From contig JBBSXC010000007.1 in assembly GCA_038045945.1 (NCBI GenBank), positions 1 through 53,098 of the forward strand: a DNA stretch of 53,098 bases. Reading direction: 5' to 3'. Positions 1 through 53,098 of the stretch are shown here, piece after piece. The number at the start of each line of letters is the position of its first letter. The stretch's first letter is position 1. Source of the stretch: Nanobdellota archaeon (lineage in GTDB: Archaea; Nanobdellota; Nanobdellia; Pacearchaeales; GW2011-AR1). Below the pieces are notes generated by a model. The model worked only from the letters and a program-made list of their open reading frames with translations, did no database searches and was not told the origin of the DNA. Position numbers and translations under genes: made by a program.

Positions 1-1
1 T

Positions 2-166
2 GTTACCCCTTTCTTTCCTTTTATGGATTTAGTTATTGGTTTGAATCTTGCTGGTTATTTGCCTTATCACATTCAGGGGGCTTTTTCTGCTTCTCTTGAT
101 GCTGTTTTACTTATGTTATGGATGATTTATATTGAGTTAAAACACAGAATTAGTAGCTTCATCTAG
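2..166 (+). CDS. 3' end of a probable membrane protein (partial)
   Basis: Frame open from the window edge to TAG at 164-166; hydrophobic translation VTPFFPFMDLVIGLNLAG...LLMLWMIYIELKHRISSFI*. Confidence 0.55.
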   Translation, partial: VTPFFPFMDLVIGLNLAGYLPYHIQGAFSASLDAVLLMLWMIYIELKHRISSFI

Positions 167-171
167 GTTTG

Positions 172-217
172 TTACTATTTACTAGTAACTAAATAGTAAG
201 GTTTATATAGTATTTTT
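172..217 (+). promoter_or_regulatory. Inverted repeat plus TATA box upstream of an orphan ORF
   Basis: TTACTATTTA-N8-TAAATAGTAA (172-199) followed by TTTATATA (202-209), about 22 nt before ATG 231. Confidence 0.5.
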
Positions 218-230
218 GTTTGTTTATGTT

Positions 231-464
231 ATGGTCAATACCGATTATAAGAGTTTTAGAAAAAAGCTTGAGGGCAGCATTAGCTCTATTCCTGAACCAA
301 ACATCAGGATGGCTGAAAATTTTGTTTCCACTTTTGAATCATCCTTAGGTAAGCCCAAAATGTCTGATTTAAGAAAGTATGATGCAGCTATAGATTTCCT
401 TTCTGATAAGGGTGGCTGTTCTGATCGCGACATTGCTAACGTTTTTTATGATTTAGGTATTTAG
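231..464 (+). CDS. Hypothetical protein
   Basis: ORF with a TATA box about 22 nt upstream of ATG 231; no recognisable motif. Confidence 0.6.
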   Translation: MVNTDYKSFRKKLEGSISSIPEPNIRMAENFVSTFESSLGKPKMSDLRKYDAAIDFLSDKGGCSDRDIANVFYDLGI

Positions 465-472
465 TAGCACAA

Positions 473-1273
473 CTAGTTTTTTATTTTTATGTTTATTCTC
501 CACCTGTACTTTCTCGGCGCTATGTCCCCTACTTTTATCACGCTTATTATTTCTGCTTCTCTTCCTTCTTCTCTTATTTCTTTCATTAGCTCCAATACCA
601 TTTTTTCTTTTTCTTCTTCATGACTGAATCCGTGGTAGTGTATTACTGCGTCTTTTTTTGCTACCATTAATGCGTATTTTATGAATGAATCCTGTAGGTT
701 CGGCCTTGCCATTATTATTCTTTGATAATACTCTTTTTTCTTTGCTAGTTTTGGCATTACTTTTTTTACGTCTCCTGGGATTATTTCTACTTTTCCTTCT
801 ACCTTGTTTTTTTTAACGTTTATTTTTGCGTACTTGTTGCATTCTTTTCCTAATTCTACGCTTACTATTTTTTTTATTTCTTTTTTGTTTTTTGCTATTA
901 TTATTGCGTATGGTGCTACTCCTCCGAACATTACTAGGATTTTCTCTTCTGGTTTACATTCTTGCATTAATCTTTTTCTTTCTTCTGATAGGCGGGGCGA
1001 AAAGTAGCATTTTTCTACGTTGAATTTGAATGTACACCCGTTCTCTCTGTATTCTGCTTCTTTTGTTTTTGTTCCCGCTAAGTGTTTTGTTTTTATTGTT
1101 CTTAGGCGTCCGCTTACTTGCCCTATTTTTTCTAGCACTGTGCTGATGTTTTTGTGTCTTTCTATTATTGTTTTTGCTACTTTTTTCTTTTCAGCTAATT
1201 TTTTCCCTCTTGTGGCATCCCTGCCATCTTCAAATTTTATTATTGCTATGTTTCCTACTATATCATAAGTCAT
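473..1273 (-). CDS. Trm5/TYW2 (Met-10+) family SAM-dependent tRNA methyltransferase
   Basis: YDIVGNIAII start; ENGCTFKFNVEKCYFSPRLSEER; SAM motif MFGGVAPY; GDVK. Confidence 0.85.
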   Translation of the reverse strand: MTYDIVGNIAIIKFEDGRDATRGKKLAEKKKVAKTIIERHKNISTVLEKIGQVSGRLRTIKTKHLAGTKTKEAEYRENGCTFKFNVEKCYFSPRLSEERKRLMQECKPEEKILVMFGGVAPYAIIIAKNKKEIKKIVSVELGKECNKYAKINVKKNKVEGKVEIIPGDVKKVMPKLAKKKEYYQRIIMARPNLQDSFIKYALMVAKKDAVIHYHGFSHEEEKEKMVLELMKEIREEGREAEIISVIKVGDIAPRKYRWRINIKIKN

Positions 1274-1304
1274 TATTATTCTAGTAAGAAAAGGTTTATA
1301 AATA

Positions 1305-1354
1305 TTAAAATTTTCTCAAAAAATTTTAAGACCTATAAATCCGAAGGATTTATA
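1305..1354. repeat. Double-hairpin palindromic element, copy 1
   Basis: TTAAAATTTT-ctcaa-AAAATTTTAA (1305-1329) and TATAAATCC-gaa-GGATTTATA (1334-1354), between divergent genes. Confidence 0.7.
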
Positions 1355-1378
1355 AGTTTCCTTAATTTGTGTTTATTC

Positions 1379-1663
1379 ATGAAGAGGTATATTGGTTACT
1401 TATTAATTATTGTTGGTTTCCTTTTTGTTGCTATGGGCTTGTCTTCTTCTAGTGCTGTTATTTCTAATTTTATTCCTTCTTTTGGTGTTCCTTCAATTGT
1501 TACTAATGTTCTTGGTTTAATCTTTATTGTTGTTGGGGTATATTTTTCTTGGTCTAGCAGCAGTAGTGGTGATGTTAAGCATGCTTCTTCTGAAGTTCCT
1601 ATTTATGAGGGCGAGGGCAAGCATAAAAAGATTATAGGTTATAAGAAAGTTGAAAACAAATAG
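1379..1663 (+). CDS. Small two-TM membrane protein
   Basis: Two hydrophobic segments and a C-terminal EVPIYEGEGKHKKIIGY tail; TATA-like ATTTATAA upstream. Confidence 0.75.
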   Translation: MKRYIGYLLIIVGFLFVAMGLSSSSAVISNFIPSFGVPSIVTNVLGLIFIVVGVYFSWSSSSSGDVKHASSEVPIYEGEGKHKKIIGYKKVENK

Positions 1664-1673
1664 TTAAAAATTT

Positions 1674-2462
1674 TTACATTTTCATTAGTGATTTTAGTCT
1701 ACTTCTTAAGTGTGCTACTCTGTGTTCATACTGAGCATCAGTCCATATTCCTGCCAGGTGATCTTTTTCTAATTCCTTTATTTTTTTCTTTATTTCCGCC
1801 TCATAGTCTTCTCTATTCCTGATGTTTAGTTGTTCCATTTGTTGTTTTAACATTATTCTCCTTATTGTTCCATCAGCGAAGAAGAATATTAGCGCTAGTA
1901 GTGCTATGAAGAAATAAACCCAGGATAATGGTCCTACCTCGTCGTATCTGTTAATCCATACTCCTATGAATATTACTGCGTATGCTAACCATAATGTTTT
2001 TCTTAGGACTGTGCTTTCAAATGCGTTTACGAAAAAGAAGAATATTATGAATGGTATTAATGCTGTTATTGCTACTCCTAGAACTGTGTATGATAATTTT
2101 GTAAAGTACACATTCACTACATCAAGGTTATATGTTACTCTTACTGCTAATAATGATACTGCTATTGCTATTATCCATACTATTCCCTTTTTTGGTGTTT
2201 TGTCTTTGTTTTGGAATACTGGGACTCTTATTAGCACAACATAGGTTACTGCTAACACTATTCCTAACATTAGTGTTCTTTCAAATAATTGGTCTGTTGT
2301 TCCTATTAGTATTGATAGTAGTGGCCCGAACATGTCTACAACCCATTGTATTATTTGACTCATTCCTTGCGCGAAGTTTAGGTCGAATGCTAGAACTCTT
2401 GCGGATAGCACTGTGACTATGGTTGTGCTTAATATTCCTAGAATTAGTTTGTTATTCTTCAT
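1674..2462 (-). CDS. Multipass membrane protein, paralog family member 1
   Basis: Signal peptide; several TM segments; SYTVLGVAITALIPF and FFFADGTIR motifs; charged helical C-terminus. Confidence 0.8.
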   Translation of the reverse strand: MKNNKLILGILSTTIVTVLSARVLAFDLNFAQGMSQIIQWVVDMFGPLLSILIGTTDQLFERTLMLGIVLAVTYVVLIRVPVFQNKDKTPKKGIVWIIAIAVSLLAVRVTYNLDVVNVYFTKLSYTVLGVAITALIPFIIFFFFVNAFESTVLRKTLWLAYAVIFIGVWINRYDEVGPLSWVYFFIALLALIFFFADGTIRRIMLKQQMEQLNIRNREDYEAEIKKKIKELEKDHLAGIWTDAQYEHRVAHLRSRLKSLMKM

Positions 2463-2465
2463 TTT

Positions 2466-3356
2466 TTATGCTGGGTGTGGCAGAGTTGGTGGTAGTGCTA
2501 TTCCTAAGGCTGCTGCTTGTCCCGCTAGGTTATTATATATTGTTCTGTAGTGTGTTCCCGTTATTCTTCCAGCCGGGTTAAAGTTGTATCCGCCTGCTCT
2601 TATGTCTGCTTCTAATCTTCTTGCTTCTCTGTTAACTGCTGCTATTCCGTGTGCGTGGCTTAAGTCATGTATTCTTCCTACTTCTGCTCTTCTTAGTGCT
2701 GATTGTATTGTTCCGTCGAATAGGAAGAATGCTAGGCATGCGAATGTTGTTATTAGGTATATCCATGCTGGGTTGAAGTTTCCTCCGGCTGCTGCTCCTA
2801 TTTCGTCAGCTCTCATGAAGTATAGTGATAAGAATACGACTCCTACGAATATCCACCCTATTTTCCTAAATATTCTTTGACAGCTTGTCATTTCGAAGAA
2901 GTAGAATAGTATTAGTAGTGGTATTAGTGATGCTATTGCTATCCCTAATACTGAGTATGGTAGCATTAGTGTTTCTATCCATCCTGGTGACGCTAGTATT
3001 CTTGTTGCTAGTATTGATGTTGCTATTGATACTAGTACTCTTGCCCATGTGTTGTCTCCGAATAATGCTATTGCGTCTACTACCGACCATATTATTGCCA
3101 GAACTACTGAGAAAAATAATATTTTTATGAATAATACCTCACCAGTTGTTAATCCTGCTATTGATGAGAATCCGAAGAATGGTGTTAGTATTGCGCTTAA
3201 GAAGTCTATTATTCCTTGGAATACTCTTTCAAATCCTTGTATGAAACTGTTCGATCCGTAATAATATGTTTGTGCACTAACAACCGACACCATTGTTATC
3301 GTTAATAATAGTAATAATAGTACAAAGTTTCCACCCAACAACCTTTTTTGTTTCAT
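2466..3356 (-). CDS. Multipass membrane protein, paralog family member 2
   Basis: Signal peptide ending VSAQ; GEVLFIK, GWIETLMLPYSVLG and FDGTIQ motifs; ends LPHPA; start placed at ATG 3356. Confidence 0.8.
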   Translation of the reverse strand: MKQKRLLGGNFVLLLLLLTITMVSVVSAQTYYYGSNSFIQGFERVFQGIIDFLSAILTPFFGFSSIAGLTTGEVLFIKILFFSVVLAIIWSVVDAIALFGDNTWARVLVSIATSILATRILASPGWIETLMLPYSVLGIAIASLIPLLILFYFFEMTSCQRIFRKIGWIFVGVVFLSLYFMRADEIGAAAGGNFNPAWIYLITTFACLAFFLFDGTIQSALRRAEVGRIHDLSHAHGIAAVNREARRLEADIRAGGYNFNPAGRITGTHYRTIYNNLAGQAAALGIALPPTLPHPA

Positions 3357-3379
3357 TGAATTTTTTACGACTAAATAGT

Positions 3380-3448
3380 TTAAAAATCCTTCGTATTTAG
3401 GATTTTTAAGCCACAAAATTTCTCAAGAAAATTTTGATGTTTATAAAT
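3380..3448. repeat. Double-hairpin palindromic element, copy 2
   Basis: TTAAAAATCCT-N8-AGGATTTTTAA (3380-3409) and CAAAATTT-ctcaaga-AAATTTTG (3414-3436), then ATGTTTATAAAT. Confidence 0.7.
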
Positions 3449-3522
3449 GCTTCGAGAATATCAGTTTTCCATCGATTAATAAACAGAAAACCTTAGAATT
3501 ATTCTTTAACAAAAGTTTATTT

Positions 3523-4473
3523 TTAAGCTGGGTGGGGTAGTGATGTTACCACGCTTTCAATTCCCGCAGCCTTTGCTCTTCCCTTTAGTGCGTTCCATAG
3601 GGTTTTGTAAATCTTATTTTTAACTTTCCCTGTTGCTGGATCTACAAAGTATGATCCGTTTGTTATTCCGCTTCTTAGTTTTTGTGCTCTTTCAATTATG
3701 TCTTGTTGTTCAACTGCTATTTCTAGTTCATTTGAGTTCTCTAATTCTGCTTGTCTGAATGCGTTTTGTATTGTTTTATCAGCAAATAATAGTACTATTG
3801 ATAACCCTGCTGTTATTAGGTATATTAGCGATGGATTCCAGTATGTACTTCCACCCACTTGTTGTTGTGATATTGCGTCAATAGCATCATATCTTGATAA
3901 GAATAGGAATGTGAATACTACTGCTGCGAATATCCACCCTATTTTTCTCCAAGTTTTTGATGTTATGAACTTTTCAATGAAGTAGAAGTATATTATGAAC
4001 GGTATGAATGCTGTTAATACTATTCCTAGTGCTGAGTATGGTAATAGTATTGTTTCAATCCATCCTGCTGTTAATAAGAATCTTACGCTTAGTATTGATA
4101 CTATTATTCCCACTACTGCAGATAATCCTTTTTTCCCTGAGAACAAGGGTACTGATGATATTAGTATTGAGAAAACTACTATGAATATTAGTGCTGCAAA
4201 TAATGATTTTATGAATAATACCTCCCCAACAGTACTCATTGGGTAACCTGCTCCTCCAACATTTCCCCCAAGTATTTGCGAATCTCCTAGTATTGGTTTT
4301 AGTATTGTGTTAAGGATACTCGTTGTTCCATCCCAAAAGTTTTGGAATGCGTCAGGAAATGATGCTCCCCTTCCGGCGTTAGCACCATAATTAATTTGTG
4401 CGCTTACTAAGAAGGATATTGATAGAATTGCTACTAGAACTGATGTTAAAATAATCCCACCCTTTTTACTCAT
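3523..4473 (-). CDS. Multipass membrane protein, paralog family member 3
   Basis: VSAQ signal peptide; GEVLFIK, GWIETILLPYSALG and FADKTIQ motifs; ends LPHPA; close paralog of 2466-3356. Confidence 0.85.
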   Translation of the reverse strand: MSKKGGIILTSVLVAILSISFLVSAQINYGANAGRGASFPDAFQNFWDGTTSILNTILKPILGDSQILGGNVGGAGYPMSTVGEVLFIKSLFAALIFIVVFSILISSVPLFSGKKGLSAVVGIIVSILSVRFLLTAGWIETILLPYSALGIVLTAFIPFIIYFYFIEKFITSKTWRKIGWIFAAVVFTFLFLSRYDAIDAISQQQVGGSTYWNPSLIYLITAGLSIVLLFADKTIQNAFRQAELENSNELEIAVEQQDIIERAQKLRSGITNGSYFVDPATGKVKNKIYKTLWNALKGRAKAAGIESVVTSLPHPA

Positions 4474-4602
4474 GACATTTCATAATTTGTTTTAGTATAT
4501 AAATGTTTTGAGAATAAGTGTTTTTAACGATTCTACAGTTACGAAAAGTCTAATATTTCTTTTTTTGTTCGTATTAGAATAAACAATTTTTTTGTTTTTA
4601 GT

Positions 4603-4646
4603 AATCACTACTTAGTGATTAAATAGTTAAATTTATATAGTATTTT
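4603..4646 (+). promoter_or_regulatory. Palindrome plus TATA box, closely resembling the 172-217 promoter
   Basis: AATCACTA-ct-TAGTGATT, then AAATAGTTAAATTTATATAGTATTTT. Confidence 0.5.
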
Positions 4647-4660
4647 CCCTTGCTTTATTC

Positions 4661-5053
4661 ATGACATGTATGGATTACCAAGATGTTTCTGTAGCAACAC
4701 CAAGTAATGATTATCTTAGCAGAAGTAAGGCCCTTATATCCGGGGATTATCCCACTTATGCTTCTCTTTGTGATGAACTGGGAGTAAGGCCTGAGGATCC
4801 ATTAGCTTATGAAATTGGTAAAACAGTAATTAATTATCATTCTCAAAGAGCGGCTAATGAAGATTCAAAAATATTAGAAATGTTAGAGTCAGAAGAGAGA
4901 GAAGCTTTAGGAATACCTGCTGCACCAAAATTCCCATCTACTACGGTCCCAAGGGTTAGAAGCTCTAGAAGAGGAGCCATACCTAATGGTTGTGAACCAA
5001 GGAATGACAGACAGAGAAGAGCGTCCGGGGATAAGCCAGGTATAGATTTCTAG
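4661..5053 (+). CDS. Hypothetical protein
   Basis: 130-aa ORF with TATA upstream; Arg-rich, probably disordered C-terminus; weak T skew. Confidence 0.6.
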   Translation: MTCMDYQDVSVATPSNDYLSRSKALISGDYPTYASLCDELGVRPEDPLAYEIGKTVINYHSQRAANEDSKILEMLESEEREALGIPAAPKFPSTTVPRVRSSRRGAIPNGCEPRNDRQRRASGDKPGIDF

Positions 5054-5104
5054 TTTTTTCTTTTTGATGCTAACTTTTATTAATTAACATTCTTGATTAT
5101 ATTT

Positions 5105-6145
5105 ATGGGTTTGCAAATTCGTGATATTATCTCTCGTAAGCAGATTGAGATTAAGGATCTTAAAGATAAAGTTATTTGTATTGATGCTTATAATATTATT
5201 TATCAGTTTCTTTCTACTATTAGGCAGCCTGATGGTACTCCTCTTAAGGATGATAAGGGCAATATTACCAGTCATCTTTCCGGTCTTTTTTATCGTAATA
5301 TTAATCTCTTAGATGATGGATTAAAGCTTGTTTATGTTTTTGATGGTAAGCCTCCCGAGCTTAAGAGTGCTACTAATGCTTCTAGAAAGGAGCATAAGGA
5401 GGATGCTAGGGTTAAGTTTGAGTCTGCTAAGGCTATTGATGATCGGCAGTCAATGGGCAAGTATTCTCGTCAAATGGTTTTTATTAATGAACAAATTGTT
5501 AATGAGAGTAAGGAGTTGTTAACTGCTATGGGTATTGCGGTTATTCAAGCTCCTAGCGAGGGTGAGGCTCAGGCTGCTCATCTTGCTCGTACTAATCCTG
5601 CAGCAGTTTATGCTGTTGGTAGTCAGGATTATGACAGTTTGCTCTTTGGTGCTCCTAGGCTTATTCAAAACTTGACTTTGGCTAATAAGCGTAAAACTGT
5701 TAGTGGTTACGTTGATGTTTCTCCCGAAATTATTGATCTTGATATGGTTCTTAATTCTTTGGAGATTAATCTTGATCAACTTATTTGTATTGGTATTCTT
5801 TGCGGTACTGATTATAATCCTGGCGGAGTTCGAGGTATTGGTCCTAAGAGAGCTTTGCAGATTGTTAAGACTTATAAGCAACCGGTTTTGATTTTTAATT
5901 CTTCGCAAGTTTTGGAAAGGTTTGCGCAGATGCTTTCTGAGGGTAACTCTTTTGATTGGCAGACTATTTTTGAGTTGTTTCATAAGCCCAATGTTGAAAA
6001 CTTCCCTATTGTTTTCCCGGACATTAATCTTGATGAGATTAAGAGGATTCTTCTTAGTAGAGGTTTTTCTTCTGATCGTATTGATAAACAATTATTGAGG
6101 ATTAAGAGACTAGTTAGTGATAGGAAGCAAACAAAATTGTTTTAA
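5105..6145 (+). CDS. fen: Flap endonuclease 1
   Basis: IDAYNIIYQFLSTIRQPDG, VFDGKPP, APSEGEAQA, SQDYDSLLFG, GTDYNPGGVRGIGPK; PIP-like C-terminal QTKLF. Confidence 0.97.
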   Translation: MGLQIRDIISRKQIEIKDLKDKVICIDAYNIIYQFLSTIRQPDGTPLKDDKGNITSHLSGLFYRNINLLDDGLKLVYVFDGKPPELKSATNASRKEHKEDARVKFESAKAIDDRQSMGKYSRQMVFINEQIVNESKELLTAMGIAVIQAPSEGEAQAAHLARTNPAAVYAVGSQDYDSLLFGAPRLIQNLTLANKRKTVSGYVDVSPEIIDLDMVLNSLEINLDQLICIGILCGTDYNPGGVRGIGPKRALQIVKTYKQPVLIFNSSQVLERFAQMLSEGNSFDWQTIFELFHKPNVENFPIVFPDINLDEIKRILLSRGFSSDRIDKQLLRIKRLVSDRKQTKLF

Positions 6146-6182
6146 AGAAAGTAATATAAATGTTGGTTAACAAGTCTTATTT

Positions 6183-6704
6183 ATGAATAAGAGGTTTACA
6201 CTAGTTTTTTTGTTAGCTTTAGTTCTTTCTTTGTTTATTGTTTCAGCTCAAAACAATAATGCGAGTAATTTTTCTCAAGGTCTTTCTGAAATATTTTCGG
6301 ATAATTCTCCCCTTAGCTTTCTCGTGATTTATTTTGCTGTTAGAATACTGGCTTTCATATTCATTTTTCATATGTTAGCTTTTGTTCCTTATTTTAAGAA
6401 TATAATTATAAGGTTTATTGTTTCAATAGTTGTTACCGGACTTATTTCTTTATCTGGCGGTTTTGTTTTAATTGTTGGATTATTACAGTCTTTTAGCGAG
6501 TTGGTTCTGAAGATTACTAGTATTGATAGTTATGCTGCCGGTTTCATCATCGTTCTTACCCTAGTTGCTGCTTTTCTTTACTTAATCATTCATTTTTCTA
6601 ACAAGTTCTTTTTGGAGAGTGTTCTTGATAAGACTGAGAATGATTCTACTTCTGCCGGTTTAAAGATTGCTGCCTTAAAGAAGATGTTTGATAATAAAAG
6701 ATAA
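6183..6704 (+). CDS. Membrane protein with signal peptide
   Basis: Signal peptide ending VSAQ; about 3 TM segments; FVPYF motif reminiscent of the neighbouring paralogs. Confidence 0.75.
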   Translation: MNKRFTLVFLLALVLSLFIVSAQNNNASNFSQGLSEIFSDNSPLSFLVIYFAVRILAFIFIFHMLAFVPYFKNIIIRFIVSIVVTGLISLSGGFVLIVGLLQSFSELVLKITSIDSYAAGFIIVLTLVAAFLYLIIHFSNKFFLESVLDKTENDSTSAGLKIAALKKMFDNKR

Positions 6705-6709
6705 GAGTT

Positions 6710-7387
6710 TTATTTGTCTAATGCTTTCATTCCTTTTTGTAATCCTTCTGCTGTTCTTTTTATAATCATTCTGTCACTTTCTGTTTCTTGAGCTTTCTTT
6801 GCTTCTTTCTTTCCTTCTAAGTTTCCACTTAACTTTTTGTTTAGGTAGCTTATTAATAATAATACAGCAGCTATTATTGCTGCTACTATTAGTCTTACTA
6901 TCAATGCTTCTGGTTTGAATACTAAGTATTCTATTAAGTATGCTATTCCTCTGTATAACCCTATTTGCGCTAGTATTATTGTTGCAAGTATTGCTGATAA
7001 AACAAGATATATCTTTTTCATTTCAAATGCTGACTTTGTTACCGAGTATATTTCTTTCATGAAATAAACCCATAATATTATTACTATTAAGAATTCTAGT
7101 GTTACGCTGAAGGGTTGTGCAAAGATTATTTTGAATACTAGAGAGTTTTTTTCTAGCCAATCATTCATTTTTGCTAGTTTTGGGTTTTGTAGCATTACTT
7201 TTTTGAATTCTTGCGATAAGTAGTCTCCCGGGCTTTGCGAGCCTTCTATTTTTTGGTTTATGTCTTGTGCTTTTTGTCCTAAACCTATTGCTAGTTGTGC
7301 TTCTGGCGGCACTTCCTGCGCGTTTACACTCAGGATTAGTGGTGCTATTAATAATATCAGAATTATTATCGCTAGCTCTTTTTTCAT
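6710..7387 (-). CDS. Membrane protein with signal peptide
   Basis: Signal peptide ending VNAQ; 3 TM segments; charged helical tail. Confidence 0.78.
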   Translation of the reverse strand: MKKELAIIILILLIAPLILSVNAQEVPPEAQLAIGLGQKAQDINQKIEGSQSPGDYLSQEFKKVMLQNPKLAKMNDWLEKNSLVFKIIFAQPFSVTLEFLIVIILWVYFMKEIYSVTKSAFEMKKIYLVLSAILATIILAQIGLYRGIAYLIEYLVFKPEALIVRLIVAAIIAAVLLLISYLNKKLSGNLEGKKEAKKAQETESDRMIIKRTAEGLQKGMKALDK

Positions 7388-7429
7388 GATTTAGAATTAT
7401 TTTTTCTCTTTATATAATTTGGGTCTTTA

Positions 7430-8173
7430 TCAATCAAACCCTTCTTTTTTACTTTCTAATCTTTTCAATCTCTCTTCCTCTACTTGTTGTAATAGGTTTA
7501 GTCTTCTTACTTTGTTTTCTACTAAAGTTTTTTCTGCTTCGAATCCTTGTTTTGCTAAGAATCCCATTATTTGTCCTTGTAAAAATAAGAATGTTAGGGA
7601 TAATATTATGATTATTAGGTACGCTAAGTATCCTCCTGCTTCTATCTTATCGTTTGAATATCCTGATACTAATTTGTATACTATGAATCCTATGAATCCT
7701 AACCATAAGATATAGCTTAATAATATACTGTTTTTTTCTGCTTTTCTTCTTGCTTCTACTGTAAAGAATATTAGTAATAAGAGAGGCACTACTCCTCCTA
7801 GCACCATCCCCATCGAGCTATAACTTACTAGTGTTAGTTGAATGTCTTCTGGCGTTAGGTACGCTGTTGCTAAGAATGATACTATGACTGCTAGTGCAAA
7901 CCTTAATATTTTGTTTCCAAATTTTTCTCCATTTGCTCCAAATAATGGTAGCATTCCCACTAGAGGGTATATGAATAAGAATACTAAAATGGCGAATAAG
8001 TATTTTGCTATAACAGGACTAAACTGCCCTAATTCCCAGTCCACTAATGCTTTTTTAGTTTTATCAACAACTTTTTCAGCACTTTTTTCTTGGGCTATTG
8101 TTATTGCTGTAAAGCTTAGTATTATTAGAGCAATGGTTAAGTAAGTAAGAAATTTTTTTGAACCTTTTTTCAT
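7430..8173 (-). CDS. Multipass membrane protein, paralog family member 4
   Basis: IAKYLF, FLATAYLTPEDI and LVSYSSMGMVLGGVVP motifs; coiled-coil-like tail. Confidence 0.8.
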   Translation of the reverse strand: MKKGSKKFLTYLTIALIILSFTAITIAQEKSAEKVVDKTKKALVDWELGQFSPVIAKYLFAILVFLFIYPLVGMLPLFGANGEKFGNKILRFALAVIVSFLATAYLTPEDIQLTLVSYSSMGMVLGGVVPLLLLIFFTVEARRKAEKNSILLSYILWLGFIGFIVYKLVSGYSNDKIEAGGYLAYLIIIILSLTFLFLQGQIMGFLAKQGFEAEKTLVENKVRRLNLLQQVEEERLKRLESKKEGFD

Positions 8174-8229
8174 TATGAAAAGTTGTTATTAGAAGTTTAT
8201 AAAAGTTTAGTAAAAAAATAATTAAGATT

Positions 8230-9027
8230 TTAAGAACTTACACCTAGTATCTTGTTTGCTCTGTCTCTTAGCGCCTTAGTCTTCTCATCGTATGTTGCTA
8301 GCGCTGCCCCAGTAAGCCCTCTTGGCCTGTCCCTATCTCTTCTTTCTGCTTCGCCTAGAAGTGATGACGCCAAATCTTTTCTTTCACTTTCTGTAGCTTG
8401 GTTTATTTCTGCCCTGAATAGAGCTCTCATAATCTTTCTTTGGAAAAATATGAATATTAGCGATACTGCTATGATTATCAAATATATGTAATACATCCAT
8501 TCCTGACCTTCCGGAGCATTTTTCATAGTGTCCCATGTTCTCCATGCTAAGAATCCTATGTATCCAATCCAGATAACGTAACTTACTATTAAACCTCCAA
8601 CACCATTTTCTTCCTTTCTCATCTCCACGCTAAAGAATACTAATAATATGAACGGTATTATCCCACCAAGCAATAACCCAAAGGCTCCGTATGATACTAA
8701 TGCCACTTTTATTTCTTCAGGAACTAAGTATGCTGTCGCTAAGAATCCAACTATTAGGGAGAAGATGAATTTTACCACTCTGTGCATATTCTTTATTACT
8801 GGCACAAATTTTACTATCTCATATATCATAACAACCAATAAAAATAAGAATAACCACTTTGCAACACCCACACTTAGATTACCAGATTGCCAACCAGTAA
8901 ACATATCCTTAATTGGATCCCATATTTTTTGTGCTGTGCTTTGTGCTGACACTAAACTTGTTAAGAATATTGATGTTAAAGATAAAACTAGTATTAGTGC
9001 TAAAATCCCTTTTCCACCAGTTTTCAT
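8230..9027 (-). CDS. Multipass membrane protein, paralog family member 5
   Basis: VSAQ signal; VAKWLF, FLATAYLVPEEI and LVSYGAFGLLLGGIIP motifs; close paralog of 7430-8173; start placed at ATG 9027. Confidence 0.8.
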   Translation of the reverse strand: MKTGGKGILALILVLSLTSIFLTSLVSAQSTAQKIWDPIKDMFTGWQSGNLSVGVAKWLFLFLLVVMIYEIVKFVPVIKNMHRVVKFIFSLIVGFLATAYLVPEEIKVALVSYGAFGLLLGGIIPFILLVFFSVEMRKEENGVGGLIVSYVIWIGYIGFLAWRTWDTMKNAPEGQEWMYYIYLIIIAVSLIFIFFQRKIMRALFRAEINQATESERKDLASSLLGEAERRDRDRPRGLTGAALATYDEKTKALRDRANKILGVSS

Positions 9028-9159
9028 GATTTCCTCAAAACTTTGTTCTTTATAAATATTTCGCAATTTTTGGCTCAATTGAAAAAAGAAAAATTATTTT
9101 TTTTGTGCTCCATTACTACTCGTATTAAGATATAAAAAGTCTTTTTGTGTTTGTTTTTT

Positions 9160-11661
9160 ATGGATTTTGTTTTTGTTCCTGTTGATTACCAATCTTTTGA
9201 TTACATGGATGAGAATTATGTTAAGATTTATGGTAGGAATAATGATGGGAAAAGGGTTTGTGTTATAGACAAGGTTAATCCTTACTTTTGGGCAATAATT
9301 AAGGATAAGACTAGCGATAAGGAACTAAAAAAGCTTGTTGCCAGTGTTGAAAAAATTAAGGTTTCTAACACTAACAGGACTAGTAGAGTTTTGAAGACAG
9401 AGGTTCATGATAAAAAGTTTTTGGGCAGAGATGTTAAGTCTCTGAAAATTTTTATTACTAATTATAAGGATGCTCCAGCGTTTGCTGACCAACTAGATTT
9501 TGATGTTATTGACAAGCGTCGAGAGCATGATTTAGGCACAATTACTAGGTATATTATGGATAGACAAGTTGTTCCTTTTAATCGTTACAAGGTTTCTGGT
9601 ACTTTGTGTGACAGCTCAGATTTTGGTGGTATGGTGAGTACTCTTAATGTTGATTATGTGATAAAAGCTGAAAATTTTACCCTTGTTAATAAAGAAAAAG
9701 GTGATGATTTTGTTCCTAGTATTCTTGCTTGTGATATTGAGACTGATGATTTGGAGATTGGTAAGGGTAAGATACTTATGATTTCTGTCCATGGTCGTGG
9801 CCATGATGGTAAATTGGTTAGTAAGGTTTTTTCGTTCGGCGCGAATTCTTCCTCTTCTTCCTTGGATTTTGTTGTTGATTGTAAATCAGAAGCTGGTATG
9901 CTTCAGTCTTTTGTTGATTTTATTAAAGAAAATACTCCTGATGTTTTAGTTGGTTATTATTCTGACTCTTTTGATATGCCTTATATTCGTGAGAGGTGTA
10001 AAAAACTTAAGGTTGATTTGTCTTTGGGCTTGGATGGTTCTTCGCCTTGGTCAATAGGTACTAAGCGTCAATCTGTTCGTTTTGAGGGTCTTGTTCATTT
10101 GGACTTGTTTAAGTTTATTCAGATTAATTATTCTCAGTATTTGCAGTCTGAAACTTTATCTCTTAATGAGGTTGCTGGCGAATTGTTAGGCGAAAATAAG
10201 CTTGTTCATGAGTTTAAGCATTCTTCTAAACTAACGAGTGCTGAGTGGGAACAATTTTTTCGTTATAACTTGCAGGATTCCGTTATAACTTTTAGGCTTT
10301 GTGATAAGATTTGGCATGATATGGCCGAGTTTTCTCGCGTTACTTGTAAGCCTCTTTTTGAGATGTCTAGGGATGGTATGTCTACTCATGTTGAGGATTA
10401 CATTCTTAATAATCTTTATCGTTTTAATGAAGTCGCTGAGAAGAAGGCTGTTCATGATGAGATTGGTGAAAGGATGGGCCGTGAAAAGTATGAGGGTGCT
10501 TTTGTTTTAGAACCAACTCCTGGTTTGTATGACCAGGTTGCCGTTTTTGATTTTACTTCTTTTTGGCCTAGTATTATTTCTACTTTTAATTTGTCTAGGT
10601 CAACTCTCTTAGAGAAGAAGTCTAAGGATTCTATAACTGTTGAGGTATCTACTAGTCCTAAAAGGGTTCATTATTTTTCTAAAAAACCTGGTTTTTTTCC
10701 CGAGATGCTTAAAGAAATTATTACTTTGAGAAAAGCCTGTAAGGCTGAGCTTAAAGTTAATCCTAGTCCTATTGTCCTTGCTCGTTCTAACTCTTTCAAG
10801 CTTTTAGCTAATGCTGCTTATGGTTACCAAGGATTTTTTGGTGCTAGGTATTATTGTCCAGAGGCTAGTGCTTCTGCTACTGCTATTAGTAGGAAATTTA
10901 TTAAGGAAACTATTACTAAAGCAGAAGATTTTGGTTTCAAAGCTATCTATGGGGATACGGACTCTTTGATGTTAGAAGCTAACGGTAAAACTCGTTCTGA
11001 TGCTCTTACTTTTTTGAAAAAGATTAATGGTGATCTTCCTGGTATCATGGAGCTTGACTTAGAGGATTTTTATAAGCGTGGATTATGGGTTACAACTAGG
11101 GGTGGCGAGTCTGGTGCTAAGAAGAAGTATGCTTTGATTAATGATAAGGGTAAAATGAAAATTCGTGGTTTTGAGACTGTTCGTAGAGACTGGTGTCGTT
11201 TGGCTCGTAATTTGCAGAATGAAATTTTAAAAATGATCCTTACTGAGGGTAATGAAAAGTCTGCTCTTCTTTACGCTAAAGAAATCATTAGTAAGCTTAA
11301 ATCTAGGAGGATTGATGTTAAGGATATTCTTATTAGAACTCAACTTAAGAAGAGTATTGATGTTTACAAATCTCGCGGCCCTCACGTTTTGGCTGCTGAG
11401 ATGATGATTTCTCGCTCCTTGCCTGTTGATTCTGGTATGCTTATAGAGTACTTTATTTCTGAGCCTGAGAAGGACTTGAAGGGTAAGCCTAAGTCTAAAC
11501 GTATTGGCGATCGTGTTGCTTTACCAGGGGACGATAAGCCTTACGATATCGATTATTATCTTAATAACCAAATTTTGCCTGCTGTTGAGAACATTTTCCA
11601 AGTTTTCAGTATTGAGACTAAGGACATTATTGAGGGAGAATCACAAAAAAGATTGTTCTAA
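9160..11661 (+). CDS. polB: Family B DNA polymerase
   Basis: ExoI DIET, ExoII SFDMPY, ExoIII YNLQD; motif A DFTSFWPSII, motif B KLLANAAYGY, motif C YGDTDS; KKKY; RGFETVRRDW. Confidence 0.97.
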   Translation: MDFVFVPVDYQSFDYMDENYVKIYGRNNDGKRVCVIDKVNPYFWAIIKDKTSDKELKKLVASVEKIKVSNTNRTSRVLKTEVHDKKFLGRDVKSLKIFITNYKDAPAFADQLDFDVIDKRREHDLGTITRYIMDRQVVPFNRYKVSGTLCDSSDFGGMVSTLNVDYVIKAENFTLVNKEKGDDFVPSILACDIETDDLEIGKGKILMISVHGRGHDGKLVSKVFSFGANSSSSSLDFVVDCKSEAGMLQSFVDFIKENTPDVLVGYYSDSFDMPYIRERCKKLKVDLSLGLDGSSPWSIGTKRQSVRFEGLVHLDLFKFIQINYSQYLQSETLSLNEVAGELLGENKLVHEFKHSSKLTSAEWEQFFRYNLQDSVITFRLCDKIWHDMAEFSRVTCKPLFEMSRDGMSTHVEDYILNNLYRFNEVAEKKAVHDEIGERMGREKYEGAFVLEPTPGLYDQVAVFDFTSFWPSIISTFNLSRSTLLEKKSKDSITVEVSTSPKRVHYFSKKPGFFPEMLKEIITLRKACKAELKVNPSPIVLARSNSFKLLANAAYGYQGFFGARYYCPEASASATAISRKFIKETITKAEDFGFKAIYGDTDSLMLEANGKTRSDALTFLKKINGDLPGIMELDLEDFYKRGLWVTTRGGESGAKKKYALINDKGKMKIRGFETVRRDWCRLARNLQNEILKMILTEGNEKSALLYAKEIISKLKSRRIDVKDILIRTQLKKSIDVYKSRGPHVLAAEMMISRSLPVDSGMLIEYFISEPEKDLKGKPKSKRIGDRVALPGDDKPYDIDYYLNNQILPAVENIFQVFSIETKDIIEGESQKRLF

Positions 11662-11708
11662 AATTTTAATAAGCAAAGGTTTAAATATATCAATTGATAA
11701 ATCTATTT

Positions 11709-11996
11709 ATGGAACTTCAAAAGTCTCCAAAGTTTAATGTTGCTAAAATTATTACTCGTAGCCCCACCCTTGAAACTGTCATGATGGTCGAGAATTTTAT
11801 CAAAAAACATAACGGCGATTTTAAAAGAAATGAATTATGGAAGATGCTTCCTAAAAAAGTGATGTGGGGCACTTTTAATGTCATACTCCAATACTTAGTA
11901 GACAATAGTAAAATAGGAATTGATAAAAATGATTATGTTGTTTATATTTGGAGCCCAGAAGCAGCAAAACTATTTATAAATCGGAAAGATTATTGA
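11709..11996 (+). CDS. Small winged-helix-like protein, putative antitoxin
   Basis: SPTLETVMMVE...LWKMLPKKVMWGTFNVILQYL; directly upstream of a RelE-like ORF; own TATA box. Confidence 0.6.
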   Translation: MELQKSPKFNVAKIITRSPTLETVMMVENFIKKHNGDFKRNELWKMLPKKVMWGTFNVILQYLVDNSKIGIDKNDYVVYIWSPEAAKLFINRKDY

Positions 11997-11999
11997 CTC

Positions 12000-12338
12000 A
12001 TGAGACTATTTCGATCCGCAGATAAAGTTAGATTCGCAGAAGATAAATCAGAGTTAGCATTTAATAAACTTGCAAATAATAGTCCCTTAAAGAACTCCAT
12101 CAATAAAGCCATTAAAGACCTTAAAGATAACGCCTTTTGTGGTGAGAGAATACCTCAAAAAATTATTCCTAAAGATTACACCAAAAAGTATAAAATTGAT
12201 AATTTGTGGTGGTATCCTCTTGCTGATGCTTGGAGGCTTGTTTATTCACTTGTTACACCCAGCAATATTGAAATAATAGCGGTTATTATTGACTATTCTA
12301 ACCACAAGGATTATGAAAGGAGGTTTGGCTATAAATAA
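12000..12338 (+). CDS. RelE/ParE-like toxin
   Basis: 112 aa; GERIP, LWWYPLADAWRLVYSL, HKDYERRFGY pattern resembling archaeal RelE-like proteins. Confidence 0.65.
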   Translation: MRLFRSADKVRFAEDKSELAFNKLANNSPLKNSINKAIKDLKDNAFCGERIPQKIIPKDYTKKYKIDNLWWYPLADAWRLVYSLVTPSNIEIIAVIIDYSNHKDYERRFGYK

Positions 12339-12340
12339 TC

Positions 12341-13339
12341 ATGAAAAAGAAAGATTTTTCTCGCGCTCCTAATTTTCATAAAGTTTTTGAGGAAAGAATA
12401 AAAAAATTACTTGTTAGTAAGGATGACTTTGATAAGTATGTTGATTTTTCTTCTCGTGAGCCCCTTTGTTCTATTAGGTGTAATACTCTAAAGATTTCCC
12501 CTAAGGAGTTATTGTTTAAGCTTCGTTCTAACGGTTGGGTTGTTGATCAACCTTTTTCTTCCCATCCTGAAATTATGGTTGTTACTTCTATTCTCCAGCC
12601 TGGTGCTCTCGGTAAGTCTGTCGAGCACCTCTTGGGTTATTTTTATGTTCAGGAAATTTCTTCCATGCTCCCTATTATTGCTCTTAATCCTAAAAGTGAT
12701 GATCGTTTGCTTGATTTGTGTTCTGCTCCAGGTTCTAAGACTACTCAGGCTGCTGCTTCAATGTTTAATAATGGTTTACTTATCGCTAATGATAATTCTC
12801 CTTCTCGTACTCGCGTTTTGGCTGCTAATCTTGAGAGAATGGGTGTTTCTAACACTTTAGTTACTTGTGAAGATGGTTCTCGCTTTTGTGATAAGACTAT
12901 TAATAAAACAAAAATTCTTTTTTCTAAAGTTCTTCTTGATGCTCCTTGTTCTGGTGAGGGTACTGTTCGTTCTTCTAGGTCTGCTGCAAGTGATTGGAGT
13001 CTTGATCTTGTCCAAAGTTTATCTAAGAGACAAAAAAAGCTTATTGTTGATGCTTTCAGAGTTTTAGAAGTTGGAGGAGTTATGATTTATTCTACTTGCA
13101 CTCATTCTCCTGAAGAAAATGAAGAAGTTGTTGATTTTCTTATTAAAAATTATGATGCAGAAGTTCTTCCGATAAGTATTCCTGTTAAGTCTAGGTCAGG
13201 TCTTACTTCTTGGGATGGTAAAAAGTTTGATTCTTCTTTAGTTAATGCTTGCCGTATTTACCCTCAGGATAATGATACTGAAGGATTCTTTTTGTGTAAG
13301 ATAAAAAAATTGTCAAATAGTAAGAGAGGTACTAATTAA
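12341..13339 (+). CDS. NOL1/NOP2/Sun (RsmB/RsmF) family RNA m5C methyltransferase
   Basis: SIRCNTLK, YVQEISSM, LDLCSAPGSKTTQ, LLDAPCSGEG, YSTCTHSPEENE. Confidence 0.95.
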   Translation: MKKKDFSRAPNFHKVFEERIKKLLVSKDDFDKYVDFSSREPLCSIRCNTLKISPKELLFKLRSNGWVVDQPFSSHPEIMVVTSILQPGALGKSVEHLLGYFYVQEISSMLPIIALNPKSDDRLLDLCSAPGSKTTQAAASMFNNGLLIANDNSPSRTRVLAANLERMGVSNTLVTCEDGSRFCDKTINKTKILFSKVLLDAPCSGEGTVRSSRSAASDWSLDLVQSLSKRQKKLIVDAFRVLEVGGVMIYSTCTHSPEENEEVVDFLIKNYDAEVLPISIPVKSRSGLTSWDGKKFDSSLVNACRIYPQDNDTEGFFLCKIKKLSNSKRGTN

Positions 13340-13341
13340 TC

Positions 13342-13830
13342 ATGGCTTCTTTTAATGTTCTTAATAATAAGGATAAGCAAGCTCTCCTTAGTCGCCTTAA
13401 TAATCAATTCGGTATTTCTAAAATTGATGGTTCTTTCATTACTTTCGGTCATGACAAATTTCGTGTTTTTACTGGTGTTATAACTGCTGACCAGATTAGT
13501 ACTTTAAAGCAGTTTTTTCGTCTTGAAATTTTAGGTTCTTACTTTTTTACTCTTGAAGGTGATGGCGATAATGATATTCGTCTTTCTCATGATGCTGCGA
13601 TAATTTTGCGTGATCAAATTACTAAGAATTTTGTTGTTATAGATAAGGCTCAGGAGTTTGATTGGCTTAGGGGCAAGGACGTTTCTTTAACTCCCGACCA
13701 AGTTAAGGATTACGAGTTGGTTCGTGGTTTTGTTGTTGTTAAGTGTGATGGAGAAGTTGTTGGTTGTGGTAGGATTAGTCAGGATGGTCGTTTGCGTAAT
13801 TTTGTTCCTAAAGAAAGAAGGATAAAGTAA
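13342..13830 (+). CDS. NIP7/RsmF C-terminal-like PUA-domain protein
   Basis: WLRGKD, VVGCG, LRNFVPKERR pattern; 2 nt downstream of the m5C methyltransferase. Confidence 0.7.
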   Translation: MASFNVLNNKDKQALLSRLNNQFGISKIDGSFITFGHDKFRVFTGVITADQISTLKQFFRLEILGSYFFTLEGDGDNDIRLSHDAAIILRDQITKNFVVIDKAQEFDWLRGKDVSLTPDQVKDYELVRGFVVVKCDGEVVGCGRISQDGRLRNFVPKERRIK

Positions 13831-14550
13831 TCATTCTTTTTTCTTCACTTGTGACCTTTGTGTCATCCATTCTTTTATTTTTATTTCTCCTAATGGTTTG
13901 TCTCCTTTTTCTACTCTTAGACTTTCTTTTATTTCTTTTTTGAAGTTTTTGTTGTATACTAGGTGTAATCCTGCTACTACGATCATTGCTATTACGCTTC
14001 CTATTCCTGCTAATGCCATGTCTTTTTGTGCGTCCCATACGTCTCCTTGTGCTCCTAAGAATGCTAAGCCTGCTGTTGGGTCGACTATTACTGCTGCTCC
14101 CCATTCTATTATTTCGTAAATTGCTGCTAGTCCTAATGTTAATTCTATTGGGAAGTATAATCCCCATAAACCTTTTGTTTTTCCTAGTCTTACGAATACT
14201 TCTCTTATTGGGTATGCTAATAAGAATCCGAATGAGAAGTGCACTATTCTGTCGTACATGTTTCTACTGCTTCCGAACCATTCTTGTAATGTGTAACCCA
14301 GTGGTACTTCTGCGTAAGTGTAGTGTGATCCTATAACGTGCATTATCATGAATGCTGTTATTAGCGTGTAAGAAGTGTTTGATAGTTTGAAATAATAACT
14401 TACTATCAGTATTATTGGTACGAATATGAATACTAAATAGTTTTCTAGAAGCCACCCATCAGGATACTTGGGGTTTATTGCTGCCCAAACCCAAAATGCT
14501 AAGAATAATGTTATTAGGAATAATTGGTACTTGCTAATTTTCCACTCCAT
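13831..14550 (-). CDS. DUF2238 (YjdF) family membrane protein
   Basis: WLLEN, HVIGSHYTYAEVP, RNMYDRIVHF, YEIIEW, FLGAQGDVWDAQKDM. Confidence 0.9.
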   Translation of the reverse strand: MEWKISKYQLFLITLFLAFWVWAAINPKYPDGWLLENYLVFIFVPIILIVSYYFKLSNTSYTLITAFMIMHVIGSHYTYAEVPLGYTLQEWFGSSRNMYDRIVHFSFGFLLAYPIREVFVRLGKTKGLWGLYFPIELTLGLAAIYEIIEWGAAVIVDPTAGLAFLGAQGDVWDAQKDMALAGIGSVIAMIVVAGLHLVYNKNFKKEIKESLRVEKGDKPLGEIKIKEWMTQRSQVKKKE

Positions 14551-14602
14551 AACATTTTTTATGATGGCAGGTTTTATATATCTTCTTTTTTTATTATTGT
14601 TT

Positions 14603-15502
14603 ATGGATAAGGATTATATTGCTGACTTGAAGAAGGCTGGTAAGATTCATCAAGAGGTTAAGGCTTTTGCTAAGAGTATTGTTAAGAAGGGTGTTCCTTT
14701 ATTAGAGATTGCTGATAAGGTTGATGCTAAAATTAAGGAGTTAGGTGCTACTACTGCTTTCCCTATTAATTTGTCTATTAATGAGGTTGCTGCTCATTAT
14801 ACTCCTACTTATGATGATAAGACTTTAGCTAGTGGTTTATTAAAAGTTGATATTGGTATTTGTGTTAATGGCGCTATTGCTGATTGTGCTTTTTCTGTTG
14901 ATTTAGATAATAGTGATATTAACAAAAAACTTATTGAGGCTTCTCGTGCTGGCCTGGAGGCTGCTATGAGGACTGCTAAGTTTGGTGTTACTCTTGGTGA
15001 TCTTGGTAGGAGTATTCAGGATGCTATTGTTTCTAGGGGTTTTTCTCCTATTAAGAATCTTTGCGGTCATCAAGTTGACCGTTTTGTTGTTCATGCTGGT
15101 CAAACTGTTCCTAATTATGATAATGGTAGTAATGTTAAAATGGTTGAGTCAGGTTATGCTATTGAGCCTTTCGTGACTACCGGTACTGGCCTAGTTTTTG
15201 AGGGTAAGCCATCTAATATTTATCGTTTAGTTAATAAGAAAAATGTTCGTGACATGTTAGCTAGGGAGATTATTCTTTTTATTGATAAGGAGTATAATGG
15301 TTTGCCTTTTGCTTCTCGTTGGGTTGTTAAAAAGTTTGGTCCTAGAGCAGTTCTTTCAATGAGCATTTTAGAAAGGGAAGGAATCCTTTATCATTATCCT
15401 CAACTTGTTGAGAAATCTCGTGAGCCTGTTGCTCAAAGTGAGAACACATTACTAATACTGAAAGATAAGACGGAAGTAATGACTGAGGATTTTAAGATTT
15501 GA
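14603..15502 (+). CDS. map: Type II methionine aminopeptidase
   Basis: AFPINLSINEVAAHYTP, KVDIG..NGAIADCA, NLCGH, AIEPF, AQSENT; start placed at ATG 14603. Confidence 0.96.
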   Translation: MDKDYIADLKKAGKIHQEVKAFAKSIVKKGVPLLEIADKVDAKIKELGATTAFPINLSINEVAAHYTPTYDDKTLASGLLKVDIGICVNGAIADCAFSVDLDNSDINKKLIEASRAGLEAAMRTAKFGVTLGDLGRSIQDAIVSRGFSPIKNLCGHQVDRFVVHAGQTVPNYDNGSNVKMVESGYAIEPFVTTGTGLVFEGKPSNIYRLVNKKNVRDMLAREIILFIDKEYNGLPFASRWVVKKFGPRAVLSMSILEREGILYHYPQLVEKSREPVAQSENTLLILKDKTEVMTEDFKI

Positions 15503-16031
15503 TTAGTTCTTCCCAGTTTTCTTTGTAATCATTAAATCTTTTTTCGAATTCTTCTTTCGTTGTTAATGGTATTTTTAACTGATTCATTTTTTCTTTTAGT
15601 GTTTTTATTGCTGACTCTTTGTTTTCTTCGCTAGTCATTATTTCCATTTCTATTATGTGTCCGTACCCTTTTGTGTAGTCTATCATTACTTCTATGTTTT
15701 GCCATTTGAATGTGTGTCTGTTTCTAAACCATTTTATTTTTACTTTGTATCCTAATCCTAAAAATAGTTTTTCTGCTTTTTCGAAGTCATCTTTTGAGAA
15801 TTTTATTTCTATTTCTTCTCTTGCTTCATCGTGTATTTTTCCTTTTTTCATCCATACTTTTGAGAAAAAATTGTTTTTTTGAATTCTTAGGTCCTCTTCA
15901 GAGTCGAAATAGTATGTTTCCTGGTAGTCTTCACTTAAAAGTTCCCCTTCTTTTGTTAATAGCGTTATTAGTTCTTCATATTTTTGTTTTGTTATGAAAC
16001 TTCTTATTTCTACTTCTATGTTGTTAGTCAT
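15492..16031 (-). CDS. CYTH domain (class IV adenylyl cyclase-like / triphosphatase) protein
   Basis: N-terminal EVEIR (ExExK-like), QETYYFD, LRI, REEIEI, IEME. Confidence 0.85.
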   Translation of the reverse strand: MTNNIEVEIRSFITKQKYEELITLLTKEGELLSEDYQETYYFDSEEDLRIQKNNFFSKVWMKKGKIHDEAREEIEIKFSKDDFEKAEKLFLGLGYKVKIKWFRNRHTFKWQNIEVMIDYTKGYGHIIEMEIMTSEENKESAIKTLKEKMNQLKIPLTTKEEFEKRFNDYKENWEELIKS

Positions 16032-16092
16032 TATGATAAAATGTTCTGATAACCCCTAAACTTTCTGGGTTGATAAGGGTACTCCCTTACTT

Positions 16093-18681
16093 TTATCCTA
16101 GGTAGTTTCTTACTTCTGGTGTTAGTGATGCTCTTGCGTTTTTTAGGTATTCTTCTTCCATTTTTGTGTATCTTTCTGCTGCTGTTTTTGTTACTGATGC
16201 CGGTACTTTTTTCATTGCATCTAGGAAGTGTTTCATTGATACGTCTTTTGCGTTAATGTCTTCTCGCAGGGATAGTATTGCTGCTTCACGGCATAAGCTT
16301 TCTATGTCTGCTCCTACGTATCCTTCTGTTTCTGCAGCTAATTTTTTTATGTCTACGTCTTTTGTTAGTGGCATTCCTTTTGTGTGTATTGATATTATTT
16401 TTTCTCTTCCTTCTTTTGTTGGCGGTCTTACTAGTAATAGTCTGTCGAATCTTCCAGGTCGCAGGATTGCTGGGTCTAGTATGTCTGGTCTGTTTGTTGC
16501 TCCTATTACTACTACGTCGTGTAGTTCTTCCATTCCGTCCATTTCTGCTAGTAGTTGGTTTAGTACTTGTTCTCCTACTTTGTTTCCTGAGTATTCTCCT
16601 CCGCCTCTTCTTGATGCTAAGCTGTCTATCTCATCAAAGAATATTACGCATGGTGATACTTGTCTTGCTCTTTCGAATACTTTCCTTACTCCTTCTTCGC
16701 TTTTTCCTACCCACATAGATAATAATTCTGGCCCTTTTACTTGTATGAAGTTTGCTTGGCTTTCTTTAGCTACGGCTTTTGCTAGTAGTGTTTTTCCTGT
16801 TCCTGGCGGCCCGTATAGCAGTATTCCTCTTGGCGGCCTTATTCCCATTCTTATGAATGTTTCTGGGTGTTTCATTGGCCACTCTACTGCTTCTTTTAAT
16901 TCTTGTTTTATGTAGTCTAATCCTCCTACGTCGTTCCAGTTTACGTTTGGCGTGTCTATTAGTACTTCTCTCATTGCGCTCGGTCTTACGACTTTTAGTG
17001 CGTCCATGAAGTCTTGCATCCTTATTCTTAATTCTTTTAGTACTTCTTCAGGTATTTCTTTTTCTTCTTCTAGGTTTAGTTTTGGTAATACTTTTCTTAG
17101 CACGCACATCGCTGCTTCTTTTCCTAGTGCATTTATGTCTGCTCCTACGAATCCGTGTGTTATTCCTGCTAGTTCTTGCATCATTTCTTTAACGCATATG
17201 GAGTTTATTTCTTCTCTTTCTTTGCTTGTTAATTTTTTTGTTATTGCCTCGTTTTTTTGTTCGTCATCCGTTAATAATTCGCTTATTGGTGTTAGTGTTA
17301 GAATTTTTTCTTTTAGTGTTTCTATGTTTTTCTTTATTTCTGCTGTTTTTCCTGCTTCTTTGTTGTTTTTTTGTTCTGTTATCATCGTGTTTAGTTCGTT
17401 CTTCACTGTTTCAATGTTTTTTAGTAGGTAGGATTTTTTTATTGGTGCTACTATTGGCATGTTTCTTGTGTGTATTTTTAGAATTGATAGTCTTCCGTTT
17501 TTGTCTGGTACGTTTATGTGTACTTCTCTGTCGAATCTTCCCGGTCTTCGTAGCGCTGGGTCTATTGCGTTTGGTCTGTTTGTTGCTGCTATTACAACTA
17601 CTTTCCCTCTTGCTTTCAGTCCGTCCATTAGCGTTAATAATTGTGAAACTACTCTTCTTTCTACTTCTCCTTGTACATCTTCTCTTTTTGGTGCTATTGC
17701 GTCTATTTCGTCAATGAATATTATGCTTGGCGCGTTTTTTTCTGCTTCTTCAAATTTGCTTCTTAAGTTTTTTTCAGACTCTCCATAAAACTTTGACATT
17801 ATTTCTGGTCCGTTTAGTAGTATGAAGTTTGCGTCCGATTCGTGCGCTACTGCTTTTGCTAGCATTGTTTTTCCTGTTCCTGGTGGTCCGTGCAGTAGTA
17901 CTCCTTTTGGTGGTTCAATTCCTAATTTTTCGAATATTTCTGGGTGTTTTAGTGGTAGTTCTACCATTTCTCTTATTTTTTTTACTTCGTCTGTTAATCC
18001 TCCTATGTCTTCGTATGTTACTTCTGGCATTTCTCCTTCTTCTGATAGTTCTACTGCTTTGCTTGATAGTGTTAGTTCTGTGTTTTCTGTTATTATGCAT
18101 GCTTGTATTGGTGTAGTGGAAACTACTGCGAATCTTATTTGGCTTATTCCTCCTAGTCCAAATCCTCCTGGCATTCCCATTCCTTCCATTAAGTCTCCGA
18201 ATATTCCTGGTAATTCGTCGAATTCGCTCATTAGGTCTCGTCTTCTTTTTGCCCCTCCAAGAACTAATAAGTCTCCTTTCATAACTGCTCTTCCTAAAAG
18301 GCTTGTTTTTATTCCGTTAGGGTCTCCTTGCACCATTATGTTTTTTTGTGCTGGTGCGATAGTTATTTTTTTTGCTTCTTTTATTGCTGCTTTTTTTATT
18401 ATTACTGCTTCTCCAATGCTTGTTTTAGAGTTTTTTCTTATTATTCCGTCAATACGGACTATTTTTTCTCCTAAGTCTGCTGGGTATGCTCGGTCAACTA
18501 TTGCTACTGTTTCTCTTGCTCCTTTTATTGATACTATATCTCCTCTTCGAAGTCCTAATTGTTTCATTAGTTCTAAGTCTATTCTTGCTATTCCTTTGTA
18601 TGCGTCGTCTTGTAATGCTTCGACTACTCTTAACTTCAATTCTTTTCCGTCTTTTCCTTCATCACTTATTTTTGTTTCCAT
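16093..18681 (-). CDS. cdc48: CDC48/VCP family AAA+ ATPase
   Basis: N domain; two GPPGTGKT Walker A motifs; IFIDEID and IFFDEID Walker B motifs; RPGRFD twice; C-terminal YLG. Confidence 0.97.
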
Positions 18682-18685
18682 TTTT

Positions 18686-19030
18686 TTATTTTTCTTCTCC
18701 GAATGTTATGTTTAGTCTTTTTGCGCTATCAAAACACATACTTACCATGTCGTTCATCATTTTTTCTTGTTCTTGCATAAAGTTTATTATTTCTCTAGGT
18801 ATGCTTACGGCGTAAGAGTTACCTACTATTCTTAGTTTTACTTTGAATTCTTTGTTTTTAAGTTCTACGAATTGGTTGTATTCGCTCATATCTCCAGGAT
18901 GCATTATCCTGTCTCCGCATTTTGCGCATTCTACCATCCTTAGAGAGAAACCGTTTTTTACTATTTCTCCTTTATTCATTGTTGTGTTGCATTTGTTGCA
19001 GCTTATTTTTGTGTCGAATATATCTGTCAT
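18686..19030 (-). CDS. Zn-ribbon plus AbrB/MazE-like DNA-binding protein
   Basis: CNKC...CAKC, then [17 protein letters not shown] (AbrB/SpoVT signature); 4 nt upstream of cdc48. Confidence 0.8.
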
Positions 19031-19147
19031 TTTCTTGTGTATACGGCTTAGATATACATGTTGTAGCCCTTTTTAAATATTTCTATGTTGCAGGCTATAA
19101 TTCTTCTCTCCCTAAGCTTTAAATTCTCTTTATTCTTTTGTTTTTCC

Positions 19148-19729
19148 ATGTCTAAAAGGGGTAATTTTTTTGTTAAGTTTTGGAATTTTTTATGGAATGA
19201 TGAGTCTATTTGGGGTTGGCTTGTTTCTTTAATTGTGATTTTTGTTTTTATCAAATTCATCTTTTTTCCAGGTCTTTCTTTTGTTCTTTCCTCTTCTCTT
19301 CCTTTAGTTGTTGTTGAGTCTTCTTCTATGTCTCACCAGGCTTTTGTTTTTGGTGAGTTTAATCATTTTTGGTCTCTTAATCATGTTTGGTATGAGGATA
19401 GGAATATTTCTAAATTTATGGCTAAGTCTTGGCCTCTTAAGTCTGGACTCGAGAAGGGGGATATTGCGCTTGTTGTTGGTTATAGGAATTCCGACCCTGT
19501 TATTGGTGATATTATTGTTTTTAATGCTGGTCAGCAGCACCCCATTATTCATAGGGTTGTTGATATTCAGTCTGTTAGTGGTAAAAAGTTCTTTTTTACT
19601 AAGGGCGATGGTAATCCTGATCAGTTGTCTCTTGATAAAATGATTTCTAGAGAGAATATTATTGGTAAGGCGATTATTAAGATTCCTAAGCTTGGTTGGA
19701 TTAAGCTTTTGTTTGTTGGTATTTTTTGA
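19148..19729 (+). CDS. Signal peptidase I (archaeal/Sec11 type)
   Basis: VVVESSSM, GDI, PIIHRV, TKGDGN, IIGK. Confidence 0.9.
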   Translation: MSKRGNFFVKFWNFLWNDESIWGWLVSLIVIFVFIKFIFFPGLSFVLSSSLPLVVVESSSMSHQAFVFGEFNHFWSLNHVWYEDRNISKFMAKSWPLKSGLEKGDIALVVGYRNSDPVIGDIIVFNAGQQHPIIHRVVDIQSVSGKKFFFTKGDGNPDQLSLDKMISRENIIGKAIIKIPKLGWIKLLFVGIF

Positions 19730-20119
19730 TTATTTTTCTAGTGATTTTACTTCTTTGTTTACCCATTTGTCTCCCACTAGGTAGAAGTATGCTCCTAACA
19801 TGTCAAATCCTATGTCCCATATGATGTTTGTTTTGTTGTCTGCTGAGAAGAATATTCCTCTGCTGTAAAATATCCATTCGTATACTTCCCAAAGTATTGC
19901 TAGTGTTAGTATTGTTAGGAGTTTTTTTGTTTTTGATTTATTGAAAACTTTGTCATTTGTCATCAAGTACATTAGTATTAGTCCCATCATTACATGTCCT
20001 AAACTCCATAAGTCTATGTACACATAATCATTTTTTATTAGTCCTGTGTTCATTATTGTTGTGAATGCGTCAATCCATGCGTTTATGTCTTCAAATATCA
20101 TTATTTCTTTATGCTCCAA
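19730..20119 (-). CDS. Small membrane protein
   Basis: DLWSLGH, LWEVYEW, NIIWDIGFDMLG; TM segments. Confidence 0.7.
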   Translation of the reverse strand: MEHKEIMIFEDINAWIDAFTTIMNTGLIKNDYVYIDLWSLGHVMMGLILMYLMTNDKVFNKSKTKKLLTILTLAILWEVYEWIFYSRGIFFSADNKTNIIWDIGFDMLGAYFYLVGDKWVNKEVKSLEK

Positions 20120-20152
20120 AGTTTTATATAGTCTGCGTCTAACTTTCTTATT

Positions 20153-20461
20153 ATGGAGTTTTGTCCTAAGTGCGGCGGTTTAGTAACTGATAAGAAGAAG
20201 AATTCTCAGTGTATGAAGTGTGGTCATTCTATTAAGGGTATTACTAAGATTAGGACTAGCGAGAAGATTGAGAAGAAGCCAGAGGTGGGTATTGTTAAGG
20301 AGAAAGAAGTTGATGTTTTCCCTACGACTAACGCTGTTTGTCGTAAGTGTAAGCATGGTGAAGCTTACTTTTGGTCTGCTCAAACTCGTGCAGGTGACGA
20401 GGCTGAAACTCGTTTTTTCAAATGTACTAAGTGTAAGTATTCTTGGCGTGAGTACAGATAA
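20153..20461 (+). CDS. tfs: Transcription factor S (TFS/RpoM)
   Basis: MEFCPKCG; two Zn ribbons; QTRAGDE acidic hairpin; C-terminal WREY. Confidence 0.95.
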   Translation: MEFCPKCGGLVTDKKKNSQCMKCGHSIKGITKIRTSEKIEKKPEVGIVKEKEVDVFPTTNAVCRKCKHGEAYFWSAQTRAGDEAETRFFKCTKCKYSWREYR

Positions 20462-20553
20462 TAATTAAAGTTTTTTTCTTACAAGTTCTTGTATATTCCT
20501 AAACTACCTATTTGTTTAAATAATAGTTTTTTGGTTTATTCTGGAGGTTAAAA

Positions 20554-21621
20554 ATGAGGCAGTATCATGATATTATCAAGGAGGTTTTGAGAAGGGGTGA
20601 AGTTCAGCCCGAGATGAGAACTGGCCAGTTCGTTCTTAGTATTCCTTCTTGGCGCACTTCTTATGATACTTCTAAAGGTTTACCTATTGTTACTACTAAG
20701 AATATTCCCCATCGTCTTCCTTTTGAGGAAATTTTTTGGAAGTTAAGAGGTGAAAGAACTGCAAAAACTCTTTCTGATAAAAAAATAACTATTTGGAACG
20801 GTAACGCTTTTGATTTGTACGTTAGAAATAAAGGTCTTGATGCTCAGTATCCTAAAAATACTCCTGCTTGGAACGCAGGCTTTGCTGAGTTTAACGAAAA
20901 ATTAAGAGCTGGCGAAGTTGATGGCGATTTAGGCCCAGTTTATGGTTATCAGTGGAGGCATTGGAAAGATTCCGACGGTAGTGAAGTTGATCAGGTTAAA
21001 GATCTTTTTGATAGTATTAAAAAAAATTCTGGTTCTAGATATCATACTTTAAGTGCTTGGAATGTTGGTGATCTTAAAAAGATGGCTATTGGTCCTTGCC
21101 CTTTCTTTCACCAGTTTAGTGTTTATGGCGATAACATTGATCTTGTTGTTAATCAGAGAAGTTGTGATGTTTATTTAGGTATTCCTTTTAATGACTCTCA
21201 GGATACTTTGCTTCTTCACATGGTTGCTAGGGAAGTTGGGCTTAATCCTCGCAATCTTGAGAGGCTTATGGGTAATACTCATATTTATTTGGGTGTTTCT
21301 CCTAGGGCTGATTTTTGGCTTGATAAGGATAATGTTTTTGAGTTTAGGAAAAAGTTTGTTTCTATTAATAAAAGAGAAGATTATATGGGTTTAAGGGATT
21401 GGTATTTGTCACGTGCAGGTCCCGAGTCTTCAGGTAATGAAAAGAAGGATCATGTTCCTTTCACGCTTGAACAATTATCAAAGGAGCCTAAAGATCTTCC
21501 TAAGCTCGTTTTAGGTGATGTTCCTTTCTTTGATGCTATTCATAAGCTTCCTAAAGAGGTTTGTTCAGTCGTTGGTTATGACCCTCACATTTGGGATTCT
21601 TGGGCTGTCATGGCTGCTTAA
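20554..21621 (+). CDS. thyA: Thymidylate synthase (divergent ThyA)
   Basis: RTG, PIVTTK, IW, GDLGPVYGYQWRHW, DQ, SAWNVG, PC, QRSCDVYLGIPFN, HIY. Confidence 0.9.
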   Translation: MRQYHDIIKEVLRRGEVQPEMRTGQFVLSIPSWRTSYDTSKGLPIVTTKNIPHRLPFEEIFWKLRGERTAKTLSDKKITIWNGNAFDLYVRNKGLDAQYPKNTPAWNAGFAEFNEKLRAGEVDGDLGPVYGYQWRHWKDSDGSEVDQVKDLFDSIKKNSGSRYHTLSAWNVGDLKKMAIGPCPFFHQFSVYGDNIDLVVNQRSCDVYLGIPFNDSQDTLLLHMVAREVGLNPRNLERLMGNTHIYLGVSPRADFWLDKDNVFEFRKKFVSINKREDYMGLRDWYLSRAGPESSGNEKKDHVPFTLEQLSKEPKDLPKLVLGDVPFFDAIHKLPKEVCSVVGYDPHIWDSWAVMAA

Positions 21622-21665
21622 GTAAGAACTTTTTTAAAGCCCCTTTTTCTTCCTTTATTCGTTAT

Positions 21666-21740
21666 GGTTCCGTAGCTCAGCCTGGCCAGAGCACCTGACT
21701 CTTAATCAGGGTGTCGGGGGTTCAAATCCCCTCGGGACCA
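21666..21740 (+). tRNA. tRNA-Lys(CTT)
   Basis: Acceptor GGTTCCG/CGGGACC; anticodon arm CCTGA-CT-CTT-AA-TCAGG; T loop TTCAAAT; no encoded CCA. Confidence 0.95.
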
Positions 21741-21897
21741 TTGCCATTTTTTTTCTTCTTTAGAAAAGTTTTTAGCATAAATATTTTGTGAGAATAATTT
21801 ACCACCTCTCTTTCATCAACCTCCTTTTTTTTAGTTAAAACTAAAAAATAATAATCGAGTTTATGTCTGAGTTATAGCTTTTTTTATAAAAAAACTT

Positions 21898-22164
21898 TTA
21901 TTGTAATAGTTTTCTTATGTTTTCTATGTGGTCTGCTATTTCTGTTCCTTTCTTGGTCAGCTTTATTATCTTTATACGGCCTTGTTTTTCAAACAAAACA
22001 AGCCCAAGCTTTTCAAGTGTTTGCAGAATTTTTACAGCGTGGCTGTAAGTGCAGTCTACTTCTTTGGCTAAAACGCTTCCATATCTCGCTTTAGAAACTT
22101 TTTTCAGAGCTATTAGCATTAGTGCTGGTTTGCGTCTAAAAAATATGTCGAAGTTGTCTTTCAT
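21898..22164 (-). CDS. Winged-helix (MarR/ArsR-like) transcription regulator
   Basis: LAKEVDCTYSHAVKILQTLEKLGLV..EKQGRIKIIKLTKKG. Confidence 0.85.
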   Translation of the reverse strand: MKDNFDIFFRRKPALMLIALKKVSKARYGSVLAKEVDCTYSHAVKILQTLEKLGLVLFEKQGRIKIIKLTKKGTEIADHIENIRKLLQ

Positions 22165-22376
22165 GATTTATTTCCTTTATAGTTTTTTGGCAAATATCGA
22201 ATATATGCTTTCCAAACTATACATTGGAACCTTTATTTTTCTTTTTAAACCTTTCCTTAAATGACGATAATTTTTCACTACGACTTGGTGGAGTATAGAA
22301 ATAGACTATTATAGTGACACTTCTTTATTTTTTCTTAAAGACAAGCTTTAAATAAATACTTAATTAATAATTATTC

Positions 22377-23714
22377 ATGATTGATATTAATTTGCTTCGT
22401 GATAATCCCGATTTAGTTAAGGATAATATTAAGCGTAAGGGTCAGGATGAAAAAGTCGTTCTTGTTGATACAATTATTGATCTTGATAGGCAGTGGCGTG
22501 CTTGTAGGGTTGAGGCTGATACTCTTCGTCATGAGAGGAACAAGGTTTCTCAGGATATTAATGAGACTAAGAAGAGTGGTGGTGACATTAAACACTTGCT
22601 TAATAAGGCTAAGGAAATACCTGCGAAGCTTGTTGAACTTGAGAATAAGGAGAAGAATCTTCAGGAAGAGATTAAGAAGCATTTGTCTACTATTCCTAAC
22701 ATTTTTTCTAAGGAAACGCCTAAGGGCAAGGATGGTTCGCAAAATGTTGAGATTATGAAGTCTGGTAAGATCCCTAAGTTTTCTTTCACTCCTAAGAATC
22801 ATGTTGAGTTACTAGAAAATTTAGGTCTTGTTGATTTTGATGCTTCTGCTAAATCTTCAGGTAACGGTTTTTATTATTTGAAGGGCGAGTTAGCTATTCT
22901 TAATCAAGCTCTTATTAGGTTCGGCATTGATTTTATGAGGAGTAAGGGTTATGATTATATTGAGACTCCTTTAATGCTTAATAATAATTCTCTTTTTGCT
23001 TCTATGAATAAGGAGGCTATTGAGCAGTCTGTTTATCGTATTGCTGGTGAAGATTTGGGTTTGATTGGTACTTCTGAGCAGGCTCTTCTTGCTCTTCATT
23101 CTGGTAAAACAATACTTGAGTCTGATTTGCCTAAAAAGTATTTTTCTTACTCTATGTGTTTTCGTAAAGAAGTTGGTGCTCATGGCATTAATGAGAGGGG
23201 TTTGTGGAGAACTCACCAGTTTAATAAGATTGAACAATTCGTTTTTTGTAAGCCCGAGGATTCTATTAAGATTTATGACGAATTATTAAAAAATTCTGTT
23301 GATATTCTTAAAACTCTTGATCTTCCTTTTAGGGTTATTGAGATTTGTACTGGTGACTTGGCTGATTGGAAGTATCGTAGTGCTGACTTGGAGGTTTATC
23401 GTCCTACAACTAAGGAGTATGGTGAGGTTATGTCTTTGAGTAATTGTACTGATTATCAGGCTAGGAAGCTTGATATTAAGTGTGTTGATTCTCAGGGTGT
23501 TCGTAGAGTTCTTCACACTCTTAATGATACTGCTCTTGCTACTTCTAGGATTATGGTTTGTATCATTGAAAATAATCAGCAAGAAGATGGCTCTATTACT
23601 ATTCCTAAATCGCTGTGGAAGTATACTGGTTTTAAGGAAATGAAAGCAAAAAAGGTTCCTGCAAGGAAGGAAGAGAAGTCTAAAGTAAAGAAGGTTGTTA
23701 AGAAGAATAAATAA
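22377..23714 (+). CDS. serS: Seryl-tRNA synthetase
   Basis: MIDINLLR; coiled arm; GTSEQ, CFRKEVG, RTHQFNKIEQF, SNCTDYQAR, HTLN. Confidence 0.97.
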   Translation: MIDINLLRDNPDLVKDNIKRKGQDEKVVLVDTIIDLDRQWRACRVEADTLRHERNKVSQDINETKKSGGDIKHLLNKAKEIPAKLVELENKEKNLQEEIKKHLSTIPNIFSKETPKGKDGSQNVEIMKSGKIPKFSFTPKNHVELLENLGLVDFDASAKSSGNGFYYLKGELAILNQALIRFGIDFMRSKGYDYIETPLMLNNNSLFASMNKEAIEQSVYRIAGEDLGLIGTSEQALLALHSGKTILESDLPKKYFSYSMCFRKEVGAHGINERGLWRTHQFNKIEQFVFCKPEDSIKIYDELLKNSVDILKTLDLPFRVIEICTGDLADWKYRSADLEVYRPTTKEYGEVMSLSNCTDYQARKLDIKCVDSQGVRRVLHTLNDTALATSRIMVCIIENNQQEDGSITIPKSLWKYTGFKEMKAKKVPARKEEKSKVKKVVKKNK

Positions 23715-23720
23715 CTTTTT

Positions 23721-24722
23721 TTATAATTTTATTGGTAGTCCGCTATTCATTGATTTTCTTGATGCTTCTAAAACTTCTGTTACTCTTCTAGCAAATTGTA
23801 ATCCTGTTTTGAATTCTTCTCCACTTGTTAAGCAATCAAAGAAGTGTTTTATTTCTCTTGCTAGTGGTTGGTCTTTATGGTCTCTTAGGTCATCAATTAC
23901 TACTTTCTCTTCGTTTGTTTGTCCTGTTCCTTTTTTTGTTAAGTATACGAGTTTTGGTATTCCATAATCGTCTATTATTGCTCCTCCGCCAGTCCCGCTT
24001 ATTTCTATAGTTCTTGTTTTTCTTGTCCCTAGCCAATTCGCATTCATGGTTGCTCTAGTTTGGCCATGTCTCAATAATATGTCTGCTACTTCTTCATACC
24101 CCACCACGCCGGGTTTTCTTATTCTTGATTCTCCATCAGCATAAACTGTTGAAGTTTTTCCAGGTAGTAAGTCTACCATCATCGATATGTCGTGGACTAG
24201 TATGTCTTCTAGTACTGAGTCATGTTCTCTCAGTTTTGAATCAGCTGAGAATCTTGAATTCCATGTTCTTACCCCCCCAAACAGTCCCCCCGTTACATCT
24301 TTTCTTAATTGTTCTACTGCTTTATTGTAAAGCATTAAGTATCCTACCATTATTCTTCTTCCAGATCTTTCACAGTTTACTTCTAGTGCACACGTGTCAT
24401 CAACTTTTGTTGTTCCTGGTTTTTCTAAGAATACGTCTTTACCAGCCACTAAGAATGCTTTAGCGTAATTTACGTGCGTATTTGTTGGTGTTGCTATCAT
24501 TACTGCATCAACTTCTTTATCATGAAGTATTTCTTGCATATTGTTTGTCGGCTTAACTTCGTAGGGTCGGCTTTTTTCTGCTATTGCTCTTATAGCATTT
24601 TCTACATCTCTTGAGAATAAGTATTTTACTCTTACTTCTTCTGGTGCGAAATCTCTTATTGTTGTGTTGAAAATGTTTTTTCCCCACTTAGTCCCTAGTA
24701 CCGCTATTGTTCTTTGGCTCAT
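23721..24722 (-). CDS. Gfo/Idh/MocA family oxidoreductase
   Basis: N-terminal Rossmann fold; IATPTNTH, VFLEKP, DILVHDI. Confidence 0.88.
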   Translation of the reverse strand: MSQRTIAVLGTKWGKNIFNTTIRDFAPEEVRVKYLFSRDVENAIRAIAEKSRPYEVKPTNNMQEILHDKEVDAVMIATPTNTHVNYAKAFLVAGKDVFLEKPGTTKVDDTCALEVNCERSGRRIMVGYLMLYNKAVEQLRKDVTGGLFGGVRTWNSRFSADSKLREHDSVLEDILVHDISMMVDLLPGKTSTVYADGESRIRKPGVVGYEEVADILLRHGQTRATMNANWLGTRKTRTIEISGTGGGAIIDDYGIPKLVYLTKKGTGQTNEEKVVIDDLRDHKDQPLAREIKHFFDCLTSGEEFKTGLQFARRVTEVLEASRKSMNSGLPIKL

Positions 24723-24825
24723 CCGAAATTATTCTTTTTCTTTGCTTTTATACTTTGTTGGTTTTTATTATCCTGTTTAGTTGTCTTACATAAAGCTTAA
24801 AATACCTAAATTCTCATTTACTGAC

Positions 24826-25524
24826 ATGTCTCTAAAGAATGTTATTGTCCCTAAACATGTAGGGATCATCCTAGATGGTAATCGTCGTTTTGCTAAGAGG
24901 CTTATGACTATGCCTTGGAGGGGTCATGAGTTTGGTGCTGGTAAAATTCATGATTTGTTAAAGTATTTTAAGAGTTATGGTGTTATGGAATTAACTCTTT
25001 ATGCTCTTTCTATTGATAATATTAACAATCGTCCTAAGAATGAGCTTAGTATGTTATTCAAAATTTTTCGTGATGAACTCCGAACTATGAGTTTGAAAGA
25101 ATTAAAGGATGGGGGTATTAGTATTAGGTTTGTTGGTAATTTGATTATGCTTCCTGATGATATTAGGCTTCAGTGTGAAAAGCTTGAGGGTGATACTTCT
25201 AAGAATAAGCCTTTCATTGTTAATTTTGCTATTGCTTATGGTGGTCGTGAGGAAATAATTAATGCTGTTAAAAGGATTATTGTTAGTAAGGTTAAGCCTT
25301 CTAGTATTAATGAAAAAACTTTTAGTAATAATCTTTATTTGTCTCATGATCCTGACTTAATTATTCGTACTGGTGGAGAAAAGCGTACTAGCAACTTTTT
25401 GCCTTGGCAGAGCACTTATAGCGAATGGGTTTTTCTTGATAAGATGTGGCCTGAGTTTGGTAAGGAAGATTTAAAAGCTTGTATCACAGAATTTTCTAAT
25501 AGGAAAAGAAATTTTGGTAAATAA
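24826..25524 (+). CDS. uppS: cis-prenyltransferase (undecaprenyl/dolichyl diphosphate synthase)
   Basis: PKHVGIILDGNRRFA, YGGREEI, DPDLIIRTGGEKRTSNFLPWQ, RNFGK. Confidence 0.95.
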   Translation: MSLKNVIVPKHVGIILDGNRRFAKRLMTMPWRGHEFGAGKIHDLLKYFKSYGVMELTLYALSIDNINNRPKNELSMLFKIFRDELRTMSLKELKDGGISIRFVGNLIMLPDDIRLQCEKLEGDTSKNKPFIVNFAIAYGGREEIINAVKRIIVSKVKPSSINEKTFSNNLYLSHDPDLIIRTGGEKRTSNFLPWQSTYSEWVFLDKMWPEFGKEDLKACITEFSNRKRNFGK

Positions 25525-25530
25525 AAAATT

Positions 25531-26097
25531 ATGGTAGAAAAAACTTTAGTTATTGTTAAGCATGATGGTGTTCTTAGAGGTCTTGTTGGTGAAATTCTTA
25601 AGCGTTTTGAGAATACTGGACTAAAAATTGTTGGTATGAAAATGGTTTGGGCTTCTGAGAAAGTTGCTAGAGAACATTATGTGGCTGATGAAGCTTGGGC
25701 TAATGGCGTTTTTAACAAGGCTAAGACTGCGTTCCAAACCCAAGGTAAAGTTTTGCCTTTTGATACTGCTAAACAGTATGGTGATTATATTCAGAAGATG
25801 AATCAAGATTATCTTAAAGAAGGTCCTGTTGTAGCTATGGTTTTTGAGGGTTATCATGCTGTTGAGGTAGGTAGGAAGCTTTCTGGTAATACTGAGCCTA
25901 GACAGGCATTACCGGGTACTATTCGTGGTGACTTCATGTTTGATTCTTACTCTGCTGCTAATTCTAAGGAGAGAAGTGTTAGGAATCTTATTCATTCTTC
26001 AGGCACTGTCGATGAGGCTAACAGAGAAATTTCTTTATGGTTTGATAAGGGTGAGATTCATAATTATTCTAAAGATTTAGATAAACATCACAACTAA
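25531..26097 (+). CDS. ndk: Nucleoside diphosphate kinase
   Basis: EKTLVIVKHDG, GPVVAMV, PGTIRGDF, NLIHSS. Confidence 0.95.
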   Translation: MVEKTLVIVKHDGVLRGLVGEILKRFENTGLKIVGMKMVWASEKVAREHYVADEAWANGVFNKAKTAFQTQGKVLPFDTAKQYGDYIQKMNQDYLKEGPVVAMVFEGYHAVEVGRKLSGNTEPRQALPGTIRGDFMFDSYSAANSKERSVRNLIHSSGTVDEANREISLWFDKGEIHNYSKDLDKHHN

Positions 26098-26110
26098 TTT
26101 TTTTTTAACA

Positions 26111-27028
26111 ATGGTTCTTCCAGATAGACTAACCAGCACAGGTATCAGTTCTAAATACTCTAATGCTATTAATCATGCTTTGCAAGACTATGTTGATTGG
26201 TGCCAGATTAGAGGTGAAGCTCATCATCAGAGTAAGGTTCATTCTTTTAAGGATACTATAAGTCAAGCTAAACTTTTATCTATACATGGCAAGGATTATC
26301 ATGACAAGCTTAGGCTTGCAGAACTAACTTTTTTTGCTCATCTTCTTGATGATAAGTTAGATTCTGGAGGTATTGTTGGTGTCCGGGTTGATTCTTATGA
26401 TGATTTCCAGGTTTCAGCAACTAATGATGTTTCTAGTGTTTCTGAGAGAATGATGGATTTTGGTTTAGATCATCGTGAAAGGGCTGGTATTCGTAAAACT
26501 ATTATGAAGGTTGCTCATGGTGCTGCTATTCAGTCTTCTTCTAATTCTTCTGATCAAAAATTAAGAGCGCAAAAGTTTCAGTTAGCTGTTGCTTCCGGAC
26601 TTTCTAATAAGGGTTTTCAGTCTCGCGTTATGAATCTTCACCCTGCCGTTTTTTATCTTACTACTCATTCTTCTATTGATGCTTGGGTTTCTATAGGTTC
26701 TAGAACTGATACTTCTGATATTAGCGCAGCTTTAGATTTGTTTTTTACTCCTATGATTTATTATCATGATGCTAAAGTTGAGTCTAGGCATGTTGGTGAG
26801 GGTTTTCCTCTTGCTTATGGTAGGCGTTTAACTTCTGGTGGTATTGTTCGAGATAAGCATTTTTTTGAGATGATGAGTATTTTTGATGATCATTTTAGAG
26901 AATTATCCCATGGTAAGAATCCTTTATTGTTTGAGCAAATGCTTGCTGCTTATGATTCTTTCCGACCTCATCTTCCTTCTTCTTTGGTTTCTAAGTATGA
27001 TGATTCTTTAAAGTTTATAAGGGGTTAA
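26111..27028 (+). CDS. Hypothetical helical protein with DDxxD motif (possible class I isoprenoid synthase fold)
   Basis: HLLDDKLD plus a later YYHD; downstream of uppS-ndk. Confidence 0.6.
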   Translation: MVLPDRLTSTGISSKYSNAINHALQDYVDWCQIRGEAHHQSKVHSFKDTISQAKLLSIHGKDYHDKLRLAELTFFAHLLDDKLDSGGIVGVRVDSYDDFQVSATNDVSSVSERMMDFGLDHRERAGIRKTIMKVAHGAAIQSSSNSSDQKLRAQKFQLAVASGLSNKGFQSRVMNLHPAVFYLTTHSSIDAWVSIGSRTDTSDISAALDLFFTPMIYYHDAKVESRHVGEGFPLAYGRRLTSGGIVRDKHFFEMMSIFDDHFRELSHGKNPLLFEQMLAAYDSFRPHLPSSLVSKYDDSLKFIRG

Positions 27029-27042
27029 TCCCTTATTATTTT

Positions 27043-27654
27043 ATGGTTAGGATTCTTGCTTTTGGCGATATTCATTCTGATAAGAGGAAGGCTCGACAGT
27101 TAGCTTTGCAGGCTAAGAAGGAAAAGGTTGACTTGGTTATTCTTACTGGTGACCTTACTTATAATGATGATTTGTCTGGTATTATTGGCCCTTTTTCTAA
27201 GGAGGGTATTAAGGTTTTGGTTATTCATGGTAATCATGAGGATTCTTCTTGTTTGAATGTTTTGGAGGAGTTGTATGATAATGCTAAGAGTGTTCATGGT
27301 AAGTATCATATTCATGATTATGTCGGTTTTTTTGGTGCTGGCGGTGCTGATTGTTATCCCATTCCCACAACTGAATCAGATATTGAGAAAATGCTTAATA
27401 AGGCTCATGGTGACTTGGTTAAGAATGGTAAAAATCTTCGTAAGAAGGTTATGATTGCTCATCATCACCCTAAGGGTTCTTCTTCAGAATTTTCTGGTTT
27501 TGCGGGTAGTAGTTCTGTTCGTAATGCTATTGAGAAGTTTCGTCCTGATCTTGCTTTATTTAGCCATATTCATGAAGCTTCTGGTATGGAGGACAAAATT
27601 GGTAATTCTCGTGCACTAAACGTTTCTAGAAAGGGTTTCATTATTGACTTATAA
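27043..27654 (+). CDS. Calcineurin-like metallophosphoesterase
   Basis: GDIH, GDL, GNHE, AHHHP, SHIHE. Confidence 0.92.
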   Translation: MVRILAFGDIHSDKRKARQLALQAKKEKVDLVILTGDLTYNDDLSGIIGPFSKEGIKVLVIHGNHEDSSCLNVLEELYDNAKSVHGKYHIHDYVGFFGAGGADCYPIPTTESDIEKMLNKAHGDLVKNGKNLRKKVMIAHHHPKGSSSEFSGFAGSSSVRNAIEKFRPDLALFSHIHEASGMEDKIGNSRALNVSRKGFIIDL

Positions 27655-27665
27655 AAAAAGTTTTT

Positions 27666-28088
27666 TTATTCTTTTTGTTCTTTTTTCTTACTTATTTGGT
27701 CGTAGTGTGGTATCCATGGTATTAGGAAGCATACTACTGCTCCGATAATTCCTGGCAGGTAATATTTGAATCCGAATGCCATCCCTATTGCTGCTCCGAA
27801 CCATACTGTTGCTGCTGTTGTCAAGTTTCGTACTGTTGGTCCTCTGTGGAATATTATTCCTGCTCCTAAGAATCCTATTCCTGTTACTATTTGTGCTGCT
27901 ATTCTTGATGGTGCTGCTACTTCAGTGTTTAGTGATAAGAATGTGAATAGCATTGATCCGCATATTACTAATGCCATTGTTCTTATTCCTGCGTCTTTTC
28001 CCCTTGCTTCTCTTTCAAATCCTATTAGTATTCCTGCCATTACGCTTAGGATCATTCCTACTAAAAAGTTTGATATTAGTGTATCCAT
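27666..28088 (-). CDS. mgtC: MgtC/SapB family membrane protein
   Basis: IGFERE, AGIRT, RIAAQIVTGIGFLGAG, LTTAATVW. Confidence 0.92.
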   Translation of the reverse strand: MDTLISNFLVGMILSVMAGILIGFEREARGKDAGIRTMALVICGSMLFTFLSLNTEVAAPSRIAAQIVTGIGFLGAGIIFHRGPTVRNLTTAATVWFGAAIGMAFGFKYYLPGIIGAVVCFLIPWIPHYDQISKKKEQKE

Positions 28089-28200
28089 TTTACTTCACCT
28101 TTTTTTTCTTCTTTGTTCAAGTTTTTTTTGTTTAATAAGCTTTCGAAGGCTTATCTTTTACTTAAAATTTTAAAAATTTAATAATAAATTATTTTTTTGC

Positions 28201-28659
28201 TTAGTTTTTACTCCAAGCTGCTATTCCGATTACTACTAAGTATGCTAATCCTCCAATTATTGGTATTACTGGTAGTATTGCCCACCATGCTGGTTTGCCT
28301 ATTTTTTCGAATAGTTTCCAATTCCAGATGATGATGTAAACTGCCAATATTATCATTGCTACTAGGTTTAGGAATGGTATGAATAATCCTATTATTAGCA
28401 ACCATGGCCACCAATGCATTTGTGATGTTTTCCATGCTATTATTGCTGGACCTATTGCTGGTATCCATGCTACTGTTGGTGAAGGATACCTCGCTTTTCT
28501 TGCTATTGCCATGAATGCAAAGCTTGTGTAAATATACACTCCTAAGGATAATAGTATCATCAACCACAAAAATACTCCTACGAATAGTCCTAATGCTGCC
28601 GCCATCCCTAAATCAGGATTAGCTTCTGCGAATGCTGTTAGTTCTTGTAAAAAAATCAT
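28201..28659 (-). CDS. Membrane protein (DUF5684-like)
   Basis: AWIP, FIPFLN, KLFEKIGKPAWWAILP, IAAW. Confidence 0.7.
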   Translation of the reverse strand: MIFLQELTAFAEANPDLGMAAALGLFVGVFLWLMILLSLGVYIYTSFAFMAIARKARYPSPTVAWIPAIGPAIIAWKTSQMHWWPWLLIIGLFIPFLNLVAMIILAVYIIIWNWKLFEKIGKPAWWAILPVIPIIGGLAYLVVIGIAAWSKN

Positions 28660-28784
28660 TTTTTTTATTTTTCTTTTGACCCCCTTTCAACTAATAAGTA
28701 ACTTCTATTATTATCGAGAGATTAGTTTAAATATGTTATTCAAAACCATAAATCCTTAAATAATGTTTTTTGTTAATTATTTTT

Positions 28785-29093
28785 ATGAGTCAGTCTCTTC
28801 TTGATAAGCTGAAAAGTGATGGTTTTGAGGCTGGAGGTTTAGTTCGTAATGATAAACTTCCTGAACAACTAATTCCCCACTTGTTGGATTTAGCTCGAGG
28901 ATTTTATGATGATTTGAGAATTATTCCTTTAGAGATAGTTTTGGATGGTGTGAATGGTAAAACAAAAGAAGATCCTTCCCATGTTGTCTATGTTAAGGAT
29001 AATACTTCTCACCCTGATTATGTTAAAAATAAAGTCAGAGTCGTAACAGTCCACATGACTTGTCCAAATGGACCTTATAATAAGAGATTGTGA
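28785..29093 (+). CDS. Hypothetical protein
   Basis: ORF with TATA (CTTAAATA) about 22 nt upstream. Confidence 0.6.
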   Translation: MSQSLLDKLKSDGFEAGGLVRNDKLPEQLIPHLLDLARGFYDDLRIIPLEIVLDGVNGKTKEDPSHVVYVKDNTSHPDYVKNKVRVVTVHMTCPNGPYNKRL

Positions 29094-29160
29094 CTAAATT
29101 TTTTTGTTTTATAGTTTTACTATCTAAATTTATAAAAACTCTCAATTTCTTTTACTGATT

Positions 29161-31506
29161 ATGGCTTCTAAGAATACTGGTAATAGTAAATCAAGTGGTA
29201 GTGGTTATGTTCCTTTAGATGAGTCTTCTATTAAGCGTTCTTTGACTATTCCTGAAAAGCCAAAAGTTATTGTTGAGACCATTGAGAAGCAGGGTAAGAT
29301 TATGCCTAGAAAGACTTCTGTTTACAAAAAGCGCTCTACTACCAAGTCTTCTAAGCCTAAGTCTTCTTCTTCTTCTTCTCGTTTTGTTGGTCGTGAGCCT
29401 CCTGTTAAGAGGGTTGGTAAGGGTGATTATGTTTTGGTTATTACTGAGAAGCCTCAGGCTGCTTCTAAAATTGCTGATGGTTTAGGTAATGCTAGGAAGG
29501 TTTCTATGCCGGGAGGAGTTTTTTATTATGAGGTTACTCGTGGTGGGGAAAAATTAGTTGTTGCCTGTGCTGTTGGTCACCTTTTTGGTTTGCAGCAGTC
29601 TGCTGGTCAAAAATCTTGGCCTGTTTTTAATTTGGAGTGGGTTCCCTCTTATAGTCGTAAGGGTGCCGAGTTTACTAAAAAGTATTACAATGTTTTACGT
29701 AAGCTTGCAACTAAGGCTAAGTCTTTGGTTGTTGCTACGGATTATGATATTGAGGGTGAAGTTATTGGTTGGAACATTGTTCGTTTTATTTGTGGTGAAC
29801 CTGATGCTAAGCGGATGAAGTTTTCTTCTCTTACTAAAGATGAGATTAGTAAGTCTTATGATAATGTTTTCACTAGTATTGATTGGGGTCAGGCTTTTGC
29901 TGGTGAGACTCGTCATTATCTTGATTGGCTTTATGGTATTAATCTTTCTCGTGCTTTGATGGAGGCTATTAAGAAGGCTGGTAATTTTCGTGTTATGTCT
30001 ATTGGTAGGGTTCAGGGTCCTGCTCTTAATCTTGTTGTTAAGAAGGAACTAGAGATTAGTAGTTTTAAGCCTGAGCCTTTTTGGCAAGTTTTTTTGCTTA
30101 TTGATTGGCAGGGAGAGAAAATAGAACTTAAGTATGTTAAGGATATTACTAATGAGTCTGAACTAAAAAAGTTTTCTGAGATTGCTCATAAGCATGTTCA
30201 TGCTAGCACGTTTGATTCTCAGCAGTCTATTCCTCCTCTTCCTCTTTTTGATCTTACTACTCTTCAGACTGAGTCTTACAAGTTTTTTGGTCTTACTCCA
30301 ACTCAATCTTTGGCTGTTGCTCAAAAGTTGTACTTGTCTGGTCTTATTAGTTATCCTCGTACTTCTTCTCAAAAACTTCCTGCTGGCACCGATGTTTCTA
30401 TTATTGTTAAGAAGCTTTCTAGGGTTTTTTCTAAGGAAGCTTCCCTTGTTTCTAGGAATTGGCCTGTTGAGTCTAATAAGACTGATCCTGCTCATCCTGC
30501 TATTCATCCTACTGGTGAATTGACTGGTTTTGATTCTTTGTCTTCTGATGAGTCTAAAATTTATGGTTTGGTTGTTAAGAGGTTTTTGGCTTCTCTTTGT
30601 GATGATGCTCTTGTTTCTAATAGGAAGATTGAGGTTGTTTTTTCCGGTTTAGTTTTTAATGCTAAGGGTTTGGCTGTTTTGAATAAGGGCTGGACTTCTG
30701 TTTATCCTCACAAGCTTAATGAGCGTGATTTGCCAGAAGTTAATGGTGAGGTAGACGTTTTAGAGGTTCGTATTGAGCAGAAGGAGACTCAGCCCCCTAA
30801 ACGTTACTCACCAGCTTCGCTGGTATCGGAATTAGCGAAAAGAAATCTTGGCACTAAGGCTACTAGGGCGGCTATTGTTGAGACTCTTTATGACAGGGGT
30901 TATATTAAGGATCGTAGTGTTGTTGCTACCCCTATTGGTGTTTCTTTGATTAATACTTTGGAGAAGTATTGTCCTGTGATTATTGATGAGAAGCTTACTC
31001 GTGATTTTGAGAAGGAGACTAATGCTATTTTTTCTGCTAAGAAGGATTTTTTGAAGAAGGAGGAGGTTATTATTGGTAAGGTTAAGAATGTTCTTCTTTC
31101 TGTTGAGAAGGAGTTTCGTAAGTCCGAAGTTGTTATTGGTAAGGAATTGTTAGATTCTCTTACTGCTGTTCGTCAGCAAGAAAAGGTTGCTAATACTTTG
31201 AGTAAGTGTCCTGTTTGTTCCACTGGTAATCTTGCTATTCTTTTTTCTAAAAAGTTTGGTAAGTCTTTTGTTGCTTGTAATCGTTATCCTGATTGTAAGA
31301 CTACTTTTGGTCTTCCTAGCGGTTTTGTTAAGAGGGTTGATGGTAAATTGTGTGATAAGTGTTCTTGGCAAAAACTTATGCTTCTTAAGAAGGGTCGTAG
31401 GCCTTGGGAGTTTTGTTTTAATCCTGCTTGCCCTAGTAGGAAGGAACAGGAAGAAAGACAGAAGCAGCAAGAAGAAGAGAAAGAGGAAGTTGGTGGTGAA
31501 GAATAA
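29161..31506 (+). CDS. topA: Type IA DNA topoisomerase
   Basis: TOPRIM ITEKP, GHL, ATDYDIEGE, GRVQGP, catalytic ISYPRT, GTKATR; C-terminal Zn ribbons. Confidence 0.96.
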   Translation: MASKNTGNSKSSGSGYVPLDESSIKRSLTIPEKPKVIVETIEKQGKIMPRKTSVYKKRSTTKSSKPKSSSSSSRFVGREPPVKRVGKGDYVLVITEKPQAASKIADGLGNARKVSMPGGVFYYEVTRGGEKLVVACAVGHLFGLQQSAGQKSWPVFNLEWVPSYSRKGAEFTKKYYNVLRKLATKAKSLVVATDYDIEGEVIGWNIVRFICGEPDAKRMKFSSLTKDEISKSYDNVFTSIDWGQAFAGETRHYLDWLYGINLSRALMEAIKKAGNFRVMSIGRVQGPALNLVVKKELEISSFKPEPFWQVFLLIDWQGEKIELKYVKDITNESELKKFSEIAHKHVHASTFDSQQSIPPLPLFDLTTLQTESYKFFGLTPTQSLAVAQKLYLSGLISYPRTSSQKLPAGTDVSIIVKKLSRVFSKEASLVSRNWPVESNKTDPAHPAIHPTGELTGFDSLSSDESKIYGLVVKRFLASLCDDALVSNRKIEVVFSGLVFNAKGLAVLNKGWTSVYPHKLNERDLPEVNGEVDVLEVRIEQKETQPPKRYSPASLVSELAKRNLGTKATRAAIVETLYDRGYIKDRSVVATPIGVSLINTLEKYCPVIIDEKLTRDFEKETNAIFSAKKDFLKKEEVIIGKVKNVLLSVEKEFRKSEVVIGKELLDSLTAVRQQEKVANTLSKCPVCSTGNLAILFSKKFGKSFVACNRYPDCKTTFGLPSGFVKRVDGKLCDKCSWQKLMLLKKGRRPWEFCFNPACPSRKEQEERQKQQEEEKEEVGGEE

Positions 31507-31566
31507 GCTTTTTTATGTTGAGTTTGTTTCTAAAGGATTATTTTATGGATATGAGAATTGTACGTG

Positions 31567-32184
31567 TTAATTATCCATGTTCAAAAATGATAGTATTCCT
31601 GTGTTGAATTTTTGTGTTATTAGTTTTCCTAGGTAGTATGCGCTTCCGAACATTACAACTCCTGGCACTAGCGCTATTCCTAGTCCTGGTGCTATTAGGC
31701 TTGTTCCTATAGTGCCTATGGTTCCTGCTCCTATTGATTCTAATACGTGTATTGCTATTGGTACTGATCTTTCTACCCCCCTTTGTAATGAGTCTATTTG
31801 CATTATTACTTTCCCTTCTTTTAATAATCGTACTTTTTTGTCTTCTTCTGATACTATTACTACCAAATTTCCTACTTTTTTGCTTGCTGTTGTTGCTGCG
31901 CTGTGTCTTGTTCCGAAATTTCTCATTATAGAATTGCTTTTTATCATTGCTCCGTATGCTTTCATTGTTCCATCAGATGATAGTATTACTGCTCCGTCGA
32001 TTAGCGCTAAGCTTTCTAAGAGTTTTGGGTTTTCCATTGCCTTGAATGGTGGTACTGCTTGGTCTACTAGTACGTCGTATTCTGCTTCTCCTACCACAAA
32101 GAGTGCTCCTTCCCCTCTTTTTGCTATTCTTAGAGCTACTTTTATTAGTGTTTCTTCCACCTCTTTTACTGATAGTTCTATCAT
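31567..32184 (-). CDS. Diadenylate cyclase (DAC/DisA_N domain) with hydrophobic C-terminal tail
   Basis: GALFVVG, IDGAVI, GTRHSAA, IVSEE motifs. Confidence 0.85.
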   Translation of the reverse strand: MIELSVKEVEETLIKVALRIAKRGEGALFVVGEAEYDVLVDQAVPPFKAMENPKLLESLALIDGAVILSSDGTMKAYGAMIKSNSIMRNFGTRHSAATTASKKVGNLVVIVSEEDKKVRLLKEGKVIMQIDSLQRGVERSVPIAIHVLESIGAGTIGTIGTSLIAPGLGIALVPGVVMFGSAYYLGKLITQKFNTGILSFLNMDN

Positions 32185-32401
32185 CGTGAATCAAATAGAA
32201 ATTTTTTAGTATTTAAGGCTTTACTGTTATTTTTTAGTGAATATTCTTGCTTAGATGATTCTAGAACTATCGTTCCCTCTTTGTTTTTTTGTTTCCCTAT
32301 CATGAAAATCTGACTTCTTATCGCGAAAATTTCCCTATTACTAACAAAAGGCGCCTCTTTTATTTAAATCTTTCTTAGTTTTTTTCTATAAACAGTTGAT
32401 T

Positions 32402-33169
32402 TTACATCCACCCTTTTCTTTTTATTCCGCTATCTGTTATTGTGAATTCTAATTCTTTTTCTCTTAGGCTTCTGTGTTTTATTAGTGCTAATTTTCTTTT
32501 TCCGCTTAAGTTTTCTACTCTTATTATGCATTTACTCCAGTATTTTAGTAAGTCTCCTCCTACCATTCTTACTTCTGGTATTATTCCTTTTTCTCTGTCT
32601 TCGTATTTTATGTATGTGTTGTATACTTGGTTTGTTACTATTATTGGTATGTTTTTGTTTCTTGCTATTTCTGCTAGGACTCTTAGTTGTCTTGCTAGTT
32701 CCCTGTTTGTTTCTTTAACGTGTTTTTCTTTTTCTTCTCCTTCTCCTGCTCCTGGGAAGTCCCCTAATTCTAGCCTGTATAGCATTGTCATTCCGTCAAT
32801 AATTATTATTCCTATATTGTTTTCTTTTTTTATTTCTTTTAGTAACTGTTCTATTGATTCTTTTTGTTCTTGGAAATTTACTGGTTTTAGAAGTAGTATG
32901 TTTGCCAGCACCTTTTCGAAAGTCTCTTTGTTTCCGTTGTTTCCCGCTGTTACTATTTGTTTTACTCTATCGCTTGAGAATCCTCCTTCCGTATCTACAA
33001 ATATCACTTTTTTTCCTTTTATTGCTTGACTTACTGCTACTATTATACACAAATTTGTTTTTCCGCTTCCGCTTGCTCCGTAAATGGTTGTTATTATGTC
33101 TTTTTCGTATCCTCCGAATAACCATTTGTTTAAGTCGTAGCTTCCCGCGCTTATTTTGTTATCTGACAT
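32402..33169 (-). CDS. radB: DNA repair and recombination protein RadB
   Basis: GASGSGKT, VDTEGGFS, VTNQVY, KHR motif; no RadA N-terminal domain. Confidence 0.93.
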   Translation of the reverse strand: MSDNKISAGSYDLNKWLFGGYEKDIITTIYGASGSGKTNLCIIVAVSQAIKGKKVIFVDTEGGFSSDRVKQIVTAGNNGNKETFEKVLANILLLKPVNFQEQKESIEQLLKEIKKENNIGIIIIDGMTMLYRLELGDFPGAGEGEEKEKHVKETNRELARQLRVLAEIARNKNIPIIVTNQVYNTYIKYEDREKGIIPEVRMVGGDLLKYWSKCIIRVENLSGKRKLALIKHRSLREKELEFTITDSGIKRKGWM

Positions 33170-33222
33170 AATAAATCGTTTTTCTAAGAATTAATAAGTA
33201 TTATGTTAATAATTGGCGTTCC

Positions 33223-33489
33223 TTACTTCATTGACTTTTCAAAGTCGTTTACGAATTTGTCTAATTGTTTTTCTACTGATACTGCTGCGTCTTTTAATGC
33301 TTTTTTTACTGTTTTTCCGTTCGTTTTTATTGCTAGTGTTACTGGTGTTCCTGGTTGTGTTCTTTTCCAAGCTGCGAATTTTACGCTGTCATCTTTTAGT
33401 AATTCTACCCTCATTATTTCTGCTACTGTTTGATTGTCCATTTCTATTTCTGCTTCATTCTTTTCATCAATTAAGTAATTCATTTGCAT
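33223..33489 (-). CDS. rpoL: DNA-directed RNA polymerase subunit Rpo11 (L)
   Basis: 88 aa; DNQTVAEIMRVELLKDDSVKFAAW...LAIKT...ALKDA pattern. Confidence 0.8.
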   Translation of the reverse strand: MQMNYLIDEKNEAEIEMDNQTVAEIMRVELLKDDSVKFAAWKRTQPGTPVTLAIKTNGKTVKKALKDAAVSVEKQLDKFVNDFEKSMK

Positions 33490-33524
33490 AATAAAGAGAT
33501 TAAAAATGAGTTTTTAAAGCTTTC

Positions 33525-33812
33525 TTATTCAGTTATTGGCAGGTCAAGTACTGCTGCATCAGCGGCGTATTGTGCTCTCGAAGTGTAAATTCTTGTTTGG
33601 TTTAATATTTTATTTCTAAATTCTCCATAAGTTATTGGCTTGGAATCAATGCTCATAGCACTTAGGTTTCCCGCTTCTGGCATTCTTAGTAGTGCTTCTA
33701 GTGCCCCAACACCCTCAGTGACTAGAGTTGCGTCTTCTACTCCCGTATCAATATCCCCTTTATGAATGCATAGGTCTGCTTTAAAGTTTCGATATCTTAC
33801 TTCTTTTACCAT
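33525..33812 (-). CDS. Hypothetical protein
   Basis: 95-aa ORF 5 nt downstream of the MBF1-like gene. Confidence 0.55.
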   Translation of the reverse strand: MVKEVRYRNFKADLCIHKGDIDTGVEDATLVTEGVGALEALLRMPEAGNLSAMSIDSKPITYGEFRNKILNQTRIYTSRAQYAADAAVLDLPITE

Positions 33813-33817
33813 CTTTT

Positions 33818-35182
33818 TTAGTCTAGGTCTACGAATTCTATTTCTCCTTTCCAGTTTCCTTCTTCTTTTTTTCTTTCTTCTTCTATTTCTTCTTTTTGTT
33901 TCTTTATTTCTTGTAGTTGTGAGATTGTTAATTCTTCCATTGCGCCTTTGTTTACTTGTATTCTTTTTGCGTCTTGTACTCTTGGTATGTTTTGTGCGTT
34001 CTTCATTGCGTCAGCTGCTAATGAAAGTGTTGGTCTGTTTGTTGATCCGCCCGTTATTCTTGAAGGGTTTGGTACTGCGTATGTTGGTTTACTGCTTGTT
34101 TGTTGGCTGTATTGTGGCGCAGTTGGTCTTACTTGTCCTATGCTGTTTTGTGTTTTTAGTGCGTCAGCGGCTAATGATAGTGGTTGTCTGTTAGTTATTC
34201 TGCTGCTTGATGCTCCAGCGTTTATTGGTAATCCTTGGGATTTTTGCGAGTTTTGGGAGGTCGAAGTTGACATGGGTGAGTGTGATTGACTCATTTGTGA
34301 CCTGTTTGTTATTCTAGAGGAGCTTGCTCCAGCGTTCATTGGTATTCCGTGATTCATTTGTTGGCTTTGTCCCGGTACTCCTTGTTGAACTGATGACATT
34401 GTTGACTTTGTTGTTGGTAACGGTTTTGCTTGGAATCCTGACTTGTTTGGCTGGTTTGTTGAGGTTATTGTTCTTTTTTCAGATCTTTCTGCGGGTATTT
34501 TTTGAACTAATACTTCTGCTGATGGTGTTCTTTTTTGTTCTTTGTATGCTGGTTTTGCGAAATCGTAGTCTTTTACTGATCTGTATACTGCTGCTTTGTT
34601 GTATCCTGGTGTTCGTAATTCGTCTTTTATTATTTTTATTTGGAAGTATTGTTCTAGTTTTTCTGCTACTTTTCTTCCGTCTGTTGGTGTTTTTCCATCT
34701 TCTATTAATTTTACGTCTGTTTCGCTTGCTCCTATTGCGTCTGCTAGTTGTTTTATTGTTAGTCTTTTGTTTCTTCTTTCTTTTTGTACTACCCAGTTTG
34801 CGTGTTCTATTAGTGTTACTGGCCCAGTGAGTTTTTTCATCATTTCTTGTCTTTTTTTTATGCTGTATTCTGAGAATCCGTCTCCTTGTTCTCTTCCTGC
34901 AAGGTTTGTTTGTTGGCTCGTTGGGAACATTTGTTTTACTTTGAATTGTTCTTCTCTTTGAGTGTTGCTCATTCCTGATAATCTTTGCAACCTACTATAA
35001 ACGCTTGTTGATCTGTTAGCTCCTTGTACCTGGTTGCTTGTGGGTTTTCTTATTATTATTGCAGATTCTGTTTTTGCGCAATTTTCACAAACTTTTACCG
35101 GTCTTGCTTCTTTTACTGCGTCATATATTCTTACTTGTCCAGAATTCTTTTTGCAGCTAAAGCAAACTTGTGGTAAGTCCAT
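33818..35182 (-). CDS. Archaeal MBF1-like protein (Zn ribbon plus Cro/C1 HTH) with long low-complexity repeat extension
   Basis: CFSC...VCENC; ERRNKRLTIKQLADAIGASETDVKLIEDG..P...AEKLEQYFQIKI; S/T/Q/P-rich tail. Confidence 0.8.
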   Translation of the reverse strand: MDLPQVCFSCKKNSGQVRIYDAVKEARPVKVCENCAKTESAIIIRKPTSNQVQGANRSTSVYSRLQRLSGMSNTQREEQFKVKQMFPTSQQTNLAGREQGDGFSEYSIKKRQEMMKKLTGPVTLIEHANWVVQKERRNKRLTIKQLADAIGASETDVKLIEDGKTPTDGRKVAEKLEQYFQIKIIKDELRTPGYNKAAVYRSVKDYDFAKPAYKEQKRTPSAEVLVQKIPAERSEKRTITSTNQPNKSGFQAKPLPTTKSTMSSVQQGVPGQSQQMNHGIPMNAGASSSRITNRSQMSQSHSPMSTSTSQNSQKSQGLPINAGASSSRITNRQPLSLAADALKTQNSIGQVRPTAPQYSQQTSSKPTYAVPNPSRITGGSTNRPTLSLAADAMKNAQNIPRVQDAKRIQVNKGAMEELTISQLQEIKKQKEEIEEERKKEEGNWKGEIEFVDLD

Positions 35183-35229
35183 GTTTTCTTTGATATTTTT
35201 GACTATTTAAAAATTTAGATAGTATAATC

Positions 35230-35331
35230 TAGATTTTTAAGCTTCAGAAAATCTCGTTTTTCTGACAGTATTCAAGAATTAACATTCTTGACACCACAAA
35301 AAATTAAAGTTTTTTGATGTTTAAAAATCTA
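35230..35331. repeat. Nested multi-hairpin palindromic element, copy 3
   Basis: Outer IR TAGATTTTTAA/TTAAAAATCTA enclosing TCAGAAAA/TTTTCTGA, TCAAGAAT/ATTCTTGA and CAAAAAA/TTTTTTG. Confidence 0.75.
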
Positions 35332-35367
35332 TATGGCGTATTTTAAGAATTCTTAGAAGAATTAATG

Positions 35368-36024
35368 CTAGTTTAATATTTTTATTAGTTCTTCTTTGCT
35401 TGTTTTTTCGTCAACAACTATTTTTTCATCTATTAGTACTGATGGTAATTCTTTTATCCCATAATTATTCTTCATTAACTCTATGCTTGATACGTTCAAG
35501 TCTCCTGCTATTGGTATTAGCATTATTTTGTGTCCTAATTCTTCTTTTGTTTCTGCTAAAATGTTTGATATTACTGATTGTTTTGCTTTTTCTTCTATTG
35601 ATGGGTTGTTGTACTTGTAGAAGTATATTACTGTGTGGTAGCTCGAGTTACATTCTTCTCTTATTTTCATGCTGTTAAGCCAGAATGATACTCGTAGTAA
35701 GTCGTATTTTTTGTGTTGTGTTATTAGGCCGTTTGATAGTCTTTGTGCTCCTTCGTACCGGTCTAATATTTTTGCTTCTTCGTATATTCTGTCACCAAAG
35801 TTTGCGTTTTGTTCTACTGCATAGTCGCACTTGGTTATCTCTTTTCCGTATATTTCTGATTGTAGTCTTACGTCTAAGAATGCTACTTCTGAACTCGTGT
35901 ACATATTAGTTATTTCTTCTCCTCTCCACGACTCTATGAAGAATCCTAAAGCTACTCCCACTCCGAATACGAACACACTTAGTATTAGTGCTTCCCAAAA
36001 GACTCTTTTTTGATTATTGACCAT
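35368..36024 (-). CDS. Membrane-anchored thioredoxin-like fold protein
   Basis: N-terminal TM; VIYFY; YGIKELPSVLIDE (cis-Pro loop-like); no CxxC. Confidence 0.65.
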   Translation of the reverse strand: MVNNQKRVFWEALILSVFVFGVGVALGFFIESWRGEEITNMYTSSEVAFLDVRLQSEIYGKEITKCDYAVEQNANFGDRIYEEAKILDRYEGAQRLSNGLITQHKKYDLLRVSFWLNSMKIREECNSSYHTVIYFYKYNNPSIEEKAKQSVISNILAETKEELGHKIMLIPIAGDLNVSSIELMKNNYGIKELPSVLIDEKIVVDEKTSKEELIKILN

Positions 36025-36042
36025 TTTTTTATAATGATACTG

Positions 36043-37281
36043 TTACCTCCACCTTAAATCTCCTCTTATTATTCTGATTATTGAGTTAATAAGTATTACT
36101 GGATAAATTGTTAGGTATACTAGTAAGTACGCTCCCATTATTGGCGGAGAGTATATTTTAACTCCTGCCGGCCTTATTGTTCTTAGGCCTATTATTGTGA
36201 ATATAGTGCTTGCTAAGAATAATGCTATTCCTAAAAAGTTTAGTACTGTTGCTGTAAAGTAAAAATCGTTTAGTGTTAATAATGAGCTTCCTGCTGCTAT
36301 TGTGTACTTTGTGTAAAGCACACTGCTTAGTATGTTTCTTGTTATTAAGTATACAAATATTCCCATTCCGAATAGTCCTAAGAATAGTGTTAGCGCGAAG
36401 TATGGCACTATGAATAATCCTAGCATATTGTAGTTTTTGTTGAATATTGTTTTTCTGTATTTTATTAAGCATTGTAGTCCTCCCATGTTCCACCTGTTTC
36501 TTTGTCTCCACCAATCTTTGATCTTATTTGGCGCTACTGTTTCTACGTGTGAGTCTAGGTTCATTCTTACTTGGTATCCTTTTGATATTACTCTCCAAGT
36601 CATTTCTATATCCTCAGTCATGTTTTTTTTGTCAAATCCCCCTACTTCTAATAGGACTTTTCTACGGTATATTGCCAGAGGCCCGGGAGTTACGTATATG
36701 CAGTCTATGAACCCTAGCATTTTTCTTGTGAAAGCTATTACTGCGTATTCTAATGCTTGTAATTTTTCTAAGAAATTATCTTTTTTTCTTACTAATATTT
36801 TTGCGCTTGCTACCCCTACTTTTTCTTCATCAAAGAATCCTATGAGGTTCTTAATGCTGTCTTTCTCTAAGAAAGATTGCGAGTCAATTACTGCTACTAG
36901 CTCAGTTTTTGTTATCCCTATTGCCCTGTTTAGTGCTCCTGCTTTCCCAAGATTTTTTTCATTGTTTATCACAGTTATTATAGGATACTTTTTTTCTAGG
37001 CGATTTATTATTTCTGAAGTTTTGTCTGTACTGTTATCGTTGATTATTATTATTTCTTTTATTGGGTATCCTTCAGTTGACTTTATCAGCGATTCTACAG
37101 TTCCTACGATTGTTTTTTCTTCATTCCATACAGGTATCATTACGCTTACTTCATAATTTTTTGTTATCTCTGGCGTTGCGTATAGATTTTTTTTGTTTCT
37201 GTGGTACAATATTACATAGAAGAAAAAGAAGTACAGTGATATGAACATGTATCCTAGGTATATGTATGGTAGTATTGCCAT
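36043..37281 (-). CDS. Processive-type GT2 glycosyltransferase (PgaC/IcaA/cellulose synthase-like)
   Basis: IPVWNEE, INDNSTD, GKAGALN, TED, QRNRW; N- and C-terminal TM segments. Confidence 0.9.
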   Translation of the reverse strand: MAILPYIYLGYMFISLYFFFFYVILYHRNKKNLYATPEITKNYEVSVMIPVWNEEKTIVGTVESLIKSTEGYPIKEIIIINDNSTDKTSEIINRLEKKYPIITVINNEKNLGKAGALNRAIGITKTELVAVIDSQSFLEKDSIKNLIGFFDEEKVGVASAKILVRKKDNFLEKLQALEYAVIAFTRKMLGFIDCIYVTPGPLAIYRRKVLLEVGGFDKKNMTEDIEMTWRVISKGYQVRMNLDSHVETVAPNKIKDWWRQRNRWNMGGLQCLIKYRKTIFNKNYNMLGLFIVPYFALTLFLGLFGMGIFVYLITRNILSSVLYTKYTIAAGSSLLTLNDFYFTATVLNFLGIALFLASTIFTIIGLRTIRPAGVKIYSPPIMGAYLLVYLTIYPVILINSIIRIIRGDLRWR

Positions 37282-37286
37282 GATTA

Positions 37287-37841
37287 TTATTCCTCTTTTT
37301 CTTCTATTTGCCCTATGTTTCCTATTTCTTCTTCGTTTGTTTTCGGGTTTATTTGGAAGTATTCGTAGAATTGGTCTGATAATTCTAGTTCTATTGTGTG
37401 TCCTACTGCTTTAGTTTTTACCAGGCCTATTTCTCTGAACTTTTTTATGTGTTCGTATGCTTTGTTTCCCCTTATGTTTATTATTACTGATTGTTTTACT
37501 GGCTGTTTGTATGCTATTATTGCTAGTGTTTCTTGTTCTGCTTTTGTGAATTCGCTGCTTCCTGTGGCTAGCCTGTTTATTAGGTACGAGTATTCTGTTC
37601 TCACTCCCATCTTCCACATTTCATCCCGATTGCATATTTCTATTGCGCTGGTTTGGTATTTGTCTCTTAGTCTTTCTAGGTATTGTTTTAGTAGTATGGG
37701 ATTAAGGTCTACTAGGGTTACGAGTTCCGGTATGCTCATCCATTTTCCGCTTACGAATAGTGATGCTTCTATTTTGTTTATTGCTTCTGCCTCTTTTGAT
37801 GTGTCTATTTCCTCGATTGTTTTTTCGCTTATTTCACCCAT
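37287..37841 (-). CDS. scpB: SMC-Scp complex subunit ScpB
   Basis: IEASLFVSG, ETLAIIAYKQPVKQS.I..IRG, FYEYF. Confidence 0.9.
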   Translation of the reverse strand: MGEISEKTIEEIDTSKEAEAINKIEASLFVSGKWMSIPELVTLVDLNPILLKQYLERLRDKYQTSAIEICNRDEMWKMGVRTEYSYLINRLATGSSEFTKAEQETLAIIAYKQPVKQSVIINIRGNKAYEHIKKFREIGLVKTKAVGHTIELELSDQFYEYFQINPKTNEEEIGNIGQIEEKEE

Positions 37842-37897
37842 TGATTATACCTCTTTGCTTATTCTTTATAGAACTTATGAAGGATTAATAAAGGTAA

Positions 37898-38533
37898 TTA
37901 TGGTTTTTTAACTCTCCAAAAACCAATTGTTGGTAGTTTCATTCTGTCAAGTATTCTATTTACACTTGCAGGTGTTACTCTCGCTCTTTCAGCAAATTCG
38001 TAAACTCCCACTCTCTCTTTAGAATCCCTGGTTTTGATGTATTCTGTAAAGAATCTGAATGCTTTCCGATAAGAGAGTGTTCTTCCATGGTTGTTAAGAT
38101 GTCTTGACCTATATTGTACAGCTAATCTTCTATTTTCAGATATTTCCTTAAGTTTTTCCTCATATAAACTATCAATTACCTGATAAAGTCCCATAGCAAT
38201 TTCTTTTTCTTTCCTCTTTTTCTCTTTCTTTGCTAATTTGTGTATTTCCCAAAAATCGTTCGCTCTCATATAATCCAAGACTCTACTTCTGTTGTTATGC
38301 CCCTCTCTCCCACTTATCTCTCTTATAGGTAATCCTTCAAGAATCATATTATCAAGCCTCTTTCTTTCTTCATTTTCATAATTTATTTCTTCTTTAATTA
38401 TACCCCTTCTTGATAACTCTCCATATACATGACTTCTAGAACAACCATATCTCTCGCCCATTTCACGCCCACTTAATTCTCTTGCGTCTTTCCTTAATTG
38501 CTCATCAGTCACCCCATCAAAAACCTTAATCAT
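37898..38533 (-). CDS. Hypothetical basic protein with possible HTH motifs
   Basis: LSGREMGERYGCSRSHV and VYEFAERARVTPASVNRIL HTH-like segments. Confidence 0.65.
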   Translation of the reverse strand: MIKVFDGVTDEQLRKDARELSGREMGERYGCSRSHVYGELSRRGIIKEEINYENEERKRLDNMILEGLPIREISGREGHNNRSRVLDYMRANDFWEIHKLAKKEKKRKEKEIAMGLYQVIDSLYEEKLKEISENRRLAVQYRSRHLNNHGRTLSYRKAFRFFTEYIKTRDSKERVGVYEFAERARVTPASVNRILDRMKLPTIGFWRVKKP

Positions 38534-38537
38534 TTTT

Positions 38538-39626
38538 TTATTCCCAGTTTATTTTGTATCTCAATACTGCTCCTATTCCGCTTAGGTTTAGGAATTGTTT
38601 TCCGTCTTGGTTGTCGTCTGATACCATGTCTATGTGTGCTCCTGTTTTTCCTGCTAGGTCTAAAAATTCGTTCATTTCTTCTTTTGGTAATTTTTTGCTT
38701 ACTATTATTCTTTCTACTGCGCTTGCTTCTAATGCTTTTTTTACTTCTTCTTTTTTGTATGCTGTTAGCCCCGGATTTTTTCCTAGTCTTTCAAAAAATG
38801 TTTCTAGTATCTTTTTTTCTTTTATTATGCTTTGTTGTGCTAGTAAGTCTTTGCTTGCTCCTACTAGTAGTTCTAGTCCGTGTTCGTCTGAGTCTCCTAT
38901 GTCTTTCATTCCTATGACCATTTCTCTTAGTTTTGTTACTAGTTGTCCTTCGTCTAAAAAGTCGTCTTTTGTTGGCATTGGCCCTCCGATTATTATTCCT
39001 TTTAGTTTTGGTTCGTCAAACATGAATTCTTTCATTGCTTCAGCTACCCTACGATAAAACTCTTTTGCTGCTCCTTCTGTTATCCTTGCGAATCTTGCTG
39101 CGCTTTGTCCTCCTGCTCTTACTTTGCTTGGTACTCCGCTGCTCATCTTTTTTAGGACTTTTATGTTGTTTCCTTCTAGCATTCCTATTGTTGCTTCTTT
39201 TCTGTCTATTACTAGTAATCCGTATACTTCTTTTACTTCCATCATTTCTTTTAGTGGTTCTACTACGAATACTTGGTCGCACCTGTATGCTCTTACTTTT
39301 AGTGGTAGCATTGGGTGTATGTCGAATAGTTCTATGTTTGGTTGCCCTTCATTTTCGCTTGTGTTTCCACAGTATAGTGCTAGACCGTTTTCTGGTGTTT
39401 CTCTTATTCCTTTTAAGTATCTTATTACTCTTTCTAGTGCGTCTATTACGTTTTTTCTTGTTGCTTTGCTTTTTATGTTGTTTGCTGTGCTTTTTTCTCC
39501 TTCTAGTTGTCTTGTCACGCTGTCTTTGTTGAATCCTGCTGGTATTAGCACGCTTACGAGTTCCGTGTGTCTCCCTCTGATGAGTGATAGCTTATCTATC
39601 ATTTCTTCAAATGTTGTGTTTGTCAT
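38538..39626 (-). CDS. prf1: Peptide chain release factor aRF1
   Basis: GRHTELVS, NIKS, YRCD, GGQS, GIGAVLRY. Confidence 0.96.
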   Translation of the reverse strand: MTNTTFEEMIDKLSLIRGRHTELVSVLIPAGFNKDSVTRQLEGEKSTANNIKSKATRKNVIDALERVIRYLKGIRETPENGLALYCGNTSENEGQPNIELFDIHPMLPLKVRAYRCDQVFVVEPLKEMMEVKEVYGLLVIDRKEATIGMLEGNNIKVLKKMSSGVPSKVRAGGQSAARFARITEGAAKEFYRRVAEAMKEFMFDEPKLKGIIIGGPMPTKDDFLDEGQLVTKLREMVIGMKDIGDSDEHGLELLVGASKDLLAQQSIIKEKKILETFFERLGKNPGLTAYKKEEVKKALEASAVERIIVSKKLPKEEMNEFLDLAGKTGAHIDMVSDDNQDGKQFLNLSGIGAVLRYKINWE

Positions 39627-39661
39627 GTTTATATTCCTCAAATAGCATTAATAAATTTAAG

Positions 39662-42118
39662 CTATAGTAGTTGTACGTTTAGAATTCCTTCTTTTATTTC
39701 TTTAGCGCTGCATACTGTTTTTATGTCTTCTAATACTTTTGTTAGTAGTTTTTTGTCTTCTTTTGTTATTGTTAGTATTATTTCTGCTTTTTGTGATTTT
39801 TGTGCTTCGGACTTTTTTTGCCTTACTTGACTTATTATTTCTAGCATCCTTTTCCATACTAATTCGTCTTCATTTTTTTGTTCTATTTTTAGTAATTCTG
39901 GCCATTCTTCTTGGTGTACAGATTTTTTCCCTTCTTTTTTTGCGAAGTGTTCGTGGTATATTTCTTCTGTTATGAATGGTGTGAATGGTGCCATTAGTTT
40001 TGTTATTGTTAGTATTGCTTGGTATAGTGTGTAGTTTGCTGATGCTTTTTCTTCTTCATTTCCGTTGTATACCCTCCACTTTACTATTTCTAGGTAATTG
40101 TCGCATAGTGTTTTCCAGAAGAATGTGTCTGTTTCGTTTTTTGCTCTTGAGTAATTGAATTCTTCTAGGCTTTCTGTTGCTATTTTTATTGTTTTGTTTA
40201 GTTCGTTTATTAGTAATCTGTCTGTTTCTTCTAATTTTGGCATTTTTTCTTGGTGTTTTAGGTTCATGAATGCGAAGTTGCTTGCGTTTAGTATTTTTGT
40301 TGCGAACTTTTTTCCTGTTATTACGTCTTTTTCTTGGTAGTCTATGTCTTCTCCTAGTTTTGATGAACTTGCCCAGTACCTTATTGCGTCAGAACCGTAT
40401 TTTTCCATTATTGTCTTTGGGTCTATAACGTTTCCTTTTGATTTTGACATTTTTTCTCCGTTTAGTGAGACATTTCCCGATATCATTATGTTATTCCATG
40501 GTATTTCGTTTTCGTTAATTAGGCTCTTTGTTATTGTGTAGAATGCCCATGTTCTTATTATGTCGTGTGCTTGAGGTCTTAGTGAGAATGGTATTTTCAC
40601 AGCGTTTTTTACTAGTGAACTGGCTATTTGTGGTGATAGTGATGAAGTTGCCCATGTGTCTAATACCATTTTTTCTCCTTGTGCTTCTTTTTTGCACGTT
40701 GGGCATTTCTTTTTGTTTTGTAATGGGTCAGTAGGTAATTCTTTTTCTTCTGCGATTATTATTTTATCACAATTTTTACAGAACCATGCTGGTATTGGTA
40801 TTCCAAAGTGTCTGTTTCTTGATATGTTCCAGTCCCATTCTAATCCTTGGATCCATGAGTCATACCTTTTTTTCATGTGCTCTGGATACCAATTTATTTT
40901 TTCTCCTTGTTTTTTCAATTTTTCTTTTTTATCTATTATTTTTATGAACCATTGTGGTGTTGCTATGAATTCTATGTCTGTTCCGCACTTGTCATGTGTG
41001 TTTACAGAGTGTTTCATTTGTTCTTTTTTTACTACTAATCCTTTTTCTTCTAGGAAAGAAATCATTTTTTTCCTTGCTTCTGGTGATTTCATTCCTTTTA
41101 TTGGTTCTTTTGTGTATACTCCCTCTTCTGACATCACGTTTATTGCTTTTATTTGTGGATGTCTGCTGAGCCATTGCACGCAGTCTAGTCCTCCGTAACT
41201 GCAATAGTATACTACCCCTGTTCCATAATCTGTTTTTGCTGAGATGTCATGTGTGATTTTAACTTCTTTTTCTGCGAATGGTACGCTTACTTTTTTCCCG
41301 ACTAATTCTTTTCCTTTTATTTTTTTTATTATTTCTAGATCTAAATCTTTTCCAAATTTTTCCATTGAGTCCTTGCTTATTATCCATGTTTCTCCATCTT
41401 TTTTTGTTTCAACGTATTCTCCATTTTCGTTTATTGATATTCCGATACATCCTATGTGTAATTCTGGTCTTGTTGTTGCGTATATTATGAACTTTTCACC
41501 TTCAGATTTTTGGCCAATTTCTAGTTTTGCTTTTATGTATACTAGGTTTGTTGTTCTTTCTTTGTCTTCTAGTTCTGCTTGGGCTATTGCTGTTTGGCAC
41601 TCTGGACACCAGATTGTTGGGAATCCTTCTTTGTATACTTCCTTTTTTTTGTATAGGTCTAGGAAGTTTTTTTGCGATATAGTTCTGGAATTATCATCTA
41701 TTGTTGAGTAGCACAGGTTATAATCTGCTGATACCCCTAAGTTTTTCCAGTCGTCTACAAATTTTGGTGTTATTTCTTTTAGTGTTTTTAAGCATAAATC
41801 TATGAAGTCTCCTCTTGACATATTTTTGCTTTTTACTTGTTTTATTTTTTCTACTAGTCTTTCTGTTGGTAGTCCGTTGTCGTCTGTTCCGAATGGGTAG
41901 AATACGTTGTGCCCTCTCATTCTTTTGTATCTTGCTATGAAGTCTTGTTGTGAGTATGAGCATGCGTGTCCTATGTGCATTTCTCCAGATACTGTTGGCG
42001 GTGGTGTGTCTATTGAGTAGGTTCTTTTTTTTGATTTTTTGTCAAACGCATAAATTTTTTCTTTTTCCCAATAATCTTTCCATTTTCTTTCTATTTCTTT
42101 TGTGTTTAGTTCAGCCAT
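39662..42118 (-). CDS. valS: Valyl-tRNA synthetase (archaeal type)
   Basis: DTPPPTVSG..HIGH, WNISR, DTWATSS, KMSKS. Confidence 0.96.
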   Translation of the reverse strand: MAELNTKEIERKWKDYWEKEKIYAFDKKSKKRTYSIDTPPPTVSGEMHIGHACSYSQQDFIARYKRMRGHNVFYPFGTDDNGLPTERLVEKIKQVKSKNMSRGDFIDLCLKTLKEITPKFVDDWKNLGVSADYNLCYSTIDDNSRTISQKNFLDLYKKKEVYKEGFPTIWCPECQTAIAQAELEDKERTTNLVYIKAKLEIGQKSEGEKFIIYATTRPELHIGCIGISINENGEYVETKKDGETWIISKDSMEKFGKDLDLEIIKKIKGKELVGKKVSVPFAEKEVKITHDISAKTDYGTGVVYYCSYGGLDCVQWLSRHPQIKAINVMSEEGVYTKEPIKGMKSPEARKKMISFLEEKGLVVKKEQMKHSVNTHDKCGTDIEFIATPQWFIKIIDKKEKLKKQGEKINWYPEHMKKRYDSWIQGLEWDWNISRNRHFGIPIPAWFCKNCDKIIIAEEKELPTDPLQNKKKCPTCKKEAQGEKMVLDTWATSSLSPQIASSLVKNAVKIPFSLRPQAHDIIRTWAFYTITKSLINENEIPWNNIMISGNVSLNGEKMSKSKGNVIDPKTIMEKYGSDAIRYWASSSKLGEDIDYQEKDVITGKKFATKILNASNFAFMNLKHQEKMPKLEETDRLLINELNKTIKIATESLEEFNYSRAKNETDTFFWKTLCDNYLEIVKWRVYNGNEEEKASANYTLYQAILTITKLMAPFTPFITEEIYHEHFAKKEGKKSVHQEEWPELLKIEQKNEDELVWKRMLEIISQVRQKKSEAQKSQKAEIILTITKEDKKLLTKVLEDIKTVCSAKEIKEGILNVQLL

Positions 42119-42160
42119 ATTTTGTTATAGAATTGCTGACTTAAAAAGTTGTTGTACAGG

Positions 42161-42640
42161 TTAAATTATTGTTAATTCATCATTTTTTCTTACGAGCCCT
42201 TCTTGTAATACTTTCGCGTACATCCCTCTTCTTTCTAGAAGTGTTTTCATGAATTCTTTCACTCTTTCTTTCCCAATATAGGGTAGTACTTCTAAGTTTT
42301 TGCAAGGGTTTGCTTTTTCTGTTATTTCTATTATTGCTCTTCCTGCTCTTATTCTTGTTCCTATTCTTAATTCTTCGTAACTTATTCCTTGTGAACTTAT
42401 GTTTTCTCCTAAGTCTCCAGGTTTTACTTCCCACCCTTCGTTTGCTAATTGTTCTATTGTTTCTTTAGGCATTATTAGTACCGCCCTTTTGTTTGTTGAG
42501 AGTTTCCATCCGGTTCTATAAACGTTATAATCTCCTTGGAAACCTGCCGTGTATAATTCTGCTTCTTCTACAGGCATTTTTGGTATCCCTCTCTGACCAG
42601 GAGTTTTTTGTTTTACGTTAATTTGGTATATGAGTCCCAT
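42161..42640 (-). CDS. MOSC domain protein
   Basis: GIPK, GD, RAV, PGDLGENI, ITEKANPC, RRGMYAKVLQEG. Confidence 0.9.
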   Translation of the reverse strand: MGLIYQINVKQKTPGQRGIPKMPVEEAELYTAGFQGDYNVYRTGWKLSTNKRAVLIMPKETIEQLANEGWEVKPGDLGENISSQGISYEELRIGTRIRAGRAIIEITEKANPCKNLEVLPYIGKERVKEFMKTLLERRGMYAKVLQEGLVRKNDELTII

Positions 42641-42709
42641 GGGATAATCATCTGTTTAAGCGTTTATAAGTATTTTTAGAATAAGTTTTTATCTCTTGTG
42701 ACCTCTAGG

Positions 42710-43213
42710 TTATCTTTCTTTTCTTTTTGATAGGTTTGTTTGTAACTTTTTCATTATTTGGTATGGTGTTTCTATGTAGTCTATTCTGTCGTAGTGTGGT
42801 TGTATTGATTTTTTGTTTCCTAATATTTCTCCCGTGAATATTTTTATTGTTCCTACTTTCATTATTGATCCAATTATGCCCACGTTTACGCTTACGTTTT
42901 TTATTTGGTCGTAATCTATTGACTTGAAGTCTCTTCCTATGATTCCTGATTGTATTACTATTCTTTTGTCAGTTATTGCGTAGTATAGTCTTGAGTAGTA
43001 TAAGTGCCCTATTATTTGTCCTGTTATTAGTGTTAGTATTCCTATTACTATTCCCCATAGTGTTGTTTTTATCAAGAATCCTGCTCCTACTCCTATGATT
43101 ATTCCTGCTATTGTGCTTGATATAATCATGTGTAGCAAGTATGCGTCGTATTTTGGTTTTCCTTCATAAATTACTCTTTCTTTGTTTTCTAAAACTTTTC
43201 CTACTTCTCGCAT
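42710..43213 (-). CDS. Membrane protein with bacterial PH (bPH_2) domain
   Basis: Two TM segments, then YAITDKRIVIQSGIIG...IKNV...VGTIKI. Confidence 0.85.
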   Translation of the reverse strand: MREVGKVLENKERVIYEGKPKYDAYLLHMIISSTIAGIIIGVGAGFLIKTTLWGIVIGILTLITGQIIGHLYYSRLYYAITDKRIVIQSGIIGRDFKSIDYDQIKNVSVNVGIIGSIMKVGTIKIFTGEILGNKKSIQPHYDRIDYIETPYQIMKKLQTNLSKRKER

Positions 43214-43264
43214 AAAAAAAAGTGTGTTATCGTGTTAATAAATCTTTTTAAATTAAGCTCTTAG

Positions 43265-43780
43265 ATGTTTATTATGGTTAATAGAAGATCTAGAGATTAT
43301 GATGAAGATGGTGATTATCATGAGTGCAGCACTAGGTCTATCTCCGGCTTTAGTCCTGCTACTAGTTTAGAGCCATCAAGGGTTAGAGCGATGCTAGAGA
43401 TCATGCCTTATTTTATTGATGTTAAGCATAAAGGCGATCGTAGTAAGCCGCAAAAGTTGTACAGGCTTAGTAAGACCGATATGCTCGACTCTTCTAGTGA
43501 GGATTTATCTTTTAATAGGTCTGATTTTGAGTCAGTTGTTAATAGTGATGACACTTCTGGACTTTTAAGAATACTTTCAATCCTTCATCTGACTAAAGAG
43601 TTAAAATTGTTCAAGATTGATGAAGGGGTTACTAATGATCCTCTTTATAGTCATAGAAAAAAGAAGCCTTCAAAACTTTTTCAGGACGTTTTAAGGGCTA
43701 ATAGTGAACTTCTTTACCTTAGAATTTCTAAGGAGTGGCCCGGCATAGTTATGGATGATTCTCAAAAGAAACGCAAATAA
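43265..43780 (+). CDS. Hypothetical protein
   Basis: 171-aa ORF; no recognisable motif. Confidence 0.6.
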   Translation: MFIMVNRRSRDYDEDGDYHECSTRSISGFSPATSLEPSRVRAMLEIMPYFIDVKHKGDRSKPQKLYRLSKTDMLDSSSEDLSFNRSDFESVVNSDDTSGLLRILSILHLTKELKLFKIDEGVTNDPLYSHRKKKPSKLFQDVLRANSELLYLRISKEWPGIVMDDSQKKRK

Positions 43781-43831
43781 TCTTTTTTAGTATAACTAAA
43801 CTTTCTTAAACTTCTTATCCATTTCTTCTTT

Positions 43832-44443
43832 ATGGTTTCTCAAATGATTGCTCTTAAGCAGTTATCAGAACTAAAAAGGCTTGGTAAGTATCAGCGTCTT
43901 GCTGCCGAAGGTTGGTCTTATAAGTGGCAAACTCTTATAGCTACTTTGATGTCTGCTAGGACTCTTGATAGGACAACAATACCTGTTGCTAAAAAACTCT
44001 TTACAAAGTATTCAACTATAGAAAAATTGTCAAAGGCGCGGGTTACTAGTATTGAGAATATTATTCACCCAGTGAATTTTTATCGCAATAAATCAAAAAA
44101 TATTATTAATTTAGCAAAAATAGTCTTTAAGGATTACAACGGAAAAGTTCCCATGATTATGGATAAGCTTGTTGAACTTCCGGGTGTTGGTCGTAAGACG
44201 GCTAATGTATTCTTAGCTGAGTATGGAGGAGATAATGTGGGGGTCGACACCCATGTGGCGTTCTGCTCGTTACATCTTGGTTGGACTAACCATACTAATC
44301 CTGATAAAGTTGAGAAGGATTTGGAGAAGTTGTTTCCTCGCTCTAAGTGGCATGAAATTAATGAGGTTTTGGTTCATTTTGGTCAAACTTATCCTTCTAG
44401 GAAGAAAAAGTTGGAGATTCTTAAAGGCATAAAAATTTTTTGA
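43832..44443 (+). CDS. nth: Endonuclease III-like HhH-GPD glycosylase
   Basis: LIATLMSART, FYRNK, HhH LPGVGRKTANV, VDTHV. Confidence 0.9.
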   Translation: MVSQMIALKQLSELKRLGKYQRLAAEGWSYKWQTLIATLMSARTLDRTTIPVAKKLFTKYSTIEKLSKARVTSIENIIHPVNFYRNKSKNIINLAKIVFKDYNGKVPMIMDKLVELPGVGRKTANVFLAEYGGDNVGVDTHVAFCSLHLGWTNHTNPDKVEKDLEKLFPRSKWHEINEVLVHFGQTYPSRKKKLEILKGIKIF

Positions 44444-44481
44444 TTAATCAGCTTTAAATACCCAGGTTTTTTTGTTATAGG

Positions 44482-44862
44482 ATGATTCTTAATAGATTAA
44501 AGAATGGCAGCGCGTATGAACGTTTGGCTTACTTGCAAAGCCAAATTGTTGCGGAGTTAGAACCTGTGTTTTTTAGTGTTGTTTACCCTATGACTCAGAT
44601 AAGTTCTAGGATTGGCGGAATAAGTAATGATCCTGATACTGAGATGTGGAAGTACTTAATAATTGGGGGGTTTACAGCATCTGCGGGTATTGCTGGAGCA
44701 ACAGCTTATTATCTGGCTAGTAGGAAGGTTAAAACTCCTGTAGATTTTACTAATCATGCTCTTGATGCTACTTTTGAAGGCGTTGATAGGGCCGGTAGAA
44801 TTGTTAATGAAACAGCTAGAGCTATTAGAAGAAGTGTAGATGATATAAGTGAGAGAGTTTAG
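44482..44862 (+). CDS. Hypothetical protein with one Gly/Ala-rich TM segment
   Basis: YLIIGGFTASAGIAGATAYYLA; TATA upstream. Confidence 0.6.
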   Translation: MILNRLKNGSAYERLAYLQSQIVAELEPVFFSVVYPMTQISSRIGGISNDPDTEMWKYLIIGGFTASAGIAGATAYYLASRKVKTPVDFTNHALDATFEGVDRAGRIVNETARAIRRSVDDISERV

Positions 44863-44903
44863 TTCATCAATAACTTTTTAAACATCATTTATCTTTTCTT
44901 TTC

Positions 44904-45071
44904 ATGGCCGATGTTATTAGTACACCTTCTGGTTTTGGCGGACTTATGCGTTATAATGATGAGTATCCTTCAAAATTCAAGCTTAACCCAACACACGTCG
45001 TTGCATTCATAATAGCAATAATAATTTTTGTTGCTGGACTAAACATATTCTTTCCCATACCAGTAGTTTAG
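44904..45071 (+). CDS. secG: Preprotein translocase subunit Sec61beta (SecG); absent from the ORF track
   Basis: Manual translation MADVISTPSGFGGLMRYNDEYPSKFKLNPTHVVAFIIAIIIFVAGLNIFFPIPVV*; GGLMRY...KLNP plus TM is the archaeal Sec61beta pattern. Confidence 0.9.
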   Translation: MADVISTPSGFGGLMRYNDEYPSKFKLNPTHVVAFIIAIIIFVAGLNIFFPIPVV

Positions 45072-45081
45072 TGGTGTAACA

Positions 45082-45408
45082 ATGTTTGGCGGTATTAATC
45101 CTTCACAAATTCAGGGCATGATGAAGAAGATGGGAATAAAGCAGGAAGATATAGAAGCATTAAGGGTTATTATAGAAAAAGTTGATGGTAGTAAGATAGT
45201 TATTGATAATCCCACAGTTACTAAGATTAACATGCAGGGTAATGATTCTTGGCAAATAACGGGCGAATCAAGAGAAGAGTCAGCAGGCCTTAGTGAGGAA
45301 GACATAAGCGCAGTTATGGAAAAGACTGGTTCTTCAAGAGAAAAGTCTGAGCAGGCACTAATTGACTCAAATGGAGACTTGGCAGAAGCAATTCTTTCAT
45401 TGTCATAA
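45082..45408 (+). CDS. nac: Nascent polypeptide-associated complex protein
   Basis: MMKKMGI, PTVTKINMQG...QITG, UBA-like EDI...ALIDSNGDLAEAIL. Confidence 0.93.
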   Translation: MFGGINPSQIQGMMKKMGIKQEDIEALRVIIEKVDGSKIVIDNPTVTKINMQGNDSWQITGESREESAGLSEEDISAVMEKTGSSREKSEQALIDSNGDLAEAILSLS

Positions 45409-45451
45409 AAAACCATAATATTCTTTAACTATTATTGTTCTCCTTTCTTTT

Positions 45452-45931
45452 ATGGAACAAAAGTTTTTGTTATCTTTAAAGAATGCTGATAAATCTTTGA
45501 GAATGGCAGATCATTTAGCTTGCGTCACTTATCCTTTATTGTTAGATAACAAGATTTTTTTACAAATAATATCAGAACTTAATATTTTCTCAATATACAT
45601 GATGAATTCAGTATTGCAGTATGAGTACTATTTTAAGAGGATACAGTTGTTTACTGATGCCAAAATTAATTTTGAGACTTTTAAGAATGATTGTGTAAAG
45701 TATTATGGTTTTACTGATAAAGAGTTATCATCACTTTATGAGGTTATGCGACTTGGAGAAGCCCATAAAAATTCTCCTATGGAGTTCGTAAAGGGCTCTA
45801 ACGTTGTAATAATGAGTGATGGTATGAGAACTGACACGATAAATATTGATAAAATAAAGTTATTAATGACTAATCTCAAGTCAATGTTAGCAAAAGTAAG
45901 AGCCAGGCTGCAGCAAAGCAGGTTGTTCTGA
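45452..45931 (+). CDS. Hypothetical protein
   Basis: ADHLACVTYPL, HKNSPMEF; ends QSRLF. Confidence 0.75.
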   Translation: MEQKFLLSLKNADKSLRMADHLACVTYPLLLDNKIFLQIISELNIFSIYMMNSVLQYEYYFKRIQLFTDAKINFETFKNDCVKYYGFTDKELSSLYEVMRLGEAHKNSPMEFVKGSNVVIMSDGMRTDTINIDKIKLLMTNLKSMLAKVRARLQQSRLF

Positions 45932-46172
45932 ACTAAGCTTATACAACTCCCTGGTAGTAACACTTCGAAAGGTTTAAATATGTGTATTCCTTGTACTTTT
46001 ATGGTTTGTAACATCAATAAATCTTGCTCGGAGGCGCAATTTTTCGTAATTCTTACTAATAGTTTGTTGTTAGTAGTTTTATGAACAAAAAATTCCCTTA
46101 CAGAAGGTATTTATACCTGTGAGCTCTTCTAATTGCTCATTCTGCAAAGGTGTTAAGGCGTAAAAAAAGGAC

Positions 46173-46607
46173 ATGGACAAAATAATTCAAGAAAAAATCA
46201 GTGCTGACCACTTACTGTATGTTAGTTTAAAATACACTAAGACGGGGGACGTTATTCTTAATCTTCTTAAACGTTGGACTTCTATGATTGACGAGGCCAT
46301 TACTAGTCTTCTTGATAAGGCTAAGAAGAATAAAAAAATCTCTATTATCCCTATTGCTCCTAAAATGAAGGTTATTGAGATTCGTAAGATTTACTCTAAA
46401 GTTCCTGAAATTATTGCTGCTATTGATCTTTACGAATTTTTTAAGCGTATTCCGGCTTCTGAGTATCTTAAGGAGAATGAGTTTAGGAAGAATATTACTT
46501 TAAAGGTTAATGATAATGGTCATTGGTTTGATATTAATCTTGATAAGCTTAAGGAGTATTCTGTTATTCTTGAGAAGTTTATTAGCAGTATTAAGCAAAT
46601 TTTGTAG
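46173..46607 (+). CDS. Hypothetical protein
   Basis: ADHLLYVSLKYTKT, EFRKNITL; shares the ADHL start motif with the upstream ORF. Confidence 0.75.
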   Translation: MDKIIQEKISADHLLYVSLKYTKTGDVILNLLKRWTSMIDEAITSLLDKAKKNKKISIIPIAPKMKVIEIRKIYSKVPEIIAAIDLYEFFKRIPASEYLKENEFRKNITLKVNDNGHWFDINLDKLKEYSVILEKFISSIKQIL

Positions 46608-46680
46608 TTTTTTGTCCTAGAAAAGTTTATAAGCAATAATTAACATTTCTTATAAAAGTAGGTTTATGAATTTATAAATA

Positions 46681-47451
46681 ATGGGTCGTATTTTTGTTGT
46701 CACTTCGGGTAAGGGCGGTACTGGTAAAACCACCTCTGCTGTTAATCTTGGTTCTGCTCTTAATTCTTTTGGTGAGGATGTTATTCTTGTTGATGGTAAC
46801 TTGACTACTCCTAATGTTGGTTTGCACTTTGGTGCTCCTGTTGTTCCTATTAGTCTTGCTCATGTTTTGAGTGGTAATGCTAAAATTGAGGATTCTATCT
46901 ATGAGCATGAGTCTGGTGTTAAGATTATTCCTACTTCTTTGTCTATTAAGGAATTGCGTAAGACTAATAAGAAGTATCTTGAGAATATTGCTAAGAAGCT
47001 TAAGCGTTTGTTTTCTTATGTTATTTTTGATTCTGCTGCTGGTTTAGGGGATGAGGCTATTTCTATTATTAGTCTTGCTGATGAGGTTATTCTTGTTTCT
47101 AATCCTGATATGCCTTCTATTACTGATGCTTTGAAAACTATTAAGATTGCTGAAGAATTAGGTAAGACTGTTCGTGGCGTTATTATTACTCGTGTTCGTT
47201 ATGATAAGACTGAGCTTACTCCTGAGAACATTATTGATATGTTAGAGGTCCCTATTCTTGGTGTTATTCCTGAGGAGTTTGCTGTTCGTGAGTCTTTAGC
47301 TATGAAGTCTCCTGTTGTTCATACTCATCCTAAGTCTCGTTCTGCTGAGAAGTATAAGGAGATTGCTGCTAAGATTATTGGTAGGGATTATAAGGCTAAG
47401 AAGCACAAAACTGGTTTTTGGTCTTCTATTAAGAAGTCTCTTGGTTTGTAA
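46681..47451 (+). CDS. minD: MinD/ParA family ATPase (archaeal MinD)
   Basis: SGKGGTGKTT, DGNLTTPN, DSAAGLG, SITDALK, GVIPE; amphipathic C-terminus FWSSIKKSLGL. Confidence 0.93.
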   Translation: MGRIFVVTSGKGGTGKTTSAVNLGSALNSFGEDVILVDGNLTTPNVGLHFGAPVVPISLAHVLSGNAKIEDSIYEHESGVKIIPTSLSIKELRKTNKKYLENIAKKLKRLFSYVIFDSAAGLGDEAISIISLADEVILVSNPDMPSITDALKTIKIAEELGKTVRGVIITRVRYDKTELTPENIIDMLEVPILGVIPEEFAVRESLAMKSPVVHTHPKSRSAEKYKEIAAKIIGRDYKAKKHKTGFWSSIKKSLGL

Positions 47452-47486
47452 GTAGGATTTTTAAATCTGGTTCTTATAGTATTTTT

Positions 47487-48158
47487 ATGATTACTGATAA
47501 AGAGGCTGATATTGTTAAGCGTTTAGGTATTGATCTTGATCGTCTTAAGAGTGAACAGGTTAAGATTTCTAGAGCTGTTTCTGTTATTGATTCTTTAGAT
47601 TTTGATAATGTTGATTTTTTTGGTTCTTTTAGCAATTTTATTGTTGGTAATAAAATTCTTTGTGGAGTTGTTGTTGTTAATGGTGAGCAGGAGGTTGTTG
47701 AAGAAAAGTTTTTTGTTGATAAAGTTTCTTTTCCTTATTTGTCTGAGTTTCGTTCTTATCGTGAGCTTCCTTCTATGATTAAGGCTCTTAGTCTTTTAGA
47801 GAATAAGCCTCAGCTTGTTCTTATTGATGGTTTAGGCATTAATCATTCTAGGCTTGGTTTGGCAACACACTTTTCTATTAACTCTAGTATTCCATCTATT
47901 GGTATTAGTGATTCTGATTTGGGTTTTGTTATTAAGGGTGATAAGTTTTTTCTTGATGGTCGGCAGGTTGGTTGTGTTGTTCAGTCTAAGGTCGGTTCTA
48001 AGCCTCTCTTTGTTAGTCCTGGTTCAGGCATTTCTATTGATACTTCTGGCAGGATTGTTAAGTCTTTAGTCACTCCCCCTCACAAACTCCCAGGGGTTAT
48101 GAAGCTTGCTCGTAAGTACGTTAAGAGGATCAGTAAAGAAATTTTTGGTAAAGAGTAG
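47487..48158 (+). CDS. nfi: Endonuclease V family protein (divergent)
   Basis: FPY...YRE, LIDGLGINH..LGLATH, PSIGI, PLFVSPG, KLP. Confidence 0.85.
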   Translation: MITDKEADIVKRLGIDLDRLKSEQVKISRAVSVIDSLDFDNVDFFGSFSNFIVGNKILCGVVVVNGEQEVVEEKFFVDKVSFPYLSEFRSYRELPSMIKALSLLENKPQLVLIDGLGINHSRLGLATHFSINSSIPSIGISDSDLGFVIKGDKFFLDGRQVGCVVQSKVGSKPLFVSPGSGISIDTSGRIVKSLVTPPHKLPGVMKLARKYVKRISKEIFGKE

Positions 48159-48173
48159 GCAATATATTTTTTA

Positions 48174-48246
48174 TGGGACTGCCCGGATTTGAACCGGGGT
48201 CGCAAGCACCCCATGCTTGAATCTTACCAAACTAGACCACAGCCCC
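48174..48246 (-). tRNA. tRNA-Pro(GGG)
   Basis: Acceptor GGGGCTG/CAGTCCC; anticodon arm CAAGC-AT-GGG-GT-GCTTG; T arm CCCGG-TTCAAAT-CCGGG. Confidence 0.95.
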
Positions 48247-48334
48247 ATCAATAAAATGGGACAGAGAGATTATTATATAAACTATTTGTAGAACTATCCT
48301 CTTTCACAACCAAGCATTTATTTTTAGAAGTGTA

Positions 48335-49048
48335 TTAATCATATAGCGATGAAGAGACATCAGTAAAAGCTTCTAGGAAAGATTGATAAAACTTAGGGTT
48401 TTTTTCTGCGTGTGTTCTAAGATCTCTACGAGCCACAAATTGTCTGTTTTGAACTGTTTGAAGAGGTACACCTAATATTCTAGCAATCTCCTTACCAGAA
48501 TAACCCTTTCTGTGTTGCATTTCAAAAACTTGATAAGAAAGGGGAGAACTAATTTTATCTTTTAATAATTTCCACCCTTTCTCTGAGTCAATATTAAGTG
48601 TTTTAAGGTCTACTTTTCCGGTTAAGTATTGTAATCCCTTATCTTCAGCAGAAGCTTCGTCAAGACTACTAAACTTGTCTCTTCTTAAACCCCACCCTCT
48701 CTGCGCAACGTTTGTTATCGCAGAGTTAAGGTAACGGAAATATGCTTCGGGATTAGTGTCAAGGGGTTTCTCAGCCCACTTTGTTAAGGAGGTTGTAGCA
48801 ATATCGATTAAGGTTTCTAGAACTTTTTCGAATTTTTTAGGATCAAGAGTTCCTCTTCTTACCATGTTACGAGATCTTTGGTGAACCAGTTGAATAGCTC
48901 TAGGATAATGTCCTTCTAAAAAACTTCTTTTGTCCCCTACCCCATATTCAGCGGCTCTATAATTATGTATAGTTCCCACTGCTTCACTGCTCTGAGCTTG
49001 TTCGTCAATATTAGCGAACAAGGCGGGGTGTTTATCGTTTAGTTCCAT
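48335..49048 (-). CDS. ECF sigma-70-like protein (region 2-like segment plus region 4 HTH)
   Basis: QVFEMQHRKGYSGKEIARILGVPLQTVQNRQFVARRDLR fits the ECF region 4.2 pattern; YFRYLNSAITN...RR...SLDE resembles region 2.3-2.4. Confidence 0.7.
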   Translation of the reverse strand: MELNDKHPALFANIDEQAQSSEAVGTIHNYRAAEYGVGDKRSFLEGHYPRAIQLVHQRSRNMVRRGTLDPKKFEKVLETLIDIATTSLTKWAEKPLDTNPEAYFRYLNSAITNVAQRGWGLRRDKFSSLDEASAEDKGLQYLTGKVDLKTLNIDSEKGWKLLKDKISSPLSYQVFEMQHRKGYSGKEIARILGVPLQTVQNRQFVARRDLRTHAEKNPKFYQSFLEAFTDVSSSLYD

Positions 49049-49194
49049 TTTTGCGAAAATTATCTAGAAATTTTTGTTTTAAAAACTTAACTAGTCCTAA
49101 TTAAGACAAGAAAAATTGGTTTATAAAGCTTCCCTTATTGTTACTACCCTAGAGTTGTATTAAAATAAACTTCTTAAGGCCTAGCTTGACTATA

Positions 49195-49265
49195 TGCACC
49201 GCCCGGGAATTGAACCCGGCTCCCCAGATTGGGAATCTGGAATTCTACCGATAAACTAGCAGTGC
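49195..49265 (-). tRNA. tRNA-Gly(CCC)
   Basis: Acceptor GCACTGC/GCGGTGC; anticodon arm CCAGA-TT-CCC-AA-TCTGG; T arm CCGGG-TTCAATT-CCCGG. Confidence 0.95.
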
Positions 49266-49353
49266 TTCATACTAGTTTATGTTTTGCTATTAAAAACTTA
49301 ACTAAAAAATTTAAAAAATAAAAATTGTAGGTTCTAAAGAGGGTAGAGGTTTT

Positions 49354-49860
49354 TTAGTCCTCTTCACTTTCGCTTTTTCCTATCATTATTCTTCTTTCTT
49401 CTCCCCCTCTTTGTTTTGATAGGTTTCTGCTTACTTCCATTAGCTCCAAGTATAGCCCTTCGCTTCTTGCTTCACTTATTCCCATCCCAGTCATTACTCC
49501 CATGTAGTCTTGGCTTGTTAGTCTTCTTCCTTCTTGCATTCCGAAGTATAGGTGTGTTTCTTTTTTCGCTCTTTTTTCAGCAATTTTTCCTTGTATTATT
49601 GCTCCGTACTTAGGAAATTCCTGCGAGAATTCAGCTACAGCTTCTTTCATGCTTCGCGCTTTTTCTTTATCTTCGCATTCTATTCTAGCATAAACCCTTT
49701 CGCCTGTGAAGTTATCTTCGTATTCTTTTAGGTCTACTCCAGCTGCTATTTTTGGTTTATTTCTTTTTAGTTTTCCTGATAGGCTAGAAATTGGCATTTC
49801 TATTCTGTCAGTAGCTATAAGTTCTATAATTCTTCTTTCTAATGTTTCGTTTTGTGTCAT
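49354..49860 (-). CDS. Hypothetical protein
   Basis: 168-aa charged ORF with a GGAGG Shine-Dalgarno-like element upstream. Confidence 0.75.
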   Translation of the reverse strand: MTQNETLERRIIELIATDRIEMPISSLSGKLKRNKPKIAAGVDLKEYEDNFTGERVYARIECEDKEKARSMKEAVAEFSQEFPKYGAIIQGKIAEKRAKKETHLYFGMQEGRRLTSQDYMGVMTGMGISEARSEGLYLELMEVSRNLSKQRGGEERRIMIGKSESEED

Positions 49861-49930
49861 TTTGTTTTTTTTGTTTTCCTCCTTACATTTGTTATAACTA
49901 CTGTAGAAATTTTCGCATATATTTTTATGA

Positions 49931-49946
49931 GGTGATAAGTATCACC
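49931..49946. promoter_or_regulatory. Palindromic operator candidate
   Basis: GGTGATA-ag-TATCACC between divergent genes, just upstream of the BRE/TATA (GAAAGATTTATAA) of the TrmB-family gene. Confidence 0.55.
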
Positions 49947-49990
49947 CCTTTTTAGAAAGATTTATAATCACTTTATACTTTCTTGCTTTT

Positions 49991-50701
49991 ATGATTAATG
50001 AGTCTGCTCTTTTGCAGTTCGGCCTTACTGTTAATGAGTCTAAGGTTTATCTTGCTTTGATTGATCTTGGCCCTAGTCTTGCTGGTAAAATTTCTCGTAA
50101 TACTGGCGTTCATCGTCGTAATGTTTATGATTCTATTGAACGCTTGATTCAGAAGGGTCTTGTTGGTTATATTCAGCAGAATAATCGTAATCTTTTTCAG
50201 GCCTCTAGCCCTAACCGTTTTTTGGATATTATTAAGGAGCGTGAGAATTTGTTAACCCCTGTTGTTTCGCAGTTGTTATCTAAGTATTCTAAGACTCGTG
50301 ATTTGGAGGAAACTAATTTTTTTAAGGGTAAGGATGGTTTGCGTTCTGTTTTGCAGGATCAGCTTAATTATAAAGAGGTTTTGATTCTTGGTGCTAATCC
50401 TAAGGCTGGTGAGGTTATGCAGTTTTATTTTAATTGGTATAATAAGACTCGTTTGAAGAAAAGGATTAATCTCAAGATTATTACTCATGAGCGTTGGTTT
50501 AGCAAGCTTAAGCTTGCGCAAGTTAGGTATTTTCCTGGTAAGTATGCAAGTCCCTTAGCTATTAATATTTATGGTGATAAGACTGCTATTATTTTGTGGT
50601 CTAAAGCTAGCCCTATGGCTATTGTTATTAAGAATCGTGAAATTACTGACGGTTATAAGAAATATTTTGATTTTTTGTGGAAGTCATCCAAAAAAAGCTG
50701 A
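49991..50701 (+). CDS. TrmB family transcriptional regulator
   Basis: FGLTVNESKVYLALI...ISRNTGVHRRNVYDSIERLIQKGLV; C-terminal IYGDKTAII effector-like domain. Confidence 0.92.
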   Translation: MINESALLQFGLTVNESKVYLALIDLGPSLAGKISRNTGVHRRNVYDSIERLIQKGLVGYIQQNNRNLFQASSPNRFLDIIKERENLLTPVVSQLLSKYSKTRDLEETNFFKGKDGLRSVLQDQLNYKEVLILGANPKAGEVMQFYFNWYNKTRLKKRINLKIITHERWFSKLKLAQVRYFPGKYASPLAINIYGDKTAIILWSKASPMAIVIKNREITDGYKKYFDFLWKSSKKS

Positions 50702-50738
50702 AGATAAGCTTTTTATACAATCTTCTTATGGTTCTATT

Positions 50739-52625
50739 ATGGCTAAAAAAAACAAGTTTTATATCACGACGCCTATTTATTACCCTAATGATGAACCTCA
50801 CCTAGGCAGTGCTTATACTACAGTTGCTGCTGATGTCCTAGCCCGTTGGCACAGGCTATTAGGAGAGGATGTTTTCTTTCTTACGGGTACTGATGAGCAT
50901 GGTCAGAAGATTCAAGAGTCAGCAGATAAAGCGGGAATAAAACCTCAAGCTTTTGTTGATTTAATGGTTGAAAAATTTAAAGAAGCTTTCAGAATGCTGA
51001 ATATTTCAAATAATAACTTTATTAGAACTACCGATAAAAATCATGAATTAGCTGTCAAGGAGATCCTTCAAAAGCTCTATGACAAGAAACTGATCTATAA
51101 AGGGCAATATGAAGCACATTATTGTGTCGCCTGTGAGCAATACTTAACTGCTAGCGAGTTAGTCGAAGGAAAATGCCCTCGTCACTCAAATAGGGCTCCC
51201 GAACTTCGCAAAGAAGAAACTTATATGTTCAAGCTTTCATCTTTTGAGAATAAGTTAAGAAGAGTTATAAATAACGGAAGTTATTGTATTCTTCCAGAAA
51301 TCCGTCGTAAGGAAATAATTAACTTTTTAGATGAGGGTTTACAGGACATTTCCATTTCACGCCTTAAAACCAAAGTTTCTTGGGGAATAGAACTTCCTTT
51401 TGACAAAAATCATACTTGTTTTGTTTGGGTAGACGCATTTTGGAATTATGTTTCAGGACTCGGTGATAAGAAAGACTTTTCAAAGTTTTGGCCAGTTGAT
51501 GTTCAACTAATGGCTAAAGATATTATTAGAGTTCATGCTACAATTTGGCCAGCCTTGTTGCTAGCACTAGATTATGAATTACCTAAATGTCTTTTTGTTC
51601 ATGGTTACTTCACTCTGAATGGTATGAAAATGAGTAAGAGTTTAGGAAACACAATATCACCAGTAGATTTAGTTAAAAAATATGGGGCAGATAGTGTCCG
51701 TTACTATTTCATGCGAACTATAGGGTTTGGTAGTGATGGAGATGTCTCTGAATCTCAGCTTGCTACTAGACATAACAATGAGCTTGCTGACAAGTTTGGC
51801 AACCTTGTTTCTAGAGTTTCTGCTCTTGCCGAAAAGTATGGTTTAGAAGAAGTTAATTTCGAAAAAATTAATGCGGATATACATATTTCTAACGTTAAAG
51901 ATGATATCTTTGAACTAATGGAAGAACTAAAAATTGATCAGGCTTTAAATAAAATCTTTTCTTTTATTGATACCTTAAATCAGTGGGTACAAGCGAAAAA
52001 GGTTTGGGAAACTGGAAGTAAAAAGGATTTATATGAGCTTGCAACCGGAATAAGACTAGCCACAGTTTTACTTTGGCCATTTATTCCAGAAACTTCGGAA
52101 AAGGTTGCAAAACAATTCGGATTCAAAATTTCACTTAAAGGATTAGAAAAACAACTAAAAATTATCAAAGTAAAGAAGTCAGATATTCTTTTCATAAAAG
52201 TAGAGTTTAAGGATGATTTTAAGTCTGATATGAAAAAAGGTGATGATAGATTAATAAATAATGAAAATGGTGTTGTTTCTATGTCTGAATTAAAGTTTTC
52301 TGATTGGGAGAAGGTTGACTTAAAGGTCGGTCTAGTTGTTACTGTCCAAGAAGTTGATGGTTCTGACAAATTGCTTAAGTTAGCTGTTGATTTTGGTGAT
52401 AGTAATCACAAAACGGTTATGTCTGGCATTAGAAAATTCTATAGTCCTAAGGATTTGAAGAATAAAAAGTTTGTTTTCTTAACTAATCTCCAGGTTCGTA
52501 AAATTATGGGTGTTCCTAGTGAAGCAATGATTTTGGCAGCTCATTCTAAGAGCGATAATGGTGAGGAAAAGCTTACTTTGTTTGTTCCAGACAAGGATGC
52601 GCAAGTTGGTAGTAAGTTAGGATAA
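50739..52625 (+). CDS. metG: Methionyl-tRNA synthetase with C-terminal tRNA-binding OB domain
   Basis: FYITTPIYYPN..PHLGSAY, TGTDEHGQKI, ISR..WGI, KMSKS; Trbp-like DLKVG...SEAMIL; start placed at ATG 50739. Confidence 0.96.
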   Translation: MAKKNKFYITTPIYYPNDEPHLGSAYTTVAADVLARWHRLLGEDVFFLTGTDEHGQKIQESADKAGIKPQAFVDLMVEKFKEAFRMLNISNNNFIRTTDKNHELAVKEILQKLYDKKLIYKGQYEAHYCVACEQYLTASELVEGKCPRHSNRAPELRKEETYMFKLSSFENKLRRVINNGSYCILPEIRRKEIINFLDEGLQDISISRLKTKVSWGIELPFDKNHTCFVWVDAFWNYVSGLGDKKDFSKFWPVDVQLMAKDIIRVHATIWPALLLALDYELPKCLFVHGYFTLNGMKMSKSLGNTISPVDLVKKYGADSVRYYFMRTIGFGSDGDVSESQLATRHNNELADKFGNLVSRVSALAEKYGLEEVNFEKINADIHISNVKDDIFELMEELKIDQALNKIFSFIDTLNQWVQAKKVWETGSKKDLYELATGIRLATVLLWPFIPETSEKVAKQFGFKISLKGLEKQLKIIKVKKSDILFIKVEFKDDFKSDMKKGDDRLINNENGVVSMSELKFSDWEKVDLKVGLVVTVQEVDGSDKLLKLAVDFGDSNHKTVMSGIRKFYSPKDLKNKKFVFLTNLQVRKIMGVPSEAMILAAHSKSDNGEEKLTLFVPDKDAQVGSKLG

Positions 52626-52626
52626 G

Positions 52627-53016
52627 ATGAGTAGCGTTTTTTCTTTAAAAGTGGGGGGTTTAGAGGAGGATGTTTCTTCTTTTAGTGATTATCTTAAAGA
52701 AAATGGTGTTTTTGTTCAGATCGGTTTACGATCATCATTAAAGGAGGATGTTATTCTTCACCTTTTGGTTAATGCGGAGTTGGTTAATCTTTCAGTGATT
52801 ATTAATAAGTGGTTTAAGGTTAACAGTGATATTGTAGTTATTAGTGGTGATAAGGACTCTGTTGGTATGAGAGAGATGGAAGAAGTTTATTTTAGTTTTG
52901 GTGATTCTACTCCAGAAATTCTCCAAAAGTTAAGAGATTTAGATGATAGGCAGAAGCATTATGATTCTAATAATAAGAAAAGTTTTTTTAGTTGGAAGAA
53001 GGGCGGTAATCTTTGA
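52627..53016 (+). CDS. Hypothetical protein
   Basis: 129-aa ORF immediately after metG. Confidence 0.6.
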   Translation: MSSVFSLKVGGLEEDVSSFSDYLKENGVFVQIGLRSSLKEDVILHLLVNAELVNLSVIINKWFKVNSDIVVISGDKDSVGMREMEEVYFSFGDSTPEILQKLRDLDDRQKHYDSNNKKSFFSWKKGGNL

Positions 53017-53023
53017 TTAATTA

Positions 53024-53098
53024 TTAATTTTTTTCTGCAGATCTTATTTTTCTTATTATTCTTGCTGTCATTATTGTTAGTATTACTATTGTTATTAT
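53024..53098 (-). CDS. 3' end of a probable membrane protein (partial)
   Basis: Minus frame reads IITIVILTIMTARIIRKIRSAEKN* with the A-ending codons typical of minus-strand genes here. Confidence 0.45.
   Translation of the reverse strand: MITIVILTIMTARIIRKIRSAEKN

What the first reader, a model, noticed from the sequence alone, without database searches (positions are those of the whole stretch)
1379..9027. Cluster of paralogous, uncharacterised multipass membrane proteins: candidate novel membrane machine
Seen: five genes (1674, 2466, 3523, 7430, 8230) share one architecture. It consists of a signal peptide (several ending VSAQ), a short outside region, TM helices, a conserved xY-xx-hG-x6-hP-(F/L) helix (SYTVLGVAITALIPF / PYSVLGIAIASLIPL / PYSALGIVLTAFIPF / SYSSMGMVLGGVVPL / SYGAFGLLLGGIIPF), further TM helices and a charged helical tail. 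They form two close pairs: 2466/3523 share GEVLFIK, GWIET and the terminal LPHPA; 7430/8230 share FLATAYLxPE. Two more signal-peptide membrane genes (6183, 6710) and a small two-TM gene (1379) lie among them. I recognise no family. Inference: these could be subunits of a hetero-oligomeric channel or host-contact/uptake structure of a symbiotic archaeon, expanded by tandem duplication. The location around fen and polB may or may not be meaningful.
Basis: partly seen in the sequence, partly recalled or inferred. Interest (0 to 1): 0.8.

Follow-up and report, generated by a model that had tools for sequence, protein, structure and literature searches.

The report
Unknown DPANN membrane-protein family, five tandem paralogs
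Five neighbouring genes of a tiny symbiotic-type (DPANN) archaeon are true copies of one membrane-protein family that matches no described family or fold, always sits in the same chromosomal slot in related archaea, and whose job is still unknown.

Summary
Genes 1674, 2466, 3523, 7430 and 8230 are real paralogs: 9 of 10 pairs match by BLASTP, and the close pairs B/C and D/E are 37% and 35% identical. Each has a Sec-type signal peptide ending VSA|Q, an amphipathic outside helix, five TM helices and a charged cytoplasmic helical tail.

No Pfam, NCBIfam, PADLOC, PHROGs or PDB-sequence match was found, and fold searches of two AlphaFold models gave only background-level helical hits. The family is large in metagenomes (2030 representatives at 50% identity). 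It was seen only in Pacearchaeota-type Nanoarchaeota.

In every relative examined, the slot between trm5 and fen-polB holds 1-3 such genes; this genome has five. In five genomes where the profile found nothing, the slot still holds very divergent members. There are two old subfamilies. The D/E type always lies next to the unrelated 3-TM protein G (10 of 10 loci).

A short, core-only form is homologous (hhalign 97%). It sits behind a PRC-barrel gene in a second conserved locus.

Function is not shown. My best guess, at about 0.35, is a hetero-oligomeric membrane scaffold or anchor. A channel is the main rival. Complex prediction never ran. VirB6/CedA gets no support.

The parts
1674..2462 (-). 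Paralog A (262 aa), A-type long form. It starts 3 nt behind B and has no TATA box of its own. Its tail carries GIWTDAQY, a SHOCT-like motif.
2466..3356 (-). Paralog B (296 aa from the ATG), B/C type. C-terminal LPHPA.
3523..4473 (-). Paralog C (316 aa), B/C type. Gly-rich insert in the outside segment. C-terminal LPHPA.
7430..8173 (-). Paralog D (247 aa), D/E subfamily, the type that always lies next to G.
8230..9027 (-). Paralog E (265 aa from the ATG), D/E subfamily. Recent duplicate of D.
6710..7387 (-). G (225 aa): signal peptide, 63-aa outside segment, 3 TM helices, charged tail. Unrelated in sequence but a constant neighbour of D/E-type genes.
6183..6704 (+). F (173 aa): signal peptide (IVSAQ), 3 TM helices, tail. 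Possible degenerate N-terminal relative. No homolog in the relatives' loci. No TATA box; lies 37 nt behind fen.
1379..1663 (+). H (94 aa): 2 TM helices plus a conserved C-terminal EVPIYEGEGKxKKIVGY motif. Convergent neighbour of the A-type gene in 10 loci.
4496..4503 (-). TATA-like box TTTATATA, 30 nt before the ATG of C.
3377..3384 (-). TATA-like box TTTAAACT, 28 nt before the ATG of B.
9049..9056 (-). TATA-like box TTTATAAA, 29 nt before the ATG of E.
8196..8203 (-). TATA-like box TTTATAAA, 30 nt before the ATG of D.
7410..7417 (-). TATA-like box TTATATAA, 30 nt before the ATG of G.
473..1273 (-). trm5/tyw2 methyltransferase. Left marker of the conserved slot, not part of the family.
5093..6145 (+). 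fen (FEN1/XPG). Marker of the slot, not part of the family.
9145..11661 (+). polB. Right marker of the slot, not part of the family.

Best explanation
SHOWN. A-E are five members of an uncharacterised superfamily of integral membrane proteins found so far only in Pacearchaeota-type Nanoarchaeota (DPANN). Each protein has a cleavable Sec signal peptide, an amphipathic helix on the outside, five TM helices and a variable, charged, helical cytoplasmic tail. The best-conserved part is TM2, the outside loop, TM3 and TM4. The genes fill a conserved chromosomal slot between trm5 and fen-polB. Relatives hold 1-3 copies there, some diverged beyond the reach of a plain profile search. Two old subfamilies exist: the A/B/C type, and the D/E type that always travels with the 3-TM protein G. 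Recent duplications (B/C, D/E) give this genome five copies. A short form lacks the signal peptide and tail but keeps the core. It occurs as 2-3 tandem copies directly behind a PRC-barrel gene elsewhere in the genome. INFERRED (about 0.35). The paralogs pack through the conserved TM core into a hetero-oligomeric membrane complex, with G as a partner of the D/E type. Its conserved face lies at the outer leaflet. Its variable tails end in subtype-specific motifs (SHOCT-like in the A type, LPxP in the B/C type) that dock cytoplasmic partners. In other words, it would be a membrane scaffold or anchor comparable in logic to the haloarchaeal ring anchor CdpA, rather than a solute transporter or an enzyme.
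For: Paralogy and architecture. AlphaFold models are all-helical with the predicted TM helices: C has pLDDT 79.7 and pTM 0.52; A, with 143 sequences, has pLDDT 87.1 and pTM 0.60.

No known family. Pfam gives nothing near threshold for the 8 proteins. Among 143 family members, no Pfam family hits more than 3. NCBIfam, PADLOC and PHROGs give nothing. The best E in a PDB sequence profile search is 0.31. The ESM Atlas returns only 'hypothetical' Nanobdellota clusters.

Size and range. There are 2030 representatives at E<=1e-3 and 774 at E<=1e-30; the best 150 are all 239-313 aa. Of 401 Nanoarchaeota-phylum genomes at least 90% complete, 17 match at E<=1e-10: own family 12/27, three other families 1/1, 1/1 and 2/12, none elsewhere. 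They have 1-3 matches each against 5 here.

Conserved slot. trm5 - (H) - long forms - (D/E type + G) - fen - polB is seen in 13 + 5 loci. In 5 of 5 own-family genomes without a profile hit, the slot still holds membrane genes. Four of them have signal-peptide, 4-6 TM, charged-tail proteins; an alignment of these is homologous to the family (hhalign 96.5%, E 9e-10). The fifth (L035) has one short-form-like gene and three G-like genes instead.

Subfamilies. The D/E type is a clade (88/96). All 11 G-adjacent rows form an exclusive clade with support 0.963. The D/E type lies next to G in 10 of 10 loci.

Short form. hhalign 97.4%, E 1.1e-11 over TM1-TM4. The match is reciprocal in the own genome. 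The order PRC-barrel, then 2-3 short forms, is conserved in 5 of 6 loci; the sixth is cut by a contig end.

Support for the scaffold reading. Few polar residues are conserved: R108, Y125, R154, W158, R172, Y183 and D197 in A numbering, all at helix ends. No catalytic-type constellation is present. Tails are the most variable part (2.96 bits against 1.5-1.9 in the core) but carry subtype motifs. Two or more diverged paralogs are kept in genomes of 0.5-0.9 Mb. B and A are 3 nt apart and share one promoter. The genome has 2 FtsZ, SepF and several PRC-barrel genes, the setting in which CdpA and PRC-barrel proteins act in Haloferax (PMC12126565 and 10.1101/2023.03.28.534520, passages read).
Against: No experiment or model shows any contact between these proteins; complex prediction never ran. 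Most genes have their own TATA box, so co-expression is not guaranteed. The signal peptide and the conserved outside-facing loop are not needed for a cytoplasmic anchor and fit an outward-facing role equally well. The link to PRC-barrel genes concerns the short form only, and PRC-barrel proteins have other roles too (10.1101/2023.03.28.534520). The SHOCT likeness rests on my recollection of that motif plus 1 of 143 weak Pfam hits (E 0.0058). A helix-break-helix between TM2 and TM3 with invariant G and P would also suit a pore loop.
Confidence: 0.35

Rival explanations
1. Oligomeric channel or pore. Several copies, homo- or heteromeric, ring a pore. The short helix and the conserved LLPYSxLG...P stretch between TM2 and TM3 would line its outer mouth, and the cytoplasmic helices would bundle below. 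The channel would serve uptake of metabolites by an organism with minimal metabolism.
For: The strongest conservation is in TM2, the outside loop, TM3 and TM4, with invariant G and P in TM3. Model C shows a helix-break-helix at the outer face: H115-132, H136-143, H148-169. The architecture of a small TM core plus a cytoplasmic helix is common in oligomeric channels (established knowledge). Multiple paralogs are retained.
Confidence: 0.25
2. Fast-evolving surface-exposed proteins for contact with a host cell, or targets or decoys for viruses. Paralog expansion would reflect diversification of the exposed N-terminal helix.
For: All members have signal peptides. The outside N-terminal segment is among the most variable parts (2.62 bits). 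Orthologs diverge faster than their neighbours: within the genus 49-55% identity against 65% for trm5; across the family 25-41% against about 47-57% for trm5, fen and polB. In some genomes the slot holds members no longer detectable by a plain profile. Copy number varies from 1 to 5. Castelle et al. 2021 (PMC8204110, passages) note that many DPANN lineage-specific families of unknown function are membrane-bound or extracellular and may be symbiosis-related.
Against: Only about 20-60 residues are exposed outside, too little for a typical adhesin. The conserved part is in the membrane. No repeats, lectin-like or Ig-like domains are present, and no longer fused forms were found (weak evidence). 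Membrane proteins in general evolve faster than replication enzymes.
Confidence: 0.15
3. Independent housekeeping membrane proteins, for example envelope or lipid homeostasis or stress response, that act alone. The paralogs would be partly redundant and the clustering would be only a trace of tandem duplication.
For: Most genes have their own promoter-like box. Neighbours are housekeeping genes with no shared theme. There is no partner ATPase or enzyme in the cluster.
Against: Strongly reduced genomes rarely keep 2-5 redundant paralogs plus 2-3 short forms. The D/E type and G stay together in 10 of 10 loci across families. The B-A gene pair is tight.
Confidence: 0.15
4. Very distant VirB6/TrbL- or CedA-type channel subunits of a conjugation or DNA-import apparatus.
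For: There is a superficial likeness: polytopic proteins with the N terminus outside and small TM partners nearby (H, F, G). R388 T4SS inner-membrane chains appear among the Foldseek rows for model C, but at E 1.4-1.6 and TM-score 0.13-0.18.
Against: None of 143 members hits Pfam TrbL at E<=0.01. The 93%-complete genome has no CagE/TrbE/VirB4 match. The only DUF87/HerA-type match lies on another contig. No pilin-like, VirB4, VirD4 or relaxase gene lies in or beside the cluster. The locus is a conserved chromosomal slot, not a mobile element.
Confidence: 0.05

Closest known systems
CdpA (HVO_0739) and the 'CdpA-like' membrane proteins of archaea (Liao et al. 2025, PMC12126565; passages read)
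   Same: Both have a conserved multi-TM N-terminal domain, a poorly conserved cytoplasmic linker and a small C-terminal docking part. The paper says CdpA-like proteins occur in diverse archaea with other lengths and TM numbers. CdpA works with FtsZ, SepF and PRC-barrel proteins. This genome has 2 FtsZ, SepF and PRC-barrel genes, and the short form of the family sits directly behind a PRC-barrel gene.
   Different: CdpA has 4 TM helices, no signal peptide and a disordered rather than helical linker, and is usually a single gene. The proteins here have a signal peptide, an outside helix and 5 TM helices, and occur as 2-5 paralogs. Sequence or fold kinship was not tested because no CdpA sequence was at hand. 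This is a likeness of design, not a shown relationship.
VirB6/TrbL (Pfam PF04610) and crenarchaeal CedA
   Same: Polytopic inner-membrane proteins of similar size with the N terminus outside, accompanied by small TM proteins.
   Different: No sequence match (0 of 143 members). No VirB4/CedB-type ATPase nearby, and none of the VirB4 type in the genome. Fold hits are at chance level. The context is chromosomal housekeeping genes.
SHOCT short C-terminal domain (Pfam PF09851)
   Same: The tail of A (GIWTDAQY...L) and of a subset of homologs carries G-h-h-T/S-x-x-E/D/Q-aromatic followed by a basic helix. As I recall the SHOCT consensus, this resembles it. The regex hits 21 of 143 tails, against 3 in upstream parts and 0 in reversed tails.
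   Different: Only 1 of 143 members reaches E 0.0058 against the Pfam model. B, C, D and E lack the motif. The function of SHOCT is itself unknown.
Lineage-specific protein-family modules of Pacearchaeota without functional prediction (Castelle et al. 2021, PMC8204110; passages read)
   Same: Same organisms and the same kind of object: families restricted to Pacearchaeota/Woesearchaeota, many predicted to be membrane-bound or extracellular, with no annotation.
   Different: That paper lists such families in bulk. I could not check whether this family is among them, because I did not open its supplementary table. It does not describe the architecture, the paralog structure, the conserved slot or the short form.

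Membership tests
VirB6/TrbL (PF04610) | Sequence match to the TrbL/VirB6 profile | tested here: not met
   Pfam scan of the 5 paralogs at E<=1 and of 143 family members at E<=0.01: TrbL is not among the hits.
VirB6/TrbL (PF04610) | Encoded with a VirB4-type ATPase and other T4SS parts | tested here: not met
   No such gene in the window. The CagE_TrbE_VirB family has no match in the 93%-complete genome.
VirB6/TrbL (PF04610) | Fold similar to solved VirB6/TrwI | tested here: inconclusive
   R388 T4SS chains 8rtd_H/I appear at Foldseek E 1.4-1.6 and TM 0.13-0.18. They are not listed by VIA-align. Helical membrane folds are poorly resolved by these searches.
CedA (Ced DNA-import system) | Neighbouring CedB (HerA/VirB4-like ATPase) and CedA1/A2 | tested here: not met
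   No ATPase in or next to the cluster. The single DUF87 match is on contig C1.
CedA (Ced DNA-import system) | Sequence or profile match to CedA | not testable with these tools
Pfam and NCBIfam scans returned nothing of that name.
CdpA-like archaeal membrane anchors | Homology to the CdpA N-terminal TM domain | not tested
NCBIfam and Pfam gave no hit for long or short forms.
CdpA-like archaeal membrane anchors | TM domain, variable cytoplasmic linker and small C-terminal part | tested here: inconclusive
   The layout is comparable for the long form, but with 5 TM helices, a signal peptide and a helical tail. The short form has no tail.
CdpA-like archaeal membrane anchors | Association with FtsZ/SepF/PRC-barrel division proteins | tested here: inconclusive
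   The short form lies directly behind a PRC-barrel gene in 5 of 6 loci. The long forms of the finding have no such neighbour. The genome has FtsZ x2, SepF and PRC genes.
SHOCT (PF09851) | Match to the SHOCT profile at the C terminus | tested here: inconclusive
   1 of 143 members at E 0.0058. A motif regex hits 21 of 143 tails. A itself gives no Pfam hit.
Sec-dependent, signal-peptidase-I-processed membrane proteins | N-terminal basic residues, hydrophobic core and a small-x-small cleavage motif | tested here: met
   MKK..., then an 18-20-residue hydrophobic stretch, then VSA|Q. Ala at -1 is conserved in 97% of 143 sequences. Cleavage itself is inferred. The organism's pilin-like genes show a different pattern, K(K/R)G followed by polar residues.

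The most novel reading that the evidence does not exclude
The long forms, the short forms and G would together make up a previously unrecognised DPANN-specific membrane machine. This would be a hetero-oligomeric, envelope-spanning assembly built from one 4-5-TM module. It would either be a new class of channel for taking up host-derived compounds, or it would couple the cell surface to the FtsZ/SepF/PRC-barrel division apparatus, as a distant, much-expanded counterpart of the haloarchaeal anchor CdpA.
Probability: 0.2. Interest if true: 0.75.

Novelty: categorically new. Interest (0 to 1): 0.5.

Why it matters
DPANN archaea have tiny genomes. How they build their envelope, divide and draw on other cells is largely unknown, and much of what sets them apart is unannotated membrane proteins.

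This family takes up 7 genes (5 long, 2 short) of an 847-kb genome. It keeps a fixed chromosomal place across a class of Nanoarchaeota and has thousands of relatives in metagenomes. No curated library and no solved structure accounts for it. That makes it a well-defined target for structural and localisation work: clear architecture, subfamilies, a constant partner (G) and a core-only form next to a PRC-barrel gene.

If the link to the division apparatus or to uptake were shown, it would fill a real gap. If the proteins turn out to be simple scaffolds, the finding is still a clean description of a new family. At present it is a family of unknown function, not a demonstrated machine.

Tried and rejected
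Complex prediction. Two jobs were prepared. The first was D (A7, residues 28-247) with G (A4, residues 24-225). The second was four copies of the core of A (A6, residues 25-215). Neither was ever accepted: the queue was full or the machine gave no usable answer at (first job; second job). There is therefore no result on binding either way.

Fold searches.
- Foldseek against PDB: model C best E 0.73; model A best E 0.80.
- Foldseek against BFVD: best E 0.44.
- No library of predicted cellular structures was available.

Sequence libraries. Pfam, NCBIfam, PADLOC, PHROGs and a PDB profile search all gave nothing.

Fused forms. A search for proteins of 554-2000 aa found none. The tool itself calls this weak evidence.

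Expression. No RNA holder was listed. Only 4 DNA runs of one groundwater study hold the stretch, two of them possibly the source.

Earlier findings of the scan. There was nothing near the locus or like protein A. The genome-wide list held nothing that bears on this locus.

G as a hidden family member: rejected (hhalign 46.7%, signal peptide only).

Class III (pilin-type) signal peptide: rejected in favour of a signal-peptidase-I site, because of the nearly invariant S-A at the end of the hydrophobic stretch.

Mobile element or provirus: rejected. The slot is conserved, G+C is level at 0.32-0.36, and there is no integrase.

Literature. Only two searches were made. Neither listing showed a paper on this family, which is thin ground for saying it is not in print. 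The supplementary tables of PMC8204110 were not opened and may list it as an unnamed cluster.

Full report
**1. What is in the sequence**

The window is a 53-kb piece (contig C7) of an 847-kb, 7-contig, 93%-complete genome. Named database hits of the proteins studied here come from 'Candidatus Pacearchaeota archaeon' and 'Nanoarchaeota archaeon'. The ESM Atlas places the relatives in Nanobdellota.

The ORF list contains all eight genes of the finding:

| Gene | Coordinates | Length |
|---|---|---|
| H | 1379-1663 (+) | 94 aa |
| A | 1674-2462 (-) | 262 aa |
| B | 2466-3356 (-) | 296 aa from the ATG |
| C | 3523-4473 (-) | 316 aa |
| F | 6183-6704 (+) | 173 aa |
| G | 6710-7387 (-) | 225 aa |
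| D | 7430-8173 (-) | 247 aa |
| E | 8230-9027 (-) | 265 aa from the ATG |

A small soluble ORF (4661-5053), fen (5093-6145) and polB (9145-11661) lie among and beside them. A trm5/tyw2 methyltransferase (473-1273) lies on the left.

**2. Paralogy**

BLASTP among the local proteins gave these pairs:
- B/C: 37% identity, E 6e-58
- D/E: 35%, E 3e-43
- A/B: 29%, E 4e-26
- A/C: 31%, E 2e-20
- A/E: E 3e-10
- B/E: E 3e-8
- C/E: E 5e-7
- A/D: E 6e-5
- C/D: E 8e-5
- B/D: no row

The five align over their whole length, with invariant L, Y, G, P, F, W, Y and I positions. A profile of the five recovers exactly these five in the genome, plus one weak hit on contig C4.

F aligns only over signal peptide, outside helix and TM1 (hhalign 62%, E 7e-5). 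The family HMM does not find it in the genome. G shares only the signal peptide. H is unrelated.

**3. Architecture**

A hydropathy script and two AlphaFold models agree. Model C used 24 sequences (pLDDT 79.7, pTM 0.52). Model A used 143 sequences (pLDDT 87.1, pTM 0.60). From N to C terminus:
- basic N terminus;
- hydrophobic stretch of about 20 residues ending V-S-A|Q, with Ala at -1 in 97% of 143 sequences;
- amphipathic helix (hydrophobic moment 0.51-0.68);
- five TM helices;
- cytoplasmic tail of 50-85 residues, helical and rich in K, R, D and E.

The loops after TM1 and TM3 are rich in K and R. By the positive-inside rule (established knowledge) the N terminus is outside and the C terminus inside.

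Conservation over 143 sequences:

| Region | Mean column entropy (bits) |
|---|---|
| TM3 | 1.51 |
| TM4 | 1.59 |
| TM2 | 1.86 |
| TM2-TM3 outside loop | 1.87 |
| Outside N-terminal segment | 2.62 |
| Cytoplasmic tail | 2.96 |

Residues kept in at least 94% of sequences (A numbering) are G54, L105, R108, L123, P124, Y125, G129, P137, R154, W158, F165, R172, Y183 and D197. The polar ones sit at helix ends, not inside the bilayer.

Tails carry subtype motifs. A and a subset of homologs have G-h-h-T/S-x-x-E/D/Q-aromatic. The regex hits 21 of 143 tails, 3 upstream parts and 0 reversed tails. B and C end in LPHPA, and LPxP ends 7 of 143. The first motif resembles SHOCT as I recall that domain. Pfam supports this in only 1 of 143 members (E 0.0058).

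G has a signal peptide, a 63-residue outside segment, 3 TM helices and a charged tail. F has a signal peptide, 3 TM helices and a tail. H has 2 TM helices with both ends inside and a conserved C-terminal EVPIYEGEGKxKKIVGY.

**4. Transcription signals**

A TATA-like box (TTTA[AT]A, TTATAT or TATATA) starts 26-33 nt before the ATG of H, B, C, the 4661 ORF, G, D, E and trm5. That is 8 of the 10 genes tested, against 1.2% of 20,000 random positions in the window.

This fits leaderless transcripts with individual promoters and supports the ATG starts chosen for B and E. A starts 3 nt behind B and has no box, so it is probably co-transcribed with B. F lies 37 nt behind fen and also has none. Function of these boxes is inferred, not shown.

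**5. Known families**

Sequence libraries gave nothing:
- Pfam: nothing near threshold for the local proteins. Among 143 members the commonest 'hit' occurs in 3, at E about 2e-3.
- NCBIfam, PADLOC and PHROGs: no hits.
- PDB sequence profile: best E 0.31.

Fold searches gave only background:
- Foldseek against PDB: best E 0.73 (C) and 0.80 (A).
- Foldseek against viral models: best E 0.44.

So no known fold was found. The N-terminal half was barely tested, and no library of predicted cellular structures was available. The ESM Atlas returned only 'hypothetical protein' clusters of Nanobdellota.

**6. Size and range of the family**

A word-indexed search with C gave 19 hits of 258-303 aa, all unnamed or 'hypothetical'. 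An exhaustive profile search of 1.84 billion representatives gave 2030 proteins at E<=1e-3, 1626 at E<=1e-10 and 774 at E<=1e-30. The best 150 are all 239-313 aa. No longer fused forms were found (weak evidence).

Among 41 relatives including G000, 22 had a match at E<=1e-5. The own family scored 16/24 and another family of the order 3/3. Some of the weak matches are the short form.

Among 401 genomes of the phylum at least 90% complete, 17 matched at E<=1e-10: own family 12/27, three other families 1/1, 1/1 and 2/12, and none in the rest. They had 1-3 matches per genome, against 5 in this genome.

**7. A conserved slot**

I fetched 13 loci and compared their ORFs with the window's proteins. 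The recurring order is trm5 - H - A-type - B/C-type - (D/E-type - G) - fen - polB. It holds through the own family and another family of the order. Five further loci, including two families of the class, show the same order.

I then took five own-family genomes that had no profile hit, all at least 90% complete. I located trm5 in each and read the slot.
- In four of them, trm5 and fen flank one or two proteins with a signal peptide (…VSAAS, …ISAQS), 4-6 hydrophobic helices and a long charged tail.
- The fifth holds one short-form-like gene and three G-like genes.
- An alignment of the four genomes' slot proteins matches the family profile (hhalign 96.5%, E 9e-10, 92 columns).

So the slot is constant while its content diverges fast. 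Within the genus, A, B and H are 49-55% identical against 65% for trm5. Across the family the membrane proteins are 25-41% identical, against about 47-57% for trm5, fen and polB.

**8. Subfamilies and duplications**

An IQ-TREE tree of 30 long forms with three short forms as outgroup shows:
- a D/E-type clade (8 rows, 88/96);
- W_D and W_E as sisters (100/98);
- W_A with the H-adjacent genes of three genera (98/94);
- W_B and W_C with two orthologs (99/94).

In a FastTree of 42 rows, the 11 genes that lie next to a G-type gene, including W_D and W_E, form an exclusive clade with support 0.963. D/E-type genes lie next to a G-type gene in 10 of 10 loci.

The five copies therefore come from an old split (A/B/C type against D/E type), an older A versus B/C split, and two recent duplications.

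**9. A short form elsewhere**

The weak hit on contig C4 is one of two tandem genes (163 and 179 aa) without signal peptide and tail. With their relatives (alignment A3) they match the long-form profile over TM1-TM4 (hhalign 97.4%, E 1.1e-11, 115 columns). The match is reciprocal in the own genome.

They too are unannotated: 218 hits, with no Pfam domain in the 120 listed.

Their locus is conserved. The order is helicase - M50-like - PRC-barrel - 2-3 short forms. On the other strand lie two coiled-coil proteins, then a T2SSE-type ATPase. All five loci whose DNA covers that side keep the PRC-barrel-to-short-form order, and four of them also hold the ATPase; the sixth locus is cut by a contig end. 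Downstream in this genome lie a TrmB-like regulator, large unannotated proteins and several genes with pilin-type K(K/R)G N termini.

The genome has two FtsZ, SepF and several PRC-barrel genes.

In Haloferax, PRC-barrel proteins (CdpB) and the 4-TM membrane protein CdpA belong to the FtsZ ring. 'CdpA-like' proteins with other TM numbers are reported in diverse archaea (PMC12126565 and 10.1101/2023.03.28.534520; passages read through term searches). Whether the short or long forms are CdpA-like could not be tested. It is a lead, not a result.

**10. What it most likely is and does**

Shown: a real, large, lineage-restricted superfamily of membrane proteins with a defined topology, a conserved TM core, variable ends, old subfamilies, a constant partner gene (G) for one subfamily, and a fixed chromosomal slot.

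Inferred: I rank a hetero-oligomeric membrane scaffold or anchor first (about 0.35). Four observations lead there.
- Conserved polar residues are few and sit at helix ends.
- Nothing enzyme- or transporter-like is found.
- The tails are variable linkers ending in subtype motifs.
- Minimal genomes keep several diverged copies, and the core-only form is tied to a PRC-barrel gene.

Rivals:
- A channel comes second (0.25). The conserved helix-break-helix between TM2 and TM3 with invariant G and P would suit a pore loop.
- Surface interaction under diversifying pressure (0.15) explains the fast divergence and copy-number variation. It does not explain the tiny exposed part.
- Independent housekeeping roles (0.15) remain possible.
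- VirB6/CedA kinship (0.05) has no support.

The neighbourhood of fen and polB is conserved but consists of unrelated housekeeping genes. I read it as synteny, not function.

**11. Novelty and verdict**

No curated library and no solved structure matches the family. Castelle et al. 2021 (PMC8204110, passages) state in general terms that Pacearchaeota have lineage-specific families without prediction, many of them membrane-bound. This family may be among their unnamed clusters; I did not open their supplement.

As a protein family it lies outside every described kind that I could test. As a 'machine' it is unproven. Interest is 0.5: a clean, well-delimited target in an organism group where envelope, division and host dependence are open questions, but with no functional evidence yet.

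Noticed in passing
window 1-9100 (boxes listed under parts): A TATA-like box starts 26-33 nt before the ATG of 8 of 10 genes, against 1.2% of random positions. This suggests leaderless transcripts with one promoter per gene in this archaeon. A and F have none.
   Followed up: partly
window 1379-1663 (H) and homologs in L014-L020, L026, L042: This small 2-TM protein has a strongly conserved C-terminal motif, EVPIYEGEGKxKKIVGY. It matches no family. It always lies between trm5 and the A-type gene, convergent with the latter.
   Followed up: partly
G000 contig C4, about 203-224 kb (L013 3498-9479; L027): A conserved locus. The order is M50-like protease, PRC-barrel protein, two short-form paralogs, then two coiled-coil proteins on the other strand. 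A 768-aa T2SSE-type ATPase follows, then a TrmB-like regulator, 722-aa and 1067-aa unannotated proteins, and several genes with pilin-type K(K/R)G N termini. It may join a division-type PRC-barrel module to a type IV pilus-like locus.
   Followed up: partly
window 4661-5053: A 130-aa soluble protein without any family match, with its own TATA box. Weak homologs lie directly beside fen in L019 (E 1.4e-6) and L042 (E 8e-5).
   Followed up: no
window 12341-13339 and 13342-13830: The RsmB/F methyltransferase core and its PUA-like RNA-binding domain are two separate ORFs 2 nt apart. In relative L034 they are also separate, there with another gene between them. So the split seems to be the normal state in this lineage.
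   Followed up: no
window 48335-49048: A 237-aa protein with a bacterial sigma-70 region 4 match (E 1.5e-6) in an archaeal genome. Castelle et al. 2021 report sigma-70-like genes in Woesearchaeota.
   Followed up: no
window 31567-32184: A DisA-N (diadenylate cyclase) domain protein, so c-di-AMP signalling is probably present in this reduced genome.
   Followed up: no
L035 (G281:C1) 9793-12189: In this relative the trm5-fen slot holds a 109-aa short-form-like gene and three G-like genes, but no long form. G-type genes can therefore also multiply and can occur without a detectable D/E-type partner.
   Followed up: no

Follow-up and report, generated by a model that had tools for sequence, protein, structure and literature searches.

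The small archaeal genome analyzed here (G000) carries a gene whose 237-aa product ends in a genuine HTH of the ECF-type sigma region 4.2. We think, with somewhat more confidence than doubt, that this protein descends from the ECF-type sigma-70 genes of DPANN archaea along a fast-evolving, lineage-specific line and acts as a DNA-binding regulator, not as an initiation factor. Descent from the sigma-70/ECF family is supported at least for the sigma-4 domain, and the ORF is real, encoding a sigma-4 HTH, a flexible linker, and a helical N-terminal domain downstream of a native promoter. Archaea initiate transcription with TBP and TFB. The ORF list and translation place the coding sequence (P0001), from an ATG start and including the stop codon, at 48335..49048 on the minus strand of the window, which is the whole 53,098-nt stretch of DNA that was analyzed and the entire seventh contig (C7) of an 847-kb, 7-contig genome that is 93% complete and 1% contaminated. 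A genome search found a single copy.

Evidence for the C-terminal assignment is solid and comes from sequence and predicted structure alike. Pfam, hhalign, VIA-align, and AF2 together delimit a sigma-4 domain with its region 4.2 HTH at residues ~155-218 (48395..48586, minus strand). Within it, residues 173-209 match the Pfam model Sigma70_r4_2 (PF08281) at 28.2 bits, above the cut-off of 25.7 (E 1.5e-6), and a six-frame search of the genome with the same model recovered the ORF at E 2.2e-7. Alignment by hhalign to 19 ECF-like ORFs from the same archaeal order gave a probability of 95.7% (E 9.8e-9) over residues 169-214, with a recognition helix that retains the T..R...AR pattern of ECF sigmas. 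The single-sequence AF2 model is confident across the domain (pLDDT 83-91), and VIA-align superposes it on bacterial ECF sigmas with Z 8.4-9.6 at 20-28% identity; CnrH sigma-4 (Z 9.6, rmsd 1.7 Å, 63 residues) and SigR region 4 (Z 9.5) stand at the top, and many more sigma-4 domains rank below. A search of the PDB by sequence returned SigR region 4 as its only match (E 0.052).

Other family libraries agree on the identity of this domain. Sigma-factor models make up 20 of the 21 NCBIfam families listed, all of them on the C-terminal part (within residues 147-222); a hit to pilus_ancill_1 (E 0.036, residues 82-159) is an unrelated weak match. Among the 8 Pfam families listed at E<=10, the best were two sigma region 4 models, and the LuxR/GerE-type HTH (PF00196) was absent. 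Two weak C-terminal matches appeared in PHROGs, one to a sigma-factor family (E 4e-4) and one to an HTH DNA-binding family (E 0.002); that search gave no sign of a phage origin. The ECF region 4.2 that the first-pass annotation had read by eye at the C terminus is thus borne out. Since PF08281 also matches all 4 archaeal control genomes, a region-4-type HTH does not by itself define a sigma factor.

The N-terminal half consists of three parts. The first 35 residues (48944..49048, minus strand) form a low-confidence extension (pLDDT 29-38) without a match; residues ~36-120 (48689..48943, minus strand) form a predicted three-helix domain, a possible degenerate sigma-2, with helices at 40-65, 73-92, and 100-117 in both AF2 models; and residues ~121-154 (48587..48688, minus strand) are a linker predicted to be disordered, at pLDDT 30-45 in both. 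The order and spacing of region 2 had been claimed for this half, and the sequence searches do not sustain that claim. Sigma70_r2 (PF04542) had no match at E<=10 in the protein, and TIGR02937 reached 20.2 bits against a cut-off of 42.9, aligning residues 165-212 alone. We also turned the archaeal ECF-like alignment, N-terminal columns only, into an HMM; the protein scored 0.4 bits with it, equaled by 310 of 2000 shuffled sequences, and hhalign of residues 30-150 scored 11.3 against a shuffle mean of 11.6, a value equaled by 149 of 300 shuffles. Even a two-sequence profile that combined the protein with its counterpart from a second genome aligned to the ECF-like profile by sigma-4 alone, as the protein by itself does against the 19 ORFs. 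Such non-detection of region 2 rests on a single sequence and is weak evidence of loss. It does bear on the DNA-melting role that had been suggested for this protein: melting needs a working region 2, and with no sequence evidence for one that role is unsupported.

Predicted structure leaves more room for a sigma-like N terminus, and one possibility is that the domain is a divergent but true sigma-2. It would then dock on archaeal Rpo1, which corresponds to bacterial beta-prime, at the clamp coiled-coil, with sigma-4 reading a promoter element, and archaeal RNA polymerase would be redirected or assisted as a consequence. The order and sizes of the parts (helical domain, linker, sigma-4) are ECF-like, MAFFT lays the protein colinear with the ECF-like family, and the Rpo1 clamp coiled-coil is nearly invariant in the order. 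All Foldseek rows listed for both models are sigma factors or sigma-containing complexes and span both domains (~150-300 aligned columns), yet their E values, at least 3.9e-3, fall under the bar of the tool, as do the TM scores of 0.36-0.38 for the SigE clusters that fill rows 1-3 of the 10 structure rows returned for the Atlas ESMFold model. In both the single-sequence AF2 prediction and the Atlas one, the structures closest to the N-terminal half are ECF sigmas, again below those bars. VIA-align fits SigR sigma-2 (1h3l_B) to the single-sequence model at Z 7.4, where unrelated bundles do equally well or better (4k12_B, Z 9.1), and to the second, alignment-driven model over 77 of 78 residues at Z 8.1 and rmsd 2.4; that model was built from an alignment to sigmas, however, which makes its high pLDDT circular, and unrelated three-helix bundles again tie with or beat sigma-2 (7s0r_B, Z 8.7). 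The lack of a region 2 signal and the alteration of residues earlier mapped to the core-binding motif also count against a working factor. A complex prediction pairing residues 36-125 with Rpo1 1-330, run without controls, gave a score of 0.00 (mark 0.32) and speaks neither for nor against docking. Taken together, we consider a working sigma-like factor possible but unlikely. As for the sigma-2 fold itself, the three-helix bundle does fit SigR sigma-2, but it fits unrelated bundles equally well. On these models the N-terminal half could be a degenerate sigma-2.

The regulator that we favor instead would be made by the archaeal host from an archaeal promoter. An archaeal BRE/TATA-like element occupies 49071..49093 on the minus strand, with the TATA at 49077-49085, and the TTTTTAAAA box ends 28 nt ahead of the ATG of the ORF, so that a nearly leaderless mRNA would result. 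Judged by eye, this box matches in type and distance the boxes of the tRNA genes of the same genome, most of whose 38 tRNA genes have a TTTAAA-type box ~24-35 nt before the mature 5' end. The 23 nt around the TATA are repeated in direct orientation, at 87%, in the element upstream of tRNA-Gly (49282-49304), and the genome of 847 kb has the 15-nt core TAGTTAAGTTTTTAA at just two sites, one before the sigma-like ORF and one before tRNA-Gly. An element shared with tRNA-Gly and unique to these two sites indicates that the sigma-like gene has its own host-type promoter, in keeping with the archaeal-type TATA-like element noticed at first. From such sequence features, the gene is native and probably expressed; no RNA run is listed among the four sequencing runs whose assemblies contain the stretch.

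Composition and surroundings are likewise those of a resident gene. The GC content of the ORF, 0.381, lies at the 89th percentile of 628 long ORFs and its GC3, 0.27, at the 57th, and its synonymous-codon usage, at the 31st percentile, is ordinary for the genome, so the weak codon skew once attributed to the gene gives way to host-typical usage. ARAGORN and Rfam locate the two tRNA genes between which the ORF had been said to sit, both on the same strand as the ORF (minus): tRNA-Gly(ccc) upstream at 49195-49265 (56.5 bits), 146 nt away, and tRNA-Pro(ggg) downstream at 48173-48247 (56 bits), 87 nt away. Enclosure by tRNAs is not rare, as 4 other tRNA pairs in this genome flank one or two ordinary genes, and a tRNA lies within ~3 kb at 6 of 21 sigma-like loci, a proportion that we do not regard as enrichment. 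A mobile element was considered and set aside; the ORF has neither flanking tRNA-derived att-like repeats nor an adjoining integrase.

The genome is archaeal, as the first-pass annotation had taken it to be. It encodes a two-repeat TBP and one Rpb1-type RNA polymerase gene only, of archaeal type, and an alpha-CTD was not found in it. On the same contig as the sigma-like gene are PolB (the family-B DNA polymerase), CDC48, an aRF1/eRF1-type factor, TrmB, MinD, endonuclease V, and several aminoacyl-tRNA synthetases. Metagenome-assembled genomes can include contaminant contigs, and one of the ORFs in our comparison set, L016 from G078, falls into the same 90% cluster as a protein labeled Bacteroidales and may itself be contamination from binning. 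That the sigma-like gene comes from bacterial DNA joined or binned into this archaeal genome by mistake is nevertheless so improbable that we give it almost no weight: the ORF lies 87 and 146 nt from archaeal tRNA genes on a 53-kb contig with archaeal markers, its flanks are syntenic with those of a genome from the same genus, and its composition and promoter are native. Re-assembled contigs of 11,003 and 12,643 nt cover positions 47900-49500 with 0 differences and no joints. The stretch is contained in assemblies of four runs, from two samples of one study labeled groundwater metagenome, and the spanning contigs may derive from the source samples, which makes them a sign of consistency and not independent proof. 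The concern about misassembly or chimerism raised at the outset, addressed here with re-assembled contigs, finds no support.

Close relatives of the protein did not appear on any scale that we searched. HMMER against 1.84 billion representative proteins found no relative beyond the protein itself, of the 318 candidates from a word-index search of 5.8 billion clusters just one stood up, again the query, and 170 pattern matches in JGI metagenome contigs yielded 0 confirmed relatives. An apparent hit to a 2368-aa animal SRCR/Ig-repeat protein (P0002; E 2.8e-13) was rejected as 13 weak repeats of one chance match, 32% identical over ~66 residues and falling on the 35-residue N-terminal extension. 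Forty related genomes gave one weak match, in G035, to a 99-aa frame with a stop (17.7 bits, E 0.001). A gene without close relatives offers no conservation from which selection could be read.

A positional counterpart does exist in a genome of the same genus, G001, whose proteins public records label Candidatus Pacearchaeota; it is on this label that we assign G000 to DPANN. At that locus (L046), MinD, EndoV, tRNA-Pro(ggg), and a sigma-like ORF of 166-180 aa follow in the same order and on the same strands as in G000; beyond the ORF come tRNA-Pro(cgg), two inserted genes, tRNA-Gly(ccc), an ATCase-like gene (named by eye), the homologue of a 168-aa neighbor, and TrmB. This counterpart is the more readily recognized of the two as a sigma-type protein: it scores 24.9 bits with the Pfam r4_2 model and 16 bits (E 0.01) with r2, aligns to the ECF-like profile by hhalign at 97.5% over 127 columns that include both domains (E 7e-12), and carries the NCBI name 'sigma-70 family RNA polymerase sigma factor [Candidatus Pacearchaeota archaeon]'. 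BLASTP aligns the two proteins over residues 83-210 at 23% identity (E 0.007). Their whole-protein Smith-Waterman score was reached by 4 of 1000 shuffles, and the score for the N-terminal halves alone by 58 of 2000. The pair at tRNA-Pro(ggg) may be either extremely fast-evolving orthologues or the outcome of a replacement by another sigma-like gene; in the latter vein, two different sigma genes could have landed in the same variable tRNA region.

Divergence of this degree is far from the rule at the locus. Identities between the two genomes are 85% for MinD, 79% for TrmB, 61% for the 168-aa neighbor, 60% for EndoV, and 87% for the N terminus of Rpo1, so that sigma-like genes, at 23-34% identity within the genus, turn over fast next to housekeeping and flanking genes at 60-87%. 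One might see in such numbers a gene in decay, or what is left of an ECF-like sigma that has ceased to function, under relaxed selection and heading for loss. The failure to find a relative in any of the three large collections would fit that view, as would an identity to the counterpart of 23% set against 60-85% for the neighboring genes and the patchy occurrence of every sigma-like paralogue (10 of 31 genomes for one, 2 of 31 for another). Several features count against decay. Its frame of 237 open codons is intact within AT-rich DNA (35% GC), its sigma-4 domain still exceeds the Pfam cut-off, its TATA is well placed, its codon usage is native, and the counterpart in G001 is likewise intact. 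The gene also resides in a tightly packed genome of 0.85 Mb, and compact genomes tend to delete dead genes. We find decay a doubtful account of this gene and assign it a lower likelihood than a working factor.

The 237-aa protein is one of several sigma-like products of its genome. Three further genes encode proteins of 288 aa (r2 and r4), 267 aa (r2 and r3), and 186 aa (r4_2); the canonical 288-aa paralogue is 34% identical between G000 and G001 and, at E<=1e-5, is the one seen in 10 of the 31 genomes, and the 186-aa paralogue accounts for the 2 of 31. Across the order, PF08281 exceeds its cut-off in 41 of 121 genomes. At the level of the phylum, PF04542 does so in 129 of 301 high-quality genomes, a count that includes the unpublished G432, and in 116 of 225 genera; in a 14-genome control, the same model matched in the 10 bacteria only. 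The ECF-like ORFs used for comparison (alignment A1) began as 20 ECF-sized ORFs hand-picked from the 258 ORFs, in 43 loci, that phmmer listed, with one 279-aa ORF left out and the remaining 19 aligned; r4_2 is matched by 19 of 19 and r2 by 15 of 19. Sigma-type genes are therefore widespread in the phylum. The first reading had held the gene to be a horizontally acquired sigma, and a singular or recent transfer is unsupported in view of its native codons and promoter, the three further sigma-like genes of its genome, the 129 genomes with Sigma70_r2, and the ECF-like sigma that G001 carries in the corresponding place.

Bacterial ancestry of the family also bears on the alternative raised in the first reading, an effector sent into a bacterial partner cell to capture the RNA polymerase there. 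Fast evolution is typical of host-interaction genes, and a search of G000 for a zf-HC2 anti-sigma factor came back empty. We hold this to be very improbable, since the region 2 motifs needed for binding a bacterial core enzyme are not detectable in the protein and the organism has no known partner.

Sigma-type genes in DPANN archaea have been published before (Castelle et al. 2021, Front Microbiol, PMC8204110). In the parts of that study that concern them, sigma-70 genes (fam00359) are reported in DPANN and especially in Woesearchaeota; mis-binning is excluded there, no anti-sigma factors are identified, and the mechanism is called unclear. As far as those parts describe them, these genes resemble ours in being of the bacterial sigma family and encoded in small DPANN genomes that have TBP, in having neighbors that exclude mis-binning, and in that no anti-sigma factor was found; the difference is that the 237-aa protein matches the region 4.2 model only and is without sequence relatives. 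A full-text literature search found no functional follow-up of DPANN sigma genes, and in a 2024 Woesearchaeota paper that came up, 'sigma' occurs for sulfide only.

Among better-known proteins, the nearest in layout are the bacterial ECF (group 4) sigmas such as SigR, sigma-E, CnrH, and SigH, with which the 237-aa protein shares a two-domain arrangement and a C-terminal sigma-4. Those proteins match both PF04542 and PF08281 as well as TIGR02937, whereas ours has no region 2 match and scores less than half the TIGR02937 cut-off. It is also longer, with its 35-aa N-terminal extension, a linker of ~35 aa, and a C-terminal tail of 20 aa, and it has an archaeal promoter and host without a bacterial core enzyme. 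PhyR offers a precedent for a change of role: its sigma-like part, a module of two domains that comes from an ECF sigma, no longer works as a sigma and acts through protein or DNA contacts. The sigma-4 part of PhyR (3t0y_C) is among the fold matches of our protein (Z 7.9, rmsd 1.5, 52 residues). PhyR differs in being fused to a receiver domain and in binding an anti-sigma, and nothing comparable is present in or beside the 237-aa gene.

For this protein, the most likely role, going by its domain content, is that of an HTH DNA-binding regulator rather than a true initiation factor, which upholds the first proposal of a repurposed sigma as far as DNA binding goes and leaves its DNA-melting half behind. 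We propose that the N-terminal domain is a remnant of sigma-2 that would have lost the motifs for RNA polymerase binding and -10 melting, and with those motifs lost the protein would no longer be an initiation factor. The sigma-4 HTH may read a short '-35-like' site close to promoters at which TBP, TFB, and archaeal RNA polymerase operate, and such sequence-specific binding would modulate transcription by that system. The N-terminal bundle, on this model, would provide a protein contact or stabilize the protein.

A bolder variant deserves mention, doubtful as we find it, and a shade more so than decay. The protein might belong to a rapidly diversifying set of sigma-derived factors in DPANN archaea that still dock on the Rpo1 clamp coiled-coil through their sigma-2 remnant and, together with TBP and TFB, steer archaeal RNA polymerase to particular promoters. 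If true, promoter selection in these archaea would be a bacterial/archaeal hybrid, and an arms race with hosts or viruses would lie behind the extreme pace of sequence change.

The gene described here is a very divergent extra member of an already published set and not a new system. What it adds is a native archaeal promoter, a turnover far above that of its neighbors, and a protein in which the DNA-reading domain alone is recognizable. Five years after their first report, the sigma-70-type genes of DPANN archaea are still unexplained, and the 237-aa protein, being small and soluble, is suited to a direct test. The pattern of native promoter, fast turnover, and a lone recognizable DNA-reading domain suggests that this sigma-derived family is used, at least in part, as ordinary DNA-binding regulators.

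Besides the gene for P0001, the 237-aa sigma-like protein of the window, the source genome (G000) carries three further sigma-like genes: one encoding 288 aa with regions 2 and 4 (G000 C5:57703-58566), one encoding 267 aa with regions 2 and 3 (C1:108721-109521), and one encoding 186 aa with an r4_2 match (C3:92728-93285). Each is poorly conserved, even inside the genus; the 288-aa product retains 34% identity there, and no counterpart of the 186-aa gene was found in the same-genus genome G001. A single 2,542-aa open frame in G000 contains two weak matches to Sigma70_r4_2 (17.2 and 14.2 bits; C4:278867-279127, L008 and L011), and some of the r4_2 matches that exceed the cut-off elsewhere in the archaeal order likewise lie within frames of 950 to 3,016 aa (G013, G097, G104, and G063).

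In the representative-library search, P0002, an animal SRCR/Ig-repeat protein, matched P0001 with an E value of 2.8e-13, but it was rejected as a relative because that value arose from adding up one weak chance match over 13 repeats. Repeat proteins can yield similarly inflated whole-sequence E values. Among the comparison sigmas, the ECF sigma open reading frame at L016 (G078 C7:7027-8745), close to a contig end in a genome of the same order, shares a 90%-identity cluster with a Bacteroidales-labelled protein and may represent either a bacterial contaminant of the bin or a very recent transfer.

Upstream of the P0001 gene, a 168-aa neighbor on the same minus strand (window 49354-49860) lacks a match in Pfam or PHROG and is kept in relatives. 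Its identity is 61% to the G001 counterpart and 50% to the match in G017, which has one TAA stop.

The tRNA region at the G001 sigma locus (L046, C21) is a variable spot, where two additional genes, absent from G000, lie between tRNA-Pro(cgg) and tRNA-Gly(ccc) (3318-5098). One encodes a protein of 413 aa in which a Fic-like motif was recognized by eye, the other a 191-aa phosphoesterase-like protein, and an ATCase-like gene comes next. Elsewhere in G000, ARAGORN called a tRNA-Asn (C3:226349-226445) unusual in both its length (97 nt) and its anticodon (att), which may contain an intron or be miscalled.

A canonical 189-aa ECF-like sigma is encoded at L049 (G186 C11), 1070-1831, by a gene flanked by tRNA-Arg(cct) and tRNA-Gly(tcc) on its own strand; the gene starts 3 nt past the first of these tRNAs. 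The same two tRNA genes are directly adjacent in G000 (C4:168578-168781). Sigma-like genes with same-strand tRNA flanks thus number three (G186, G000, and G001), a recurrence that may reflect insertion into tRNA clusters or co-transcription.
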